Assembly: GCA_041687695.1 (NCBI GenBank) | Contig: JAWLBL010000004.1 | Location: 160,001 to 224,000, forward strand | Length of the DNA stretch: 64,000 nucleotides | Source: Myxococcota bacterium | Lineage (GTDB): Bacteria; Myxococcota_A; UBA9042; PHBI01; JAWLBL01 | Direction: 5' to 3' | In this document: positions 1 to 64,000 of the stretch, in pieces | Layout of the letters: every line of letters begins with the position of its first letter | How positions within the stretch are numbered: position 1 is the stretch's first letter | Notes under the pieces: generated by a model | The model's input: the letters and a program-made list of their open reading frames with translations, nothing else | What the model was told of the DNA's origin: nothing | Databases searched by the model: none | Position numbers and translations under genes: made by a program

Positions 1-140
1 ACCTGGGCGTTCTGCTTGGGATCGGGGCCCTTGTCGCGCGGCAGCGCGCCGCACTGGCAGGCGGACAGGCCCAGGGTGGCGGCGCCAAGGGCCAGGGCGG
101 AGGCGAGGAGACGGGCGGACGGGCGGCGTCGCGTCGACAT
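1..140 (-). CDS. Lipoprotein, N-terminal part (runs off the window edge)
   Basis: ATG at 140; MSTRRRPSARLLASALALGAATLGLSAC is a signal peptide with an LSAC lipobox; lies 5 nt downstream of the hydrolase stop. Confidence 0.6.
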   Translation of the reverse strand, partial: MSTRRRPSARLLASALALGAATLGLSACQCGALPRDKGPDPKQNAQ

Positions 141-145
141 GGCGG

Positions 146-1198
146 TCAGAGGTGGCGCGCCAGGAAGTCGAAGGTGTCCCGCCACGAGCGGCGGGCCTGC
201 TCCTGCCACAGCAGCGCGTGGAAGGCGTGGAGCCCGCCCGGGTACAGGCGCACCTCGTGCGGCGTGTCCAGGCGCTCGAGGGCGGCGCCGAGGCGGCGCG
301 TGTCGTCGAGCAGCGGGTCGCGCGTGCCGGCCACGGCGAAGAAGGCGGGCAGGGGGCGATCGGGGGGCTCGCCGCGCTCGAGGATGAGCAGCGGGTCGGC
401 CAGCCCGTAGTCGCTGGCGCAGGGGCCGGGGGGCAGGTAGTGGGTGGCGCACTCGATGACGCGATCGCCGACCCAGCGGTTGAGCTGCGGGTAGCGGCGC
501 AGGATGCGGTGGGGGTCGCTGACCTGCAGCACGCCGCAGGCGGGCAGGGCGACCCGCGGCCGCAGGCCCGTGTCGAAGAGCTCGCTCGCCCAGGGCTCGG
601 GGCGTCGGTAGCTGGTGGCGATGGCGACGGCCGTGGCGAGGTTGGCCCCCGCCGACTCCCCCGCGACGATCAGCCGGTCGAGGTCGGCGCCCCAGGCGCC
701 GCCGTTGCGGGCGATCCAGGCGGCCGCGGCGCAGCTGTCGTGGGCGGCGGCCGGGAAGCGGTGCTGCGGGGCGAGGCGGTAGTTGATGTTGAAGACGACG
801 TAGCCCTGCCGCGCGAAGGCCAGGGCCATCATCCAGTGGGTCTCCTTCGACAGGATCGTGAAGGCGCCGCCGTGGATGTACAGCACCGCCGGCAGCGGGC
901 CGCGGCGGAAGGTCGGCCGGTAGATGTCGAGGCGGTGGTGGCGCGCGCCCGAGTCGGTGTAGGCGACCTCGCGGATGACCTCGACGCCGTGGCGCGCCGG
1001 GTTGGCCATCGGGTGCAGGCGGCCGGCGCGGGCCAGCTGCTCGAAGGCCTGCCGGAAGACGACGGCACCCACACGCGCGCGCAGGGGGCGGGCGCCGAGC
1101 GGGATCGCGGCGCTGGCCTCGAGGGCGCCGAGGGCGTCGCCGAGCGAGCCGTCGTGCTCTGGGGATGGGGCGTCGGGCGGGGCCATGGCTACCTCCAT
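146..1198 (-). CDS. Alpha/beta hydrolase (HSL-family esterase/lipase)
   Basis: HGGAF oxyanion motif, GESAG nucleophile, DPL and HAF catalytic motifs. Confidence 0.9.
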   Translation of the reverse strand: MEVAMAPPDAPSPEHDGSLGDALGALEASAAIPLGARPLRARVGAVVFRQAFEQLARAGRLHPMANPARHGVEVIREVAYTDSGARHHRLDIYRPTFRRGPLPAVLYIHGGAFTILSKETHWMMALAFARQGYVVFNINYRLAPQHRFPAAAHDSCAAAAWIARNGGAWGADLDRLIVAGESAGANLATAVAIATSYRRPEPWASELFDTGLRPRVALPACGVLQVSDPHRILRRYPQLNRWVGDRVIECATHYLPPGPCASDYGLADPLLILERGEPPDRPLPAFFAVAGTRDPLLDDTRRLGAALERLDTPHEVRLYPGGLHAFHALLWQEQARRSWRDTFDFLARHL

Positions 1199-1499
1199 GG
1201 AGGATGGCTTATCGCCTCGTGAGGGCCCTGTCCAATGGGGTGCAGTGGCGGCAGGGCGTCGATTCGAAAAAAGGCGACCCGCGTCCAGAGCCGCCTGGAT
1301 GGGGACACTCGGCGGTCGGGACGCGGGTCGTGGGGGGGCGGCGCTCGGCGATGTGGGGGGGGGAAATCGCTGCCGAGAACCACCAACGTCCCTCGTAACG
1401 CGGCGTGGCCAGAGCCTATTTCGCGGTATCGACGGGGAGGTGCGATCAGCGCGCGGAGGGGAGGGGAGGGCGCCGACCGCGCCGCGGGGACGTGCAGGG

Positions 1500-2444
1500 T
1501 CAGTGGGTGTGGGCGGCCGCGGCCGGGGCGAGCTGGCCGCGGGCCGTGTGGGCGCGGTCGCGGGTCAGCTGCTGGAGCTGGCGGATCAGCTCGGGGGGCG
1601 CCGCGACGACGCGCAGGTTGCCTGCGCGCAGGCGCTGCTGGACCTGGGCGAGGGTCATCGAGGTGCCGATGCACTCGTTGCTCGCGGCGGCGGGCTGGAT
1701 GTTGCCGTAGCGCTGCTGGATCTCGGCGTCGAGCGCGGCGATGCGCTCCTCGCTGGCCGGGTGGCTGGACAGGAAGGTGGGGACGCGGCCGCCGCCGCCC
1801 TGCATGGCGATGAGCTTGCGGAAGAAGCTGGAGAGCCCGTAGGGGTTGTAGCCGGCGTCGTGGGCGATGCGCAGCGCGATGGAGTCGGCCTCGCGCTCGG
1901 CGTCGCGGCTGAAGCGGTTGGAGACGATGAGGTTCCAGAAGACCTGGCCGGCGTTGCGGGCGAGGCCCTCGGGCAGCAGCAGCTGGGCGATCTGCTCGGC
2001 GGCGAGCGAGCGCTCGATGGACTGGGCGCTGTGGCGCTCGGTGATGTGGGCCAGCTCGTGGCCGACGACGCCGGCGATCTCGCTGCAGGAGTCGGCCGCC
2101 ATGATGAGGCCGCTCGTGATGTACAGGTAGCCGCCCGGGGCGGCCATGGCGTTGACGTTCTGGTTGTCGATCAGCACCCGGACCTTGTAGCCGCCGAACT
2201 CGGCGGGGTTGCGGAACTGGGTGGACGACTGGGCCAGGTGGCTCACCAGCTGGTTGGCCCAGATGGCGACCGGGTCGTCGGGGACGAGGACGTTGTATTC
2301 CTGGATCACCTGCTGATCGACGCTCTGGCCGATCTGCATCTCCTGGTCGGTCGAGACGAGCGAGCCGCCGCAGGCGGTCGCCAGCGTGCAGGTGAGGGCC
2401 AGCCCCAGCGTGGGGGCGAGGCGTCGTGAGCGTTGCGCGAACAT
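1500..2444 (-). CDS. M48-family zinc metallopeptidase lipoprotein
   Basis: C-terminal part of the long ORF; start MFAQRSRR, ATAC lipobox, NAMAAPGG, HELAH, EREAD, LSSHP. Confidence 0.9.
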   Translation of the reverse strand: MFAQRSRRLAPTLGLALTCTLATACGGSLVSTDQEMQIGQSVDQQVIQEYNVLVPDDPVAIWANQLVSHLAQSSTQFRNPAEFGGYKVRVLIDNQNVNAMAAPGGYLYITSGLIMAADSCSEIAGVVGHELAHITERHSAQSIERSLAAEQIAQLLLPEGLARNAGQVFWNLIVSNRFSRDAEREADSIALRIAHDAGYNPYGLSSFFRKLIAMQGGGGRVPTFLSSHPASEERIAALDAEIQQRYGNIQPAAASNECIGTSMTLAQVQQRLRAGNLRVVAAPPELIRQLQQLTRDRAHTARGQLAPAAAAHTH

Positions 2445-2861
2445 GGCTTCTCCGGCAGGGACAGGCCGGGCCTCGACGGCGGGGAGGCCGTCGGAGGGGA
2501 GGGGGGCCCGGCGTGATTCGGCGAGGCGCGCGCGAGAGAGGGGGATGGAGACCCGGGCGGGGGGAGGGCGGCGCGCCTGACGGCTGGACCCGCCACGGCA
2601 TGGGGCCGAGCGCGGGGGGCTGGTCTGGTCCTGCGGCGGTGGGGGCCCGGGGTCGAAGCCTGTGGCGCGGGGCCTGCTTCGTCCGGGGCGTCCTCGAGCC
2701 GCGCCTCGGCGACAGGGGATGCCGTCGAGACGATCTGGATGCTCGCACGGGTCGTCGGCCCAGGGTATCCCCTGGTCGTTAACGCACGGGTCAGGGGGGA
2801 GACGCCGCCGCGCGGCGCCCTGGATTGACGCCCGCGGCCGACGTGCGCAGCATGGCCCCCC

Positions 2862-3740
2862 ATGCGACCCCCTCTCGACGGAACCGTCCTCCTCACCGGC
2901 GCCTCGGCGGGCATCGGCCGCGAGCTCGCGCGCCAGCTCGCCCCGAGCGCCTCGACCCTCATCCTCGTCGCCCGCCGCGCCGACCGCCTGCGCGACCTCG
3001 CGGCCGAGCTCGAGGCCGCCCGCCCCGATCTCCGCGTCGTGGTCAAGCCCTGCGATCTCGCCGACGTCGACGACGCGCAGCGCCTTCTCGACGCCCTCGC
3101 CGCCGAGCTGCCGCCCATCGACGTCCTCATCAACAACGCCGGCCTCGGCGACGTCACCCTGTTCGACTACGCCGACTGGGCCAAGCTCGACCAGATGCTC
3201 CTGGTCAACTGCCGCGTCCTGACCCTGCTCACCCACCGCCTGCTGCCCGGCATGATCGCCCGCGGCCGCGGCGGCGTCCTCAACGTCAGCAGCGGCTTCG
3301 GCCTGACCTTCGCCCCGGGCCTGGCCGCCTACGCCGCCACCAAGCACTACGTCACGGCCCTCACCGAAGGCCTGCGCATCGAGGCCGCCGGCACCGGCGT
3401 CGTCGTCTCCCAGCTGTGCCCCGGCCCCGTCCGCACCGAGTTCATCGACGTCGCCGGCAACCCCACCGGCCAGGACATCCCCGGCTTCGTCGAGCTGACC
3501 CCCGATCGCTGCGCCCGCCTCGCCCTGCGCGGCTTCTCCCGCGGCCGCGCCCTCATCGTCCCGGGGTTCTGGATTGGCGTCCTGCTGACCGTCGGCCGCC
3601 TGACCCCGCGCCCCATCCTGCGCCTGTTCTACGCCCCCTTCGCCCGCGCCCTGCGCCGCCGCCAGGCCGCCGCCGCCCTCACCGCCCCGCCCGCCACGGC
3701 CGACGCCGACGCCGACGCCGGAAAGGCCTCGAACGGCTAA
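2862..3740 (+). CDS. Short-chain dehydrogenase/reductase
   Basis: TGASAGIG, NNAG, YAATK. Confidence 0.92.
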   Translation: MRPPLDGTVLLTGASAGIGRELARQLAPSASTLILVARRADRLRDLAAELEAARPDLRVVVKPCDLADVDDAQRLLDALAAELPPIDVLINNAGLGDVTLFDYADWAKLDQMLLVNCRVLTLLTHRLLPGMIARGRGGVLNVSSGFGLTFAPGLAAYAATKHYVTALTEGLRIEAAGTGVVVSQLCPGPVRTEFIDVAGNPTGQDIPGFVELTPDRCARLALRGFSRGRALIVPGFWIGVLLTVGRLTPRPILRLFYAPFARALRRRQAAAALTAPPATADADADAGKASNG

Positions 3741-4747
3741 CGCAGCCGCGCCGGCAACCTCGGGTGCGGCCGCCGCACGTCCAGCCGCCGGATCCCCAGC
3801 CGCCCCGCGATCCGCCGCACCTCCTCGACCTCCTCCCGCGTCACCGCCCGCCCCAGCGCGCCCTCCGCCCCCCCGGCGGCCCCGTACACGTGCTCGAACC
3901 GCGGGTCCGCCGCCTTGAACGCCGGCGCGTACTGGTCCATCACGTTCACGTACACGTCCGGCGACACCTCCTGCGCCAGCCACCGCAGGATCGCCCGCGC
4001 CTCCTCGACGTACCCGGGCATCACCAGATGCCGCACCAGCAGCCCCCGCCGCGCGATCCCGTCTCCGTCCACCACCAGATCCCCCACCTGCCGCTGCATC
4101 TCCGCCACCGCGTGCCGCGCCGCCTCCGGGTACCCCTCGGCCTTGAGCAGCCGCCGCGCCGTCTCGCGCCGCCACACCTTGAAGTCCGCCAGGTACACGT
4201 CCACCAGCCCGTCCAGCAGGGCCAGGCTCTCGGCCGCGTCGTACCCGCTGGTGTTGTAGACGATGGGCACCCGCAGCCCGCCCGCGACCGCCAGCGGCAG
4301 CGCCTCGACGATCTGCGCCACCACGTGCTCGGGCGTCACCAGGTTGATGTTGTGGCACCCGCGCGCCTGCAGCTCCAGCATCCGCGCGGCCAGCGCCTCG
4401 GGCGGCGCCCCCTCGCCCCGGGGCGCCCGCTGGCTGATCGAGAAGTTCTGGCAGAACACGCACTTGAGGTTGCAGTGCCCGAAGAAGATCGTCCCCGACC
4501 CGCGCCAGCCGCGCAGCACGTCCTCCTCGCCGAAGTGCGGGTAGGACGTCGCCACCTGCGCGTACCGCCCGGTCAGGCAGGTCGCCACCGCCCCCGCCAG
4601 CCGGTCCACCCCGCAGTCGCGCGGGCACAGCCGACAGGCCCGCAGCGCCTCCCGCGCCCGGGCCACACGCTCGTCCAGCACCCCGGCCCGCGCCGCGCGC
4701 ACCACCTTCGGCTCGAACTGCTGCGTCCCGCTCACGCCCGACCCCAT
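3737..4747 (-). CDS. Radical SAM protein (PflX-like)
   Basis: CRLCPRDC, HFGEE, GSGTIFF, CNLKCVFCQN, RHLVMPG. Confidence 0.9.
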   Translation of the reverse strand: MGSGVSGTQQFEPKVVRAARAGVLDERVARAREALRACRLCPRDCGVDRLAGAVATCLTGRYAQVATSYPHFGEEDVLRGWRGSGTIFFGHCNLKCVFCQNFSISQRAPRGEGAPPEALAARMLELQARGCHNINLVTPEHVVAQIVEALPLAVAGGLRVPIVYNTSGYDAAESLALLDGLVDVYLADFKVWRRETARRLLKAEGYPEAARHAVAEMQRQVGDLVVDGDGIARRGLLVRHLVMPGYVEEARAILRWLAQEVSPDVYVNVMDQYAPAFKAADPRFEHVYGAAGGAEGALGRAVTREEVEEVRRIAGRLGIRRLDVRRPHPRLPARLR

Positions 4748-4851
4748 GCCCCGTATTGTACCGCGCCACGCCCCCTCTTGTATGGTCGCCCGGTGATCAA
4801 GCCCGCACTCGGTTCCGCCGCGCCCCCGCCCCGCGCCCCGGCCGCCCGCCC

Positions 4852-6435
4852 ATGAGCCTCGACCAGCTGCTCGTCTGGTTCATCGGCCTCAGCATGGGCG
4901 TCATGGCCGCGCGCCTGGTCGCCTCGGGCCAGCGCCGCTCCGGCTGGCTCGTGGTCAGCCTGCTGGTCCTCGCCGTCCTCGCCGCCGGCCTCGCCCTCGC
5001 CCCCGCCTGGGCCGGCCGCCTCGCCGCCCTCCTCTGGGTGCCCCTCTTCGTCCTGCCGGCCCTCCTCTTCCGCGCCATCCAGGCCGCCGCCGCCCGCCAG
5101 CGCTACCCCCTCGCCCAGCGCCTCGCCCGCCTCGCCGCCCTCCTCCACCCGGCCGACGGCTGGCGCGAGCAGCCCCGCATCCTGGCCGCTCACGCCCTCT
5201 ACCAGCGCGGCGACGCCCCCGCCGCCCACGCCCTGCTCGCCGACCTCGCCCGCGCCCCCGGCGGCCCCGGCGAGCAGGCCCTCGTCAACCTCCTGCGCCT
5301 CGAGCGCCGCTGGGCCGAGCTGCGCGCGCTCCTCGAGCGCCACGGCGCCCCCCCGGCCGACCCCCGCGCCCTCGGCGCCTACGCCCGCGCCCTGGCCGAG
5401 CTGGGCGATCTGCCCGCCCTCCTGCGCCTGCTCGACGCCGCCACCGACCGCCTGGAGCGCGACGACCCCGAGGTCCTCCACCTCACCCGCCTCTTCCTCG
5501 CCGCCCTGACCGGCCGCCCCGACCTCGCCCTGACCCTCCTCGCCGGCCCGCTCTCCCGCTTCGGCCCGCCCGTCCGCCAGTACTGGCTCGCCCGCGCCTG
5601 GCAGGCCGCCGGCGAGGACGCCCGCGCCGGCACGCTCCTCCTCGGCCTCCTCGCCAGCCCCGACGCCATGGTCGCCGCCAGCGCCCGCGACGCCCTGGCC
5701 CAGCCCGCCCCGCGCTTGTCCCCCGCCGCCACCCCGCCGCCGCTGCTCGCCGCCATCGACCGCGCCTGGGCCGCCATCACCGCCGACCACGCCTCGCCCA
5801 CCCTGGCGCGCCCCCCGGCCGGCCGCCCGCTCGCCACGGTCGCCCTGTGCGCCCTGCTCTTCGCCGTCTTCCTGGCCGAGCTCCCCGGCGGCGCCACCGA
5901 TCCCGACAACCTCCGCGCCATGGGCGCCATGCTCGCCCCGCTCCCCCACCTCGACGGCCAGTGGTGGCGCCTGGTCACCGCCAACTTCCTTCACTTCGGC
6001 GGCCTGCACCTCGCCCTCAACGTGCTCGGCCTGTGGTACTTCGGCCGCTACCTCGAGCGCGTGGTCGGCCCCACGCGCTTCCTGACCGTCTTCTTCGCCT
6101 CGGGCATCGGCGCCATGGCCAGCTTCCTCGCCCTGTCCAGCCTCACCCACTTCGGCCACCAGATGGTGGTCGGCGCCTCGGCCTGCCTCATGGGCATCGT
6201 CGGCTTCACCGCCGTGGCCCTGTTCGCCCAGTGGCGCCGCGGCCGCTCCCGCGCCGTCCGCCGCGAGCTGGGCTCGCTGGGCGCCCTGCTCGCCCTGCAG
6301 ACCGTCTTCGACCTCACCACCCCGCAGGTCAGCTTCATCGGCCACTCCAGCGGCCTGGTGCTGGGCCTCCTGCTGGGCCTCGCCCTCTATCCCTGGCGCG
6401 CCGCCGCCCCCGCCCCCGCGGTCGCCCGCCGATGA
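4852..6435 (+). CDS. Rhomboid intramembrane serine protease with an N-terminal helical/TPR-like region
   Basis: WRLVTANFLH, HLALN, GASA, GHSSG. Confidence 0.85.
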   Translation: MSLDQLLVWFIGLSMGVMAARLVASGQRRSGWLVVSLLVLAVLAAGLALAPAWAGRLAALLWVPLFVLPALLFRAIQAAAARQRYPLAQRLARLAALLHPADGWREQPRILAAHALYQRGDAPAAHALLADLARAPGGPGEQALVNLLRLERRWAELRALLERHGAPPADPRALGAYARALAELGDLPALLRLLDAATDRLERDDPEVLHLTRLFLAALTGRPDLALTLLAGPLSRFGPPVRQYWLARAWQAAGEDARAGTLLLGLLASPDAMVAASARDALAQPAPRLSPAATPPPLLAAIDRAWAAITADHASPTLARPPAGRPLATVALCALLFAVFLAELPGGATDPDNLRAMGAMLAPLPHLDGQWWRLVTANFLHFGGLHLALNVLGLWYFGRYLERVVGPTRFLTVFFASGIGAMASFLALSSLTHFGHQMVVGASACLMGIVGFTAVALFAQWRRGRSRAVRRELGSLGALLALQTVFDLTTPQVSFIGHSSGLVLGLLLGLALYPWRAAAPAPAVARR

Positions 6436-7448
6436 GCGCGTCTCCCTCTCTCGCCGCCTGGGCCCGGCTACGCGCCCTGCTCGGCGGCCCGTCGTCACCC
6501 GCGCTGGCTGCGACCCCGGCCCCGCTCGACCAGGTCGCCCAGGCCGCCCGCCTCGGCGGCGTCGTCCGCCTGGCCCTCGCCGCCGATCCCGCCCTGGCCC
6601 CGCACCTGTCCGAGGACGCCCAGCAGCGCGCCTTCGTCGCCCTCAGCCTCGAGGCCGCCTTGGAGCGCCTCGCCGCCACCCTGCGCGCCCCAGGCCTCGC
6701 CCTCGCCCGCCCCGGCGGCTGCGCCCTGCTCAAGGGCAGCGCCACCGCCGCCCTGGTCTACCCCGACCCGCTGGCCCGCGAGCGCCGCGACCTCGATCTG
6801 CTGGTCGCCCCCGCCGACTTCCCCCGCGTCGCCGCCGCCCTCGCCGCCGCCGGCTGGACCCCCGCCGAGAGCCGAGCCTGGTGGGCCACCGCCCGCCGCC
6901 GGCACGAGCAGGCCTTTCGGCTCACCGTGGGCCGCGCCACCGTCGAGTGCGATCTGCACCGCCGCCTCAGCGCGTTCACCGCCTGGCCCATCGATCACGC
7001 GGCCCTGCTGCGCCGGGCCATCACGCCCCCGGGCGCCCTGCTGCCCGTCACCAGCCCCGAGGACACCCTGCTGCACACCGCGCTGCACGCGGTCACGGCC
7101 GGCTTCTCGGTCCCCCTGCGCGCCTGGGTCGACGTCGCCCGCCTCGCCGCCCGCCGCGATCTGGACTGGCCCGTGATCGTCACCCGCGCCCGCGCCTGGC
7201 GGCTGGCGGTCCCGCTCTGGGCCGCCCTGCAGGTCGCGACCCGCTGGCTCTCGGCCCCCGTGCCGCCCGACGTGACCCGCGATCTGGCCCCCTCGCCCGC
7301 CACGGCGCTGGCCCTGCGGCGTCTGCTCTCGGGCGACGGCGCCACGCCCCTCGGCCACCCCCGCGCCGCCCCCGCCGCCCGCCTGCTGGCCGCCGGCGGC
7401 CCCGCGACCCGCGCCCGCCTGGTCCTCGAGCGCCTGACCCACCGATAG
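6432..7448 (+). CDS. Nucleotidyltransferase family protein (NTP_transf_5-like)
   Basis: LLKG, DLDLLV and DLH motifs; ATGA overlap with the rhomboid stop. Confidence 0.75.
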   Translation: MSASPSLAAWARLRALLGGPSSPALAATPAPLDQVAQAARLGGVVRLALAADPALAPHLSEDAQQRAFVALSLEAALERLAATLRAPGLALARPGGCALLKGSATAALVYPDPLARERRDLDLLVAPADFPRVAAALAAAGWTPAESRAWWATARRRHEQAFRLTVGRATVECDLHRRLSAFTAWPIDHAALLRRAITPPGALLPVTSPEDTLLHTALHAVTAGFSVPLRAWVDVARLAARRDLDWPVIVTRARAWRLAVPLWAALQVATRWLSAPVPPDVTRDLAPSPATALALRRLLSGDGATPLGHPRAAPAARLLAAGGPATRARLVLERLTHR

Positions 7449-7506
7449 CGCCCAACACCGCCGGCCACCCCCTTGGCCGCCCCGCCCGGCGTGTTACCTT
7501 GCCCGC

Positions 7507-8235
7507 ATGTCGTCCAACTCGCCCGTCCGCGCCGCCGCCTTCTTCGATCTCGACCGCACGCTGGTGCGCTTCAACAGCGCCTACCTGTACGCGCGCTACG
7601 AGCGCCGCATGGGCCGCCTGTCGCGCCTGCAGCTGCTGCGCGCCGGGCTGTGGATGGGCCTGTACCACCTGTCGCTGGTCGACATGGCGCGCGCGTACGA
7701 GCAGGCGCTGCAGCACTACCGGGGCGAGCGCTCCGAGCACCTGGCCGCCCGCACCCGCGAGTGGTTCGAGGCCGAGGTCGGCCACCACCTGCTGCCGGGC
7801 GCCCGCGCCGCCCTCGACCACCACCGCGGCTCCGGGCACCCGCTGGTGCTGCTGACCGCCTCGTCCTGCTGGCTGGCCGAGGTGTCGAGCCGCGCCTGGG
7901 GCCTCGAGCACTGGATCGCCAACGTCTTCCCCATGGACGACGACGGCTGCCTGACCGGCGCGGTCTCCGAGCCCCTGTGTTACGGCCCGGGCAAGACGGT
8001 GCTGGCCGAGCGCTGGGCCGAGCAGCACGGCGTCGACGTGGGCCGCTCGTGGTTCTACTCGGACTCGTACTCGGACGTGCCGATGCTCGAGCGGGTCGCC
8101 CACCCGCGCGTCGTCAACCCCGACCCGCGCCTGCGCCGCCACGCCCGCCGCCGCGGCTGGCCCATCCTGGACTGGTCGGCGGCGACCGCCGCGGTCGTCG
8201 AGGCGATCGACGAGGCGGCGGTCGCAGCGCGCTGA
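7507..8235 (+). CDS. HAD-IB hydrolase (SerB-like)
   Basis: FFDLDRTL, YSDSYSD, VNPD. Confidence 0.9.
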   Translation: MSSNSPVRAAAFFDLDRTLVRFNSAYLYARYERRMGRLSRLQLLRAGLWMGLYHLSLVDMARAYEQALQHYRGERSEHLAARTREWFEAEVGHHLLPGARAALDHHRGSGHPLVLLTASSCWLAEVSSRAWGLEHWIANVFPMDDDGCLTGAVSEPLCYGPGKTVLAERWAEQHGVDVGRSWFYSDSYSDVPMLERVAHPRVVNPDPRLRRHARRRGWPILDWSAATAAVVEAIDEAAVAAR

Positions 8236-8250
8236 GCGCTCCCGCGGCCG

Positions 8251-8727
8251 TTACGGCGCGCCGGCCTCGGCCCAGGCCTTGAGCGTGGCCATCTCGTCGG
8301 CGGTCGGGCAGCCCGGGGCGCCCGGGGTGCAGGCCGGCGAAGGCATGCTGCCCTCTTCCAGGCGCTTGACGGCGCACTCGGCGAAGGTGTGGTCCGGGCA
8401 GTGGACCTTGCCGGCGGCGTCCTGGCTGGGGTCGAAGTCCTCGCTGAGGAAGCAGACCCCCGACGGGCAGCCGGTCGCCTGGTGGCAGGCCGAGCAGTAC
8501 TGGGTCAGCATCGGCAGGATGTCGTCCTTCCAGGTCGCCTCGGTCGGGCCGGCGGTGTCTTCGCCGGGGGACGTGTCGTCGGTGGTCTCGGAGGCGTCGA
8601 CCTCTTCGAAGCTCTTGGAGTCCTGTTCGGTGTCGTTGTCCTTGGCGCCGCCTTCGGCTTCGCACGCCGCGAAGGCGAGCAGCGGGACCGTCAGGGCGAG
8701 CACGAGGAGGCGTCGGGTGAGCAGCAT
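8251..8727 (-). CDS. Putative c-type cytochrome lipoprotein
   Basis: FAAC lipobox, CSACH heme motif, distal SMP (possible axial Met), acidic linker. Confidence 0.65.
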   Translation of the reverse strand: MLLTRRLLVLALTVPLLAFAACEAEGGAKDNDTEQDSKSFEEVDASETTDDTSPGEDTAGPTEATWKDDILPMLTQYCSACHQATGCPSGVCFLSEDFDPSQDAAGKVHCPDHTFAECAVKRLEEGSMPSPACTPGAPGCPTADEMATLKAWAEAGAP

Positions 8728-8846
8728 GCGGCGTGACCTCTTGGAGGTGGACGTGGGTAGGTGGCGCGACCCCGCGCCGCGCGAGAGGCCATTGAAGGGC
8801 GCGAAAACCCCCAGCGTCAAGCGCGCCTTGGGCGATGAGCCACCGA

Positions 8847-11282
8847 TCAGCGGGCCTTTCGGCGCACTTCGACCTTGTCCAGGGCCAGCTCGCCCACATC
8901 GCCGTACCACAGCCGGAACTCGAAGCCGCGCTCGCCGCCGGTGACCGTGAAGGGCAGGGTGAGCTCGCGCCAGCCGTCGCCCGCGGCGGTCAGCTCGGCG
9001 ACGGTGGCCTCGACCTCGGCCTGTAGCCCGCCGCGCTGGGCCATCACGTCGAAGGTCAGGGCGTGGGTCTCGGGCGAGGGGGCCAAGAGGCCGGCCTGCC
9101 GATACCGCAGGCGGGCGACGGCCTCGTACTCGCCGGGCGACAGGCGCGCGTAGGGGCCGAACAGGAGGTGCCCGGGGCCGCGGCGGTCGCTGGGGCCGAC
9201 CTCGACGTAGGCGCCGTTGGAGGCCTCGGGGTCCCCCCCAGTGTCATGAACGGCGCGAGAGCGGAAGGCGGTCTGCTCGCTCAGCTCGGCCTCGACGACC
9301 GGCTGGTCCAGCATCGCGTCCAGGGTGGCGCGCTGCTGGCGGACCTCGGCGGGCGCGAGCGGCTCGGGGCCGCGGGACAGCAGGACCAGGCCGTCCTCCG
9401 CGGCCTCGAGGCGCCAGCCGGGGCGGGACAGGGTCTGGCGCAGGCGGCTCTGGACCTGCTCGTAGCTGGTGGGCCAGGTGGGGCGCTGCAGATCGACCAG
9501 CACCCAGTCGGCGCGGTCGAGGGCGTAGGGGAACATGGCCACGTCGCGGCCGGGCTGCAGGTGTACGGCCAGGTAGCCGGTGGCCGACACGCGGGCGCCC
9601 GCGGGGATGCGCTCCATCAGCGCCTCGGCCTTCAGCTGGTGGGGCGTGCGCACCCAGGCCTGGTGGCTCTGGTGCGAGGCGGCGACGCTGGAGGGGTGCC
9701 ACAGGCCGGTCACCACGACGGTGGCGGCGACGGCGAAGGCCAGGCGCGAGGGGGCGAAGCGGGCGTCCGGGGCCGCGGCGGCGGGCCGGGCGAGCAGGCG
9801 CCGGGCGCCCTCGACGGCGGCGATGGCGCCGAAGGGGATGACCACGGCGCCGTAGTAGAAGCCGAAGTGGGACATGCGGCCCGGGTCGGCCAGCAGCATC
9901 TCGAGGGCGGGGACCAGCAGCAGCAGGCGCCAGCCGCCGAAGAGGGCCAGGGCCCCGAAGGGCAGCACCAGGGCCATCACGCTGACCAGGCGCCCGCCGG
10001 TGAAGAGGTGCTGGACCACGTAGGCGGGGTTGAGCAGCAGGGTCGACAGCAGGCCGCCGAAGCTGCCGCCCAGGTGCGAGTAGCGGCCCAGGAAGTGGTA
10101 GCCCTCGGTCGCGCCGGTGGTCGAGAAGAACGCCGGGTCGTGGGGCTGGCGCAGGGCGGGCAGCACCAGCCCCAGGACCAGCGCGGCCTGGGCGAGGCCG
10201 ACCACGACCAGCGCGGCGCCCAGGGCGCGGCGGCGCTCGAAGAGGAAGGCCCAGGCGCCGATGGCCGAGGTGTAGATGAAGGTGTCTTCCTTGGTGCACC
10301 ACAGGCCGACGGCGCAGACCCAGACCCAGGCGGTGCGGCGGCGCTCGAGCGCCAGCATCAGCCCGAAGAGCAGCGGCGGCTCGAGCATGTCCATGTGGAA
10401 GTCGTAGACCGCCGCCTGCTGGACGTAGGGGTTCCAGACGTAGGCCAGCATCAGCGCGGCCGACAGCAGGCCGTGGCCGGTGCGGGCGCGGGCCCACAGG
10501 AACAGGAGGTAGCCGCCGCCGGCGATGGCCGCCGCCTGCACCGCCAGCAGCGTCACCGGGCTGGGGGCCAGCTTCATCAGCGGCCACAGCAGGGCCAGGA
10601 TGGGCGAGAAGTGCTCGCCCAGAAAGCTCTGCCCCAGGGTGGGGGCGTACAGCAGCTGGCCTTCAGCGTTGTCGTAAAGCTCGTAGAACAGCCCCAGGTC
10701 GATGAGGCTCGACCAGTGCGCGCGGTGGCGCTGCAGGGCCATCACGAACAGGATGGCGCCCGACACCGCGGCCGCCAGCAGGGCCAGCCGGCGCTCGGCC
10801 CGCTCGGTGCGCTCGCTCGGCTCGGGCGCCGAATCGCGGGCCAGCAGCGGCCAGGCCCGCCAGGCGACCACCCCGACCAGCGCCGCGCCCAGCAGCGCCC
10901 GCCCAGCCGGCTCGTCGAACCACAGGACCGGCATCAGGAGGCCCAGCGGCCACACGGCCTGGGCGGCCCGCCACAGCGCCGGCCGCGGCCCCGGCGTCCG
11001 CCAGCCGGCGCGGGTGGCGACCAGCAGCGCGGCGCCCACCACCCCCAGCAGCGCGACCGGCAGGCTCTGCAACAGCAAGCCGATGGCGTAGCGGTCCCGC
11101 GCCAGCTGCCGGATCTGCGCGTCGGCCGCCCCCTCGTCCCACAGCCGGAAGGTCAGAAAGACCGCCACCCCGTAGGCCGCCGCCAGCAGCAGCCCCACGG
11201 CGGCCAGATTCCAGACCCAGGCCCGCCCCGCCCCGGCCTCGGGCGGCGCCTCGTGCTCTCGGATGGGCTCCAGCGCGTGCAT
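8847..11282 (-). CDS. DUF2079-like multi-pass membrane protein (GT-C-like)
   Basis: DLGLF, HFSPIL, YDFH and KED motifs; many transmembrane segments; C-terminal beta-sandwich. Confidence 0.75.
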   Translation of the reverse strand: MHALEPIREHEAPPEAGAGRAWVWNLAAVGLLLAAAYGVAVFLTFRLWDEGAADAQIRQLARDRYAIGLLLQSLPVALLGVVGAALLVATRAGWRTPGPRPALWRAAQAVWPLGLLMPVLWFDEPAGRALLGAALVGVVAWRAWPLLARDSAPEPSERTERAERRLALLAAAVSGAILFVMALQRHRAHWSSLIDLGLFYELYDNAEGQLLYAPTLGQSFLGEHFSPILALLWPLMKLAPSPVTLLAVQAAAIAGGGYLLFLWARARTGHGLLSAALMLAYVWNPYVQQAAVYDFHMDMLEPPLLFGLMLALERRRTAWVWVCAVGLWCTKEDTFIYTSAIGAWAFLFERRRALGAALVVVGLAQAALVLGLVLPALRQPHDPAFFSTTGATEGYHFLGRYSHLGGSFGGLLSTLLLNPAYVVQHLFTGGRLVSVMALVLPFGALALFGGWRLLLLVPALEMLLADPGRMSHFGFYYGAVVIPFGAIAAVEGARRLLARPAAAAPDARFAPSRLAFAVAATVVVTGLWHPSSVAASHQSHQAWVRTPHQLKAEALMERIPAGARVSATGYLAVHLQPGRDVAMFPYALDRADWVLVDLQRPTWPTSYEQVQSRLRQTLSRPGWRLEAAEDGLVLLSRGPEPLAPAEVRQQRATLDAMLDQPVVEAELSEQTAFRSRAVHDTGGDPEASNGAYVEVGPSDRRGPGHLLFGPYARLSPGEYEAVARLRYRQAGLLAPSPETHALTFDVMAQRGGLQAEVEATVAELTAAGDGWRELTLPFTVTGGERGFEFRLWYGDVGELALDKVEVRRKAR

Positions 11283-11414
11283 CGCGCGCTAACTAGCAGA
11301 GCCTTCGGCAAAAGTCGCCACCCCGTCCGCCCGATCGGACGTCGCGGCGCCGAGTGTCCGACGCGACCCGACCCAGGTCGCCCCGGGTCGGTCAGCGGCC
11401 AGCGTCGCCCGCGG

Positions 11415-14400
11415 CTACGGCTGGATGCCGCCAGGCTGGGCGCAGGGAAGCTGGACGACGACGAGCTGGCTGGAGTCCCGGGTGACGGCGTGAAGGTCCG
11501 GGCCGAGCGCAACGGCGAAGTTGGTGGCCAGGAGCGAGTCGCTCGAGGACAGGAGGCTCTTGGGCGTCTGGGGGGCACCGAGGTCGAGGACCTCGTAGCC
11601 GCTGGGGCCGGTCAGTAGCGCCAGGGGCGGCGTGAGGAACAGCTGCGTCAGGTCGTCCCCGAAGGCCGCCTGAGTGCCGACCACCTTCAGGCTCGCGGGG
11701 TTGGACAGGTCGACCACATCGAGGCGCGTGACGAGGCTGGGATCGGCGCCGTGGGGACCGGCGAGCACGTAGGCCTTGCCGCCCCAGACGCCCATGCGGT
11801 CGGCGCCCAGGATCTGCAGGTTGCCCACCGTGGGCGGAATGCCGCTGAAGGCCGTGTCGTCGAGGACGAAGAGGTTGCCGTAGGACAGCAGGTAGATGAG
11901 GTCCCCCACGATCGCCATGCTCTGCGCGCCCGAGGCATTGATCTTCACGGGCGAGGAGAACGAGCCCGACTTCAGCCGGAACAGCGACACCTGCCCGCCG
12001 TGCGAGACCACGACGCGATCCCCGGCGGCGGTGAAGTCGAAGGCGACACCATGCCCCGAGGACCACGACAGGCCGGCCTCCAGCTGGACCGGGGCGCTGG
12101 GGTCGGAGACGTCGTAGCGGCGGACCTGGGGCTTGTCGAGGGGGTATTGGCTGCCGTTCCAGGGGCCTTTGGACTGGTACAGGGTCCACAGCTCGTCGCC
12201 TTCCCAGTGGAGCGCGGCGCGTTCGTTGATGTGGTTCTGCGCCAGAGACCCCATCGCCAGGCTGCCGACCAGCACCGGCGCAGCGGGGTCCGCCAAGGAC
12301 CAGATCTGCGCCACGGGCGCCGACGAGTCGCCGCAAGGCACGGCGACGAGGTCGCCCTTCCTCACCGGGCCGGAGTACGTCGACTTGGCGTAGCACAGGG
12401 ACGCGACCACCGCCTCGGCGCGCACGTCGGTCTGGCCGTCGCAGTCGTTGTCCTTGCCGTCGCAGCGCTCGGCGGCGCCGACGCCGATGGCGGGGTCGCC
12501 CAGCGAGCCGCAGGCGATGCAGGCGTCGTCGACGCTGCAGGCCTGGCCGGGCTGGCAGCCGCAGGTCTTGCCGACGCAGCCGTCGGGGCAGGGCTCGGTC
12601 GCGCACAGGTGCTCGGCGCAGTAGGGCGCGACCGAGGGGCAGGCGCCGCACGAGCCGCCGCAGCCGTCGTCGCCGCACTCCTTACCCGCGCAGTCGGGGA
12701 CGCAGCAGGTCTGGTCCTCCATGCAGGGCAGGCCCCCCGCGCAGGTGCCGCAGGAGCCGCCGCAGCCGTCGTCGCCGCACGCCTTGCCGGAGCACTTGGG
12801 GGAGCAGCAGGCGCGCTCGCTGCAGACCTGGCCGGCATCGCAGCCGCACTTCTGGCCCTCGCAGATCGCGGGGCAGGGGTCGCAGGCGCCGTCGACGCAG
12901 ACGAGACCAGCGGCGCAGGCGCACTGCTGGCCCTCGCAGCCGGCGGGGCACTCGGTCAGGGCGCACTGGCCGGCCACGCAGAACGGCGCCGCGCCCGGGC
13001 AGGCGCCGCAGGAGCCCCCGCAGCCGTCGTCGCCGCAGTCCTTGCCGTCGCACTTGGGGTCGCAGGTCGCCTCGCACACCCCGTCGAGGCAGTACGGCGC
13101 CGCCCCGCCGCAGGTCCCGCAGGTGCCGCCGCAGCCATCGGGGCCGCAGGTCTTGCCGTCGCACTGGGGCATGCACTGGCACTGCCCCGCGACGCACCCG
13201 AGGTCGCCCGGGCACTCGCCGCAGGAGCCGCCGCAGCCGTCGTCGCCGCAGGCCTTGCCGGCGCAGCTGGGCGTGCACTGGTCGCAGGCCTCGCCCGACC
13301 AGGGCGGCGCGCACTGCTCGCAGGTCGGGCCGGTGAACTTGGGGTCGGCGCATTGCGTGCAGCCGGGGCCGGTGAACTTCGCGCTGCAGGTCGTCTTGCA
13401 GTCGGGCAGGGCGAACCTGGGGTCGGTGCACTCGGCGCAGTCGTCGCCCTCGAACCCTGCGGCGCACTGGTCGCACTCGGGGCCGGTGAAGCGCTCGCTG
13501 GCGCACGCCTGGCAGTCGGGGCCGGTGAACCTGGCGGCGCAGCCCAGGCAGTCGGGCAGCGCGTAGTGGTCGTTGGGGCACACGCAGGCGAGCGCCTCGG
13601 TGCACAGGCCGGCGCCGGCGCAGCCGCCGCACAGCAGGCCGCCGCAGTCCAGCCCGTCGCAGGCGGTGGCGAAGGCCTGGGCGCTGCAGCTCGCGCCCGG
13701 CTGGTCGAAGGTGCTGGCGTCGAAGGAGATGGGCGCCGACGAGCCGGTCGCCCCCTTGACCTGGACCGTCAGCTCGTGGGTCCCGGCGAGCTTGGGCGAG
13801 CAGTAGCCCAGGACGTACACGCGCTGTTGCAGCAGCTTGATGCGCTGGGCGAGCGTGGCGAAGACGTTCGAGAGTTGGTCGGCCGTCTCGGCCAGGCCCC
13901 AGCCGCTCTTGCCGAGGCTCGAGAGCACGTCGGTGTTCAGCTCGCCGCCGAGGGCCACGAGCATCACGTCGTCGGCGGTGGCCTGGACGGCGCTCTGGGC
14001 CTGAGCGAGCGTCGCCACGGCGGCCTGATCGGAGCCGTCGGTGAACAGGATGACCTGCCCCAGGGTCAGGACGCCGTCGCGCATGGCCGAGCGGCGCTGG
14101 GTCTGCGCCTGTTCGCTTGCGTCGATGGCGCTGACGAGCGCGCCGTACAGGTTGGTGGTGTTGGAGCCCGTCTCGTCGGTGAGCAGGGCGTCCAGCGCGG
14201 CCTTCACCTCGCTGGGGTCGCTCGTGAAGTCCTGCTGCACGGCGTAGGCTTTGCTGAAGAAGGCCACGCGCATGCGGACGCCACCGGAGTCGCCGGCGAA
14301 GACGGAGTCGACCAGGGCCTTGGCGGCCTCGACCGACTCGGCCAGCGCGCCGGAGGCGGCCACCGAGGGGGAGTTGTCCATCACCAGCGAGACGAAGACC

Positions 14401-14945
14401 TCGGTGCGGCGATCGTTGAAGATGCGGGCGGCGCTCTCGAAGACCGAGATCGGCTGGCCGTCCTCGAAGATCTCGAAGTCCGCGCGCTCGTCGTCGAGGC
14501 GCAGGCCTACGACGGGCTGGGGCAGCTCGCCCGGCGAGGCGCAGCGGTCGACCGCGAAGGCCGTCAGGATCGACGCCGGCAGCGGCGTGTTGGTCTGAAC
14601 GGGACGGAGCTGGCGGAACTGCACGCAGTCGAGGTCGTCGAGCGAGGTGCGGCAAGCTCCGGCGTCGCAGACGAGGCCCAGCGCCGTGCAGTCGATGGAC
14701 TCCTCGATGCCACCGGCCATGCAGGTGACGGCGACCTGCCCCTCGCAGCGCGAGTCGGTCCCGCTGCAGGCGCCGGCCCCGTCATCGGGCGGCTTGCCTT
14801 CGTCCTCGGCCGCGTCGCCCGCGTCGGCGTCGATCACCGGCGTCGCCCCGGTCGGATCGTCGCCGCAGCCTGCGATGGCGAGCGCGACCGCGAAGGTGGA
14901 CGACAGGGCCGCGGCTTTGGCCGCTTGGAGCAGATCTCGGCGCAT
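11415..14945 (-). CDS. Large Cys-rich lipoprotein: VWA domain, EGF-like and CGDDGCGGSCG repeats, C-terminal beta-propeller (LVIVD-like)
   Basis: IAGC lipobox; DNSPS, TNLYGA and FTDG MIDAS elements; 5 CGxDGCGGxCG repeats; CDGKDNDCDG. Confidence 0.8.
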   Translation of the reverse strand: MRRDLLQAAKAAALSSTFAVALAIAGCGDDPTGATPVIDADAGDAAEDEGKPPDDGAGACSGTDSRCEGQVAVTCMAGGIEESIDCTALGLVCDAGACRTSLDDLDCVQFRQLRPVQTNTPLPASILTAFAVDRCASPGELPQPVVGLRLDDERADFEIFEDGQPISVFESAARIFNDRRTEVFVSLVMDNSPSVAASGALAESVEAAKALVDSVFAGDSGGVRMRVAFFSKAYAVQQDFTSDPSEVKAALDALLTDETGSNTTNLYGALVSAIDASEQAQTQRRSAMRDGVLTLGQVILFTDGSDQAAVATLAQAQSAVQATADDVMLVALGGELNTDVLSSLGKSGWGLAETADQLSNVFATLAQRIKLLQQRVYVLGYCSPKLAGTHELTVQVKGATGSSAPISFDASTFDQPGASCSAQAFATACDGLDCGGLLCGGCAGAGLCTEALACVCPNDHYALPDCLGCAARFTGPDCQACASERFTGPECDQCAAGFEGDDCAECTDPRFALPDCKTTCSAKFTGPGCTQCADPKFTGPTCEQCAPPWSGEACDQCTPSCAGKACGDDGCGGSCGECPGDLGCVAGQCQCMPQCDGKTCGPDGCGGTCGTCGGAAPYCLDGVCEATCDPKCDGKDCGDDGCGGSCGACPGAAPFCVAGQCALTECPAGCEGQQCACAAGLVCVDGACDPCPAICEGQKCGCDAGQVCSERACCSPKCSGKACGDDGCGGSCGTCAGGLPCMEDQTCCVPDCAGKECGDDGCGGSCGACPSVAPYCAEHLCATEPCPDGCVGKTCGCQPGQACSVDDACIACGSLGDPAIGVGAAERCDGKDNDCDGQTDVRAEAVVASLCYAKSTYSGPVRKGDLVAVPCGDSSAPVAQIWSLADPAAPVLVGSLAMGSLAQNHINERAALHWEGDELWTLYQSKGPWNGSQYPLDKPQVRRYDVSDPSAPVQLEAGLSWSSGHGVAFDFTAAGDRVVVSHGGQVSLFRLKSGSFSSPVKINASGAQSMAIVGDLIYLLSYGNLFVLDDTAFSGIPPTVGNLQILGADRMGVWGGKAYVLAGPHGADPSLVTRLDVVDLSNPASLKVVGTQAAFGDDLTQLFLTPPLALLTGPSGYEVLDLGAPQTPKSLLSSSDSLLATNFAVALGPDLHAVTRDSSQLVVVQLPCAQPGGIQP

Positions 14946-15116
14946 GGTGCAGATCCCCGTGGGCGCGGATGCGGAGCCGAGGAAGGTTAGGGCAGCCGCC
15001 TCCCGCGCCGCAAGGGGGCCGAGGCGCCCGGAGCCGGCGGCGTCGTCGCGGGTGGCCATGGGCTGGTCGGCGGCGGTCCGGCCGGCTATCGTCGGCGCCC
15101 GACTCGGAGGTCAGTC

Positions 15117-15938
15117 ATGCCCGCCCTGCCCGCGGTGAACGCGCCGGCCCTCATCCGTGACCGCAACCCCGTCCTGCTGGGGGTGGTGCATCTTCCGGCG
15201 CTGCCGGGCAGCCCCCGATACGCCGGGGGCGGCGTGGGGGCGGTGGTCGAGCACGCGCTGCGGGACGCCGAGGCGCTGCTCGAGGCCGGCTTCGACGGCT
15301 ACGTGGTCGAGAACTTCGGCGACGCGCCCTTCTTCGCGGGATCGGTGCCGCCGCACACGCTGACCATGATGACGCGGGTGCTGGGGGCGCTGCCGCGCGG
15401 CAACGCGCTGGTCGGCGTGAACGTGCTGCGCAACGACGCGATGGGGGCGCTGGCCATCGCGGCGGCCATGGAGCTGGACTTCATCCGGGTGAACGTGCTG
15501 GTCGGCGCGGCGGTGACCGACCAGGGCGTCATCGAGGGGCAGGCGGCGACGGTGATGCGGCAGCGGCAGCGCCTGGCGCCCAATGTGGCGGTGCTGGCGG
15601 ACGTGGACGTCAAGCACGCGAGCCCGCTGGGGCGCGACTACGATCTCACCGAGGCGGCCGAGGAGACGGCCTACCGGGGCCTCGCCGACGGGCTCATCGT
15701 CACCGGCAAGGCGACGGGGAAGGCGGCCAGCCTGGGGGATCTCGAGGCGGTGCGGCGCGTGGTGCCCGACCGGCCGCTGCTCGTCGGCAGCGGCGCGACG
15801 GCCGACACGCTGCCGTCGCTGCTGCGCCTGGCGACCGGCGCCATCGTGGGCACGGCGACCAAGAGGGACGGCCGCGTCTCCGAGCCGGTCGATCCGGCGC
15901 GCGCGCGCGCCATCGTCGAGGCGGTGCGCGGGGCGTGA
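15117..15938 (+). CDS. BtpA/SgcQ family protein
   Basis: VHLPALPGSP, ENFGDAPF, GVNVLRND, DVDVKHA. Confidence 0.92.
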   Translation: MPALPAVNAPALIRDRNPVLLGVVHLPALPGSPRYAGGGVGAVVEHALRDAEALLEAGFDGYVVENFGDAPFFAGSVPPHTLTMMTRVLGALPRGNALVGVNVLRNDAMGALAIAAAMELDFIRVNVLVGAAVTDQGVIEGQAATVMRQRQRLAPNVAVLADVDVKHASPLGRDYDLTEAAEETAYRGLADGLIVTGKATGKAASLGDLEAVRRVVPDRPLLVGSGATADTLPSLLRLATGAIVGTATKRDGRVSEPVDPARARAIVEAVRGA

Positions 15939-16015
15939 GGCGCCCCGCTCAGGGCTTCGGCGCCTGCCGGGACGCGCACGGATGATCTCGACCGAGGGGG
16001 CGCGGCGCTTGAACC

Positions 16016-16222
16016 TCAGCGCCGCGCCGCCGCGGTCGGGTTTTCACGCTCGGCCCGCGCGAGGTAGGCGTCGATCGCGGCATCGACCTGACGTCCGACA
16101 TCGGGAGTGGGCTGCCTGACCGGCTCGGTGATGACCCGCTGCAGCCCCGAGGGCTGGGCGCGCATCATGATGTAGTCCTCGATGCGCTGGGCGTCGCTCT
16201 TGGGGTTCGTCTCGTCGTTCAT
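16016..16222 (-). CDS. Small hypothetical protein (68 aa) coupled to the SIR2 gene
   Basis: GAGG ribosome-binding site; ATGA overlap with the SIR2 stop; composition unlike a shadow ORF. Confidence 0.55.
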   Translation of the reverse strand: MNDETNPKSDAQRIEDYIMMRAQPSGLQRVITEPVRQPTPDVGRQVDAAIDAYLARAERENPTAAARR

Positions 16223-17856
16223 GAGTCACCTCTCGTCTCGGCGCCGACTCGCAGGAGCGCGGGGCGCTCAGGGAACAGGATGCGCCGAGCCGCGCGTCGC
16301 AAGGTGCGCTTGAGCTCGAGCATCATGATCGCCACCTCCTGTGAGGTCAATCCAGCGTCGCGGCGCCAGAACGGCAGCCGCGCGCTCGACGTGACGTTCA
16401 CGACGGCCACCGGCAGCCAGTCGGGTCCATCCAGAATGGCCGTCGAGAACACGGACTTCCAGTCGCGGTATCCCGAGGGGCCCTGAACCCAGAGCCGCTT
16501 CATCTCGGGCGTGAAGTTCGCGTCGATCCCTGCCTGGTTGTTCACGACGCCCCATGTCCCGCCTTCGGTGAAGACCTTGCCCGCGACGCCCTGCGTCACA
16601 CCTCGGCCCACTCCAAAGGTCCGCTCACGGGCGTGGCGCTCCGCGTCGAAGCCGTCTTCTTGGCTCCGAGTGCTGGAGACCTTGCAGAGCACCGTTCGAC
16701 TGGGTGTCTCGTCGGTGGCCGGCAGCATGACAGGGAGACAAAGGGACAGCTCGATCTGTTCCTCGCTGGGCATCTCGAAGTGAACCCGCAGGTACGTCTG
16801 CATGGCCCGGAGGATGTTGTGAGTGCGCGCCTGCCACACCTGCGTGAAGACCTCATCGCGAGTCGCCTCGGCCACCCAGCGCGACGCGGCCTGCATCCAG
16901 CGCGGGTCCTCTCCCGGACCGGCGTCACCAAACCGGATTTGACGCAGGACGTTCGGTATCTCCTCGAACTCCCGCACCGGGACGACGTACACGCCCAGCT
17001 GGGACCAGTAGGCGTCGAGCTCCTTGAAGGCGGCCTCGTCGGCACACCTCAGCACCACGAAGACCCTCCCTTGCCGCAGCTCAGGCCGCCGCTTGTAGAG
17101 CAAACGCTTGAGGTTCGGATCGCTGAGGCTCAAGCCGACGACCAGGAGCTCACCCTCGAGCAGCTGGTCCAGCGTCCGGTTGATGGGGGCGTTCGGTTCG
17201 GCGGCGAGGGCCTGGTAGTGCGACTCGGTCAGGATGAGTGGACCTCGGTGGCTCGGCATCCCGGGAGGCAGCTGGTGGTCATCGAGCCACTCGACCCAGC
17301 CATGGACGTGGTCGACTCGGAGCTCCGACGACGGGCTCTGAGGGCGCGCCGGGTCCGTCGGTCTCCGGTAGGCTTCGTAGTGCGCCCGGAAGTCCCCACG
17401 CGTAGCCGGATCGAGATAGGCCAGCGCCATCTCCAGCAGCGGGTCGTAGTTCAGCGTATGGAGCACGCGGCCCTTGGCCTTGGCGGCCATCGCCGCCAGC
17501 TCCATGTGCGTGGCGTTCGGCTTGACGTGTTCACGCGTGAAGGCTCCGTACAGAGCCTTGGACAGCAGCCGTGGGAACGCGTCGTCCCGAGTTCCGCGGT
17601 AGACCAGGTCGGCGGCGACGTCGCGAGTGAGCGTGCCATAGAGCGTCGCCGCCTTCCTGGCGCTGCGTTGGCGTGAGTCGATGTCACCTGGAGCGACGCC
17701 GAGCAAGCAGTACTCGGAGACGAGGCGACGACACAATTCGTCCCAGTCCGGCAGACCGACCGCGATGGAGGGGCCCGCGCCGACGAGGACGTCGAGGCTC
17801 TCGGCCTCATAGAGCTCGTGAAGCCGCGAGATGCGTTCGTCGCGCGTCGACAGCAT
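16219..17856 (-). CDS. SIR2-like (SIR2_2) domain protein with a GAF-like C-terminal domain
   Basis: LVGAGPSIAVGLPDW, TLNYD, HVHG, ILTESHY, VGLSLSDPNL; C-terminal QGVAGKVF; more A/T at third codon positions than neighbours. Confidence 0.8.
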   Translation of the reverse strand: MLSTRDERISRLHELYEAESLDVLVGAGPSIAVGLPDWDELCRRLVSEYCLLGVAPGDIDSRQRSARKAATLYGTLTRDVAADLVYRGTRDDAFPRLLSKALYGAFTREHVKPNATHMELAAMAAKAKGRVLHTLNYDPLLEMALAYLDPATRGDFRAHYEAYRRPTDPARPQSPSSELRVDHVHGWVEWLDDHQLPPGMPSHRGPLILTESHYQALAAEPNAPINRTLDQLLEGELLVVGLSLSDPNLKRLLYKRRPELRQGRVFVVLRCADEAAFKELDAYWSQLGVYVVPVREFEEIPNVLRQIRFGDAGPGEDPRWMQAASRWVAEATRDEVFTQVWQARTHNILRAMQTYLRVHFEMPSEEQIELSLCLPVMLPATDETPSRTVLCKVSSTRSQEDGFDAERHARERTFGVGRGVTQGVAGKVFTEGGTWGVVNNQAGIDANFTPEMKRLWVQGPSGYRDWKSVFSTAILDGPDWLPVAVVNVTSSARLPFWRRDAGLTSQEVAIMMLELKRTLRRAARRILFPERPALLRVGAETRGDS

Positions 17857-17969
17857 GTGTCCGCCTCATGTCACGGTTCAGCCGGATTGTGCAGCGTGGA
17901 ACGAGTCCAGCACATCTCGACAGACCGGACAAGTGGGCCCGAGCGCCTCGCGACGTGGGCTGAGGGCCC

Positions 17970-18278
17970 TCAGTCCCAGCCGTGCAGCCAGCGGGTCGGG
18001 GCCTCGGAGACGCTGCGCAGCTGGACCGGGGTGCCGCCGGGCAGGGCCAGCTCGTCGCCGGGGCCCAGGACGCAGCGGTCGTCGCCGCAGGTCACCTCGA
18101 GCAGGCCCTCGAGCACCGTCAGCACCTCGGCGCCATGGCCGTGGCGGTCGAGATCGGGGCGCAGGCGGCCGGGCGGGTCGACGTTCACCGAGACGCAGTA
18201 GCCGCGCGCCGCGAAGTCGCGGGCGATGGAGGGCGTGTCGGCGGGGCGGGAGAACTTCTTGCGGTGCACGCGGCGCAT
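17970..18278 (-). CDS. Cupin domain protein
   Basis: HGH..E...VLEG...LGPGD.L.LP cupin pattern. Confidence 0.75.
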   Translation of the reverse strand: MRRVHRKKFSRPADTPSIARDFAARGYCVSVNVDPPGRLRPDLDRHGHGAEVLTVLEGLLEVTCGDDRCVLGPGDELALPGGTPVQLRSVSEAPTRWLHGWD

Positions 18279-18310
18279 CGGGACCTCCTTCGCGGGGCGG
18301 GACGGAGCCG

Positions 18311-19297
18311 TCAGGGAGCGAGCTGGCGGGTGAGCTGGGCGCGGTCGATGTAGGCCTCGACGTGGGTGATGCCGCCCGGGCCGAAGCGGACGACGTCGGC
18401 GCCGTGGAAGGCCACCGGGCGGCCCGAGGGGGCCAGCTCGCCCAGGGCCGCGCCGTGGCGGCCGGTGACCACGAAGGGCGCGACCACGTAAGGCCCGATG
18501 GCGACCAGCTCACCCGTGTCGAGGTCGAGCGGGCCGAAGGTCTGGTGGAGCGCGGTGAGCCAGCGCTTGGTCTGCGCGGCGCCCTCGATGCGGGTGCCGT
18601 CGGCACGGTCGAGGCCGACCACCGAGGGCGCGCACAGCGCGTCGATGACGTCGGGGTCGCCGTCCTCCATGCCCTGGTAGAGCGCCACGACCGAGGCCAG
18701 GTGGTCGGCCCGGCCGCGGCCGGCGACGACCTCGGGCGCGTCGGGCCACTCCGGGAGGGCGGAGGCCGGCCCCGAGGCGTCGATCTGGGCCTCGACCGCG
18801 CGTGGGTGCCCATAGGTCGCGACGCGCTGGACGTGCCCGCGGGCGAACGTCAGGACGTGGAGCAGCTCGTAGCCGACCGGCCGGTGGGTGGCGGGGCGGC
18901 CGAGGTAGGGGCCCTGGTGGGTGCCGCGCGCGACCGTCTGCAGGACGACGACCCCGTCGCCGTCGAGGACGCGCCGGACGGCGAGGCGGAGGTCGGGGAA
19001 GGCGGCGCGCTCGGTGCGCCAGCGGGCCATCAGGGCGTCGCGGCCGCGGACGGTCAGGCCCGGGTCGGCGGGGACGGTCCACTCGGCGTCGGGGGCGAAG
19101 GCGGCGGCGGCGTCGGCGAGGTGGCCGTCGTTGAGGGCGTCGACCAGGGCCAGCGCGAGGCCGGCGTCGCCGAGGTCTGCGGGCGCCTCGGCCGGGGCGC
19201 GGTTGGGGGCGGCCTCGCTGGCGGGCGGCGCCGGGCGCGCGCAGGCGAAGGCGGCGAGCAGGGCCGCGAAGGCGAGGGCAAGCGACCGCTCGAACAT
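18311..19297 (-). CDS. SnoaL-like/ester cyclase lipoprotein with two NTF2 domains
   Basis: AFPDL, GTHQGPYLG..AT, GRHG...PSGRPV; AFAC lipobox. Confidence 0.8.
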   Translation of the reverse strand: MFERSLALAFAALLAAFACARPAPPASEAAPNRAPAEAPADLGDAGLALALVDALNDGHLADAAAAFAPDAEWTVPADPGLTVRGRDALMARWRTERAAFPDLRLAVRRVLDGDGVVVLQTVARGTHQGPYLGRPATHRPVGYELLHVLTFARGHVQRVATYGHPRAVEAQIDASGPASALPEWPDAPEVVAGRGRADHLASVVALYQGMEDGDPDVIDALCAPSVVGLDRADGTRIEGAAQTKRWLTALHQTFGPLDLDTGELVAIGPYVVAPFVVTGRHGAALGELAPSGRPVAFHGADVVRFGPGGITHVEAYIDRAQLTRQLAP

Positions 19298-19450
19298 TCG
19301 AGGGGCTCCGGGCCTGACGGGGAGGGGGCGGCCGCGGGCCGGCGACGCGGGTGAAGCGCATCGGCGGGAGGCGCGGCGAGGCTGACCGTGAGTGTGCGGC
19401 GGGCGGCGGCGCGTGTCGACGGTGAAGGCGCGAGCGGCGCCTGTCCCGGC

Positions 19451-20332
19451 TCAGATCATGGAGCGCAGGACGTCGGTGGCCAGATCGCGGCCGGTGGCGC
19501 GCTCGATGCCCTCGAGGCCGGGGCTGCCGTTGACCTCGAGCACGACCCAGCCGTCGTCGGTCGGCAGCAGATCGACGCCGCAGACCGGCAGGCCGATGGC
19601 GGCGGCGGCGCGGGCGGCGAGATCGGCGAGCTCGGGGGTGAGGGTGGCCGGGGCGGCGGCGGCGCCGCGGTGGACGTTGGCGCGGAACTCGCCGTCGGCG
19701 GCGAGGCGCCAGCAGGCGGCCAGGGGCTCGCCGCCGGCCATCAGGACGCGCAGATCGCGCGGGCGGTCCATCATGACGCGGCGCTGGACCAGCACGGTGT
19801 GGCCGAGGCCGACCAGGGCGCCCAGGGTGGACAGGGCGCCGGCGGTGTCGGTGGCGGTCATCACCAGGGTGCCCTGGGTGCCGCGGATGAGCTTGAGCAC
19901 GACCGGCGGGCCGCCGACGGCCTCGAGGGCGTAGGGGATGTGGGCTTGCTCGCGGACGGCGACGGTGGCCAGGGTCGGCAGGCCGGCGGCGGCCAGGCGC
20001 TGGGTGGCGGCGAGCTTGTCACCGGCGAGGCGGATGGCGGCGGCCGGCACGACGCAGCGGGCGCCGGCGTCGACCAGCGCGGTCAGCATGGCGAGCGACC
20101 ACTCGGTCAGGCGCGAGCCGACGCGCGGGACGACCACCTCGGGGACGGGGACCCGCTGGCCGTCGTCGGTCAGGGCGGGGCCGCCGGGGCCGGCGTGGAC
20201 CAGGACCCGGATGGGGTCGATGCGGCGCATGTCCAGGCCCAGCCCGCGGCCGGCCTCGAGCAGGCGCCGGGTGGAGTAGAAGCTCTCTGAGACCGACAGG
20301 ATGGCGGCGCACACGGGGCTGGACGTCGACAT
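19451..20332 (-). CDS. rimK: RimK-family ATP-grasp glutamate ligase
   Basis: YSTRRL, GTQG, DLRV, EFRANVHRG, LEVNGSPGLEGIE. Confidence 0.85.
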   Translation of the reverse strand: MSTSSPVCAAILSVSESFYSTRRLLEAGRGLGLDMRRIDPIRVLVHAGPGGPALTDDGQRVPVPEVVVPRVGSRLTEWSLAMLTALVDAGARCVVPAAAIRLAGDKLAATQRLAAAGLPTLATVAVREQAHIPYALEAVGGPPVVLKLIRGTQGTLVMTATDTAGALSTLGALVGLGHTVLVQRRVMMDRPRDLRVLMAGGEPLAACWRLAADGEFRANVHRGAAAAPATLTPELADLAARAAAAIGLPVCGVDLLPTDDGWVVLEVNGSPGLEGIERATGRDLATDVLRSMI

Positions 20333-20409
20333 GGCGCCGCCTTTTAGCCGAGCCCGCGCGCCGCCGCCAGGGGTTGACCGTGGGGAAGCGCGCGCGGGAA
20401 GCTGGGGGC

Positions 20410-20871
20410 ATGCAAGACGAGCCTGGACCCGGGGACGGCATCACCTTCTTCGTGCGGAGCCGTCCCGCGTCAGCCAACAACAGCCGCAAACCGCGCTACC
20501 GCAGCAAGGTGGTAGAGGCGGCGCGTTCCCTCATGACTGACCGAACGCTGTTGCCTGGGCCGCTGTATGCTCGCATCACCTGGATTCACTTCAGGCCCCG
20601 TGAGCAGGACGTCGACAACATCGCCAAGCCCCTGCTCGATGCCCTGAGAGAGGTCGTGTACGAGGACGATCGCTTGATTGAGCAGTGCCTGGTCACCAGT
20701 ATCGATGGCACCGACCTGTCGACCTCGGGCCTCGAGCCGACCGTCGCCGACGCGTTGACACGCTACCTGGAAGAACCCTCCGAACATCTGTTGATGGTCG
20801 AGGTCGGCCGACTCAGGTCGACTCCGCAGCCACGAACAGGTCCTCCCGACGCCCCTTGGAACCAGCCATGA
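20410..20871 (+). CDS. RusA-family Holliday junction resolvase-like protein
   Basis: DVDNIAKPLLDAL..VVYEDD signature. Confidence 0.8.
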   Translation: MQDEPGPGDGITFFVRSRPASANNSRKPRYRSKVVEAARSLMTDRTLLPGPLYARITWIHFRPREQDVDNIAKPLLDALREVVYEDDRLIEQCLVTSIDGTDLSTSGLEPTVADALTRYLEEPSEHLLMVEVGRLRSTPQPRTGPPDAPWNQP

Positions 20872-21464
20872 ACGCCATCGAGTACCTCGAGAGAGCGCGT
20901 GTCGACGAGCTGGCCGCTGAGCTGGCCGCGCAGGGGTTCTCGGTGCGCCGAGAAGCCGACCTCGACGGGATGCGGTACGACCTCCTGGCGGAGCGACCCG
21001 ATGGCAAGCGGGTCGTCATCGAGGTCATGACTCACGGGCGCAAGCACTCGCCGCCGCTGGCGCAACTCCGCGAGTGGGCGGCGCGTCATGGGATCGACGA
21101 CTTCCGCGTGAGCGTCGTCCAACCGCCGCGCCCGATCGAGGCTGATGTAGAAGGCTTGGAGCTCAAGCTCTGGAGCGTCCTCAACGACGATCCGCCGCCC
21201 GAATTCGATGACCTCCCGGGCGCTGCTCGGGTGACCGAAGTGCACAGCGTCGACGTGAATCGCCTCACCGTCCTGGCGGGGCGGGTCGAAGTCGAAGGTT
21301 CGGCGGTCGTCGAGGTCGAGATCGAACACGACGGGGGTGGAGCACGCGACGGGGTCACGTTCGGCGCGGACTTTCCGTTCGAGTTCGAGCTGACCCTGGG
21401 GCCCGACCTCGCCGTCGTGCGCGCAGTGGTTCGCGTCGACATCAGCTCCTGGTTCGTCGACTGA
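20868..21464 (+). CDS. PD-(D/E)xK-fold domain fused to a pPIWI-associated nuclease (pP_pnuc_2)-like domain
   Basis: QGFSV..YDLLA..VIEV N-terminal domain; C-terminal DG..FPF..VDISSWF pattern; ATGA overlap with the RusA stop. Confidence 0.55.
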   Translation: MNAIEYLERARVDELAAELAAQGFSVRREADLDGMRYDLLAERPDGKRVVIEVMTHGRKHSPPLAQLREWAARHGIDDFRVSVVQPPRPIEADVEGLELKLWSVLNDDPPPEFDDLPGAARVTEVHSVDVNRLTVLAGRVEVEGSAVVEVEIEHDGGGARDGVTFGADFPFEFELTLGPDLAVVRAVVRVDISSWFVD

Positions 21465-21465
21465 C

Positions 21466-23220
<1,755 letters not shown>

Positions 23221-23309
23221 GCGGTTAGCTATACCTCGAAACATCGGCCGTGCCGGAGAGAAGGGAACGCCCGGCGGCGTCGACGGGGAGCGGGGAGTCT
23301 GCGTTGCGT

Positions 23310-23350
23310 CGCATGACGCGATGCCCTATCTTGACCCGCCGCGTCATGCG
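23310..23350. promoter_or_regulatory. 11-bp perfect inverted repeat upstream of gltB
   Basis: CGCATGACGCG-N19-CGCGTCATGCG in the divergent intergenic region. Confidence 0.4.
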
Positions 23351-23378
23351 TCACGGTTGAATGGGGACAGGAGCGCGG

Positions 23379-27971
<4,593 letters not shown>

Positions 27972-27979
27972 GAGGCATC

Positions 27980-29434
<1,455 letters not shown>

Positions 29435-29500
29435 GTCGCGGGAAGCGGGCCGCGCCCCCATGCCGGGGACGTGGCCCTGTCTCGCGTGGCCGGCCGACGG

Positions 29501-29917
29501 CTACAGCGAGGTCTGCAGGTGGCGCTGCAGGCGCTCGTGGAAGTCGATCGCCTTGGCGCGCTCGAAGTCACCCTCGAAGTCGACCGTGATCACGGTGCGG
29601 CTGGCGCCGAGCGAGCGGATCTCGACCTCGAAGTCCTCGTCGGCGGCCGTGTCCGCCTCGATCTCCAGGTGGTCCGACTCCTGGTCCCAAGCGATGTTGG
29701 TCATCTGGAGCTCTTGCATGGTGAGCTCGATGGCGCGCCGCGCCTGGTCCACCGTGACCGGGTACTCGCGGCTGACGTCGTCGTCGTCCTGCACGACGTA
29801 GCCCGGCGGGGCCTGCGTCGTGGCGGCGACGGAGCGGTCGGAGGCGCAGCCCTGGGCCACGAAGGCCAGACCCACGAGGGCGAGGAGGCCGAGGCCGGCG
29901 GTGAGCAGCTTGTTCAT
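29501..29917 (-). CDS. DUF3568-like lipoprotein (paralogue 2)
   Basis: AQGC lipobox; high similarity to the adjacent gene. Confidence 0.75.
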   Translation of the reverse strand: MNKLLTAGLGLLALVGLAFVAQGCASDRSVAATTQAPPGYVVQDDDDVSREYPVTVDQARRAIELTMQELQMTNIAWDQESDHLEIEADTAADEDFEVEIRSLGASRTVITVDFEGDFERAKAIDFHERLQRHLQTSL

Positions 29918-29993
29918 GGGCGTTCTCCTGGGCGTGGGGCCCGAGGCGGCCCGGGCGGTGAGGGCGCGGGCCGGTGATGGGGAGGCCTGGCTC

Positions 29994-30410
29994 CTACAGC
30001 TCGCGCTGCAGGTGGCGCTGGAGGCGCTCATGGAAGTCCACGGCGCGCTCCTCGTCGGCGAAGCGCTCGATCTTGACGGTGATCTCGGTCTGGCCGGCCG
30101 AGACCTGCCGGATCTCCACCTCGACCGGCTCGTTCTCGGCGGTCCGCGCCTCGATCTCGAGGTGTCCGGGATCCTGGTCGTAGACCACGTTGAACATGCC
30201 GAGCTCCTGCATGGTGAGCTCGATGGCCCGCTGCGCCTGGGCGGGCGTCGCGGTGTAGGTGCGGCTGACGTTGCCGTCCTGGTAGCTGTAGGCGGCGGCG
30301 CCGGCGGCAGCGCCCGCGCCGAGGGCGGCGGCGGCGCAGCCCTGCGCGACGAGGCCCAGCCCGGCGAGGAGCGACAGGCCGAGCATGGCTCGATGGATGG
30401 ATGCCTTCAT
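29994..30410 (-). CDS. DUF3568-like lipoprotein (paralogue 1)
   Basis: QGCAAAALGAGAAAGAAAYSY typical N-terminus. Confidence 0.8.
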   Translation of the reverse strand: MKASIHRAMLGLSLLAGLGLVAQGCAAAALGAGAAAGAAAYSYQDGNVSRTYTATPAQAQRAIELTMQELGMFNVVYDQDPGHLEIEARTAENEPVEVEIRQVSAGQTEITVKIERFADEERAVDFHERLQRHLQREL

Positions 30411-30628
30411 CAAGGGCTCCTGAGGGGACTCCGCTCGACACGTCCGCCGGGTCGCGGAGGGGCCGCGGCGGGTTGGATCGCCGCAGGCCCGGGGCGGCGC
30501 GGCGACGACGGCGATCGGAGGCGTGGGTGTCGTGAGGTGGCGCCCGGAGGGTCGAGGCGACGGCCGGGCGGACCGGACGCCCGACGGCGCCCGGTCGTAA
30601 ATAGACGTAGGTCCGCGGACTTAGGACG

Positions 30629-32671
30629 TCAACCGGCCGCCTGGTGCGCCGCCGTCCCGTCCGCGAGCAGCAAGGCCCGGCCCGAAGTGACCTGATCCTT
30701 GCTGCCGAGCAGGAGCAGCTCGTCACCCGCGTAGAGCGCCTCGTCCGGGCTCGGGTTGATGACGTCGTCGCCCGAGGCGCGGCGGATGGCGACGATGGTG
30801 GCGCCGGTCGCGCTGCGCACGGCCAGCTCGCGGATGAGGCGGCCGGCCGCGGGGCCCTCGGGCGCGAGGGTCAGGCGCTCGAGCACGGCGCCGCGCAGCA
30901 TGGTCTCGAGGTGAGGCGCCACCTCGTCGGGCGGCTCTTCGGGCGAGGCGGCGAGGGTCTCGTCGAGCAGCTCGCCCGCGCGGTCGTAGGCCTCGAGCAG
31001 GCGGGCGCGGTTGCGCCAGGCGATGGCGGCGATGACGACGACGAAGAGGAGGAGGATCCAGCCGCCGGGCAGCAGGGGCACGCTGAGGGCCAGCGTCATG
31101 AGGGCGAGCAGCACGAGGCCGGTCGCGAAGACGGTGACGCGCACGACGACGGCGCCGTCGCCCGAGGGATCCTGGGGCGAGGCGAGCTGGGCGAGGAGGG
31201 TGGCCAGCTCGCGCAGGCGGCGGAGGATGGCGAGGTAGAGCGGCAGCGAGGCGGAGACGGCGCCGAGCCAGACGAGGCCGGAGGGGCCGCCCAGCCAGCT
31301 GGGCACGGGCAGGTAGGGGGCGACGAGGGGGGCGGCGAAGGCGGCGGCCAGGAAGATGGCGACGATGAAGGCGGCGTTGACGCCCGAGGCGAACAGGAGG
31401 TGCTGGATGCGGGCGCGGGCGGCGCCGGCCTCCATCTCGGCGCGCAGGCGGCGGACGCGGCGGCGGTAGACCTCGAGCCAGTCGAGGGCGACGCGGGGGG
31501 CGCGGCGTTCGATGAGGCTGGCGAGGGCGTCGGACGAGCGGACGAGGTAGGGGTTGGCGAGGGCGGAGAGGGCCGAGACGCCGACGGCGAGCGGGTAGAG
31601 GAAGTCGCTGGTGACGCCGAGGCTGACGCCGAGGCCGGCGATGATGAAGGAGAACTCGCCGATCTGGGCGAGGCTGATGCCGACCTTGAGCGAGGTGCGG
31701 AGATCCTGGCCGGACAGGAGGGTGCCGACCGTGCAGGTCAGGATCTTGCCCAGGATGACGGTCGCGGTGATGGCGAGGACGGGGACGGCGTGCTCCCACA
31801 GGAGGGCGGGGTCGATGAGCATGCCGATGGCGACGAAGAAGACGGCGCTGAAAAGATCGCGGACGGGGGCGGTGATCTCCTCGACGCGGTGGCGGTGGCG
31901 CGACTCGCGCATGACGGCGCCGATGATGAAGGCGCCGAGGGCGACGGAGTAGTCGAGGCGGGCGGCGAGCAGGGCGACGCCGAAGCACAGGCCCAGGATG
32001 ACGGTGAGCTGGACCTCGCGGGTGCCCCGGAGGACGACGTGCTCGATGACGCGCGGGACGATGAGGAGGCCGGCGACGACGGCGACGAGCAGGAACAGGC
32101 CGAGGCGGCCGAGGGTCTCGATGACGGCGACCGGCTCGAGGCCGCCCGTCATGGCGACGCCGCTGAGCAGGACCAGGATGACGATGGCGAGGATGTCCTC
32201 GACGACCAGGATGCCGAAGACGAGCTCGGCGAAGCGCTCGCGGGCGAGGCCGAACTCGGCGAGCGTCTTGATGATGACGGTGGACGACGAGATGGCGAGC
32301 ATGGCGCCCAGAAAGACGCTGTCCATGGAGGACCAGCCGAAGACCTGGCCGATGGTGTGGCCGAGCCAGATCATGCTGAGGATCTCGAAGGCGCCGGCGA
32401 GGGAGGCGGTCGGGCCGACGCGCTTGAGCTGCCCCAGGCTGAACTCGAGCCCGAGGCCGAACATCAGGAAGACCACGCCGAGATCGGCGAGGGTGCGGAT
32501 GCTCTCCTCGTCGTGGACCAGCGGGAAGGGCGGGGTGTGCGGGCCGATGATGATGCCGGCCAGCAGGTAGCCCAGGACGACCGGCTGGTGCAGGCGGTGG
32601 AAGATGCCGCTGACGACCCCCGCGACGAGCATGACGACCGCGAGGTCCTGCAGGAAGGCGACGCTGTGCAA
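30629..32671 (-). CDS. CPA2 cation:proton antiporter with a TrkA-C domain
   Basis: GLEFS, ISSS, VEDI, QIGEFSF; C-terminal TGATIVAIRR..NP; GGAGG before a TTG start. Confidence 0.92.
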   Translation of the reverse strand: MHSVAFLQDLAVVMLVAGVVSGIFHRLHQPVVLGYLLAGIIIGPHTPPFPLVHDEESIRTLADLGVVFLMFGLGLEFSLGQLKRVGPTASLAGAFEILSMIWLGHTIGQVFGWSSMDSVFLGAMLAISSSTVIIKTLAEFGLARERFAELVFGILVVEDILAIVILVLLSGVAMTGGLEPVAVIETLGRLGLFLLVAVVAGLLIVPRVIEHVVLRGTREVQLTVILGLCFGVALLAARLDYSVALGAFIIGAVMRESRHRHRVEEITAPVRDLFSAVFFVAIGMLIDPALLWEHAVPVLAITATVILGKILTCTVGTLLSGQDLRTSLKVGISLAQIGEFSFIIAGLGVSLGVTSDFLYPLAVGVSALSALANPYLVRSSDALASLIERRAPRVALDWLEVYRRRVRRLRAEMEAGAARARIQHLLFASGVNAAFIVAIFLAAAFAAPLVAPYLPVPSWLGGPSGLVWLGAVSASLPLYLAILRRLRELATLLAQLASPQDPSGDGAVVVRVTVFATGLVLLALMTLALSVPLLPGGWILLLFVVVIAAIAWRNRARLLEAYDRAGELLDETLAASPEEPPDEVAPHLETMLRGAVLERLTLAPEGPAAGRLIRELAVRSATGATIVAIRRASGDDVINPSPDEALYAGDELLLLGSKDQVTSGRALLLADGTAAHQAAG

Positions 32672-32805
32672 AGAACCCCTCCGACGGGCTGAACCGGGGG
32701 GACGTTCGCAGGCGACCCGGGGCAGGTCAACAACAGGCCGTGGCAGTCATCTCCGGTGCCCGGCATTTGTTGCCGGACGGCGGCCCCTCTGCCATCCTCC
32801 GCCGC

Positions 32806-33066
32806 ATGCTCATCGAGCAGCTCCTCGAGCGGGCGCTGGCCTCGCTCATCGGCGAGCGCCTGGAGGCGCACGGCGCAGCGTTCTTCGACACGCTGCGCAA
32901 GGCACGGCTCATGAGCGAGGCCGAGGTCGACGCCTTGGAGCGCGAGTGGCGCGAGCTGGTCGCCAAGCGCAAGGCCGAGGGGGCGGACGCCGCGGCCGCC
33001 TTGAAGGAGGTGGCGCAGCGCGTGCTGGGGCGCGTCGGCGGTGACGGGGGAGGGCAGGCGCGTTGA
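32806..33066 (+). CDS. Small helical protein (phasin-like position upstream of the ubiB-like gene)
   Basis: Amphipathic helical ORF overlapping the start of the ubiB-like gene. Confidence 0.6.
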   Translation: MLIEQLLERALASLIGERLEAHGAAFFDTLRKARLMSEAEVDALEREWRELVAKRKAEGADAAAALKEVAQRVLGRVGGDGGGQAR

Positions 33067-34739
33067 AGGTCTCCACCATCCTGCGCCTGCCGCGCACCGT
33101 CCGCAGCGCCGGCCGGCTCCGCGAGATCCTGATGGTGCTCATCAAGCACGGCTTCGGCGAGCTGGTCGACCAGCTCGGCCTGCAGGCCTGGCTGACGGCC
33201 GCCAGCCGCCTCCTCCCGCGGGCCGATCGGGGCGAGCGCGAGACCCAGACCCTCGAGACCCGCATCCGCCGCACCTTCGAGGACCTCGGCCCGACCTTCG
33301 TCAAGCTGGGCCAGGTCCTGGCCACCCGCCCCGACCTCATCCCGATGAGCCTGGTCCTCGAGCTGCGCAAGCTGCAGGACCGCGTCCCGCCGTTCCCGTT
33401 CGAGCAGGTCCAGGCCGTCGTCGCCGAGGAGCTCGGCCGCCCCATCGAGGCCGTCTTCGCCGAGTTCGACCCGCAGCCCATCGCCGCGGCCTCCATCGGG
33501 CAGGTCCACCGCGCCCGCCTCGAGACCGGCGAGGAGGTCGTCGTCAAGGTGCAGCGCCCCGAGCTGGGCCGCGTCATCGACCGCGACCTCGAGATCCTGC
33601 GCGCGCTCGCCGGCCTCATCCACGAGAAGATCCCCGAGGCGCGCCAGTTCAACCTGCCCGGCATCGCCCAGGAGTTCTCGGGCGCCCTGCGCCTCGAGGC
33701 CGACTACACCAACGAGCGCGCCAACCAGGAGCGCTTCATCCGCCTGTGGGCCGACGACGACCGCGTCAGCGCCCCCAGGCCGTACCCCGAGCTGTCCACC
33801 GCCCGCGTCCTGACCATGGAGTTCATCCGCGGGGTCAAGGTCACCGACCTCGAGGGGCTCGCCAGCGTCGGCGCCGACGTCCGCGACATCGCCCGCCTCG
33901 GCAGCCACATCGCCCTGCGCGGCATCTTCGACCACGGCTTCTTCCACGCCGACCCGCACCCGGGGAACTTCTTCGTCCTGCCGGGTGGCCGCATCACGCT
34001 CATCGACTTCGGCATGATGGGCGTCATCGACCGCGAGCGCCTGGACGAGCTGCTCAGCTTCCTCGTCGCGCTGCTGGTCAACGACCCCGACATGATGGTC
34101 CGGCTCTTCCTCGAGCTCGACCTCATCGACGAGTCCATCGATCTCCGCTCCCTCAAGCGCGAGATCAAGCAGCTCATCGACCGCTACTACAACGTCCCCG
34201 TCGGCGACATCGACCTCGGCCGGTTCATCAACCAGGTCTTCGAGGTCGTCGTGAAGCACGACGTGCGCATGCCCGCCGACCTCCTGCTGGTCGGCAAGGC
34301 GCTCACCACCATCGAGGGCATCGCCCAGGAGATCGACCCGACCTTCGACCCGGTCACAGAGATGCGCCCGTACCTCCTCAAGACGTACGTGCTGCGCGTC
34401 CTCGACCCCGCCCACCACGCCAAGGAGCTGTCCAAGGACGTCGTCGACCTGACGACCCTCGTCCGCAAGCTCCCCGGCGAGATCCGGACGCTCCTCAAGA
34501 AGGTCCGCAAGGGCGAGCTGCGCGTCGTCACCGCCACCGAGGACCTCACCGTGATCCTCGAGCGCCACGACCGCCGGGTCAACCGCACCCTGGTCACGGT
34601 CTTCTCCACGACCGCCATGCTCACCGGCACCGCCTTCGCCCTGGCCGGCCTCGAGGGCGCCGCCATCGCCGCCTATGGCCTGGGCACGCTCTGGTTCCTC
34701 TGGGCCTGGCTCGGCATCCTCCGCACGGGCGGCGTGTAG
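33063..34739 (+). CDS. UbiB/AarF/ABC1 family kinase
   Basis: LGPTFVKLGQ, AAASIGQVH, VKVQRP, HADPHPGN, DFGM. Confidence 0.93.
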   Translation: MKVSTILRLPRTVRSAGRLREILMVLIKHGFGELVDQLGLQAWLTAASRLLPRADRGERETQTLETRIRRTFEDLGPTFVKLGQVLATRPDLIPMSLVLELRKLQDRVPPFPFEQVQAVVAEELGRPIEAVFAEFDPQPIAAASIGQVHRARLETGEEVVVKVQRPELGRVIDRDLEILRALAGLIHEKIPEARQFNLPGIAQEFSGALRLEADYTNERANQERFIRLWADDDRVSAPRPYPELSTARVLTMEFIRGVKVTDLEGLASVGADVRDIARLGSHIALRGIFDHGFFHADPHPGNFFVLPGGRITLIDFGMMGVIDRERLDELLSFLVALLVNDPDMMVRLFLELDLIDESIDLRSLKREIKQLIDRYYNVPVGDIDLGRFINQVFEVVVKHDVRMPADLLLVGKALTTIEGIAQEIDPTFDPVTEMRPYLLKTYVLRVLDPAHHAKELSKDVVDLTTLVRKLPGEIRTLLKKVRKGELRVVTATEDLTVILERHDRRVNRTLVTVFSTTAMLTGTAFALAGLEGAAIAAYGLGTLWFLWAWLGILRTGGV

Positions 34740-34742
34740 CGC

Positions 34743-36764
34743 GTGGCGCGCCTCGGGGCCCTGCTGGCGCTCGCGCTGACCCTGGCGTCGCCTGCGGCGC
34801 GCGCCTTCGACTACCTCGAGCACGCCTACTTCGCCGACCGCGCCTGCTACGAGGCCCAGCGCCGCCTCGCGCCCCTCGTGACCCCCGCGCGCCCCGACGT
34901 CGTCGCCCGCTACCTCGCCCTCGCGCTCGCCTGTCCCGAGCGCTGGGACCGCCCGTACTGCGCGGACGACCTCAAGCAGGCCGAGGCCGGCCTCAACCGC
35001 CTCGAGGCCCCGCCCGCCGCCAGCGGCGACCACGCCCTCACCCTGGGCGACTTCAGCGCCCTGGTCGACCACCTCGCCTGGTTCGGCCCGGTCGGCGGCT
35101 TCCCACGCGCCCGCCAGCCGGGCCTCACCGCCGAGGTCCTGGCCCTGCTCGGCGCCCCCACCACCTCCGGCGGCCTCATCGAGGACGTCGCCGAGGAGGC
35201 CTGCGACAGCGGCGTCGCCGTCCCCTGGGACCGCGTCGAGCACGACGTCCGCAGCGCCCTCGCGGCCTCGGACGCCAGCGGCGCGCCCGTCGCCGTCCCG
35301 CCCGCGCTGCTCGCCCCCAACCGCCGCGCCAGCCCCCACGCCGGCCCCGTCGACCCCGCCGCGCTCCTGTCCTTCAACAACCCCCACTACCTCGACCTCA
35401 AGCTCCACGGCGACGACCACTTCGGCGTCCGCGCCTTCGGCGCCTGGACCGGCTACCACACCGCCGCCCGCGTCATCGCCGCCAGCCGCTGCCAGGACGT
35501 CCTCGCCGTCGACGCCGACCTGCTCGAGGACCTCGCCGACGGCCTCCCCGCCTTCGCCCGCGTCGACTTCGACGACCTCGCGCCCGCCGAACGCGCCCGC
35601 CAGGGCTGCCTCCTCCTCGCCGAGCGCGTCCGCCGGCGCCTGCTCGACTGGCGGCGCCGCGCCGAGCCCGCCCTCACCGCGCCGGCCGCCCCCTTCCTCG
35701 ACGCCTTCGCCGACGGCCCCGCCACCACCGAGGAGGCGCTGCTGCTCGAGCACGTCGTGACGGCCCTGATGGCCGTGGTCTGGGAGGGCGGAGGGCTCCA
35801 CTTCCTCCAGGACGGCCTCTCCGGCGGTCACCTGCGCACCGACCCGACCTCGCGCGCCGGCCTGGGCGAGATCCGCTACGCCCACGACACCGACGGCCAG
35901 TTCGGCCTCTCGGCCGTCCTCACCACGGCCGCCGGCCACGCGCCGTTCGTCGCCTACGGGGACGGCTTCCTGCTCGGCCGCCCCACCGGCGCGCTCGACA
36001 CCTGCGTCTGGGATCGCTTGGGCGACGCGGGTCAGCCGGACGTCACGGCCTGCCTGGTCCAGCACCAACGCGGGCTGCTGGTCGCCCTGGGGGCCGCGAG
36101 CCTGGTCGACTGGGCCCTGGGCGGCGTGCTGCAGGCGCCTCGCGCCGCCGCCGACGGCTGCTCGACGCCGACCGACGCCCCGCACGCCTTCGTTTGCCGC
36201 TTCCTGCCCCTGCGCGCCGTCGCGGCCGCGGGCTACGAACCCCAGGGCCCGCCGCCCACCGAGCTGGCCGAGGGCACCCTGCCGACCCCGCCGCCTCCCT
36301 TCGCCTACCAGTCGCTGTTGACCGTCCTGGCGGCCGACTTCGGCGGCGACGGCGTGCAGGCTGGCGCGCGCCTGGTCTTCCTGAGCGAGCTCGACGATCT
36401 GGCCAACTGGATGTCCAGCTGGCACTTCGGCCTGCTCACGACCCAGGGCGTGCGCCGCAGCGAGCTGCTGGCCGAGTTCTCCTTCATGTTCCACTGGCGC
36501 TGGGCCGCGCGCTTTCTGGTCAACGCCGGCCCCGTCCTGCACGCCGGCTGGCGCGGCTTCGGCGACGACGTGTCGACCTTCGTCGGCCTCGGCCCCAGCG
36601 TCGGCCTCACCTTCCTGCCGGAAGGCTGGACCAAGATCCCGCTCGAGGCGACCTTCAGCCTGCGCCTGCCCGTGACGCTGCTCGACAGCCGCTTCGGCGC
36701 GGCGGACGGCGTGCGCATCGAGGGCTGGTGGTTCGAGATCGGCGTCGGCCTGGCCTTCATGTGA
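34743..36764 (+). CDS. Secreted protein: zinc phospholipase C-like domain plus C-terminal beta-barrel-like region
   Basis: Signal peptide (ARA/FDYLEH); DHF, HFLQD....GHLR, HD.DG; alternating beta-strand C-terminus. Confidence 0.55.
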   Translation: MARLGALLALALTLASPAARAFDYLEHAYFADRACYEAQRRLAPLVTPARPDVVARYLALALACPERWDRPYCADDLKQAEAGLNRLEAPPAASGDHALTLGDFSALVDHLAWFGPVGGFPRARQPGLTAEVLALLGAPTTSGGLIEDVAEEACDSGVAVPWDRVEHDVRSALAASDASGAPVAVPPALLAPNRRASPHAGPVDPAALLSFNNPHYLDLKLHGDDHFGVRAFGAWTGYHTAARVIAASRCQDVLAVDADLLEDLADGLPAFARVDFDDLAPAERARQGCLLLAERVRRRLLDWRRRAEPALTAPAAPFLDAFADGPATTEEALLLEHVVTALMAVVWEGGGLHFLQDGLSGGHLRTDPTSRAGLGEIRYAHDTDGQFGLSAVLTTAAGHAPFVAYGDGFLLGRPTGALDTCVWDRLGDAGQPDVTACLVQHQRGLLVALGAASLVDWALGGVLQAPRAAADGCSTPTDAPHAFVCRFLPLRAVAAAGYEPQGPPPTELAEGTLPTPPPPFAYQSLLTVLAADFGGDGVQAGARLVFLSELDDLANWMSSWHFGLLTTQGVRRSELLAEFSFMFHWRWAARFLVNAGPVLHAGWRGFGDDVSTFVGLGPSVGLTFLPEGWTKIPLEATFSLRLPVTLLDSRFGAADGVRIEGWWFEIGVGLAFM

Positions 36765-36804
36765 CCGCGGCGCTGGCCGACGCGTGACCGTGGCGCTGGC
36801 CGAC
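36761..36804. repeat. Tandem 21-bp direct repeat (23-bp period) spanning the stop codon
   Basis: GTGACCG(C/T)GGCGCTGGCCGAC at 36761 and 36784. Confidence 0.8.
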
Positions 36805-36940
36805 CGGCCAGGACGGCCAGCCAGCGCCTCGATGCACATCCCTTCGGCCGGAACGCGCCAGGGACGTCGCGGCCTCTCGGTGACCGACGCGCCAGGGACG
36901 CCGGCCGTTGCCCACGCGAGGGCCAGGTCCTCGCGTGCGC

Positions 36941-36975
36941 AAAACAAAAACCCGAACGGCCGAGGCCATCCGGGT
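36941..36975 (-). terminator. Intrinsic terminator of the minus-strand giant RNA
   Basis: Minus strand ACCCGGAUGGC-CUCG-GCCGUUCGGGU followed by UUUUGUUUU; two G-U pairs form only on the minus strand. Confidence 0.85.
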
Positions 36976-36985
36976 CTTTGGGGTT

Positions 36986-39136
36986 GACGAGCACAGCCCT
37001 GTGGGGTGTTCCCCTTCGAAGGGTCTCACGGCCTCCCAGCTGCCACGCCGATGTCACCATCGTCGCGGCCTCCTCTCATCGCGTTGGGCTCGACTTCAGA
37101 GTCTCGGGGTGCCTGCCTGGCGCCGCATGGGTTGAGCGCGCCCACCATGGCCTTGGAGCGAGCTCCGGCCTTCGTGGTCTGCAGCAGGTCACCTGGCGCC
37201 GATGAGGGCTCTCACCGTCGCCGTCCTCTCTTGTCGTTGGCCTCGCGTTCAGAGTTTGACCAGAAGCGTGTGTCCATGGCTCGTGACCTCGTCCTCACGA
37301 CCGTCACGATCCTCGCGTTCCCTTCCGTGCCGGCGCGGACGCCGACTTCCTCCATCTCTCTGACGACCCACCAGCTCGCGGAACCCGGGCTGCCGCCTCC
37401 GGCCCTCCCTGTCGGGAGCGCCGCGCCGTCGGCCAGGCCTCGAGGCGAACCTCTCGGCGTGTCCATCGGGCACGAGGCGAAGAACCAGGCGCCAGCGGAG
37501 TGCCTCGTGGCGCTCCGTGGGCGTCCGCTCGGGGGTCAGACGGCCGACGCGCGTCTCGGGTGGCGATCGACCCTCACAGCGTGAGCGCTGCGAGCGTACG
37601 ATCGAGACCCATGACATCGCGACGGGGTGGTGCGACCTAGGTCGCCTCCGCCATCGTCCGACTCGAGCGAGCTCCCGTCGGAACAGCTCCTCGCGTCCTC
37701 TCGCGCGCCTCGCAGGGGTGGGTCGGGGAGACCCCGCACCACCGTGTCCCGGTCAGACCGGGAGGCCGTGGAGACCACGTCCTCCTTGCCCTCCGCCCTC
37801 GCACCGACCAGCCGCGGAGCGGTGGTTCGATGGTCGAGCGCTCGGGCCTCGCGGACGTCTCCGTCCACGAGCGGCGTCGCCCTCCGACTTCAGCCTGCGA
37901 ACCACGCTCGGTGACCGCCAGGGCCCACCCGAAGGCGAACCGTGACGACCCGCGCGTCCCCTCGTGACCCCGCCGAAGCGGGATCCCCCATGACGCTCTC
38001 GACCGAACCGCCCGCCTCCCGGAGGAGACCCCGTCACTGCCTTGCGAGCAGGGGCGGGTGGCGACTCGAGCCTCGGACGAGCCTCGTGGGTCGATGGGAC
38101 CTGCCGACCAGAGCGCCGCCGCCGCGCCGGGACGAGTCCCGGGAGGCGATGCCGCGCTGGGCGACCGAGGAAGGACCGGCGAGCCGGGCCTTCGTGTCCG
38201 CGAACCGAAGCCATCGTGCGCTGCCTACCGAGCGTCCGAACCGTGGAGCCGTGGCGTCCGAGGGGAAACCCCCCGGCCGTTGCTCCCGCCGGATCGGCCG
38301 TCGACGAAGGCAGCCTGACGCGTGACGCATGCGAGCCGTCGATTGCTTCGGGGCCGGCGGACCGAGGTCCGCGTGGCCCCGCCGGGCCCTCGCCATCGTC
38401 CGGGTCTCCCCGGGGTCGCTGGCCAAGGCCGACGCGTGGAGCGGTCGAAGCGGCTGTCGCCGGTTCGAGCCGCGTTCCATGGGCTCGTGTGTCGCATTGA
38501 TGAGAGATGTCGGGCCGGAAAGGGTCGCTCGAATCGATCCGCTCGCGCGGACGCATCGGAGCCGGACGCCCTCCCTTGGGGTTTGGTACCCTTCGACGCT
38601 TGCGGAAGCGAGCAGCGACCCACACCGGGGTTGCCTCCCCCGGCTGAGCTGCGCCTTCAGGTTTTCTCAACCTCTTGACGCCTTGTTCCGCTCGCGACCT
38701 CTCCGGCCTTGTTTCATGCCGGTAACGCCCTTGGGCTTTGCACCTTCAGAGGGTTTCCCCCACCGGTAGCGGGCCTCGCCTCTCGACGACGCCTGCCCTT
38801 CTTGCCGTTCGAATGCCCGGATTCGACAGTAGCCAGGATACCGCTGTCCTCCGTGCCTCGACTTCAAGGATTTACGCATCCGATGGGTCCGTACCGTTCG
38901 GGCCGGTGTTACCCGGGCTCCGAAGGCCGATCCTCTCCTGGCGTTCACCTCTTCGAGGTGTTCCCCCCCTTGGCCTCGGCTTCATGTCTCCATGAAGCCT
39001 CCTCTCTTGGGCTTCGACACGACGCTGAACGGCGAACCGTCCATCGTCGTATGTGCTCTTCAAAGTTTTAAAGAACCAAGGGAGTGGCTTGCCTCTTGCG
39101 AGTGCTGCCGACCTCCATGAGGTTCGTGTCCTCGTC
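36986..39136 (-). ncRNA. Putative giant (~2.15 kb) multi-domain structured non-coding RNA
   Basis: No credible ORF or codon periodicity; terminal helix 39126-39136/36986-36994; nine GAA/A(A,U,G)G internal-loop helices; UUCG/CUCG/GNRA hairpins on the minus strand; terminator downstream. Confidence 0.75.
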
Positions 39137-39203
39137 GGTCCGCGCGAGGCGGGCCGTGTCGGACCTCCCTTGGGCCGCGCTCCCTGGCGTCAACCCTGAG
39201 GCG

Positions 39204-39233
39204 ATAGTGGATCGCCCGACGGAGCTGCCGCAA
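39204..39233 (-). promoter_or_regulatory. Candidate sigma70-type promoter for the giant RNA
   Basis: Minus strand TTGCGG-N18-CACTAT about 70 nt upstream of the terminal helix. Confidence 0.3.
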
Positions 39234-39256
39234 CCCGAATTTTCGGGGGGCGCCGG

Positions 39257-39320
39257 CTGTGGAAAACCAAGCTGTAGGGAAGTCGCGCACTTTCGCACCG
39301 TCTCCCCAAGTTGTCCACAG
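39257..39320. promoter_or_regulatory. Inverted pair of DnaA-box-like sites
   Basis: TGTGGAAAA (39258-39266; reverse complement TTTTCCACA) and TTGTCCACA (39311-39319). Confidence 0.55.
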
Positions 39321-39608
39321 GAAAGCCACACGTCCGCGCGATCGGCCTGCGCCGCACCCGGTGGCCGCGAGAGCATCGCAAGTGCCTGTTTTCACGTGCG
39401 ATCCGGGACGCGGCCCCGTGTCGCGCCGCAAAAGGGTGCCTCGGACGGCCACACGGGGCCGAAGGGCAGGGCGCGGACGCGGCGCCCTCGGGCGCGCTTC
39501 GGGGCGGGCGTTCGCGCGATGCCCACGCGCGATTGGCGTGATGGGGCGCCTGCGCGCGAAGCGCGTGATGGTTGACGGCGGAGGCGCGCGTCGCTACAGG
39601 CCAGCGCC

Positions 39609-40652
39609 ATGGACCTGCCCGGCTACCAGCTCGACGCGCTCCGCGTCCACCCCGGCCTCGTGCTCGCGCCCATGAGCGGCGTCACCGACTCGCCCTTTCG
39701 CCGCTTGGTCAAGGCGGCCAGCGGCGACGCCGTGGGCCTCGTCGTCAGCGAGTTCCTCTCGATCGAGGCGCTCACCCGCCGCGAGCTGCGCAGCATGGTC
39801 CGGCTGGCCTTCCACCCCGAGGAGCGGCCCGTCGGCATCCAGATCTTCGGCGCCGACCCGGTCAAGATGGCCGAGGCCGCCAAGATCGTCGAGGACGCCG
39901 GCGCGGATCTGGTCGACATCAACTGCGGCTGCCCGGCTCCCAAGGTCGTCAAGCGCGGCGGCGGCGCCGGCCTCCTCCGCACCCTGCCGGCGCTGGCCGA
40001 CATCCTGCGCGCCGTGGTCCCGGCGGTCTCGATCCCCGTCACCATCAAGATCCGCAACGGCTGGGACGAGCACACCATCAACGCCCACGACACCCTCGAG
40101 CTGGCGCAGGACTTCGGCGCGCGCGCGGTCGCGATCCACGGCCGCACCCGGATGCAGCTCTACCGCGGCGAGGCCGACTGGGACATCGTCGGCGCGCTCA
40201 AGCAGGCCTCGCGGCTGCCCATCATCGGCTCCGGCGACATCGCGACGCCCGCCGACGCCCGCCGGCGCCTGGCCGACACGGGCTGCGACGGCGTCATGGT
40301 CGGCCGGGGCGCCATCATGAACCCCTGGATCTTCCGCCAGGTCGCCGACGAGCTGGCCGGCCGCGCGCCCACGGTGCCGACCTGGCGCGACAAGATCGCG
40401 CTCCTCGAGCGCTACCGCCAGATGCTGACCGAGATCTACCCGCCCAAGGTCCTGCCGGGCCGGATGCGGATGATGCTCTCGCGCCTCATCAAGGGCTTCC
40501 CGGGCGCGGCCGAGGTCCGCCTGACCTGCGTCAAGATGGACGCGCCCGAGGCGATGCTGGCCACGCTGTCCGAGGCCTGCGAGCGCCTCGAGATCCTGGA
40601 CGCGCCGGCCGTCAGCGTAGACCCGCGCGCCGGCGTCGCCGAGGCGGCCTGA
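39609..40652 (+). CDS. dusB: tRNA-dihydrouridine synthase
   Basis: LAPMSGVTD, DINCGCP, IHGRT, GDI, MVGRG. Confidence 0.9.
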   Translation: MDLPGYQLDALRVHPGLVLAPMSGVTDSPFRRLVKAASGDAVGLVVSEFLSIEALTRRELRSMVRLAFHPEERPVGIQIFGADPVKMAEAAKIVEDAGADLVDINCGCPAPKVVKRGGGAGLLRTLPALADILRAVVPAVSIPVTIKIRNGWDEHTINAHDTLELAQDFGARAVAIHGRTRMQLYRGEADWDIVGALKQASRLPIIGSGDIATPADARRRLADTGCDGVMVGRGAIMNPWIFRQVADELAGRAPTVPTWRDKIALLERYRQMLTEIYPPKVLPGRMRMMLSRLIKGFPGAAEVRLTCVKMDAPEAMLATLSEACERLEILDAPAVSVDPRAGVAEAA

Positions 40653-40660
40653 GGGGCGCG

Positions 40661-41281
40661 TCAGACGGTCTTGGCCGCCGTCTTGCCCTTGGCGGCGCGG
40701 CGCTGGGTCAGCCAGCGCGCGGCGGCGACGCCGGCGACGAAGCCGAACAGGTGGGCCTCCCACGAGATGCGCGGATCGCTGGGCAGCACGCCCCAGATGA
40801 GCCCGCCGTAGGCGAAGCCGACCGCGACGGCGACCACGATGGCCTTGAGGCTGCGCTCGAACAGGCCGAGCCCGAGCAGGTAGCCCAGGTAGCCGAAGAT
40901 GACGCCGCTGGCGCCGATGTGGACCGCCATGCGCGCGAAGACCCACACGCCCAGGCCGCCGACCACGGTGATGAGCAGGCTCGCCAGGAAGAACTCGCCG
41001 CGGCCGCGGGTCAGGATGAGCCACCCGAGGACGGCGAAGGGGACGGTGTTGCTGGCGAGGTGGGCGAAGTCGCCGTGCAGGAAGGGCGCGGCCAGGATGC
41101 CGGTCAGCCCGTCGAGGTCGCGCGGGACGATGCCGAAGGCGTCGAGGGCGCTGGACAGGATCAGCTGGTCGACGATCTCGAGCACCCAGAACACCGCGAC
41201 GATGCTGCCGATGAGCGTCAGCTGGGCGCGGAGCGAGTTGTCCTCGGCGGGGGCGGGGCGCGAGCGCGGCTGGACGGTCAT
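40661..41281 (-). CDS. Rhomboid family protease
   Basis: APFLH, HLASN, GASG, SWEAHLFG. Confidence 0.9.
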   Translation of the reverse strand: MTVQPRSRPAPAEDNSLRAQLTLIGSIVAVFWVLEIVDQLILSSALDAFGIVPRDLDGLTGILAAPFLHGDFAHLASNTVPFAVLGWLILTRGRGEFFLASLLITVVGGLGVWVFARMAVHIGASGVIFGYLGYLLGLGLFERSLKAIVVAVAVGFAYGGLIWGVLPSDPRISWEAHLFGFVAGVAAARWLTQRRAAKGKTAAKTV

Positions 41282-41421
41282 GGGCGGCTCCTGGGTGGCC
41301 GGGGTGAGGGTGGGGCCGAGACCATAAACCGCCTCGGGGGCCGCGGCCATCCTGTCGCCGGGCGCTCGCGCGGTGGGTTGCGGTTGTCCGGGGGCCGGCG
41401 GGTGGCTAACGTGCGCCGCCT

Positions 41422-43056
41422 ATGGCCGCCTCCGCCCCGTCCGAGCGCCTCAACTACCTGGTCCCGAACGAGCCTCGGTGGCCCATCGATCCGGCCCGCC
41501 CGGTCATCGAGCTGCGCGGCGTCCAAAAGCGTTTCGGCGACGCGGTGGTGCTCGACGGGCTGGATCTGGCGGTCGAGACGGGCAAGACGACGGTCGTCGC
41601 CGGTCAGTCCGGTTCGGGCAAGTCGGTCCTGCTCAAGCTGATGAACGGCCTGCTGCTGCCCGACGAGGGGCAGGTGCTGCTGTTCGGCGAGGACACGCGC
41701 CAGGTCCCGCTGACGCGCCTGCTCGAGCTGCGCAAGCGCGTGACGATGATGTTCCAGAACTACGCGCTGATGGACTCGCTGACCGTCTCGCAGAACATCG
41801 GCTTCCCGCTGTACGTGAACGGCTCGATGCGCTGGCGCGAGATCCAGCCGCTGGTCGACGAGCTGCTCGAGCTGCTCGATCTGCAGGGCGCCGGAGGCAA
41901 GATGCCGTCGGAGCTGTCGGGCGGCATGAAGAAGCGCGTGAGCCTGGCCCGCGCGGTGGTCTCCAACCCCGAGGTCGTGCTGTTCGACGAGCCGACGACC
42001 GGCCTCGACCCGGTGATGATCGAGTTCGTCGACCAGCTCATCCGCCGGACGCGCGAGCGCTACGGCATCACCTCGGTCATCATCTCCCACGACACGACGT
42101 CGATCCTCGGGCTCGCCGACCGGCTGGCCATGCTCGAGCACGGCCGCATCCAGACCCTCGGCTCCGTCGACGAGGTCCGCGCGACGGGCGAGCCGCTGGT
42201 CGAGGCCTTCTTCGGCGGCGCCGGACGTCGCCTGACGGCCGGAGAGTCGGCGACCGAGGCCGAAGCGGCCGCGCGACGGGCCGAGGTCGAGCCGGCCGTC
42301 GAGGTGGTCGACCTGTACAAGAGCTTCGGCCCACACCAGGTGCTCCGCGGCGTCGACCTGAGCATCCCGAAGAACCGGATCACCGTCCTCATCGGCGGCT
42401 CCGGCAGCGGCAAGTCCGTGATCATGAAGCACATCATCGGCATCTTCAAACCCGACCGGGGGCAGGTGCTGGTGTTCGGCCGCGACATCACGCAGCTCGA
42501 CGACGCGGCGCTGCTCAAGCTCCGGACCCACTTCGGGATGCTCTTCCAGGGGGCGGCCCTGCTCGACGGCATGACCGTCGCCGAGAACGTGTCCTTCCCG
42601 CTCAAGGAGCGCGGGCTCGCGGCCGGCGAGGTGCGGGATCGCACGGCTCAGATCCTGGACCAGCTGAAGCTGACCGGCATCGCCAAGCGCTACCCGGCCG
42701 ACATTTCGAACGGCCAGAAGAAGCGCGTCGGCCTGGCCCGCGCCATCGTCACGCAGCCGCGCATCATGATCTACGACGAGCCGACGACCGGGCAGGACCC
42801 GGTGATGACGCGCTACGTCGACGACATGATCGTCGAGGCCCAGGAGCTGTTCGACATCACCAGCATCGTCGTCAGCCACGACATGGCGTCGACCTTCCGC
42901 GTCGCCCACCAGGTCGCGATGCTCTACAGGGGCGAGATCCGCGCCGTCGGCACGCCCGACGAGGTGCGCGCCAGCCCCGACCCGCAGGTGCGCCGCTTCA
43001 TCTTCGCCGGCACCCCCGAGGGCGACGCCGCCGCGCGCGAGCTGGGCGAGGCCTGA
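41422..43056 (+). CDS. ABC ATPase with two fused MlaF/Mkl-like nucleotide-binding domains
   Basis: Two GSGKS Walker A motifs; LSGGMKKRV and ISNGQKKRV; two DEPTTG.DP. Confidence 0.88.
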   Translation: MAASAPSERLNYLVPNEPRWPIDPARPVIELRGVQKRFGDAVVLDGLDLAVETGKTTVVAGQSGSGKSVLLKLMNGLLLPDEGQVLLFGEDTRQVPLTRLLELRKRVTMMFQNYALMDSLTVSQNIGFPLYVNGSMRWREIQPLVDELLELLDLQGAGGKMPSELSGGMKKRVSLARAVVSNPEVVLFDEPTTGLDPVMIEFVDQLIRRTRERYGITSVIISHDTTSILGLADRLAMLEHGRIQTLGSVDEVRATGEPLVEAFFGGAGRRLTAGESATEAEAAARRAEVEPAVEVVDLYKSFGPHQVLRGVDLSIPKNRITVLIGGSGSGKSVIMKHIIGIFKPDRGQVLVFGRDITQLDDAALLKLRTHFGMLFQGAALLDGMTVAENVSFPLKERGLAAGEVRDRTAQILDQLKLTGIAKRYPADISNGQKKRVGLARAIVTQPRIMIYDEPTTGQDPVMTRYVDDMIVEAQELFDITSIVVSHDMASTFRVAHQVAMLYRGEIRAVGTPDEVRASPDPQVRRFIFAGTPEGDAAARELGEA

Positions 43057-43198
43057 CGACGCCGGCCCCAACCCGGCGACACCCGACGCACAAGGTGACC
43101 CGGCCCCCGAGACGTGCTAGCAAGCCCGCCGGACGGAATAGCGGCCGCGGCGCTTCGCGTTGCTGACGGCTCGCGGAACCGGTCAGGAGTCGACCCGC

Positions 43199-44131
43199 AT
43201 GGTGCCCTACATCGACATCCCCTCGTACGACCTCGGCCCGCTGACGCTGCACCCCTTCGGGTTCCTCGTCGGCCTCGCCATCGTGCTCGGCACCATCGTC
43301 TCCGACCGACGCACGGCGCAGGTCGGGCTCGACACCCGCGTGTCGGCCGACGTCGCCCTGTGGGCCGTCATCCCGGGCTTCATCGTCGCCCACCTGTACT
43401 CGGTCATCTTCTACTTCCCCGAGAAGATCCTGGCCGACCCGCTGGTCCTGCTGAAGTTCTGGGAGGGCATCAGCTCCTTCGGCGGCTTCCTCGGCGGCGC
43501 GGGCGGCGTCATCGCCTACTTCAAGATCAAGAAGATCCCGTTCTGGCCGTACGCCGACTGCATCATCTACGGCTTCGCCTTCGCCTGGATCTTCGGACGC
43601 CTCGGCTGCACCGTCGCCCACGACCACCCGGGCATCCCGACCGACTTCTTCCTGGCCGTGAACTACCCGGCGACGCCCGAATACCCCGCGGGACCTCGCC
43701 ACGACCTGGGCTTTTACGAGTTCCTGTGGGCCATCGCCCTGTCGGCCTACTTCTACTCGCAGCGCCTCAAGCCCAAGTTCACCGGCTGGTACCTGGCGAC
43801 CTTCGTCATCGCCTACATGCCCATCCGCTTCCTGTTCGACTTCCTGCGCACGGCCGACATGCGCTACTTCGCGACCGTCGACGGTCAGCTCGTCCTGGCG
43901 CTCGACTCCAAGGCGCTGACCAGCGAGACGGTCGGCTTCGTCGGCTTCACGGCCGGCCAGTTCGCCGCGTTCGTGCTGTTCTTCGTGGGCATCTGGATGT
44001 GGCGCTACCGCTCGCGGGTCGGCGAGCTGCTGGTCCCCGACGGGCAGCCGCACCGCTTCGCCGACGGCACCCTCGCCAAGCCGGCGACCGCCGGGGGCGG
44101 GGCCGCCGCGAAGACGCGCAAGGCGCGCTGA
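43199..44131 (+). CDS. lgt: Prolipoprotein diacylglyceryl transferase
   Basis: GISSFGG, GRLGC..HDH, RH...YE, RF..DFLR. Confidence 0.85.
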   Translation: MVPYIDIPSYDLGPLTLHPFGFLVGLAIVLGTIVSDRRTAQVGLDTRVSADVALWAVIPGFIVAHLYSVIFYFPEKILADPLVLLKFWEGISSFGGFLGGAGGVIAYFKIKKIPFWPYADCIIYGFAFAWIFGRLGCTVAHDHPGIPTDFFLAVNYPATPEYPAGPRHDLGFYEFLWAIALSAYFYSQRLKPKFTGWYLATFVIAYMPIRFLFDFLRTADMRYFATVDGQLVLALDSKALTSETVGFVGFTAGQFAAFVLFFVGIWMWRYRSRVGELLVPDGQPHRFADGTLAKPATAGGGAAAKTRKAR

Positions 44132-44161
44132 GGCGCCAGGACGCGCCAGGCGCGCCGAGGC

Positions 44162-45295
44162 TCAGAAGCGGGCGGGTGAGAAGGCCGCGTCGAAGGGCGC
44201 GGCCGGTGCGCCGCGGGTCACGACGTCCGCGCCCAGCTCGCCCACGGCGGCCGACGTCGTCATGCCGTGGCCGCCCAGGCCCACGACCCAGGCCAGCCCG
44301 GCGAGGGTCGGGTCGCGGCCGACGATGAAGCGGCCGTCGGGCGTCATCGTGCGCAGGCCGGCCCACGAGCGCGTCGGCCGCACCCCCGCCAGGGCCGGGA
44401 CGTGGCGCGAGAACTTGTCGGCGAGCCGCTCGCGCTCGGTGGGGTCGACCGTCGGGAAGCGGGTCGAGTCCTCCGGCCAGCGCTCGCACGGCCAGGCGGT
44501 CTCGTCGCAGGCGCACAGCACGAAGCCCGGGCCCTCGGGGCGGAAGTACAGCCCGTGGGTGACGTCCCAGACGAAGGGCCAGCCGTGGTGCGGCGCCTCG
44601 AAGGCGGCCGTCGCGTGCAGGTGGCGCCGCACCGGGGTCAGGGGCAGGGGGGCGGCCCCGGCCAGCCGGGCGATCGCGTCGGCGGCGAAGCCCGCGGCGA
44701 CGACCAGGGCGTCGCAGGCCAGGGGGCCGGTGGTCGTCTGGACCCCCTGGACGCGACCGCCGGCGAGGTCGACCGCCGTGACCCGCGCGCCGTAGCGCAC
44801 GCGGGCGCCGCCGCGCCGGGCGACGGCCAGGTAGGCGGTCAGCAGGGCGTGGATGTCCGACACCCCGCAGGTCGGGCTGAACAGGCCAGCCTCGGCCGAG
44901 GCGCCGTCCAACACGGGCCAGCGGCGGGTCAGGGCGCCACGCGAGAGCCGCTCGAGCCCCTCGGGGCGGCGCGGGGCGGCCTCGGCGGCGGCGGCGAGGG
45001 TGTCGATGGCCGCGGCGTCGCCCAGCAGCAGGCCCCCGCGCCGATCGCGCAGCGTGAGGCCCTCGTCGACCTCGAGCGCGTCGATGAGCGCGACCGACCA
45101 GGTCGCGAGGTGGGTCATCAGCGGATCCTCGATGACCCGGCGGACCATCGCGGCGTTGCGGCCCGAGGCGTGCAGGCCGGGGATGGGCTCGGCCTCGACC
45201 AGCACGACGTCCCGGACGCCGCGCCGCGCGAGCGCCGCCGCCGTCGCCGCCCCGGCGAAGCCTGCCCCGATGATGACGACGTCCGCGCGCTCGAT
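44162..45295 (-). CDS. FAD-dependent oxidoreductase (DAO/glycine oxidase family); probable ATC start
   Basis: VVIIGAGFAG Rossmann motif lies in frame upstream of the first GTG; SGRNAA, WAGLR, GHG. Confidence 0.85.
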   Translation of the reverse strand: MERADVVIIGAGFAGAATAAALARRGVRDVVLVEAEPIPGLHASGRNAAMVRRVIEDPLMTHLATWSVALIDALEVDEGLTLRDRRGGLLLGDAAAIDTLAAAAEAAPRRPEGLERLSRGALTRRWPVLDGASAEAGLFSPTCGVSDIHALLTAYLAVARRGGARVRYGARVTAVDLAGGRVQGVQTTTGPLACDALVVAAGFAADAIARLAGAAPLPLTPVRRHLHATAAFEAPHHGWPFVWDVTHGLYFRPEGPGFVLCACDETAWPCERWPEDSTRFPTVDPTERERLADKFSRHVPALAGVRPTRSWAGLRTMTPDGRFIVGRDPTLAGLAWVVGLGGHGMTTSAAVGELGADVVTRGAPAAPFDAAFSPARF

Positions 45296-45436
45296 GGCTC
45301 GGCTCCCTCGGCGAGGTCGAATGCGCAGGACTTCTAACGGGTCGGCCCCCGTCGGGCAAGGACGCAGGTCGCCCGCTCGGCGGTCGGCCGGCGGCCGGTT
45401 TCATCGGCGCCGGCCCCTGTGCTAGGCTCGTCCGCC

Positions 45437-46057
45437 ATGAACCCCATCACCACGCGCTCACTGATCGGGCCGCTCGCGGCCCTCGGCATCCTCTTTGCGG
45501 CGTCTACGGCCCTCGCGGGCGACGACGGGGCCAGGGCCGGCAACACGCCCAAGGAGCGGCTCGCCCGGGGTGAGGTCGTGATCTCGACCAAGAAGGTCGC
45601 CGGCAGCGACATCCCGTCGATGAAGGCGATGGCGGTCATCGACGCGCCGGCCGAGCGGCTGTGGAAGATCGTGGACGACTGCGCGAACTACAAGAAGACG
45701 ATGCCGCGCATCGTGGCCAGCGAGGAGGTCTCGCGCAAGGGCAACAAGGTGCGCTGCAAGACCACGCTGGAGATGCCGTTCCCGCTCGACAACCTGACCG
45801 CGACGACCGAGGCCACCCTGACCGTGCAGCCCGGAAAGCAGTTCAAGCGCGCGTGGACGCTGGTCGAGGGCGACTTCAAGCGCAACACGGGCAGCTGGAC
45901 CCTGCTGCCCTACGAGGACGGCAAGAAGACGCTGGCCATCTACGAGGTCCACGCCGAGCCGAACATCGCGGTGCCGGACGCCATCCAGAAGGCGGCGCAG
46001 CGCAAGAGCGTGCCGCAGCTCTTCGAGCGGCTGCGCAAGCAGGTCGAAGAGAAGTAG
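45437..46057 (+). CDS. Secreted SRPBCC/START domain protein
   Basis: Signal peptide; IDAP...W, GDFK.N.GSW. Confidence 0.8.
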   Translation: MNPITTRSLIGPLAALGILFAASTALAGDDGARAGNTPKERLARGEVVISTKKVAGSDIPSMKAMAVIDAPAERLWKIVDDCANYKKTMPRIVASEEVSRKGNKVRCKTTLEMPFPLDNLTATTEATLTVQPGKQFKRAWTLVEGDFKRNTGSWTLLPYEDGKKTLAIYEVHAEPNIAVPDAIQKAAQRKSVPQLFERLRKQVEEK

Positions 46058-46074
46058 CTGGCGCGCCGCGGGCC

Positions 46075-46515
46075 TCAGCCCCACCAGGCGACGAGGCGCT
46101 CGCCGAAGGCCGCCAGGATCGAGAAGCGCACGACGCGACCGGCGAAGGCGATGGGGACCACGTGCAGCAGCGGCACCTGGAAGCCGGGCGCCAACGCGAC
46201 CAGGGCGATGACCGGGGGCACGCCCAGGATGGCGGCGACGCCGCTGGCCGGCAGGTAGGCGCGCTCGAGCCTCTCCTGGAAGCGGTCCCGCACCCGGACG
46301 ACCTGCCGGTCGAGCCAGGCCCAGCGCGTCATGGCCTGGGCCCCGCCGAAGTACAGCAGGACGTACATCGCCGTCTGCGCCGCGCCGATGAGCAGGCCGA
46401 CCGCCAGCGGGTGCCAGCCCAGCTGCGACCCGTAGAGGATGGCCGTCAGCTCGGCGTTCACCACCCAGAACACCGAGCCGACGAACCCGATCCCGAGCAG
46501 GCTGGCTAGCTCCAT
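46075..46515 (-). CDS. Small membrane protein (DedA/YqaA-like)
   Basis: Hydrophobic; G.PP and GRVVRF motifs. Confidence 0.65.
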   Translation of the reverse strand: MELASLLGIGFVGSVFWVVNAELTAILYGSQLGWHPLAVGLLIGAAQTAMYVLLYFGGAQAMTRWAWLDRQVVRVRDRFQERLERAYLPASGVAAILGVPPVIALVALAPGFQVPLLHVVPIAFAGRVVRFSILAAFGERLVAWWG

Positions 46516-46611
46516 GAAGCGGTCGGCCCCTGACGAAGGGGGCCGCGCAGGCGATGCCTGGCGGCCCCGGGTCTAGCCCTCGCGCGCGCCGGCGGCGGCC
46601 GGCGGTCGCGG

Positions 46612-47661
46612 CTACTTGCGGTTGATGGTGACCTTCTTGGTGCTGGCCAGCGCCTGGGCCTGCGCCTTCACCACCGCCTTGCAGCGGAACTCGTACACCT
46701 CTTGGATCGTGAAGGCGCCGACCCCCGGGATGGTGCCCGAGTCCCCCTGCTTCACGTTGTGGGCCTTGCCGCGGTTGAGCACCAGCGCGGTCGAGGCGCC
46801 CTGGGGGACGACCTGCACCACGGAGGCGCTGATGGGCCCGGTCGTGCTGGGCTTGTCGTCGACGCACTTGTCGTCGACGCACTTCTGACCGGCGCCGCAG
46901 GCCGGGTCGCAGCCCTTCTTGACCGGCTCGGGCTTGGCGATGCACTGGCCGCGGATGCAGCTCTCGTTCTTGTCGCACTTCTTGCCGTAGCAGGGGTCCT
47001 GCACGCACTCGTTCGACCGCGTGTTGCAGTACTCACCGCGCTTGCAGCCGCCCCCGCAGGGCTTTTCGCACTTGCCCTCGACGCACTCCCAGCCGCGGCG
47101 GCAGGCGGGCTTGCACTCCTTGACCTCGGGCTCGGGCTTGGCGATCTCGAAGCACTCGCCCTCTTTGCAGATCTCGTCGTCGTCGCACTCGACGTTGGCG
47201 CACGGGTCCTTGGGCTTGCTCGCCAGCGCGTAGCTGACCTTGTACGTCGACTGCCCCTTGGTCGCGTCCAGCTTCACCAGGTAGGTGACGCCGCCCTTGG
47301 CCTCGAAGACCAACGTGTAGTCGATGGTGTTCGGGCGGATGCCCGCGGCCGTGATCTGGCGGGCGCTGGTGTCGTAGATGGTCGCGTTGCCCGTCAGGCC
47401 GTGCGAGCCCTTGAAGGGGTCGCCGACGCGCAGCTTGACGGTGACCTTGCCGTCCTCCATCGGCGTGATGCTCTTCCAGTCGACCTTGTCGCCGCGGCCG
47501 TGGTTGAGCTCGTCCTCGATCTCGAGGTCCGACACGATGCGCATCGCGCTCTCGTGGGTGTCGTCGACGTCCTTGTAGGGCTGCGGGCAGCCGGCGAGTC
47601 CGAAGAGCCCGAGGCAGACGGCTGCGGTGAGAGCGGTACGGGCGAGGCGGCGGACGGTCAC
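46612..47661 (-). CDS. Cys-rich lipoprotein with a PPC-like N-terminal domain
   Basis: LAGC lipobox, GDKVDW, repeated C..C..G.C units. Confidence 0.75.
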   Translation of the reverse strand: MTVRRLARTALTAAVCLGLFGLAGCPQPYKDVDDTHESAMRIVSDLEIEDELNHGRGDKVDWKSITPMEDGKVTVKLRVGDPFKGSHGLTGNATIYDTSARQITAAGIRPNTIDYTLVFEAKGGVTYLVKLDATKGQSTYKVSYALASKPKDPCANVECDDDEICKEGECFEIAKPEPEVKECKPACRRGWECVEGKCEKPCGGGCKRGEYCNTRSNECVQDPCYGKKCDKNESCIRGQCIAKPEPVKKGCDPACGAGQKCVDDKCVDDKPSTTGPISASVVQVVPQGASTALVLNRGKAHNVKQGDSGTIPGVGAFTIQEVYEFRCKAVVKAQAQALASTKKVTINRK

Positions 47662-47889
47662 GAATCGAGCTCCTTGGGTCGGGACGCGGTCCCGGCAGGG
47701 ATACCACAGCTGCCGGGGTCGCGCCAACCGACGGAAAAGGCAGGCTTCAGCGTGGCGCCCGCCGTGGCGCCCGGCGGCGGGCCGAACACGGCTGACAGGC
47801 GCCGGGCCCTGTGTTAAGCACCCCGCGCCTGCGGCGGCCGACGGTTCCAACGATGGCCGCCCGCCTCAACCCGAGCGAGACGGCCTGCC

Positions 47890-48888
47890 ATGGAATACTC
47901 GGTCACCCTCATCCCCGGCGACGGCATCGGCCCCGAGGTCACGGAGGCCGCGGTCCGCGTCATCGAAGCGGTCGGCGTGCGCATCCTGTGGGACCGCGTC
48001 GAGGCCGGTCCGGGCGCGGTGGAGCGATACGGCAGCCCGCTGCCCGACCACGTCATCGACAGCATCAAGCAGCACCGCGTCGCCCTCAAGGGGCCCGTCA
48101 CCACCCCGGTGGGGCGCGGGTTCCGCAGCGTCAACGTGTCGCTGCGCCAGGCGCTCGACCTGTACGTCAGCCTGCGCCCGGTCGACACGCTGCCCGGCGT
48201 GAAGACGCATCACGAGGACGTCGACCTCGTCGTGTTCCGCGAGAACACCGAGGGCCTGTACGCCGGCATGGAGCACGAGCCCGTGCCCGGCGTCGTCGAG
48301 AGCCTGCGCATCATCACCGAGGAGGCCTCGCGCCGCTTCGCCCGCTTCGCCTACGAGTACTGCCGGTACGAGGGGCGCCGCAAGGTGCACCTCGTGCACA
48401 AGGCGTCCATCATGAAGCTGTCGGACGGGCTCTTCCTCGACACGGCGCGCGAGGTCGCCAGCGACTACCCGTACATCCAGACCGAGGACATCCTGACCGA
48501 CCGGCTGTGCATGGAGCTGGTCCTCGACCCGACGCAGTTCGACGTCCTCGTGATGGAGAACCTGTTCGGCGACCTCATGAGCGACCTGTGCGCGGGCCTC
48601 GTCGGCGGGCTCGGCCTCGTCCCGGGCGCCAACATCGGCGACAAGTACGCCGTCTTCGAGGCCGTCCACGGCAGCGCCCCCGACATCGCCGGGCGCGGCA
48701 TCGCCAACCCCATCGCCATCATCCGCTCGGCGGCCCTCATGCTGCGCCACATGGGCGAGCGCGAGGCGTCGCGCCGCGTCGAGCGCGCCGTCCGGACCGT
48801 CCTCGAGAAGGGCGAGCACCTGACGGGCGACCTCGGCGGCAAGGCCACGACGCGCCAGATCACCGACGCCATCATCGCGGAGCTCTGA
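47890..48888 (+). CDS. NAD-dependent isocitrate dehydrogenase family, catalytic-type subunit
   Basis: PGDGIGPE, RENTEGLY, NLFGDLMSD, FEAVHGSAPDIAG. Confidence 0.9.
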   Translation: MEYSVTLIPGDGIGPEVTEAAVRVIEAVGVRILWDRVEAGPGAVERYGSPLPDHVIDSIKQHRVALKGPVTTPVGRGFRSVNVSLRQALDLYVSLRPVDTLPGVKTHHEDVDLVVFRENTEGLYAGMEHEPVPGVVESLRIITEEASRRFARFAYEYCRYEGRRKVHLVHKASIMKLSDGLFLDTAREVASDYPYIQTEDILTDRLCMELVLDPTQFDVLVMENLFGDLMSDLCAGLVGGLGLVPGANIGDKYAVFEAVHGSAPDIAGRGIANPIAIIRSAALMLRHMGEREASRRVERAVRTVLEKGEHLTGDLGGKATTRQITDAIIAEL

Positions 48889-48892
48889 ACCC

Positions 48893-49894
48893 ATGACGCA
48901 CACCGTTACGCTCATCCCCGGGGACGGCATCGGGCGCGAGGTCGCGGCGGCCACCCGCCGCCTGGTCGCCGCCACCGGCGTGACCATCGAGTGGGAAGAG
49001 GTCTCGGCGGGGCTGCAGGCCTTCAACCGCAGCGGCAACCCGATGCCCGACGACACCGTCGCCAGCATCCGGCGCAACCGCGTCGCGCTGAAGGGGCGCA
49101 TCCTGACGCCGGTGGGCAAGGGCTACGAGAGCCCCAACGTGCGGCTGCGCAAGGAGCTGAACCTGTTCGCGGCCGTGCGCCCCATCAAGTCGCAGCCGGG
49201 CGTGCCGTCGCGTTATCGGGACGTCGATCTGGTCATCATCCGCGAGACCACCGAGGACGTGTACGCGGGCATCGAGCACCGCGTCGTCCCGGGGGTCGTG
49301 CAGAGCCTGAAGATCACGACGGCGACCGCCTGCCGGCGCGTCATCCGCTTCGCCTTCGAGTTCGCCCGGGCCCACGGCCGCAAGCAGCTGACGCTGGTCC
49401 ACAAGGCCAACATCATGAAGCAGTCCGACGGGCTCTTCATCCGCTGCGGCGAGGAGATCGCGCGCGACTTCCCGGACGTGACCTTCAAGACCATCATCGC
49501 CGACAACGCCTGCATGCAGATGGTGCGCTACCCCGAGCAGTTCGACGTGCTGGTCGCGCAGAACCTGTTCGGCGACCTGCTCAGCGATCTGGGCGCCGGC
49601 CTGGTGGGCGGCATCTCGGCGGTCTACGGCCTGCTGCGCGACGACAGCGACATCCACGTCTTCGAGGCCATCCACGGGCTCGCGCACGAGCTCGAGGGCC
49701 AGGGCGTCGCCAACCCGCTGACCTTCATCCGCCCGGCCGTCGAGCTGCTGCGCCACCTGGGCGAAGGCGACGCCGCCAGCGCCATCGACCGGTCCATCGC
49801 GGCCACGCTCGAGGCGGGCATCAAGACCCGCGATCTCGGCGGCGAGGCCTCGACCGAGGGCTTCGTCGACGCGCTCATCGCGCGCCTGGGCTGA
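48893..49894 (+). CDS. IDH family paralogue, possibly a regulatory subunit
   Basis: PGDGIG, HKANIMK, DNACMQ, NLFGDLLSD; NAD-binding loop degenerate (HGLAHELEG). Confidence 0.85.
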   Translation: MTHTVTLIPGDGIGREVAAATRRLVAATGVTIEWEEVSAGLQAFNRSGNPMPDDTVASIRRNRVALKGRILTPVGKGYESPNVRLRKELNLFAAVRPIKSQPGVPSRYRDVDLVIIRETTEDVYAGIEHRVVPGVVQSLKITTATACRRVIRFAFEFARAHGRKQLTLVHKANIMKQSDGLFIRCGEEIARDFPDVTFKTIIADNACMQMVRYPEQFDVLVAQNLFGDLLSDLGAGLVGGISAVYGLLRDDSDIHVFEAIHGLAHELEGQGVANPLTFIRPAVELLRHLGEGDAASAIDRSIAATLEAGIKTRDLGGEASTEGFVDALIARLG

Positions 49895-50025
49895 GCGAAG
49901 CGCCGGGGCGGCCGTCCAAGCGGCGGTCGCCCTGTCGCGATGACCTCGAGGCCGGGCAGCAGGCGGCCCGGCGCGGCGCTCCATCGGCCGGAGGGGGCGC
50001 CCGCCTCGGCGGCGGGCGGACGGCG

Positions 50026-50547
50026 TCAGTCGCCCATCTTCTTGGCGCGGCGCAGGGCGTCGAGCGTCTTCTGGTACTCGATCTCGTAGTCGCTCGTGCC
50101 TTCCTGCAGGTTCTTGATGCGCTTCTTCACTTCCTTGTCGAGCGCGGTGTCGACGCCCAGCTCGCGCTTCAAGACCGGCACCATGACGCGGCGGAGGTCG
50201 TGATCCTCGCCGTAGACCTCGTCGACGTTCTTGCTCTGCAGCAGGATCTCGACGATCTGGTGGGTGATCCAGTCGAGGGCCTCGTCGCCGAGCTTGAAGG
50301 CCTTCTCCTGCGCGAGCTGCTGCTTGAGCTTCTGGGTCGCCGAGTAGTCCAGCCCGCGCAGGGCGACCAGATCACGCGCCTTCTCGGAGAGATCGTGGTC
50401 GACGCGCCGGTACTCCTTGAGGACGCTCGCCACGTCGAGCTCGACCTCCTCGCGCAGCTCCGGGTCGACCTCGATGAGCTCGTCGGCGATCAGGGCGCCG
50501 ACGATGTCCTTGGCGATGCTCGGGATTCTCTCGCGGTAGATGCGCAT
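50026..50547 (-). CDS. DUF507 family protein
   Basis: MRIYRERI...; LDKEVKKRIKNLQEGT..YEIEY. Confidence 0.8.
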   Translation of the reverse strand: MRIYRERIPSIAKDIVGALIADELIEVDPELREEVELDVASVLKEYRRVDHDLSEKARDLVALRGLDYSATQKLKQQLAQEKAFKLGDEALDWITHQIVEILLQSKNVDEVYGEDHDLRRVMVPVLKRELGVDTALDKEVKKRIKNLQEGTSDYEIEYQKTLDALRRAKKMGD

Positions 50548-50690
50548 GGGGGGCCCTCCGGGCGTCAGGGGCGCGGCTCATATCACAGGCGCTCGCCTCT
50601 GTCAGCACCCGTGCGCGTGCTAACGACGCGGCGCGCGCCCCGTGATGCTGCGCGTTGCGGCCGGCGCGCGGCGGCGCTACGTTGGCCCTC

Positions 50691-51296
50691 GTGATCCGCC
50701 TCGCACCATCGCTCCTCGCCCTCGTCGCGTCCGCCGCCCTGGCCTCGGGCTGTGACCAGGGCGGCGGCCAGGTTCACGGCGAGCTGCTCGAGGTCTCGAG
50801 CTGCCGCGCGCACGACGAGCGCCGCATCTTCGCGCCCTTCGACCTCGAGCTCGACTTCCTCGGGACCGAGCTGGACGTCGAGACGCTGACCCTGCGCTTC
50901 GCGCCGCGGCTGCGCCTGACGCCTCCGACCGACACGCTGGTCGTCATCGTCGAGAACCTGCGCGACGTGCGCCGGGTCATCCGCGACGAGGGCCTCGTCA
51001 CGCTGCCCATCCGCGCCAGCGTCGTCCACGACCCCACCGAGGTTCGCGTGGGGCTGGCGCTGCTCGAGACGTGCCCGGCCTCGCGCGAATCCCTGGCCGG
51101 CACCAACGGCACGGCGACGTTCAGGTCCATCGGCGCCGACAAGGGCGATCTCGTCGACGGCGAGCTGACCTTCGAGGTGGTGGACATGCGGACGAACACC
51201 ATCGTCGGCCAGGGCTTCCACGCGACCTTCGACTTCGAGGTCGGCCTCGGCACGCCCTACCAGCAGTTCAACGACCCGCAGTCGCAACGCCACTGA
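50691..51296 (+). CDS. Hypothetical lipoprotein
   Basis: ASGC lipobox; coding-like codon usage. Confidence 0.7.
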   Translation: MIRLAPSLLALVASAALASGCDQGGGQVHGELLEVSSCRAHDERRIFAPFDLELDFLGTELDVETLTLRFAPRLRLTPPTDTLVVIVENLRDVRRVIRDEGLVTLPIRASVVHDPTEVRVGLALLETCPASRESLAGTNGTATFRSIGADKGDLVDGELTFEVVDMRTNTIVGQGFHATFDFEVGLGTPYQQFNDPQSQRH

Positions 51297-51418
51297 TCGC
51301 CGGCGCGCGCCCAGCGCTGCCGTGAGTCCGTGACGTGCGGGTGTCACGGGCGCGCCCGAACGGCGAATCGGGACTTTGATCACGCCGCCGATCCCGGTAG
51401 ACTCCGCGCTCCTACGGA

Positions 51419-53410
51419 GTGCGCATGACCAACAGAGCGGCGACGAAGACGTGGGCAGGGTGGGCCCGCGTGATGCTGGGGGTGGGGACGCTCGCGTGGT
51501 CCTTCGGGGCTTGCAGTGACCCGCAGAGCGGCAGCCCGGGTCCCGGCCCGGTCGACACCCCCGGCACCTTCGACGGCACCTCGGCCGACGTGGTCGACGC
51601 GACGCCGGACACCACGAAGTCCGACGATACCGACGCCGTCGAGAGCGACGTCGTGTCGTGCAAGCCGTTCGTGGTCGAGTGCGCCGGGCCGCTCAGCCAG
51701 CGCCAGTGCTCGGCGACCGGGGACGCGTGGCTCGAGGCCAAGTGCCCGACCGGCAAGGGCTGCGTGGACGGGCAGTGCGTCGACCAGGTCTGCACGCCGC
51801 TCGCGAGCAGCGGCGAGTGCATCGACGCGGTCAGCCACCAGCGCTGCAACGCCTCGGGCACCGCCGAGGAGGTCGTGACCTGCGGCGACGGCACCAAGTG
51901 CCACAAGGGCATCTGCATCCAGTCGCTGTGCAAGCCGAACACCCGCATCTGCAAGGGCCCGAGCCAGGTCTACGTCTGCGACCCCTCGGGCGACGCGTGG
52001 GTCGACGGCGAGGTCTGCCCCAAGGGCGGCCTGTGCAACCAGGGGCAGTGCCTGAGCCCGTGCGAGGTGAACATCAAGGACGGGTCCTACCTGGGCTGCG
52101 ACTACTGGGCGATGGATCTCGACAACATCGAGGAGTCCAAGGACGCCACCGTCGGCGTCGTGGTCTCGGTCCCGGCCGCGACCAGCGCGTCCAACGTCAA
52201 GATCACCGACAACGCGACGGGCGCCATCGTCGCCAACACCGTCGTGCAGGCCGGGCAGGTGCAGATCTTCTCGCTGCCGGGCGACTCGGGCATCGACGGG
52301 ACGATCCGCACCAACAAGACCTTCCACATCGAGACGACCTCGCCCGTCGCGGTCCACCAGTTCAACCCGCTCAATGGCACGGGCGTGTACACCAACGACG
52401 CCTCGCTGCTGCTGCCGTCGAACGTGACGGGGCAGGACTACCTCGTCATGTCGTGGCCCCACCGCAACGACGGCACGCTGCTGCGTGGCTTCGTGACGGT
52501 CATCGCGACGCAGCCCGGGGCGACCAACATCGGCTTCACGCCGACCGCGCCGGTGGTGGGCGGCGGCGGCATCTCGGCCTTGAACGCGGGCACGCCCTAC
52601 CTCTTCACGCTGCAGCGGGGCGAGGCCATCAACTTCGAGACCGACGGGCCGCACGGCGTCGATCTGACGGGCTCGCACATCAAGGCCGACCAGAAGATCA
52701 GCGTCATCGCCGGCCACGAGTGCGGCAACGTGCCGCTGGGCATCACGGCCTGCGACCACATGGAGCAGCAGCTCTTCCCCGTCGAGACCTGGTCGACCCA
52801 CTACATCGCCGACACGTTCAAGGCGCGCAGCCCCTCGCAGGTCGACATCTTCCGGGTGATGGCGGGCGCCAACGACGTGACGGTCAAGACGGCGCCGCCG
52901 GTGCCGGGCTACGAGGAGTTCCGCCTGCAGCGCGGCGGCTGGATCCAGTTCTCGGCGGCCGAGAGCTTCGAGGTGAAGGCGGACGGGCCGATCCTGGTCG
53001 GGCACTACCTGACGGGGGCCAAGTACCCCGGGGCGATCCCGAACCCGGCCTGCGTCGAGTCCGCGGTCGGAAAGCCCGAGCCCCTGGGCGACCCGGCGTT
53101 CACGCTGGCGGCGCCCGTCAAGCGGTACCTCAAGGAGTACGCCGTGCTCACGCCCAGCGGCTACCTCGAGAACTACCTCAACATCGTCGCGCCGACGGGC
53201 ACGACCGTGACCATCGACAACCTGGCCCTGTCGGTGCCGTGGCAGGCCATCCCGGGCACGGGTTACGCCATCGCGCGCCAGCCGGTGCAGCCGGGGGTCC
53301 ACACGGTGGTCGGCTCCAAGTCGTTCGGCCTGACGGCCTACGGCTACGACTGCAACGTCAGCTACGCCTACCCCGGGGGCCTCAAGCTCCAGGGGTTCGA
53401 GGGGAACTGA
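51419..53410 (+). CDS. IgGFc-binding domain Cys-rich lipoprotein
   Basis: FGAC lipobox, GCDYWA.DLDN, NDASLLLP, DHMEQQLFP, SYAYPGG; exact start uncertain. Confidence 0.85.
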   Translation: MRMTNRAATKTWAGWARVMLGVGTLAWSFGACSDPQSGSPGPGPVDTPGTFDGTSADVVDATPDTTKSDDTDAVESDVVSCKPFVVECAGPLSQRQCSATGDAWLEAKCPTGKGCVDGQCVDQVCTPLASSGECIDAVSHQRCNASGTAEEVVTCGDGTKCHKGICIQSLCKPNTRICKGPSQVYVCDPSGDAWVDGEVCPKGGLCNQGQCLSPCEVNIKDGSYLGCDYWAMDLDNIEESKDATVGVVVSVPAATSASNVKITDNATGAIVANTVVQAGQVQIFSLPGDSGIDGTIRTNKTFHIETTSPVAVHQFNPLNGTGVYTNDASLLLPSNVTGQDYLVMSWPHRNDGTLLRGFVTVIATQPGATNIGFTPTAPVVGGGGISALNAGTPYLFTLQRGEAINFETDGPHGVDLTGSHIKADQKISVIAGHECGNVPLGITACDHMEQQLFPVETWSTHYIADTFKARSPSQVDIFRVMAGANDVTVKTAPPVPGYEEFRLQRGGWIQFSAAESFEVKADGPILVGHYLTGAKYPGAIPNPACVESAVGKPEPLGDPAFTLAAPVKRYLKEYAVLTPSGYLENYLNIVAPTGTTVTIDNLALSVPWQAIPGTGYAIARQPVQPGVHTVVGSKSFGLTAYGYDCNVSYAYPGGLKLQGFEGN

Positions 53411-53414
53411 GGCC

Positions 53415-55223
53415 ATGGAAGTGACCGCGCCCATCTCGCGTCGCCCGATGTCTCCCAGGGCCACGTCCCCGCTGCTGCCGAGCCTGTTCATGGCGGCTTG
53501 CCTGGCCCTCGCCGGCTGCGACAGCCCCAGCGGAGGCGGCGGGCCGGGTTGGTCCGTCGACCCGGACGCGGCCACGTGCCAGCCGTCGTGTCACTTCAAG
53601 CAGTGTGGCGACAACGGCTGCGGGGGCACCTGCGGCTTCTGCATGCCCGGGCTCGAGTGCAAGTCCTTCCAGTGCGTGGCGCCCGGCGAGGAGCCCGACG
53701 TCATCATCCCTCCGGCGGACGCGGGCGGCAGCGACGCCGGCGCACAGCCGGAGCTGCCGGTGAGCGGCAGCGACGGCGACGGCGACGGCGTGCCGGACAG
53801 CATCGACAACTGCCAGTTCATCTACAACCCCACCCAGGCCGACATGGACGGGGACAAGCTGGGCGACGCCTGCGACCCCGACATCGACGGCGACGGCTAC
53901 TTCAACGAGTTCGACTGCGCGCCGACCAACAAGAAGGTCCACCCCGGGGCCAAGGAGCTGTGCGGCAACGGCATCGACGACAACTGCAACGGCGACACCG
54001 ACGAGGAGGACGCCTGGGACTGCACGCCCTACTACATCGACGCCGACAACGACGGGGCCGGCGCGTCGAGCACCCGGCGCTGCCTGTGCGCCCCGGACGT
54101 GCAGCACAAGGTGAAGGTCGCGGGCGACTGCAACGACAACGACCCCAGCCTGTCGCCCCTGCTGCCGGAGAAGTGCGACGACATCGACAACAACTGCAAC
54201 ATGCTGGTCGACGAGGGCTGCGACGACGACGGTGACGGCTTCTGCGACGCCACCATGGTGGTCGTCGGCACCCCGGCGGTCTGCCCCAACGGCGGCGGCG
54301 ACTGCTACGACTACTCGCCCGCCGTCTACCCGGGCGCGCCCGAGATCGAGGCCGACGGCATCGACAACAACTGCGACGGCACCAAGGCGGGCGAGCCGAC
54401 GGGCGGCGGGCCCATCGTGCCGGACTGCACCGGCATGCCCTGCACCGGCACCAGCAGCCAGGCGTTTCTGTGCGCGCTCGAGATCTGCTACCCGGACCTG
54501 CTCATCAGCGCGGCGGCGTCGAGCCCCATCGGGTCGAGCATCAGCTCGGCCTGGACGGCCATGAGTCACTATGGCAGCGCGACGAACGACCTCACCCCGT
54601 TCGCCGGGCCTTCGTACGGTGTCATGGCATCCGGCAATGTCTCGGCGACGGGGGACTCGCACCAGGACCAACTCGGCGGCTCTGGGTTCGACAAGTTCGA
54701 GGCCGGCAGCAGCATCCATGACAGCGTCGAGTTCAAGGTGACGCTGAAGGCGCCGCCGGGGGCCACCGGGTTCTCCATCGACTACATCTTCATGTCGGCC
54801 GAGTACCACGAGTGGGTGGGCAGCTCGTACAACGACAAGTTCTACATGATCCTCAAGGCCCCGCAGACGACCGGGGGCGTCGAGAAGGTCATCAACTTCA
54901 CGGACTGCTCGAACCCCAACAGCTACTGGGACATCATCCAGAACGGCAAGAAGTACTGCTACATCGCCATCAACAGCGCCTTCTCCGAGCCGTGCCCCGT
55001 CGCCCCCACCAACATCAGCGGCACCGGGCACGAGTGCTCGTCGGGCGGCAGCTCGACCGGCTGGCTGCAGACCTCGTGGCCCATCAAGGAGAACGAGGTC
55101 TTCGAGCTGACCTTCCACATCCACGATACGGCCGACATGGCCTACGACTCGACCGTGGTCATCGACAACTTCCGTTGGGAAGGCGGCACGTTCCAGCAGG
55201 GCACGTCGGCCTCGCACAACTGA
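53415..55223 (+). CDS. Cys-rich lipoprotein with TSP3/MopE-like repeats and a choice-of-anchor-L-like C-terminal domain
   Basis: LAGC; DGDGVPD..DNC; DNNC repeats; FMSAEY.E..GS.YNDKF; D..YDSTV.ID. Confidence 0.82.
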   Translation: MEVTAPISRRPMSPRATSPLLPSLFMAACLALAGCDSPSGGGGPGWSVDPDAATCQPSCHFKQCGDNGCGGTCGFCMPGLECKSFQCVAPGEEPDVIIPPADAGGSDAGAQPELPVSGSDGDGDGVPDSIDNCQFIYNPTQADMDGDKLGDACDPDIDGDGYFNEFDCAPTNKKVHPGAKELCGNGIDDNCNGDTDEEDAWDCTPYYIDADNDGAGASSTRRCLCAPDVQHKVKVAGDCNDNDPSLSPLLPEKCDDIDNNCNMLVDEGCDDDGDGFCDATMVVVGTPAVCPNGGGDCYDYSPAVYPGAPEIEADGIDNNCDGTKAGEPTGGGPIVPDCTGMPCTGTSSQAFLCALEICYPDLLISAAASSPIGSSISSAWTAMSHYGSATNDLTPFAGPSYGVMASGNVSATGDSHQDQLGGSGFDKFEAGSSIHDSVEFKVTLKAPPGATGFSIDYIFMSAEYHEWVGSSYNDKFYMILKAPQTTGGVEKVINFTDCSNPNSYWDIIQNGKKYCYIAINSAFSEPCPVAPTNISGTGHECSSGGSSTGWLQTSWPIKENEVFELTFHIHDTADMAYDSTVVIDNFRWEGGTFQQGTSASHN

Positions 55224-55247
55224 CCTCGGCCGAGCGCTCCAAGCGAC

Positions 55248-55281
55248 GAGGCCCGCCGCCGGGGTGACCGGGGCGGGCCTC
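55248..55281. terminator. GC-rich hairpin between convergent genes
   Basis: GAGGCCCGCC...GGCGGGCCTC. Confidence 0.55.
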
Positions 55282-55299
55282 TCGCGTCTTCGGCGCGGG

Positions 55300-55369
55300 C
55301 GTCAGGCGTCGATGGCGGCGGGGTCCGTCAGGCGCCGATGGCGGCGGGGTCCGTCAGGCGCCGATGGCG
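55300..55369. repeat. 26-bp tandem repeat (2.7 copies) including the PQQ-gene stop codon
   Basis: CGTCAGGCG(T/C)CGATGGCGGCGGGGTC at 55300 and 55326, partial at 55352. Confidence 0.85.
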
Positions 55370-56661
55370 AAGAAGGTGCCGCCGGCGTGGCCGACGTAGA
55401 TGCGGCCGTCGACGATGCACGGCGTCGAGTGGATGCGCGCGCCCAGGCTCAGCTCCCAGACGAGCTGGCCCTTGGCCGTGTCGAAGCAGCGCAGCTTGCC
55501 GTCGGTGGCGCCGATGACCACGCGGTCGTCGACGACGCAGGCGCTCGACCAGGTGGTCGCGCCCAGCTTGACCTCCCACTTCGGCTTGCCGGTCAGCGCG
55601 TCGAGGGCGAAGAAGCGGCCGCCGGCGCTGGCGATGTAGACGACGCCGTCGGTGACCGCCGGGGTGGACCAGAAGCCGCCGGGGCCCTTGACCTTCCAGG
55701 TCTGCTTGCCGGTGGCGCGCTCGAAGGCGAAGGCGTAGGGGCTGCCGTCCTGGGCGGCGATGTAGACGTGGTCGCCCCAGATGACCGGCGAGCCGTCGGT
55801 GTCGTCGCCGGTGTTGGCCTTCCAGCGCTCTTCGCCCGTCTTGGCGTCGAGGCAGAACACGTCGCCGAAGTAGGTCGCGCAGTAGTACTCGCCGTCGGCG
55901 ACGGCGGGCGAGGTCTCGCTGCCGTACGAGCCGGTCTTGCGGCCCTTGTGCAGGCCGTCGACGAAGGTCTTCCAGCGCAGCTCGCCCGTCCTGGGGTCGA
56001 GGCAGCGCGCCCAGCCGTTCTCGCCGGCGATGTACAGGCGCCCGTCGACGACGCAGGGCGACGAGTCGAGGTCGCGGCCGGTGTCGAGGCGCCAGACGAC
56101 CTGGCCCGTGGCGGCGTCGATGCAGCGCAGCCAGTCGTCGACGTTGCCGATGTACAGGCGGTTTTCGAACAGGCAGGCGCTGCCCTTGAACTGGCGGCCG
56201 CCCTTGTAGCGCCAGCGCAGCTTGCCGGTCTCGGCCTCGAAGGCGTACAGGTGGCAGCCCTGGCTGCCGATGAAGACGTAGTCGCCCAGCTTGACGGCCT
56301 GGCCGGTCCAGCCGGTGCCCGCCCAGACGTGCGGGGTGCCGTAGTACATCGCCGGGAAGTCGATCATCCGGTGGCGCCACAGGATGCGCGGCGCGTCGGG
56401 GATGGGGCCGGTGCCGTAGAAGGTGTGGGCCGGGTTGCCGCGGAACATCAGCACGGCGTCGAGGGCGGCCGAGGCGTCGCCGTGGGCCCAGGGCGGCAGC
56501 GCGAGCGGGCCGCCGTGGGTCTCCTCGGGGCGGTCGCGGCGGCCGTCTCCGGTGACGGGCTCGTCGCTGCCGCGGGCGAGGGCGGCGGGGGTCAGGGCCA
56601 GGGAGCCCAGGGCGGCGGCGGCCGAGCCCAGGAAGGTGCGGCGGGACAGGGGGGGCGGGAT
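55354..56661 (-). CDS. Tat-exported PQQ-like beta-propeller protein; ATC start proposed (alternative ATG at 56739)
   Basis: SRRTFL twin-arginine signal; repeated D..TG...W blades; GAGGAGG 5 nt before the ATC. Confidence 0.85.
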   Translation of the reverse strand: MPPPLSRRTFLGSAAAALGSLALTPAALARGSDEPVTGDGRRDRPEETHGGPLALPPWAHGDASAALDAVLMFRGNPAHTFYGTGPIPDAPRILWRHRMIDFPAMYYGTPHVWAGTGWTGQAVKLGDYVFIGSQGCHLYAFEAETGKLRWRYKGGRQFKGSACLFENRLYIGNVDDWLRCIDAATGQVVWRLDTGRDLDSSPCVVDGRLYIAGENGWARCLDPRTGELRWKTFVDGLHKGRKTGSYGSETSPAVADGEYYCATYFGDVFCLDAKTGEERWKANTGDDTDGSPVIWGDHVYIAAQDGSPYAFAFERATGKQTWKVKGPGGFWSTPAVTDGVVYIASAGGRFFALDALTGKPKWEVKLGATTWSSACVVDDRVVIGATDGKLRCFDTAKGQLVWELSLGARIHSTPCIVDGRIYVGHAGGTFFAIGA

Positions 56662-56874
56662 GGCGTCCTCCTCGGGCGAGCGGGGGAGCCGGTCTGTACC
56701 ACAGGCGGGGCGGTCGGGGCCACGATCGCCCCGGGGCATGACGTCGGTGACGGCCGTGTTGCGATGCGGTCACGGAGCGATCCGGTTCGGGGCTTTACTA
56801 ACCCCTTGCAGCTGGGGTAGGAACGCCCGCACCACACGACTTACGAACCCGAAATAGGACAGGAGGCGAAGGCG

Positions 56875-58650
56875 ATGGCACGCACCGTCATGGAGGTCTT
56901 CGAGCAGACCGTGAAGCATCACGGCCACGAGCCGGCGATGAAGGTCAAGCGCAACGGGGCCTGGCAGACGACGACCTGGAAGCAGTACCACGACGCGGCC
57001 AGCCGCGCCGCGCGAGGGTTCATGCACCTCGGGCTCGAGCCCGGGCAGGGCGTGTCCATCATCGGGTACAACTGCCCCGAGTGGTTCGAGGCCGACATCG
57101 GCGCGATCATGGCGGGCGGCGTGCCGGCGGGCATCTACACGACCAGCAGCGCCGATCAGTGCCAGTACATCACCGACCACTGCGACGCCGCCGTCGCCGT
57201 CGTCGAGAACGCCGAGCACCTCGCCAAGTTCAAGGCCGTGCGGGACCAGCTCCCGAAGCTCAAGGCCATCGTGATGATCGAGGGCGAGGACGCCGATGAG
57301 GGCGTCTACTCGTGGAAGCAGCTGCTCGAGCTGGGCGACAAGGTCTCCGACAAGGACCTCGCCAAGCGCATCGAGGCCCAAAAGCCCGACGACGTCTGCA
57401 CGCTCATCTACACCTCGGGCACCACCGGGCAGCCCAAGGCCGTGATGATCACCCACAACAACATCACCTGGACGGCGCGGGCGGCCCTCGAGGCGGTCGG
57501 CATGGAGCCGGGTGACCGCGTCGCCAGCTACCTGCCGCTGAGCCACATCGCCGAGCAGGTCGTGTCGCTGCACGGCCCGATGGTCATCGGGGCCTGCACC
57601 TGGTTCGCCGAGAGCGTGGACGCCCTGGGCGACAACCTGCGCGAGATCCGGCCGAACGTCTTCCTGGGCGTGCCGCGCGTGTGGGAGAAGATCCAGGCCA
57701 AGGTCATGGCCGCGGGCGCGCAGAACCCGCCGCTCAAGAAGAAGATCAGCGCCTGGGCGCGCAAGCTCGGCCTCGAGGGTGGCTACGCCGAGCAGAACGG
57801 GCGGCCCAAGCCCCTCATGTACCCGCTGGCCAACAAGCTGGTCTTCTCGAAGGTCCGCGAGAAGCTGGGCCTCGACCAGTGCCGCGTGCAGATCACGTCG
57901 GCGGCGCCCATCTCGAAGGACACGCTCGAGTTCTTCCTCAGCCTCGGCATCCCGATCTACGAGGTCTACGGGATGAGCGAGTGCACGGGCCCGGCGACCA
58001 TCTCGCTGCCCAACAAGTACCGCACCGCCAAGGCCGGCTTCGTGCTGCCGGGGGCCGAGCTGAAGATCGCCGAGGACGGCGAGGTCTGCATGCGCGGCAA
58101 CCACGTCTTCAAGGGGTACTTCAAGAACCCCGAGGCGACCGCCGAGACCATCGACGCCGAGGGCTGGCTGCACTCCGGTGACATCGGGACCATCGACTCC
58201 GAGGGGTTCCTGCAGATCACCGACCGCAAAAAAGATCTGCTCATCACCGCCGGCGGCGAGAACATCGCGCCGCAGGTCATCGAGGGCATGCTCAAGGGCA
58301 TCCCGGTGGTGGGGCAGGCCGTGGTCGTGGGCGATCGCCGCAAGTTCCTGGCGGCGCTGCTGACGCTCGACCCCGAGCGCATCGTGCAGGAGTGCAAGGC
58401 GGCGGGCAGCCCGGCGACCGACGTGACGTCGGCGGCCAGCTGCGACATCTTCCGCAAGCACCTGCAGGGCCAGCTCGACGCGGTCAACCAGAGCCTGGCG
58501 CGGGTCCAGACCATCAAGAAGTGGACCATCATCCCGGCCGAGTTCACGATCGAGGGCGGCGAGCTGACCCCGACCATGAAGATCAAGCGCAAGGTGGTCA
58601 ACGAGAAGTACGCCCAGCAGATCGAGGGCATGTACACCGGCGCGGCCTGA
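56875..58650 (+). CDS. Long-chain fatty acid-CoA ligase
   Basis: YTSGTTGQPK, YGMSE, GWLHSGD, DRKKD, ELTPTMK. Confidence 0.95.
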   Translation: MARTVMEVFEQTVKHHGHEPAMKVKRNGAWQTTTWKQYHDAASRAARGFMHLGLEPGQGVSIIGYNCPEWFEADIGAIMAGGVPAGIYTTSSADQCQYITDHCDAAVAVVENAEHLAKFKAVRDQLPKLKAIVMIEGEDADEGVYSWKQLLELGDKVSDKDLAKRIEAQKPDDVCTLIYTSGTTGQPKAVMITHNNITWTARAALEAVGMEPGDRVASYLPLSHIAEQVVSLHGPMVIGACTWFAESVDALGDNLREIRPNVFLGVPRVWEKIQAKVMAAGAQNPPLKKKISAWARKLGLEGGYAEQNGRPKPLMYPLANKLVFSKVREKLGLDQCRVQITSAAPISKDTLEFFLSLGIPIYEVYGMSECTGPATISLPNKYRTAKAGFVLPGAELKIAEDGEVCMRGNHVFKGYFKNPEATAETIDAEGWLHSGDIGTIDSEGFLQITDRKKDLLITAGGENIAPQVIEGMLKGIPVVGQAVVVGDRRKFLAALLTLDPERIVQECKAAGSPATDVTSAASCDIFRKHLQGQLDAVNQSLARVQTIKKWTIIPAEFTIEGGELTPTMKIKRKVVNEKYAQQIEGMYTGAA

Positions 58651-58699
58651 CGGGTCCCGCGCGCGGGGCGGCGGTCGGCGTCGCCTCGCGCCGCGCGGG

Positions 58700-60091
58700 T
58701 TACTCGGCGTCGGGCGCCGGCTCGTCGGCCGGCGGCGGGCCGAAGGCGATGCGGGCGCCGGCCTCGACCGAGCGCAGCACGACGAACTCCTCTGGGGCCA
58801 GCCTTCGCTGGCCCTGCCACTTTCGAAGGGTGTCGCTCGCGCGTGTGCCGGCGTCCTGGCGCACCAGGGCCTCGGCCAGGCCTCCCAGGGCGACGTGGTC
58901 GCTCGGGTCCTTGGCCAGCCGCGCCTCGAAGGCGGCCTGCGCGGCCTTCGGGTCGCCCAGGCGCAGGGCGGCCTCGCCCTCGAGGTAGCGGGCCTCGTCG
59001 TCGGTCGCGCCGGCCAGGACCGCCGCCGCCAGCTCGGGGCGGCCGCCGACCAGGGCCTGCCGGGCGGCGACCAGCGCGTCTGGCGTGGGCGTCGCGATCT
59101 CGGGGGTCAGCTCCGTCAGCTGCGCCTCCTCGAGCTTCAGCTCGAGCAGGGCCAGGTGGCGCCGGACCAGGGCCCGGTCGGGGTCCAGGGCCAGCGCCTG
59201 GCGCCAGCGGCGGGCGGCGGCGCGCGGGTCGTTCATGACGGCGTGGACGGCGCCCAGCTTGTACAGCAGGACGACGTCGTCGGGTGACCCGGCGAGGGCG
59301 GCCTCGTAGGCGGTCAGCGCCTCGACGTAGCGGGCCTGCGCGAAGGCGTCGTCCCCTGGGTGGGCCGGCAGGTCGCCGGCCTCGGGGAGCGGCTCGGCGG
59401 GCGCGTCGGCCTGGGCGGCCCGAGGCGGGGCTTCAGTGGGGCGCTCGGAGTCGGCGAGGGCAGGGGTGACGCCGGGGTCCTGGGCCACGACGCCGTCGCG
59501 GATGAGGCGGGCGGCGGCCTGGCGCACCTCGAGGGCCTGGGGGCCGTTCGGGTCGCCGTGCCGCTCGAGGAAGCGCTCCATGGCCCACAGGGCGGCCGCG
59601 TTGTGCTTGCGGGCCTGGAAGACGTGGGCCAGCGCGTAGTAGGCCGGCGCGTCGTCCGGCTTGAAGGTGAGGAAGCGGGTCAGGGCGGCGGCGGCTGGCT
59701 CGTGCTGGCCCTGGCGGCGGAGGACCTCGCCGAGGTTGGCCCAGGCCTCGGCCAGCTCGGGGTCGAGGGAGACGGCCTCTTGCAGGTGGTCGGCGGCGGC
59801 GTCGAGGCGGCCGGCGCGCGCCTCGAGGAAGCCCAACTCGTTGTGGACCAGCGGGTAGGCGGGCCAGGCGGCGAGCGCCTGTCGGTACAGCTCCAGCGCG
59901 CGGTCGCGTTGGCCGCGCTGGGCGGCGACCTGGGCCTGCTCCTTGAGCTGCCGGGCCAGCGTCTGGCGGGCCTTGGCGTCGGCCGACAGCGGCGCGGAGG
60001 CCGGCGCGGGCGCGGCCGGCGCGGGCTGGGCCGCCGCGGCGCAGGGGAGGGCGAGGAGGCTGGCGGCGAGGAGGCGAGGCACGAGGCGCAT
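58700..60091 (-). CDS. Secreted TPR protein
   Basis: Signal peptide; several TPR motifs (AWANLG, YKLG). Confidence 0.82.
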
Positions 60092-60317
60092 GGGCGGCAC
60101 GATCCCACAGGGGCGGGGTCGGATCAAGGAAGCCGGGCGGGCGGCCCCTGGGCGTGCAGCGGCCGGCGCCATGGCCACGGCTCATGGCCATTGGCACGGC
60201 CACCGGCTCGGCACACCGCCGCGGCCAGGTCCACGGCGCGCGCGGCCTTCGTCGCGGCCTTGCCTTCGGCCGGCGCAGCCCGGACAATCGGCCGCCCTGC
60301 GTGGAGGACGCCCCGTC

Positions 60318-61514
60318 ATGACCCAGCCGAGCCTTCCAGACGCCCGTGGACACTTCGGCCCCTACGGGGGGCGGTACGTGTCCGAGATCCTGATGCCGAA
60401 CCTGCTCGCCCTCGAGGAGGCCTGGCGGACCGTCGTGCCGAGCGAGGCGTTCCAGGCCGAGCTGGACGACCTGCTGACCCACTTCGTGGGCCGTCCGTCG
60501 CCGCTGTACCTGGCCGAGCGGCTGACCGCGCACGCGGGCGGGGCGCGGATCTGGCTCAAGCGCGAGGACCTGAACCACACGGGCGCGCACAAGATCAACA
60601 ACTGCGTCGGGCAGGTGCTGCTGGCGCGGCACATGGGCAAGCGGCGCATCATCGCCGAGACGGGCGCCGGGCAGCACGGCGTCGCGACCGCGACGGTGGC
60701 GGCGCGCTTCGGCATGTCCTGCGTGGTCTACATGGGCGAGGAGGACATCGCCCGACAGAAGCTGAACGTGTTCCGGATGAAGCTGCTGGGCGCCGAGGTG
60801 CGGCCGGTGTCGGCCGGGTCGAAGACGCTCAAGGACGCGATGAACGAGGCGATGCGCGACTGGGTTTCGAACGTCGACGACACCTTCTACGTCATCGGCT
60901 CGGCGGCGGGGCCGCATCCGTATCCGGCGATGGTGCGCGACTTCCAGGCGATCATCGGGCGCGAGGCGCGCGAGCAGTCGCTGCGGCGCATGGGGCGGCT
61001 GCCGGACGTGCTGGTCGCCTGCGTGGGCGGCGGGTCGAACGCCATCGGGCTGTTCCACCCGTTCCTGGACGACGACGTGACGATGCTGGGCGTCGAGGCC
61101 GAGGGCGAGGGGATCGCCAGCGGGAGGCACGCGGCGACCCTGGTGGCCGGGCGGGTCGGCGTGCTGCACGGCGCCAAGAGCTACCTGCTGCAGGACGAAG
61201 ACGGGCAGGTGACCGAGACGCACAGCATCTCGGCGGGCCTCGACTACCCGGGCGTCGGGCCCGAGCACGCGTGGCTCAAGGACGCGGGGCGCGTCCGGTA
61301 CGTCTCGGTGACCGACGACGAGGCGCTCGAGGGGTTCCGGCTGATGTGCGAGCTCGAGGGCATCATCCCGGCGCTCGAGTCGAGCCACGCGGTGGCGGCG
61401 GCGCTGACGGCGGCCGCGCAGCTGCCGGCCGAGGGCAACGTGCTGGTCAACCTGAGCGGGCGTGGCGACAAGGACACGCACACGGTCGCGGCGGCGCGCG
61501 GCGTGGTGCTGTGA
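60318..61514 (+). CDS. trpB: Tryptophan synthase beta chain
   Basis: [41 protein letters not shown]. Confidence 0.97.
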
Positions 61515-61981
61515 GCGGGATCACGACCGAGTCGACCGACTACGAGCGCCTCGGGGGCGAGGAGGGGCTGCGCGTCGTCATCGAGGACTTCATGGCGCGC
61601 GTCTTCGCCGACGACATGATCGGCTTCCTGTTCGAGGGCAAGCCCAAGCGCCGCATCGTCGAGATGGAGCTGCGGCTGGCGGTCGAGCAGCTCGGCGGCC
61701 CGAAGCCTTACACGGGCCGCTCGATGAAGGAGGCCCACCGCCGGTCGCCCATCCTCGGGGGGCACTTTGCAAGGCGGCGGAAGATCCTGCAAAACACCCT
61801 GGAGGACCATGGCGTCGACGAGGACGTCATCGCGCGCTGGCTGGGCCACGTCGACGGGTTGCGCGACGAGGTGCTGGGGGCGGGCGTCTCCGAGCTGACC
61901 TGTAACCACGATCTGCAAGCGGCGCGGCTGACCGAGGGCGAGGACCCCGACGGCGCTCGCCGGGAACCGGAGGACGGATGA
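61511..61981 (+). CDS. Group I truncated hemoglobin
   Basis: YERLGG, D.MIGFLF, LGGP..YTGRSM..AH; GTGA overlap with trpB. Confidence 0.85.
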
Positions 61982-62802
61982 TGCTGGCCCGAACCATCGC
62001 GCTGGGTGCGCTGCTGCTGGCCGCGCCGTCGGCGCTCGCCGACGACATCGAGCTCAAGGACCCGGCCGGCGACGACTTCGGCCCGGGCACCTACAAGTAC
62101 CCGACCGACGCCGTCTACAAGCGGGGCAGCTTCGATCTGCGCGAGGTGCAGCTGCTCGACAAGGGCGACAAGGTCGAGGTGCGCGTCACCGTCGGCGCGA
62201 CGATCGAGGATCCCTGGAACTCGAAGGAGTGGGACGGCAACGGGTTCTCGCTGCAGATGGTCCAGATCTACATCGACACCGACAACCAGGCGGGCAGCGG
62301 CCACACCGAGACGCTGCCGGGGCTCAACGCGACGTTCGCCGCCGAGGACGCCTGGGACAAGGTCATCATCCTGTCCCCGCAGGGCAAGCGGCGCCTCGAG
62401 GCCGAGGTCGCGCAGAAGGCCGGGGCCATGAAGGGGGCGGTCGTGGTGCCGACCAGGACGACGGCGCGCGGCAAGACGCTGATCGCGACCATCGCCAAGA
62501 AGGACCTGGGCGGGGCGCCCTCGAAGGCCTGGGGTTACCAGGTGGTGATGCAGTCGAACGAGGGGTATCCGGCGGCGACGGATCTGCTGAGCCGCAAGGT
62601 CAACGAGTACGAGGGGCAGCACCGCTTCGGGGGCGGCAGCGACCACGAGTGCGACCCGCACGTGCTCGACGCGCTCGTCGGGCCGGCCAAGGGCGAGGCG
62701 GCCGAGAAGGACGGGCAGAAGCAGGCCCTGAGCTACGAGTGCGGGCCCGAGGGCGAGCGCAAGCGGCCCGCCGTCCTGCCGATGGTCCGGCTCGGACGCT
62801 GA
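61978..62802 (+). CDS. Secreted glucodextranase-C/DOMON-like protein
   Basis: DP.GDD.GPGTY.YPTD, GFSLQ..IYID, LPGLN. Confidence 0.82.
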   Translation: MMLARTIALGALLLAAPSALADDIELKDPAGDDFGPGTYKYPTDAVYKRGSFDLREVQLLDKGDKVEVRVTVGATIEDPWNSKEWDGNGFSLQMVQIYIDTDNQAGSGHTETLPGLNATFAAEDAWDKVIILSPQGKRRLEAEVAQKAGAMKGAVVVPTRTTARGKTLIATIAKKDLGGAPSKAWGYQVVMQSNEGYPAATDLLSRKVNEYEGQHRFGGGSDHECDPHVLDALVGPAKGEAAEKDGQKQALSYECGPEGERKRPAVLPMVRLGR

Positions 62803-62803
62803 G

Positions 62804-63385
62804 GTGGAGCAGGGGCCTGCCGACGCGGCGGACCGGGACCTCGCGCGCGCGCCGGCCGCGGTCGACGCAACAGGCGCGCCCGAGTCGCCGATCTCGGACG
62901 CGGGGCTCGAGCAGGCGGCGGCGCGCGTGGCCGAGGCGCTGCGGCGGGTGCGCAAGCGCGCCCCCAAGGAGGTCACGCGCGCGGTCCGCGAGGCGCTCGA
63001 GGCGGTCTTCGCCGTCGTCGAGGGCGGGCAGCGCGCGCCGGCGCCGCGCGTGGCGCTGCTGCGGCGGCTCGAGGCGCTCGACGGCGAGCTGCACGCGCGC
63101 GACATCTTCGTGCCGCAGTTCTACGAGGGCGCGCGCCTGGCGGTCGTGCGGCGCTACGATCCGATCCGCATCCGGTTCGTCGTCGACGAGGGGGCGGCGC
63201 GGGCGCACATCGACCGCTACGTCGGGCGCATCGCGCGGCAGGAGCGGCGGCTGCGCTACTTCTACGAGCGGGCCGGGCTGCAGGTCGACCCGGTGCCCGA
63301 GCTGCGGCCGTGGGAGCAGCCCTACGCCGCCATGGAGGTCGACCGCGAGTTCCTGTGGCGCAAACCGCGGACGTTCAGCGGCTGA
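62804..63385 (+). CDS. Hypothetical protein
   Basis: In-operon spacing; coding-like codon usage. Confidence 0.6.
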   Translation: MEQGPADAADRDLARAPAAVDATGAPESPISDAGLEQAAARVAEALRRVRKRAPKEVTRAVREALEAVFAVVEGGQRAPAPRVALLRRLEALDGELHARDIFVPQFYEGARLAVVRRYDPIRIRFVVDEGAARAHIDRYVGRIARQERRLRYFYERAGLQVDPVPELRPWEQPYAAMEVDREFLWRKPRTFSG

Positions 63386-63500
63386 CACCGCGGTCCGGGC
63401 CGAAGGGAAGGGCGCGATCTTCACGGCGGGGGGGCCCGAGGGTATGGTGCGCGGCCACCCTGGACGAAGCCCCATCCCATCCGATCGAGGAGTCGACCTC

Positions 63501-63956
63501 ATGGTTCAGCCCGGCGAGCGCGCCCCGGACTTCAGCGTCACCGACCACCTGGGCAACACCTGGACCCTGGCGGACCTCAGCGGCCAATGGGCCGTGCTGT
63601 GGTTCTATCCCAAGGCCGACACGCCCGGCTGCACGGCCGAGGGCTGCGGCTTCCGCGACATGGCCAAGGAGTACGAGGCCCGCGGCGCGCGCATCCTGGG
63701 CGTCAGCTTCGACACGGCCGAGGACAACGCCGCCTTCGCCGACAAGTTCGGGTTCCAGTTCCCGCTGCTGTGCGACACCGACCGGGAGCTCGGGCGCAAG
63801 TTCGGCGCGGCGGACGGGGACGGCGCCTACGCCCGCCGCATCGGCGTCATCATCGACCCGAACGGGCGCGTCGCGGCCTATCACCCCTCGGTGAACGCGC
63901 GGACCTTCCCGGCCGAGGCCCTGGCCCAGATCGACGAGCTGCAGGGCCTGGCCTGA
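63501..63956 (+). CDS. bcp: Peroxiredoxin (BCP/PrxQ)
   Basis: GAGGAG ribosome-binding site; FYPKADTPGCTAEGC, GVSFD, FPLL.D. Confidence 0.9.
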   Translation: MVQPGERAPDFSVTDHLGNTWTLADLSGQWAVLWFYPKADTPGCTAEGCGFRDMAKEYEARGARILGVSFDTAEDNAAFADKFGFQFPLLCDTDRELGRKFGAADGDGAYARRIGVIIDPNGRVAAYHPSVNARTFPAEALAQIDELQGLA

Positions 63957-64000
63957 GGCCGACCGCGCGCACGCGGGTGGACCGCCGGGCGCCGCTGCTG

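Follow-up and report, generated by a model that had tools for sequence, protein, structure and literature searches.

A large, highly structured RNA of an apparently undescribed family in Myxococcota

Results

An RNA gene in a gap without coding signal

The window analysed here is a 64,000-nt stretch of the genome of a Myxococcota bacterium. Within it, an intergenic gap of 2844 nt lies between a plus-strand gene that ends at position 36764 and a Dus-family gene that starts at 39609. The flanking genes have a third-position-phase GC content of 0.94-1.00, whereas at 36775-39550 every phase is at or below 0.86 and the three phases are alike, that is, codon periodicity is absent. None of nine ORFs tested in the arm of the element (Table 1) had a Pfam match. 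A sequence-only reading of this DNA had described a gap of about 2.8 kb with neither a protein-like ORF nor third-position G/C periodicity, and both points hold. A 305-aa ORF on the minus strand carries a public gene call of 290 aa. In a homology search that scored candidates of 167-534 aa (the best 8000 by words in common), this ORF returned the predicted product of the genome itself and nothing foreign. The 290-aa gene call is probably spurious, and an RNA annotation should take its place. No tRNA or tmRNA was found at 30000-46000 of the window.

The minus strand from 39195 to 36982 carries a free-standing ncRNA gene, the product of which is large and highly structured, as had been proposed before; the terminator, covariation and contigs from RNA libraries support this. 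Because the contigs do not show strand, we assign the minus strand from the terminator, the promoter layout, G-U asymmetry and covariation.

Table 1. Features of the RNA gene in window coordinates
Feature	Position	Strand	Basis or detail
Whole RNA, ~2.2 kb	36982..39195	-	Bounds from the terminal stem (39194 to 36983) and RNA-library contigs
Putative promoter	39204..39233	-	TTGCGG at 39233-39228, 18-nt spacer, CACTAT at 39209-39204; A/T-rich tract upstream
Terminal stem P1, 5' strand	39163..39194	-	39194-39189, 39182-39172, 39168-39167, 39165-39163; 6-nt bulge at 39188-39183
Conserved 5' domain, ~600 nt	38568..39162	-	Compensatory pairs and BLAST identity
Long-range closing helix, 5' strand	38568..38581	-	4 bp, 3-nt loop, 7 bp; partner 37025-37011
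Lineage-specific structured expansion arm, ~1.3 kb	37261..38567	-	At the hypervariable site of the family
Conserved 3' domain	37011..37260	-	Contains a long pseudo-symmetric helix in which one strand pattern occurs twice
Terminal stem P1, 3' strand	36983..37007	-	Duplex with the 5' leader
Intrinsic terminator, hairpin and U-run	36941..36975	-	Scan match at 36964-36951, followed by a T-run

The promoter in Table 1 is a putative one, read from the sequence. A strict sigma-70 scan found no promoter. In 10 of 11 homologues, a TTGC-type -35-like element, with an A/T-rich tract before it, occurs at the same spacing on the upstream side of the leader. L002, the remaining homologue, has TTGTCA at the -35-like position, and the -10-like hexamers of the homologues are weakly alike. 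At the other end, the hairpin and U-run at 36964-36941 on the minus strand were the only terminator-like site that the scan placed at a gene end, which recovers the intrinsic terminator claimed for this RNA earlier; the 10 aligned homologues also show hairpin-plus-U-run ends. The contigs of RNA runs X1 and X3 end at 36982 and 36986, upstream of the terminator. Contig ends are a weak hint, and the terminator may be trimmed off the mature RNA.

Presence in RNA libraries

In a list of 24 runs, 16 RNA runs contain part of the stretch, and runs of any kind that contain it number 20, from nine studies. In four runs from four studies, contigs covered 36982-39188 (X1), 37018-39172 (X2), 36986-39179 (X3) and 36970-38677 (X4) at 95-99% identity and a word depth of 21-369. 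The depth of the flanking genes and bins was 0 in all four runs. Such contigs do not show strand, exact ends or level, and in them rare variants are dropped and short tips clipped. A stand-alone RNA is thus present abundantly, as a transcript confined to the element, with the genes on either side uncovered, its level not being read from the contigs. The RNA was seen in the libraries as a molecule of about 2.2 kb, the length that the sequence-only reading had given; as the size of the family this length does not stand, the conserved core being about 0.9 kb.

Conserved secondary structure

Copies were aligned by profile alignment. Three blocks comprise 154 predicted pairs; in 113 of them both sides have changed, where shuffles predict 65. 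In the 5' domain, 44 of 60 pairs in alignment A4 and 45 of 57 in alignment A2 were compensatory (shuffles, 24.9 and 27.4, respectively); in the 3' domain, 24 of 37 pairs in alignment A1 were compensatory (shuffles, 12.6), and 93.5% of its cells were paired compared with 80.4% in shuffles. None of 500 shuffles reached the observed values on any measure, and slid controls were 2-4 times lower. Since the aligned sequences are kin, the shuffle controls overstate significance and the slid controls are the fairer comparison. Under both controls, the check proposed earlier, whether homologues conserve base pairs or an ORF, came out for base pairs, and no conserved ORF was found.

The core consists of the 5' domain, the 3' domain, which a long-range closing helix encloses, and the terminal stem; this helix and the stem bring the two ends together. 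In the closing helix, 214 of 223 cells (96%) are paired across 21 sequences and 10 of the 11 pairs show changes on both sides, compared with 42-61% paired and 2-4 such pairs in slid controls. The terminal stem P1 is here a duplex of 22 bp (-33.3 kcal/mol) between the leader and the 3' tail, and an equivalent duplex of 22-28 bp exists in all 10 full-length homologues. Both strands of its outer helix differ among homologues while the pairs are kept, and cognate duplexes are more stable than non-cognate ones (permutation p 0.008). The earlier claim that the ends of the RNA pair is therefore right in the form of the stem 39194-39163 with 37007-36983, but not in the pairing then drawn, 39136-39126 with 36994-36986. 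The latter is a genuine complementarity in this sequence (-17.0 kcal/mol); as a conserved feature it was rejected, only 56 of 117 cells being paired in 13 sequences. The conserved pairing uses the same 3' segment with another 5' partner, 39194-39172. Another candidate partner of the 3' tail, 39062-39053, had 72 of 114 cells paired; the tail of the window sequence is misaligned there, and the block model gives that segment another partner. The leader-tail stem was preferred to this candidate.

The RNA contains nine modules of one kind, in which two short helices, the first of them G-C-rich, enclose an internal loop of 3x3 nt, G-R-A facing A-N-G, and the G-C pairs on either side of the loop are conserved. 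The loops are mostly GAA or GGA opposite A-N-G and may resemble a tetraloop receptor. The RNA also has GNRA-type hairpin loops that are conserved, and several larger loops that are invariant. All eight hairpins picked out in the sequence-only reading were found (39102-39093, 39040-39029, 38999-38978, 38789-38776, 37982-37969, 37866-37853, 37453-37442 and 37062-37049). Five of the eight lie in the conserved core, as helices with compensatory changes in homologues, and three in the lineage-specific arm.

Folding energies agree with the strand bias noted before. On the minus strand, the arm folds at -763 kcal/mol compared with -700 +/- 10 for 30 dinucleotide shuffles (z -6.1; complement, -1.4), and the z values of the 5' core are -5.0 in sense and -2.2 in antisense. 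The 3' core fold is weaker (z -1.4 sense, +0.2 antisense). When 40 of 84 strain variants were compared with the single-sequence MFE fold, which is unreliable at 2.2 kb, four made two doubly compensated pairs, 6 were wobble-compatible, 14 broke a predicted pair and 16 were unpaired, an outcome too weak to count as evidence.

An expansion arm at a hypervariable site

The conserved core of the family is about 0.9 kb long, and its two blocks lie 50-70 nt apart in relatives. The hypervariable site measures 37-142 nt in 28 of 33 copies, 326-432 nt in four and about 1310 nt here, so that the 2.2-kb size results from an expansion of about 1.3 kb at a single site, seen only in this lineage. Variants of the family range from 0.8 to 2.2 kb. 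No homologue of the arm was found in the other contigs of this genome or in relatives. The contigs of runs X1, X2 and X3 cover the arm, which is transcribed along with the core and has a structure of its own.

Distribution and neighbours

BLAST found homologues in 33 of 107 genomes of the class, as the earlier reading had suggested looking for across Myxococcota, and among 151 genomes sampled from the phylum, a covariance model matched 35, including 17 that do not belong to the class. Relatives share 67-75% identity with the 5' domain over query positions 3-578, and the full architecture is preserved in another class. We collected 35 distinct copies; genomes carry one to six, and all carriers observed are uncultured MAGs.

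The neighbours are unrelated housekeeping genes. Among 71 flanking proteins at 19 loci, no family was common to non-orthologous loci, and Pfam revealed no integrase, transposase or phage family. Orthologous copies keep their gene neighbourhood across genera (TolB/PEGA, ThiF/Bax1-I and beta-lactamase), and copies within one genome have diverged by about 25-30%. No match was obtained by blastn in a phage collection (50,697 records) or in a plasmid collection (72,556 records).

Against Rfam 15 (4227 covariance models, including GOLLD, ROOL, OLE, raiA, HEARO, RNase P, tmRNA, 6S, group I/II introns and rRNAs), the whole window gave no match at the gathering score. At 36600-39700, six chance-level matches appeared with E up to 10, the best scoring 24 bits against a gathering score of 90, and 10 homologous loci gave no match with E up to 0.01. 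Thus the sequence-only reading, which saw no signature of rRNA, RNase P, tmRNA or group I/II introns, is borne out, and its novelty survives the Rfam search that could have cancelled it. In the literature, no publication on such an RNA was found, subscription journals lying outside the search. The suggestion of a possibly undescribed class is consistent with both results.

Discussion

To our knowledge, only a handful of bacterial ncRNA classes longer than about 600 nt have been recognized, namely OLE, GOLLD, ROOL, HEARO and a few more. We are highly confident that the RNA described here belongs to a structured ncRNA family, with conserved pairs whose compensatory changes exceed the controls and with no conserved frame. 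The family is spread through Myxococcota, matches no described RNA family and is apparently undescribed.

GOLLD and ROOL are described as elaborate RNAs of about 0.6-0.8 kb or more that are very abundant at times (in one strain, ROOL equals 16S rRNA in abundance), have many helices with tertiary-contact loops and no known obligate protein partner, and are encoded in phages or prophages near tRNA islands (PMC12286853). Large size, an ornate structure and the capacity for great abundance are shared with the Myxococcota RNA. However, the latter has no sequence or structure match to them, lies among housekeeping genes with no nearby tRNA and no phage match, belongs to another host phylum, and has its own terminal stem of 22-28 bp, nine 3x3-loop modules and a variable site reaching 1.3 kb. 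Membership of GOLLD or ROOL through a phage or tRNA-island context was considered and rejected, with no phage Pfam family among the 71 neighbours at 19 loci, no phage match by blastn and no tRNA at 30000-46000.

In the same source, OLE is described as a chromosomal, free-standing, abundant and ornate RNA of about 0.6 kb, found in one bacterial lineage and forming a homo-oligomer (PMC12286853). The Myxococcota RNA resembles it as a chromosomal, free-standing, abundant, ornate and lineage-restricted RNA, but Rfam gave no match. OLE is associated with extremophilic Firmicutes, and genes of its protein partners are linked to it, whereas no protein gene is linked to the Myxococcota RNA. The raiA motif RNA is much smaller, and again no Rfam match was obtained. 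The flanks of rRNAs pair into a long terminal stem, and rRNAs have peripheral expansion segments and abundant GNRA loops. The likeness of the present RNA to them is one of architecture only (terminal stem, lineage-specific expansion site and GNRA loops). SSU and LSU models show no resemblance to it, and it lies outside rRNA operons, away from any tRNA or 5S gene.

What does this RNA do? Taken as a whole, the explanation that an undescribed structured ncRNA family acts as an architectural particle is the best one we have, and we give it a chance slightly short of even. Its functional part, that the RNA may be a stable architectural particle and not a messenger, a cis-regulator or a mobile element, is our tentative inference and somewhat less secure. 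Nine iterations of the 3x3-loop module would build the RNA. Loops and modules would dock on one another, within a molecule or between copies, and a compact scaffold would result, in principle like the assemblies that ROOL, GOLLD and OLE build from RNA alone. Both ends would be guarded by the terminal stem, and the variable arm would point away from the particle in the manner of an rRNA expansion segment, leaving its length free to drift. ROOL, GOLLD and OLE are reported to form homo-oligomers in which A-minor contacts and kissing loops join the copies, and recently solved structures of large bacterial ncRNAs revealed unexpected RNA-only assemblies (PMC12286853). The analogy with ROOL and GOLLD is one of size and ornateness only, because those RNAs are phage-associated and the Myxococcota RNA is not.

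The iterated loops fit a protein-binding array as well as they fit a scaffold. Each of the nine near-identical modules might bind one copy of the same protein, and the RNA would form an RNP scaffold or titrate or organise that protein, as CsrB/Rsm RNAs do with CsrA or 6S RNA with RNA polymerase. The ninefold loop with its conserved flanking G-C pairs and the high abundance of the RNA agree with this, and several paralogues per genome suit a dosage-type function. However, none of the 19 loci has a linked protein gene, and the repeat is an internal loop within covarying helices instead of a GGA in hairpin loops. The sole Rsm-type Rfam match is at chance level (17.6 bits against a gathering score of 52, E 6.9) and lies at 36838-36945 of the plus strand, outside the RNA and on the opposite strand. 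We regard a protein-binding array as rather unlikely. A CsrB/Rsm-type sponge in particular was rejected, as the purine-rich repeats sit in covarying helices and internal loops and the Rsm model scores far below gathering.

A processed form deserves mention, in which the RNA is cut, by itself or by an enzyme, after the 5' strand of the stem and within the 3' domain, and is then ligated, for instance by RtcB, into a functional circle of about 2155 nt that lacks the terminal stem. In one of the four runs, the sole contig (depth 369) is circularly permuted, with 39172 joined to 37018 across one ambiguous letter, and that run has no coverage of 36982-37017 or 39173-39188. Position 39172 is the final base of the main segment of the 5' strand of the stem, and the genome carries at least two full RtcB genes. 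There is also a precedent: DucS of Bacillus altitudinis is reported to be a bacterial ncRNA with linear and circular forms (PMC10504365). DucS is unrelated, its likeness to the Myxococcota RNA being the hint from that one permuted contig, and a circle here is unproven. Against it, the remaining three runs gave linear contigs past both junction points, one of them ending in adapter at 39188. Donor and acceptor sites both have AAGGG beside the joint, as is expected of template switching by reverse transcriptase at the foot of a stable helix, and contigs drop rare variants and clip short tips. The joint would also delete one strand of a covarying helix (37014-37011), and no ribozyme family was found with Rfam. 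Both the circle and this route to it therefore appear improbable. Only marginally less improbable is a bolder picture, in which a chromosomal RNA of an undescribed class, with rRNA-like abundance and among the largest bacterial ncRNAs, would lose its terminal stem, be ligated into a circle of about 2.15 kb and, through its nine modules, fold or self-assemble into an RNA particle with an outward arm that could grow from 40 nt to 1.3 kb. If true, such a circular RNA particle would be an RNA machine or cellular compartment of a new kind, restricted to Myxococcota.

A remnant or non-autonomous mobile element, such as an ORF-less intron or another selfish element whose 1.3-kb arm is a decayed cargo gene, is very unlikely. 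Group II introns have a catalytic core of domains V/VI, carry an intron-encoded protein or its remnant in domain IV, which tolerates large insertions, and are inserted within host genes. Several copies per genome and a central site that takes large insertions, as domain IV does, recall such elements. However, no group I/II intron model matched even with E up to 10 and other Rfam models gave chance-level matches only, the genes flanking the 19 loci include no reverse transcriptase, integrase or transposase, and phage and plasmid matches are lacking. Orthologous copies stay in the same neighbourhood across genera, those within a genome differ by the 25-30% given above, and the arm folds strand-specifically and has no protein homologues. 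A group II intron was rejected as a candidate on the intron models and the arm, and also because the RNA lies between genes, with a promoter-like region and a terminator of its own. That a protein-coding or pseudogene stretch was mistaken for RNA has a negligible chance, since, despite long ORFs such as the 305-aa one with its public call, codon periodicity is absent, the nine ORFs lack Pfam matches, no homologue beyond the genome itself was among the candidates scored, and relatives keep base pairs, through compensatory changes and indels, and not a reading frame.

In conclusion, the family would add a class of large ncRNA from a different phylum. Its compact core of about 0.9 kb suits structural work, and the length variants from 0.8 to 2.2 kb mark a permissive site. 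The very strong covariation gives a testable fold, with the repeated internal-loop motif as a structural target. In sludge, compost, root and aquatic communities, expression of the RNA appears to be high, the word shares of runs X5-X24 being no evidence of habitat. Because of this high apparent expression, its function likely matters for predatory or social bacteria of environmental importance.

Results

The 2200-nt stretch is single-copy within its own 8-Mb genome. Matches were found in 16 of 40 relative genomes and were confined to two blocks (Table), which lie 50-70 nt apart in the relatives versus 1300 nt in the window. The homologues span a conserved leader through to a hairpin plus U-run (about 1.0 kb as extracted), and a profile built on nine homologues recovered 35 distinct copies from the fetched loci. 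The sequence-only reading had proposed a family search in Myxococcota; BLAST with a compact member as query found homologues in 33 of the 107 genomes from the class, the window's genome included. Of 151 genomes sampled from the phylum, 35 were matched by a covariance model built on a 206-position sub-domain, and 17 of these lie outside the window's class. The highest copy number, six model matches on six contigs, was found in a genome of another class (G113), and the complete architecture is kept in a copy from another class. Titled carriers are all uncultured MAGs, named 'Myxococcota', 'Myxococcales' or 'Deltaproteobacteria', plus one labelled only 'bacterium'.

Three block alignments made with MAFFT were folded with RNAalifold, and pairs were counted against shuffles and slid controls. 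In the first part of the 5' domain (A4; 17 sequences, 60 pairs), 88.7% of cells were paired and 44 pairs changed on both sides, against a shuffle mean of 24.9 and 17-26 in slid controls. The second part (A2; 26 sequences, 57 pairs) gave 94.5% and 45 pairs against 27.4 and 19-28, and the 3' domain (A1; 19 sequences, 37 pairs) gave 93.5% and 24 against 12.6 and 4-11. On each of five measures, the observed values were reached by 0 of 500 shuffles in all three blocks, a test that is inflated by kinship of the aligned sequences. The slid controls are thus the fairer yardstick, and they too fell far under the observed pair counts in every block. The end of the 5' domain pairs over a long range with 37025-37011. 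This closing helix encloses the variable site together with the 3' domain; 214 of its 223 cells are paired across 21 sequences (slid controls, 42-61%), and both sides vary in 10 of its 11 pairs. The helix shows the two blocks, 1.3 kb apart in the window, to be parts of one RNA.

The eight hairpins listed in the sequence-only reading are each present, at the positions given there, when the minus strand is read. The consensus holds nine modules, in which two short G-C-rich helices flank a 3x3 internal loop with G-R-A (mostly GAA, then GGA) on one strand and A-N-G, its middle base free, on the other; the module may resemble tetraloop receptors. The 3' domain contains one strand pattern in two copies, which pair together into a pseudo-symmetric long helix. 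GNRA-type hairpin loops are conserved, with several invariant larger loops.

The gap that holds the RNA gene lies between a + strand gene of 673 aa (34743-36761; gene end at 36764) and a Dus-family gene from 39609 (PF01207, E 4e-81). The earlier label 'PLC-like' for the 673-aa gene was unconfirmed, zero Pfam families being found at E up to 1e-5. GC at the third-position phase is 0.94-1.00 in both flanking genes, whereas the intervening 2844 nt show similar GC in all three phases, as had been noticed in the sequence. The gap has ORFs, as does any 72% GC sequence. Nine of these ORFs were empty in Pfam at E up to 0.1. The longest (305 aa, minus strand) had a single protein match among the candidates scored, a 290-aa product with 99% identity, listed without source or name, that is apparently the same genome's own gene call. 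This call, with neither a Pfam domain nor homologues elsewhere, is probably spurious.

Leader and tail form a terminal stem of 22 bp in the window (-33.3 kcal/mol), and an equivalent duplex is present in 10 of 10 full-length homologues (22-28 bp, -35.6 to -49.1 kcal/mol). In its outer helix both strands differ between homologues and the pairs are retained. In a narrower extract, cognate leaders and tails had a mean of -21.4 versus -19.0 kcal/mol for swapped ones (permutation p 0.008). The end-pairing proposed earlier, 39136-39126 with 36994-36986, is complementary in the window but was kept in 56 of 117 cells in 13 homologues, and is ruled out as a conserved helix. In one library (X1), Illumina adapter directly follows 39188, the boundary of the outer helix and the 6-nt bulge and thus a possible 5' processing site.

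Ahead of the leader, an A/T-rich tract is followed by a -35-like element of the TTGC type in 10 of 11 homologues and by TTGTCA in the remaining one (L002); a weak -10-like hexamer lies 17-18 nt past the element. We infer a putative promoter here from the homologue comparison; a strict sigma-70 scan gave zero promoters. The minus-strand terminator of the sequence-only reading was found again by the scan at 36964-36951, followed by a T-run. A 17-nt palindrome (36908-36924 / 36926-36942) adjoins the U-run and may terminate the convergent + strand gene or act in both directions; a 17-nt direct repeat occupies 36853-36869 and 36887-36903. The interval separating the RNA gene from the divergent dus contains a long G+C-rich hairpin on the minus strand (39412-39459), about 180 nt upstream of the putative promoter, for which Rfam gave only a chance-level match (F6, 19 bits, E 5.1).

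The hypervariable site, which separates the closing helix from the 3' domain, spans 37-142 nt in 28 of 33 copies. In four copies of a single genus (L023, L027, L030 and L042; genomes G103-G106) it reaches 326-432 nt, and in the window 1311 nt. This 1.3-kb expansion arm is not junk. Its sense strand is 63 kcal/mol more stable than dinucleotide shuffles (z -6.1) versus z -1.4 for the complement, and this difference bears out the G-U/A-C strand asymmetry of the sequence-only reading, three of whose tetraloop hairpins fall inside the arm. In the rest of the genome and in relatives, the search for an arm counterpart gave only chance-level GC-rich matches. The arm repeats 17-20 nt of the GUGA hairpin in the 3' domain (37054-37073) at 37644-37660 and 38390-38409 (80-88% identity; repeat families D12 and D16), which hints that the arm may have grown by internal duplication. 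In run X3, within a 95-99% identical population, the contig is without 109 nt of the arm; this deletion is a natural length variant and overlaps the hairpin at 37982-37969.

At least part of the stretch was found in 20 sequencing runs from 9 studies, 16 of the runs being recorded as RNA. Logan contigs from four RNA runs, each of a different study (sludge, root, aquatic and compost), were placed on the window, with only the flanks as a silent stretch for comparison. The RNA libraries contain the 2.2-kb RNA together with its arm, and its neighbours are unassembled (depth 0 at 36151-36905 and 39322-40500 in all four runs), contigs of this kind being unable to give strand, ends or level. Since the RNA was assembled and its neighbours were not, this argues for high abundance. 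X4 also has contigs, at depths of 424 and 52, that link the two conserved blocks (about 37255-37260 to 38638-38639) and skip the arm; these probably stem from relatives whose variable site is short and which outnumber the window's form in that sample.

The X2 contig is circularly permuted: 39172 is joined to 37018, going back 2155, with one ambiguous letter, and coverage of 36982-37017 and 39173-39188 is zero. The joint could be a template-switch artefact, as AAGGG is common to both sites beside it and reverse-transcriptase template switching requires such microhomology. A circular or concatemeric RNA would be without the terminal stem, since the main segment of the stem's 5' strand ends at 39172, and at least two complete RtcB ligase genes are encoded in the genome; however, three other runs yield linear contigs extending beyond both joint points and the joint would remove one strand of a covarying helix, so that a real circle is improbable.

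In a Pfam scan of 71 flanking proteins at 19 loci, no neighbour was common to non-orthologous loci, and zero integrase, transposase, reverse transcriptase or phage families were found. Orthologous loci in different genera keep their neighbours (PEGA and TolB; ThiF and Bax1-I; a beta-lactamase-family protein). Phage and plasmid collections gave zero matches to the RNA, and no tRNA was found within 8 kb of its gene. The copies thus appear to be free-standing paralogous genes that are passed on vertically.

Table. Coordinates of features of the RNA gene, library contigs and RtcB genes
Feature	Position	Strand	Remark
Conserved block 1 (query 1-575)	39140-38566	minus	matches in relatives
Conserved block 2 (query 1880-2190)	37261-36951	minus	matches in relatives
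Closing helix	38581-38568 with 37025-37011		long-range pairing
Terminal stem, outer helix	39194-39189 with 36988-36983	minus	pairing in window
Terminal stem, main segment	39182-39172 with 36999-36989	minus	after 6-nt bulge; pairing in window
Terminal stem, inner	reaching 39163 and 37007	minus	five more pairs; pairing in window
GAAA-type loop	39098-39095	minus	conserved hairpin loop
GAGA loop	38784-38781	minus	conserved hairpin loop
GUGA loop	37057-37054	minus	conserved hairpin loop
Putative -35-like element	39233-39228	minus	homologue comparison
Putative -10-like hexamer	39209-39204	minus	homologue comparison
Predicted 290-aa protein (P0001)	37756-38670	minus	public protein collection; probably spurious
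X1, one contig	36982-39188		2224 nt; 95-99% identity
X2, one contig	37018-39172		depth 369
X3, one contig	36986-39179		skips 37971-38081
X4, one contig	36970-38677		depth 29; window's form
RtcB genes (G000, window's own genome)	C23:116352-117653; C39:8218-9348; C23:2336-3481		two full-length, third locus matched in two pieces

Discussion

Rfam 15 gave zero family matches for the window and ten homologous loci, and literature on such an RNA was not found in a search of non-subscription journals. Among known systems, GOLLD, ROOL and OLE, all large ornate RNAs, come closest. According to PMC12286853, their function is unknown, their abundance can equal that of 16S rRNA, and they form RNA-only oligomers via A-minor contacts and kissing loops. 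They have size, ornateness and abundance in common with the Myxococcota family, whereas sequence, structure and host phylum all differ; the phage and tRNA context described there for GOLLD and ROOL is absent at the Myxococcota loci. With neither an Rfam 15 match nor literature, and unlike these three RNAs, the family is filed as a putative new class, in keeping with the 'undescribed class' first suggested.

As for its role, a candidate protein-binding array is the main rival reading, and we regard it as rather unlikely. Our best guess, a tentative one, is that the family would be a putative stable architectural RNA, assembled from docking modules.

What the first reader, a model, noticed from the sequence alone, without database searches (positions are those of the whole stretch)
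37011..39123. One 3x3 internal loop (GAA opposite A[A/U/G]G) repeated nine times, with four copies closing successive domains
SEEN (minus-strand RNA, 5'->3'). Domain-closing helices: ACCUC-AUG-GAGGU (39123-39111) with ACCUC-GAA-GAGGU (38959-38947); CGCC-AGG-AGAGG (38943-38932) with CCUCU-GAA-GGUG (38752-38741); GCCC-AAG-GGCGUU (38736-38724) with AGCGUC-GAA-GGGU (38600-38588); CCCC-AAG-GGAGGG (38581-38569) with CCCUUC-GAA-GGGG (37023-37011, about 1.55 kb away). Each domain ends 3-6 nt before the next begins, joined by A-containing linkers (GAA, CAAA, ACCAAA). Internal copies: 39065-39055/39012-39002 (one A-C mismatch), 38869-38859/38807-38797, 38680-38671/38661-38652, 37254-37244/37083-37073 and 37236-37226/37101-37091. 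Flanking sequences differ but stay complementary, which amounts to covariation within a single molecule. INFERENCE: a wheel of domains around a central multiloop, each carrying the same protein-binding site or tertiary docking motif (for example a receptor for the many GNRA loops), suggesting a multivalent scaffold or self-assembling RNA.
Basis: partly seen in the sequence, partly recalled or inferred. Interest (0 to 1): 0.9.

Follow-up and report, generated by a model that had tools for sequence, protein, structure and literature searches.

The report
New large ornate RNA of myxobacteria

Summary
All nine helix-GAA/ANG-helix pairs are in the sequence, and there is a tenth. With 4-bp flanks there are 12 motif pairs, against 1.5 ± 1.3 in dinucleotide shuffles. 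The locus is the top 1-kb window for this motif in the 8-Mb genome.

The region is a stand-alone RNA gene on the minus strand (about 39197 to 36981, terminator to 36941). No Rfam 15 family matches it. Homologues occur in 51 of 107 genomes of the class and in other classes of the phylum, at 1-6 matches per genome. Covariation supports the wheel and every helix flanking a loop.

The module is 5'-R-N-G/5'-G-N-R. G opposite G is invariant. The outer purines are identical (A/A or G/G) in 101 of 101 sequences. The middle position is free.

This copy carries a unique, non-coding, structured 1.3-kb insertion at a site that is hypervariable across the family.

Metatranscriptome contigs from several studies match the predicted RNA ends, and the flanking genes show no cover. 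DnaA-box-like sites sit upstream in 12 of 26 loci. Two assemblies hint at circular forms.

The function is unknown. I favour a scaffold RNA with uniform docking modules.

The parts
36981..39197 (-). Whole RNA: predicted start near 39197/39196, end of the terminal-stem 3' strand at 36981
   Evidence: RNA-library contigs cover 36982-39188 (X1), 36986-39179 (X3) and 36970-38677 (X4). Depth is zero at 36700-36893 and at 39222-39600 in all 4 runs. No ORF of 120 aa or more with coding-type GC3 lies between 36765 and 39575.
39311..39319 (-). DnaA-box-like 9-mer TGTGGACAA (TTGTCCACA on the + strand). An imperfect TGTGGCTTT lies just upstream.
   Evidence: The position is conserved (-107 to -135) in homologous loci.
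39258..39266 (-). DnaA-box-like 9-mer TTTTCCACA
   Evidence: The position is conserved (-58 to -71). Only 23 such 9-mers exist in the whole genome.
39204..39233 (-). Inferred promoter: TTGCGG, 18-nt spacer, CACTAT
   Evidence: Read by eye and from the alignment of 11 upstream regions. The strict consensus scan found no promoter here, so this part is inferred.
39172..39196 (-). 5' strands of the terminal stem: P1 GGGUUGAC (39196-39189), a 6-nt bulge, then P2/P3 GAGCGCGGCCC (39182-39172)
   Evidence: Duplex prediction in the window and 22 homologues, with different sequences at the same place..
39128..39164 (-). Small 5' hairpin D0 (GUCC...GGAC)
   Evidence: helices 5 and 6.
38947..39123 (-). 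Domain 1, closed by ACCUC-AUG-GAGGU / ACCUC-GAA-GAGGU. Its inner loop is at 39065-39055 / 39012-39002.
   Evidence: helices 7, 8, 12 and 13.
38741..38943 (-). Domain 2, closed by CGCC-AGG-AGAGG / CCUCU-GAA-GGUG. Its inner loop is at 38869-38859 / 38807-38797.
   Evidence: helices 16, 17, 23 and 24.
38588..38736 (-). Domain 3, the best conserved part, with closing and inner 3x3 loops
   Evidence: 96.2% of cells are paired in 101 distinct sequences.
37011..38581 (-). Domain 4, closed by CCCC-AAG-GGAGGG / CCCUUC-GAA-GGGG
   Evidence: helices 35 and 36.
37262..38566 (-). Variable hairpin (38566-38521) followed by a 1.26-kb insertion unique to this lineage
   Evidence: Homologues skip it. It has no similarity to the core, itself, other loci or the rest of the genome. 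Folding z is -4.69 in sense and -1.60 in antisense. It is contained in RNA contigs. The loop motif is not enriched in it.
37073..37254 (-). Nested helices X (37254-37244 / 37083-37073) and Y (37236-37226 / 37101-37091), each with the loop, separated by a 7x7 loop AGGCCAA/AGCCCAA
   Evidence: helices 41-44.
37142..37177 (-).
   Evidence: helices 45 and 46 (100% and 95% paired).
36981..36999 (-). 3' strands of the terminal stem: GGGCUGUGCUC then GUCAACCC
36941..36974 (-). Intrinsic terminator: G+C-rich stem then UUUUUGUUUU
   Evidence: stem 36964-36951 plus T run. Matching terminators follow the homologues (helix 51).

Best explanation
This is the gene for a large, stand-alone, abundant structured RNA of Myxococcota that no library holds. 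Transcription starts about 40 nt below a promoter that, in this paralogue type, is preceded by DnaA-box-like sites. It ends at an intrinsic terminator. The first and last roughly 25 nt pair into a long terminal stem. That stem closes a hub from which one small hairpin and four domains radiate. Each domain is closed by 4 bp, a 3x3 internal loop and a nearly invariant AGAGG/CCUCU-type helix, and the same module recurs deeper inside the domains, giving ten copies. The module is three stacked non-Watson-Crick oppositions: an invariant G opposite G, a free middle pair, and an outer purine pair that is always A/A or G/G. I infer that it is a fixed-geometry building block that presents identical docking surfaces at equal distance from the hub. 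On that reading the RNA works as a multivalent scaffold, either for several copies of one protein or for helix-to-helix packing within or between RNA molecules. The 1.3-kb insertion sits in a peripheral hairpin of domain 4 that tolerates any length, like an rRNA expansion segment. Shown here: the gene, its ends, its expression, the fold, the module's conservation rule, and the insertion's nature. Inferred: the docking role, the scaffold function and DnaA control.
For: Not a known family: 0 Rfam matches at gathering score in the window, and only noise at E up to 10. Family breadth: model R1 matches in 13 of 18 genomes of the order, 51 of 107 of the class and 28 of 151 in a phylum sample, including 14 genomes of other classes. 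Fold: 224 pairs on 24 homologues have 86.6% of cells paired against 72.0% shuffled. 174 pairs change on both sides against 111.5. In both cases 0 of 500 shuffles reach the observed value, and slid controls give 40-45%. Domain 3 on 101 distinct sequences: 96.2% paired against 82.2%. A G-U pair is kept in 97 of 101 sequences, which fixes the strand. Module rule: the inner loop of domain 3 has G opposite G in 101 of 101 and identical outer purines in 101 of 101 (60 AAG/GAA, 30 GAG/GAG, 7 GAG/GGG, 4 others). The middle pair of the closing loop is free: A-A 23, U-U 17, U-A 17, A-U 15 and so on. All ten loops stay 3x3 in most of the 24 homologues. The helix on the G-G side is nearly invariant (for example helix 17: AU 20, GC 22, AU 21, GC 23 of 24), while the other side covaries freely. 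Terminal stem: predicted in the window and 21 of 22 homologues with different sequences. Expression: contigs from RNA libraries of 4 studies cover the RNA and not the flanks. Many JGI contigs of 1.0-1.15 kb begin and end at the RNA's ends. Neighbouring genes are not conserved.
Against: No protein partner, ligand or activity is identified, and no neighbouring gene is conserved that could name one. The docking role rests only on conservation patterns. Near-invariance of AGAGG/CCUCU could also reflect recent domain duplication rather than recognition. The secondary hits of model R1 in the neighbouring domains of the window are weak and lie mostly on the junction strands. Depth from contigs cannot rank expression. 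The terminal stem scored only 57-72% paired in the MAFFT alignment, which is poor at the ends. The strict promoter scan found no sigma-70 site. DnaA-box-like sites are present in only 12 of 26 loci.
Confidence: 0.55

Rival explanations
1. Protein sponge or RNP platform. The ten modules are binding sites for one sequence- and shape-specific RNA-binding protein, perhaps a dimer reading the near-symmetric loop and the purine-rich helix. The RNA then titrates or organises up to ten copies.
For: The same extended element (G opposite G plus AGAGG/CCUCU) is kept at sequence level in most copies, while other helices drift by compensatory change. Runs of purine-purine oppositions are known to open the major groove for peptide binding, as in the HIV RRE-Rev site (recalled, not tested).
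Against: No conserved neighbouring protein gene. Known sponges have simple repeated hairpins. They do not have a conserved multi-domain fold with long-range helices.
Confidence: 0.3
2. RNA-only assembly. The modules are packing or hinge elements of a compact wheel that multimerises, as reported for ROOL, GOLLD and OLE.
For: Its size, ornateness, lack of partner genes and abundance resemble those RNAs. The search listing abstract of PMC12286853 says they form homo-oligomers. The loops sit equidistant from the hub.
Against: I found no conserved palindromic kissing loop, and I did not search for one systematically. No structural data exist.
Confidence: 0.2
3. The functional form is a covalently closed circle. 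The terminal stem holds the ends together for ligation, and the linear form is a precursor.
For: One Logan contig (run X2) is circularly permuted on the window, with a joint from 39172 to 37018. One JGI contig (L093) has an exact 123-nt terminal repeat. Relative to its linear relatives L154, L113 and L160, it joins the 3' strand of the terminal stem to the 5' strand through 8 nt.
Against: Only 1 of 4 runs and 1 of 79 contigs show this. X1 and X3 show linear ends, and X1 has an adapter directly at 39188. Head-to-tail template switching on a very abundant RNA, followed by cycle closure in the assembler, would look the same. Assembly chimeras do occur (L153). The X2 joint does not lie at the stem ends.
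Confidence: 0.12
4. An intron-like or mobile RNA element: a wheel of domains with a large insert in one domain, as in group II introns.
For: Wheel architecture, a large insert in one domain, multiple copies per genome and possible circles.
Against: No group I or group II model matches. There is no ORF with a family in the insert: 0 of 1 here and 0 of 30 in environmental inserts. The RNA has its own promoter and terminator, is not inside a host gene, and has no repeats elsewhere in the genome.
Confidence: 0.02
5. Chance or compositional artefact in a G+C-rich intergenic region.
For: High G+C content makes helices easy to find.
Against: Shuffle controls, covariation, homologues across the phylum and expression all argue against it.
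Confidence: 0.01

Closest known systems
Ornate large bacterial non-coding RNAs (OLE, GOLLD, ROOL)
   Same: Hundreds to thousands of nucleotides long, many domains, dense covariation, no ORF, own transcription unit, biochemical role unknown. The listing abstract of PMC12286853 reports that those three form homo-oligomers.
   Different: No match to any Rfam model. Different phylum. Built from one reused 3x3 module. Carries a hypervariable insertion site. DnaA-box-like sites lie upstream. No link to phage or membrane-protein genes was seen.
Ribosomal RNA precursors
   Same: The 5' and 3' ends pair in a long stem. A fixed site accepts expansions of very different length. Several gene copies per genome. 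Very abundant in RNA libraries.
   Different: Not rRNA by Rfam. No operon with tRNA or other rRNA. About 1 kb. Patchy distribution (51 of 107 genomes of the class).
Group II introns
   Same: Domains around a central wheel, with one domain carrying a large insert.
   Different: No domain V or other intron model match, no reverse transcriptase ORF, no exons.
Protein-titrating RNAs (CsrB/RsmZ type)
   Same: One short motif repeated about ten times in one RNA.
   Different: Here the motif is an internal loop formed by distant strands inside a conserved tertiary-type fold. It is not GGA in hairpin loops, and no Rfam match was found.
Loop E / sarcin-ricin and other purine-rich internal loops (recalled from the structural literature)
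   Same: A GAA strand opposite an A-N-purine strand, with A opposite A at one end and stacked non-Watson-Crick pairs.
   Different: There is no bulged G, and G lies opposite G where the sarcin-ricin motif has A opposite G. The loop is strictly 3x3. The A/A to G/G switch of the outer pair is not part of that motif's signature as I recall it. The 3D geometry is untested.

Membership tests
Any of the 4227 Rfam 15 families (includes OLE, GOLLD, ROOL, HEARO, RNase P, tmRNA, 6S, group I/II introns, rRNAs) | Covariance-model score at or above the curated gathering score | tested here: not met
   0 matches in the whole window. The best E-value-mode hits in 36500-39700 are miRNA and sRNA noise far below their cut-offs.
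Group II intron | Catalytic domain V and D1-D4 core recognisable by models | tested here: not met
Group II intron | Intron-encoded reverse transcriptase or maturase ORF in domain IV (in ORF-bearing forms) | tested here: not met
   The longest ORF in the insert (37753-38670, 305 aa) has no Pfam family and no coding-type GC3. 0 of 30 ORFs in environmental inserts have a family.
Group II intron | Sits inside a host gene with exon junctions | tested here: not met
   It has its own promoter region and terminator, and its flanks differ between loci.
Descriptive class 'large ornate bacterial ncRNA' | Longer than about 600 nt, non-coding, with extensive covariation-supported structure | tested here: met
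   The core is 930-1,100 nt in most homologues.
Descriptive class 'large ornate bacterial ncRNA' | Homo-oligomeric RNA-only assembly | not testable with these tools
   Needs cryo-EM or mass photometry.
CsrB/RsmZ-type sponges | Repeated GGA motifs exposed in hairpin loops or single strands | tested here: not met
   The repeated element is a two-strand internal loop inside long-range helices.
Sarcin-ricin / loop E motif | AGUA/GAA signature with a bulged G (recalled) | tested here: not met
   The loops are symmetric 3x3 with R-N-G opposite G-N-R. No fourth nucleotide is present. The geometry itself is not testable here.
Kink-turn | Three-nucleotide bulge followed by tandem sheared G-A pairs (recalled) | tested here: not met
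   The loop is symmetric, and G lies opposite G, not A.
DnaA-regulated promoter | DnaA boxes (TTATCCACA-like, recalled consensus) near the promoter | tested here: met
   Two 9-mers lie at 39311-39319 and 39258-39266. 12 of 26 loci have at least one, at conserved positions. Density is 2.6 per kb against 0.0029 per kb genome-wide. TCCACA cores also cluster beside dnaA.
DnaA-regulated promoter | DnaA binding and an effect on transcription | not testable with these tools
   Needs EMSA or ChIP and reporter assays.

The most novel reading that the evidence does not exclude
This would be a new class of bacterial RNA machine. It is a DnaA-controlled, rRNA-like abundant wheel RNA whose paired ends are ligated into a covalently closed circle. 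Its ten identical purine-purine modules nucleate a symmetric RNP or an RNA-only cage. A hypervariable insert of up to several kb is displayed on one spoke as a fast-evolving specificity or decoy element.
Probability: 0.12. Interest if true: 0.95.

Novelty: categorically new. Interest (0 to 1): 0.88.

Why it matters
Large structured bacterial RNAs of unknown function are rare, and each has opened new RNA biology. This one comes from a phylum known mostly from uncultured genomes. It is abundant enough to assemble from metatranscriptomes of sludge, roots, compost, manure and water. It is also built on an unusually clear design rule, one reusable three-mismatch module with a perfect A/A to G/G switch, which makes it a direct target for cryo-EM and for RNA motif libraries.

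The upstream DnaA-box-like sites would tie a structural RNA to the replication initiator. The hypervariable insertion site and the hints of circular molecules are each testable with standard experiments.

I found no description of the family in four full-text searches. Papers in subscription journals are outside that library.

Tried and rejected
- **Rfam:** gathering and E-value modes gave nothing.
- **Earlier notes:** none at this place or with similar sequence.
- **Coding potential of the insertion:** rejected.
- **Insertion as a repeat, IS element or duplication of the core:** rejected. BLAST found no hit to the core, to itself, to other loci or to the genome.
- **Insertion shared with relatives:** rejected. 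The closest environmental relatives (75-81% identical in the 5' core) have long post-domain-3 regions, but these show no similarity to this insert.
- **Loop motif inside the insertion:** not enriched (4 observed against 7.5 ± 3.7 expected).
- **Other genomic loci rich in the motif:** the two runners-up are a coding tandem repeat and chance.
- **Conserved neighbouring gene:** none found (PD40, Bax1-I, acyl-CoA dehydrogenase, SOD, methyltransferase, beta-lactamase, aminotransferase, QueG, LysR and others).
- **Strict sigma-70 scan:** no promoter.
- **Timed-out script:** a folding z-score script for the whole insert timed out. I replaced it with the folding tool on the central 1,000 nt.
- **Skips of about 1,380 nt in run X4 (37255/37260 to 38638/38639):** I read these as short-form relatives from other organisms, not splicing. 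The sides are only 32-37 nt at 90% likeness.
- **Domain duplication:** model R1's secondary hits in the window are weak (12.5 bits or less) and lie mostly on the junction strands, so this stays open.
- **Contig starts 8-9 nt inside the predicted 5' end:** I attribute these to the usual loss of 5'-terminal bases in RNA-seq libraries (recalled). I do not claim processing.
Full report
**Observation**

I wrote a descriptor requiring 4 Watson-Crick or G-U pairs on each side of GAA and of A[A/U/G]G. It finds 12 pairs in the 2,261-nt RNA. Three hundred dinucleotide-preserving shuffles give 1.51 ± 1.31, with a maximum of 6. The 12 comprise:
- three cross-matches between copies.

I then scanned both strands of the 7.97-Mb genome for local pairs. 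This locus is the richest 1-kb window, with 5 pairs against a background of 0.096 per kb. The next two windows are a coding tandem repeat and chance hits.

**What the region is**

No ORF of 120 aa or more with the genome's coding signature (GC3 above 0.85) lies between 36765 and 39575. The flanking genes are an ABC1-type kinase, an unknown 674-aa protein, and a dihydrouridine synthase, all on the plus strand. Rfam 15 has no match in the whole window and only noise at E up to 10.

A DNA search of 40 related genomes found matches in 16 of them (17 of 41 counting the window's own). The pattern was telling. Query bases 106-733 and 2040-2312 match stretches that lie only 50-200 nt apart in the relatives. 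So about 1.3 kb of domain 4 is specific to this genome, and the family's usual length is about 930-1,100 nt.

I built a covariance model of domain 3. It matches:

| Group searched | Genomes with a match |
|---|---|
| Order | 13 of 18 |
| Class | 51 of 107 (35 of 68 high-quality) |
| Even sample of the phylum | 28 of 151, including 14 from other classes |

There are one to six matches per genome. Among 18 exact hits of a 27-nt pattern in named genome records, 14 carry Myxococcota, Myxococcales or Deltaproteobacteria MAG labels. This agrees with earlier unchecked notes that call this genome myxobacterial.

**Fold**

I ran RNAalifold on 24 full-length homologues, without the window (alignment A3; fold).

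Counting the 224 pairs on that alignment gives the following:

| Measure | Observed | Shuffled | Shuffles reaching the observed value |
|---|---|---|---|
| Cells paired | 86.6% | 72.0% | 0 of 500 |
| Pairs changed on both sides | 174 | 111.5 | 0 of 500 |
| Covariation score | 0.433 | 0.189 | 0 of 500 |

Slid controls give 40-45% paired. Nearly all helices next to the 3x3 loops are 85-100% paired with compensatory changes (helices 7-8, 12-13, 16-17, 23-24, 27-28, 31-32, 35-36, 41-46).

The first and last roughly 25 nt form a long terminal stem. The MAFFT alignment is poor at the ends, so it scores only 57-72% paired there. Direct duplex prediction finds the stem in the window and in 21 of 22 homologues, with different sequences at the same place. 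Examples are GGUUGGC/GCCAACC, GGCUGGC/GCCAGCC, GUCGGUCAGC/GCUGACCGAC and AGUGGACCUGGAAA/UUUCCAGGUCCAC.

On 101 distinct domain-3 sequences, 96.2% of cells are paired against 82.2% shuffled. That alignment was fitted to the model, which favours the structure. One G-U pair is kept in 97 of the 101 sequences, which fixes the strand.

**The module**

Across 24 homologues the ten loops mostly stay 3x3. On the 101 domain-3 sequences the rule is sharp.

- **Inner loop:**

| Variant | Count |
|---|---|
| AAG/GAA | 60 |
| GAG/GAG | 30 |
| GAG/GGG | 7 |
| other | 4 |

  - The third base of the 5' strand and the first base of the 3' strand are G in 101 of 101.
  - The two outer purines are identical (A with A, or G with G) in 101 of 101.
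- **Closing loop:** the middle pair takes almost any combination: A-A 23, U-U 17, U-A 17, A-U 15, G-U 5, C-A 4 and others.

So the consensus is 5'-R-N-G-3' opposite 5'-G-N-R-3'. G lies opposite G, the middle is free, and the outer homopurine pair switches A/A to G/G.

The helix on the G-G side is nearly invariant (AGAGG/CCUCU-like), while the helix on the other side covaries freely. This asymmetry points to something reading that side, either a protein or another RNA surface. That is inference.

The signature does not fit the sarcin-ricin/loop E or kink-turn motifs as I recall them. The three-dimensional geometry cannot be tested here.

**The insertion**

The site is a peripheral hairpin just after the 5' strand of domain 4.

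In this genome it holds a normal-looking variable hairpin (38566-38521) followed by 1.26 kb. That 1.26 kb has several properties:
- It has no similarity to the core, to itself, to any fetched locus, or to the rest of the genome.
- It has no ORF with a family.
- It is not enriched in the loop motif.
- Its central 1,000 nt folds better than shuffles in the RNA's sense (z = -4.69), much less so in antisense (z = -1.60).

Of 79 environmental contigs with the domain-3 pattern:

| Position of the 3' core after the domain-3 pattern | Contigs |
|---|---|
| 253-387 nt | 37 |
| 493-925 nt | 6 |
| none within at least 800 nt | 30 |
| contig too short to tell | 6 |

The closest relatives of the window's RNA all belong to the long class, yet their inserts are unrelated in sequence. 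Among the 30 ORFs of 180 aa or more that I submitted from these long regions (from a list of 118 ORFs of 110 aa or more), 0 have a Pfam family.

This behaves like an expansion segment: a fixed site with free, fast-changing content.

**Expression and ends**

Sixteen RNA-library runs from nine studies hold part of the stretch. I laid four of them, from four studies: sludge, root, aquatic and compost.

- **X1:** one contig of 2,224 nt at about 98% identity covers 36982-39188, including the whole insertion. An Illumina adapter lies directly beyond 39188.
- **X3:** covers 36986-39179, with a 109-nt deletion inside the insertion.
- **X4:** covers 36970-38677.

All four runs have zero depth at 36700-36893 and at 39222-39600, which are the flanking DNA and genes. 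That argues against contaminating DNA.

Many JGI contigs of 1.0-1.15 kb are the RNA and nothing else. At least seven start at position 8-9 of my 5' profile. I take the missing 8-9 nt to be the usual 5' loss in RNA-seq libraries (recalled), not processing.

The terminator is found by the scan. The promoter (TTGCGG, 18 nt, CACTAT) is inferred from the alignment of 11 upstream regions, and the strict consensus scan does not find it.

**Upstream sites**

In 12 of 26 loci the 300 nt upstream of the RNA hold DnaA-box-like 9-mers at conserved places. TGTGGAnAA lies at -107 to -135, often preceded by a second TGTGGA one helical turn away. TTTTCCACA lies at -58 to -71.

The density is 2.6 per kb, against 0.0029 per kb in this genome. 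The genome holds 23 such 9-mers in all, and two of them are here. TCCACA cores also cluster just beyond the dnaA gene, the expected origin region.

The other loci lack these sites. Some of them (L005, L010, L012, L040) carry TGTCACA/TGTGACA repeats instead. Paralogues in one genome may therefore answer to different regulators. DnaA binding itself is not shown.

**Hints of circles**

- **Run X2.** The contig is circularly permuted on the window, with a joint from 39172 back to 37018, and nothing in that run covers the outer ends.
- **JGI contig L093.** This 1,097-nt contig has an exact 123-nt terminal repeat, giving a unit of 974 nt. Its linear relatives L154, L113 and L160 begin and end on either side of an 8-nt stretch. 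In L093 that stretch links the 3' strand of the terminal stem to its 5' strand.

These observations fit ligation of ends held together by the stem. They also fit head-to-tail template switching on a very abundant RNA followed by cycle closure in the assembler. Only 1 of 4 runs and 1 of 79 contigs show it, and a clear chimera exists (L153). I leave it open.

**Mechanism and rivals**

I am confident that this is a stand-alone, expressed, structured RNA family with a reused three-mismatch module.

The function is not shown. The pattern consists of identical modules 4 bp from the hub on each spoke and again deeper in, one invariant side and one free side, and no partner gene. From this I favour a multivalent scaffold.

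I cannot decide between a protein-binding platform (0.3) and RNA-only packing or assembly (0.2). A circular functional form (0.12) may combine with either of them. An intron-like element (0.02) and chance (0.01) are essentially excluded.

**Novelty**

Four full-text searches found no description. For PMC12286853 I saw only the search listing and the start of its abstract. Subscription journals and supplements are outside what I could see.

The family matches no curated RNA family. Its closest analogues (OLE, GOLLD, ROOL, rRNA precursors) share only general character.

Noticed in passing
window 39258-39332 (minus strand): A pair or triplet of DnaA-box-like sites lies upstream of the RNA promoter. 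Their position is conserved in 12 of 26 homologous loci. Two of only 23 such 9-mers in the genome lie here.
   Followed up: partly
L005:1200-1320, L010 (minus) 1570-1700, L012:400-550, L040:701-812: A second paralogue type lacks the DnaA-like boxes and has TGTCACA/TGTGACA repeats upstream. One genome (G002) holds both types.
   Followed up: no
window 37018 and 39172; L093:1-1097: A circularly permuted RNA-library contig (run X2) and a JGI contig with an exact 123-nt terminal repeat. These could be circular RNA or a template-switching/assembly artefact. Both window joint sites lie one base 5' of AAGGG.
   Followed up: partly
L063 (minus) 601-2485; L040, L042, L044: Other family members carry large G+C-rich expansions. 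L063, from another class, has more than 900 nt at the same domain-4 site. L040, L042 and L044 have several hundred extra nt in domains 1-2 and 4.
   Followed up: partly
window 37971-38081: The strain in run X3 lacks 109 nt inside the insertion. Most of the listed base differences between the window and the four runs (39 of the 40 shown) fall inside the insertion.
   Followed up: no
L084:613-786 (G000:C18:45937-46110): A cluster of five TCCACA/TGTGGA cores lies just beyond the 3' end of dnaA. It is a likely replication origin.
   Followed up: no
G000:C11:39174-39286 (outside the window): The only other close pair of the same 9-mers in the genome: TTTTCCACA and TGTGGAAAA, 104 nt apart.
   Followed up: no
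G000:C2:134202-134850, C5:10049-10630, C5:22548-23040, C15:152847-153340 (outside the window): Arrays of a CGGTCCACAGCG-type repeat at regular spacing. Their nature is unknown.
   Followed up: no
window 34740-36764 (+): A 674-aa ORF with strong coding signature and no Pfam family, convergent with the RNA gene.
   Followed up: no
G071:C217:48428-49491: Two domain-3 matches about 840 nt apart on one strand. This may be a tandem pair of RNA genes.
   Followed up: no
window 39055-39065 / 39002-39012: The A-C mismatch next to the inner loop of domain 1 is kept in the homologues, so it may be a protonated A-C pair or an enlarged loop.
   Followed up: partly

Follow-up and report, generated by a model that had tools for sequence, protein, structure and literature searches.

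A two-repeat helix within a large, modular and apparently undescribed RNA from a Myxococcota genome

Few bacterial noncoding RNAs as large and complex as the one described here are known, and those that have been studied are ribozymes, RNP scaffolds or RNA cages. CsrB and RsmZ are protein-sponge RNAs whose sites are GGA sequences in hairpin loops, and the Dictyoglomi-1 RNA carries repeated E-loops. The latter (RF01703) is listed in the excerpted text of PMC2864571. RNA cages are among the large structured bacterial RNAs presented in the sections of PMC12286853 considered here, and these sections, together with those of PMC12990946, describe GOLLD, ROOL and OLE as assembling protein-free via A-minor and kissing contacts. 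For the Rev response element (RRE) of HIV, the part of PMC4488727 dealing with stem IIB describes a site in which a bulged U lies between G-A and G-G pairs and the major groove is widened. According to the excerpt of 10.1101/098723, trans A·A and G·G pairs are isosteric and generally show no covariation, the exception being the Rev-bound site, where the contact is with the backbone only.

The locus compared here with these systems lies in a window of 64,000 nucleotides (positions 160,001 to 224,000 of contig JAWLBL010000004.1, assembly GCA_041687695.1, Myxococcota bacterium), to which all coordinates refer. It apparently encodes an undescribed, abundant and modular RNA of 1–3 kb. The comparison with Rfam 15 gave no match at the gathering score across the window; matches were at chance level in 36700–39700 and in six homologue loci free of the expansion described below, and none was obtained at E ≤ 1 in ten further loci. 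The literature searched, with subscription-journal papers and supplements outside its scope, contained no description of the RNA, and it is rather unlikely that part of it has already been described in such sources and never deposited in Rfam.

Extent and transcription of the RNA gene

The gap between 36765 and 39608, with a convergent 673-aa ORF on one side and a divergent Dus-family gene on the other, contained no ORF with coding bias. The whole noncoding RNA gene was placed within it at 36981–39197 of the minus strand, based on contigs from RNA-sequencing runs, the absence of such an ORF and the homologues. Its size is about 2.2 kb here and about 0.95–1.1 kb in most homologues. The convergent ORF (34743–36764, plus strand) has a signal-peptide-like start and no Pfam match.

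Contigs from three RNA runs, X1, X2 and X3, covered 36982–39188, 37018–39172 and 36986–39179, respectively, and a fourth study yielded 36970–38677 together with 38706–39072. The contigs of the four studies differed from the unit by about 2–3%, the flanking genes being represented only by short foreign matches, and one contig ran into adapter at 39188. The evidence for the unit being a discrete abundant transcript is strong but indirect, as such contigs are blind to strand and level and the runs had been selected because they contained this stretch. Runs X9–X19, whose share of words was small, were left out of this analysis. The RNA was readily recovered from sequenced community RNA of sludge, roots, water and compost. 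The X2 contig links 39172 to 37018, i.e., the 3' end to the 5' end, which corresponds to a circular form or a library artefact; this joint was absent from the other three RNA runs and from the metagenome loci listed (at least 120). Of the whole contigs from the metagenome collection, 33 of 54 were parsed with both repeats, and 29 of these 33 stopped 50–100 nt past repeat copy 2, where the predicted distance was 81 nt; these contigs appear to derive from RNA. The locus is very probably a structured noncoding RNA gene.

At the ends of the gene, an 8-bp terminal stem is formed by 39189–39196 with 36988–36981 (minus strand), with equivalent stems seen by eye in two homologues (L002 and L004). It is followed by an intrinsic terminator, a GC-rich hairpin with a U tract (36941–36975, minus strand), which has counterparts in homologues. 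A putative sigma70-type promoter, TTGCGG and CACTAT separated by 18 nt, was assigned to 39204–39233 of the minus strand on the strength of better matches at the corresponding position in the homologues L008 and L010, a promoter consensus scan having found no site here. Upstream of it, at 39258–39319 (strand not assigned), two 9-mers resemble the DnaA box consensus. Of 31 genomic loci, 19 had such 9-mers, with at most one mismatch, at a distance of 600–1050 nt upstream from the core anchor, as against 2.9% of random 450-nt windows and none of 61 tRNA/tmRNA upstream regions, both controls being from this one genome. The RNA gene is possibly under DnaA-linked control.

Pairing between the two repeats

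The original prediction had drawn attention to two 31-nt near-repeats on the minus strand. Both are present, copy 1 at 37255–37225 and copy 2 at 37102–37072, and they are identical at 25 of 31 positions. A pattern search with the repeat scaffold detected just these two sites in the whole 7.97-Mb genome, and 30 dinucleotide-shuffled versions of the element never yielded two 31-mers matching at 25 or more positions.

The copies were predicted to pair with each other through variable 4-mers that are complementary across the copies and do not match within a copy. In the minimum free energy (MFE) fold of the reverse complement of 37060–37270, copy 1 was indeed paired with copy 2 (z = -2.8). Constrained folding gave -87.3 kcal/mol for the cross-pairing vs. 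-73.8 kcal/mol for the self-pairing, a difference of 13.5 kcal/mol in favor of the former, and the four cross helices had pair probabilities of 0.90–1.0. The cofold energies were -27.4 for copy 1 with copy 2, -19.3 for copy 1 with copy 1 and -15.8 for copy 2 with copy 2; copy 2 by itself folded, with its register shifted, into a weak hairpin (-6.2). The CUCU/AGAG ends are invariant and compatible with either pairing, so the discrimination between the two pairings rests on the variable 4-mers alone.

Homologues were collected from related genomes, from named genomes scanned with a pattern (21 stretches) and from metagenome contigs (at least 120 stretches). Outside the metagenome scan, 76 loci with the core anchor were reduced to 34 distinct ones. 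With the metagenome loci added (at least 120), 83 loci had a profile match for the repeat domain; 70 of these were long enough, 61 were parsed by the scaffold alone and 59 were distinct. Across these 59 homologues the variable 4-mers were paired between the copies in 97% and 95% of cells and within a copy in 42% and 42%, in line with the predicted pattern. The reciprocal covariation expected from it was also found, with 413 of 472 cross-pairing cells being Watson–Crick as against 238 ± 10 (maximum 272) in 2000 partner shuffles of the 59 distinct sequences, figures that are not probabilities because the homologue sequences are related. In a separate alignment of 12 sequences, the cross structure was 98.4% paired with 17 double-change cells, and the self structure was 67.7% paired with 3 double-change cells.

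The central GGC/GCC pairing, also part of the predicted helix, fared less well. Present in the MFE fold here, it is weakly conserved in homologues, its Watson–Crick length averaging 2.41 vs. 2.10 ± 0.09 for shuffled partners, with 25 of 59 having 3 bp or more. The middle segment between the two loops measured 6–9 nt, mainly 7, in the homologues. The two repeats almost certainly pair with each other. They pair inside the fold of one RNA molecule, where they form the stalk of domain IV, and the two-repeat helix is evolutionarily selected.

A recurrent loop module and the domain architecture

The two-repeat helix is a two-module arm and a small part of the 2.2-kb RNA gene. Corrected mutual information was calculated for 57 sequences (effective number 54, mean identity 53%) from MAFFT alignments of related sequences, many of them recovered with one fixed 23–24-nt pattern, and revealed about 20 clear helices, the top covarying ones being mainly the 4-bp flanks of one loop type. 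The module consists of AA, 4 bp, a 3x3 loop with GAA opposite ANG and a further 4 bp, and it occurs at ten positions (M1–M10), the 4-bp helix ending at the fifth position in most of them. Four domains surround a central junction, their entrances formed by M2, M3, M5 and M7. The two loops of the repeat helix correspond to M8 and M9, located head to head; sequence and covariation assign the M8 GAA strand and the M9 ANG strand to copy 1 (37225–37255, minus strand), and the M9 GAA strand and the M8 ANG strand to copy 2 (37072–37102, minus strand). Each repeat is a unit of GAA strand, linker, AA and ANG strand; two such units paired reciprocally give the two-fold helix, and similar units in a ring give the central junction. 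The two back-to-back motif loops of the symmetric element in the original prediction were thereby recovered, whereas the symmetry is not a special feature, as the module is found about eight more times, mainly without two-fold symmetry.

Module-like sites numbered 9 in the 0.93-kb core, where 100 shuffles gave a mean of 0.36 (maximum 2), and 1 in the expansion. A 3'-domain profile also recognized domain II (E 5e-7 to 1e-4) in three of the homologues, a hint that duplication occurred within the RNA. With a repeat-unit profile, just the two repeats were significant, units of the central junction giving E values of 7–10; since this short-unit profile misses the other units, their common origin rests on structure, not on sequence.

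The domains were placed by covariation, all on the minus strand. Domain I (38948–39124) contains M2 (39124–39112 with 38958–38948) and a partial M1 (39065–39055 with 39014–39002), the inner helix of which is weak. The 5' arm of a candidate long-range pseudoknot, 39052–39058 with 36995–36989 (minus strand), competes with this inner helix. At least 7 bp of the candidate pseudoknot could be formed in 24 of 40 homologues vs. an average of 13 (maximum 20) with shuffled partners, and M1 may alternate with this pseudoknot to the 3' end. Domain II (38741–38945) comprises M3 (38945–38933 with 38751–38741) and M4 (38869–38859 with 38809–38797). Domain III (38588–38738), the most conserved core, is composed of M5 (38738–38726 with 38598–38588), the hairpin 38722–38703 and M6 (38680–38670 with 38662–38652), capped by a T-loop-like UGAGA-AA loop; in this domain, 99.7% of 952 cells were paired and double changes occurred in 12 of 14 pairs. 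The conserved loops at 38663–38670 and 38708–38717 resemble T-loops and are maybe tertiary docking sites or an interdigitated pair.

Domain IV, holding the expansion and the repeat helix, is closed by M7, whose GAA strand (37011–37021) pairs with the AA and ANG strand (38571–38583) at the central junction; a pairing of 37011–37021 with 39165–39174 was replaced by this one on covariation. Inside the part closed by the repeats, M10 (37142–37177) is formed by 37177–37167 with 37154–37142, and the homologue alignment contains a conserved hairpin at 37120–37139 with an AACCAAU-like conserved loop. The expansion (37261–38566) is a lineage-specific segment of about 1.3 kb, hairpin-rich and nearly module-free, which is absent from relatives and lies under the RNA contigs, i.e., is transcribed. 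In the relatives, 39100–38567 is conserved and is followed almost directly by 37261–36930, so the 1.3 kb is extra in this genome. Among the first 40 strain differences listed, 39 were located in the expansion, and on its MFE fold 17 were unpaired, 10 kept a pair (with two compensatory pairs) and 12 broke one.

The loop itself was characterized by pooling the ten modules (557 cells). The G1·G3' position was GG in 494 cells, AA in 31, GA in 10 and CA in 7, and A3·A1' was AA in 450 and GG in 54. The middle loop positions vary freely, with the middle A of GAA replaced in 196 of the 557 cells, and 430 of 500 cells had AA ahead of the ANG strand. The switch from A·A to G·G at M6 was within the ten strongest covarying pairs of the RNA. 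Judging from covariation, the outer positions would form two non-canonical, interchangeable purine–purine pairs (G·G and A·A) flanking a free middle position, and these pairs may be trans and distort the backbone around the free middle nucleotide.

The strand sequences of the kink-turn or box C/D motif and of the 11-nt GAAA-tetraloop receptor served for comparison, as the loop strands read like the CUGA and AUGA of the kink-turn and resemble the two strands of the receptor. The kink-turn or box C/D assignment was rejected because the A expected as second partner in the tandem G·A pairs beside its 3-nt bulge covaries in the Watson–Crick manner (U-A 50, C-G 8 and U-G 1 of 59), and both the kink-turn and the tetraloop-receptor readings fall since covariation sets another register, in which the A following ANG is part of a Watson–Crick pair switching from U-A to C-G, leaving a symmetric 3x3 loop.

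Occurrence, possible function and relation to known RNAs

The distribution was searched with an 80-position core model, weak matches being lost under stricter filters. Within the class, 38 of 107 genomes matched the model, as did 24 of 150 in a sample of the phylum; carriers had 1–4 copies each, this genome having one. The named records were mostly Myxococcota or Deltaproteobacteria assemblies; single assemblies labeled Planctomycetota, Acidobacteria, Pseudomonadota and Enterobacteriaceae also carried the RNA and are possibly mis-binned. A short variant was present in the cultured Enhygromyxa salina. Copy 1 was 138–276 nt away from the core in 43 of 59 homologues, 1417 nt away here and about 2380 nt away in L040, and two values of 1215 belonged to the second copies of tandem genes. 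Larger RNAs are implied for L040, L117, L169 and L135 (contigs of 4–5 kb), and in some variants the expansion is upstream of the core. The contigs of L118, L158 and L159 each carry a tandem of two diverged copies of the RNA gene, with a gap of about 80 nt in L118. Weak BLAST matches to the GC-rich expansion (L019, L021 and L022) were treated as chance.

Shorter or divergent variants were seen in L027, L043, L045, L224, L263, L226 and L227. The short variants lack domains I–II, with L043, L045, L226 and L227 starting at domain III, and some directly precede CBS, groEL or other genes. Sigma54-like promoters were noticed by eye in L043, L045, L224 and L263; L027, L043 and L045 adjoin CBS-domain, Usp or groEL genes, and L027 is located upstream of an ORF which, by eye, resembles a ribosome-hibernation protein. 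The promoters and neighbors of the short variants suggest expression under stress or in dormancy. In L024, a bidirectional terminator-like hairpin (440–551) had a weak, chance-level score against the Rfam Thr_leader.

When the 758 ORFs flanking 136 loci were compared all against all, synteny was seen at the clade level only (tolB, Bax1-I and uvrA). No reverse transcriptase, transposase, integrase or phage family was detected among 69 flanking ORFs, and the RNA was absent from the 50,697 phage records, the plasmid records and the viral contigs searched.

A multi-site protein-binding scaffold or sponge is the reading of the whole mechanism that we tentatively put first, at somewhat less than an even chance. 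The distorted backbone of the loop could open the major groove, and the same loop geometry, kept about ten times in different contexts, would be the binding site for one host protein, since one geometry kept ten times favors one reader and, with it, a scaffold or sponge with many sites. In its mode of action, this abundant ribonucleoprotein scaffold or sponge with many sites would resemble CsrB or the Rev response element of HIV. A putative protein site at each of the two loops of the repeat helix is plausible, and a protein dimer might be accommodated by the two sites lying head to head; as the loop–loop spacing is conserved, a dimeric binder is compatible with the helix. Among the flanking genes, no candidate partner protein was found and no family recurred across clades. 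The patchy distribution (38 of 107) and the 1–4 copies per genome are unlike those expected for a core RNP, and the recurrent loops can be purely architectural.

An architecture made of RNA alone is ranked second, as a close rival with a real though smaller chance. The module would then be a bend or docking element, and ten copies would give the folded RNA the form of a compact particle or of a GOLLD/ROOL-like homo-oligomeric cage, with the adenosines and the flanking AA as A-minor donors, or the module receiving GNRA or T-loops, and with the expansions as peripheral or interior loops. Such a role is consistent with the AA always facing a junction or loop at a constant 4 bp from the 3x3 loop, with the conservation of several GNRA-type and T-loop-like loops, with the candidate pseudoknot and with the lack of a linked protein gene, and the excerpts of PMC12286853 and PMC12990946 report self-assembly of GOLLD, ROOL and OLE without protein. 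However, kissing-loop covariation is absent from the top 70 pairs, the replacement of the middle A of GAA in more than a third of cells (196 of 557) is odd for an obligatory A-minor donor, and short variants without domains I–II occur.

It is improbable that the locus is a catalytic or selfish RNA, such as a non-autonomous mobile element or an intron-like or circular RNA, with modules serving folding or processing. The patchy distribution with 1–4 copies, the tandem paralogues (L118 and L158), the varied neighbors and the one RNA contig with the 39172–37018 joint would fit such an element, but the 69 flanking ORFs are free of reverse transcriptase, transposase and integrase, no Rfam intron or ribozyme match was obtained, the synteny (tolB, Bax1-I and uvrA) is inherited within clades, and none was found in the phage and plasmid records or viral contigs. 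The joint itself comes from one contig of one study, with no permuted contig among the metagenome loci listed (at least 120).

Still less probable is the use of the pseudo-symmetric helix for strand exchange and dimerization of two RNA molecules, which the original prediction had offered and which gained no specific support. Pairing of copy 1 with copy 2 between molecules gives the same base pairs and is indistinguishable from the intramolecular form by covariation, and OLE and ARRPOF are tabulated as natural homodimers in the part of PMC12990946 considered. Against this, the helix is nested in an intramolecular domain, with M10 inside and M7 (38571–38583/37011–37021) closing it outside, the most stable duplex was copy 1–copy 2 in 49 of 59 homologues, and the symmetry follows from the reuse of a module found about eight more times. 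Symmetric copy 1–copy 1 or copy 2–copy 2 dimers are likewise not supported, as they need a self-complementarity that is lacking in the homologues (42%) and homotypic pairing is not conserved. Chance similarity, or an element acting at the level of DNA (an operator pair or repeat), is essentially refuted: a GC-rich region folds easily and RNA libraries may carry DNA, but the compensatory changes, including G-U wobbles, the contigs restricted to the unit in four studies and the shuffle controls speak against it.

On balance, the locus probably represents an undescribed bacterial RNA class, among the largest outside rRNA (about 1 to >3 kb), that arose from the repeated duplication of one 27–31-nt unit making a new 3x3 loop motif. 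With an rRNA-like tolerance of kilobase expansions and an abundance sufficient for end-to-end assembly from community RNA, unlike the neighboring mRNAs, it would function, in Myxococcota and some further phyla, as a scaffold with ten sites or as a particle assembling by itself. As a candidate for a new recurrent RNA motif, the repeated loop is available in ten natural replicates in each molecule, which makes the loop geometry and its partner directly testable on a 60-nt duplex, the two-repeat helix.

Several known RNAs and partners were considered and set aside. A divergent RNase P RNA, 6S RNA or tmRNA was rejected as the genome has all three elsewhere, and a retron, DRT or group II intron RNA as no RT family occurs in the 69 flanking ORFs and no Rfam intron match was obtained. 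A riboswitch or cis-regulatory leader was dismissed because the terminator faces a convergent gene here and the downstream genes vary in family and strand. CsrA had no PF02599 match in this genome and was detected in 6 of 107 genomes of the class; Ro60 (TROVE), the protein of the Y RNA RNP, was detected in 1 of 107, which was not this one.

CsrB and RsmZ are similar to the present RNA in having many short purine-rich sites per transcript and their own promoter and terminator, whereas the sites here are base-paired internal loops and not GGA hairpin loops. The Dictyoglomi-1 RNA is likewise a bacterial RNA with repeated internal-loop modules, but its loop type differs, the RNA here is far larger and it has no Rfam match. 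Stem IIB of HIV-1's Rev response element, as described in the excerpts of PMC4488727 and 10.1101/098723, is a functional analogy, with several purine-rich internal loops per RNA, two purine–purine pairs round a free nucleotide and G·G swapping with A·A; its origin is unrelated, and the present RNA has a 3x3 loop in which G·G is combined with A·A instead of G·A and which has a fixed AA 4 bp off. GOLLD, ROOL and OLE, in the sections of PMC12286853 and PMC5737381 considered, are alike in being long, highly structured, stand-alone noncoding RNAs of unknown function with many multi-way junctions. They measure about 0.6–0.85 kb, in contrast to about 1 to >3 kb here, and differ from the present RNA with its about ten copies of one loop module. 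GOLLD and ROOL are often found in phages or prophages and near tRNA genes, whereas this RNA is chromosomal, in Myxococcota and others, with neither link seen and no tRNA in the window. If counted as a kind, it is a new family within the large ornate RNAs of unknown function and a member of no existing family.
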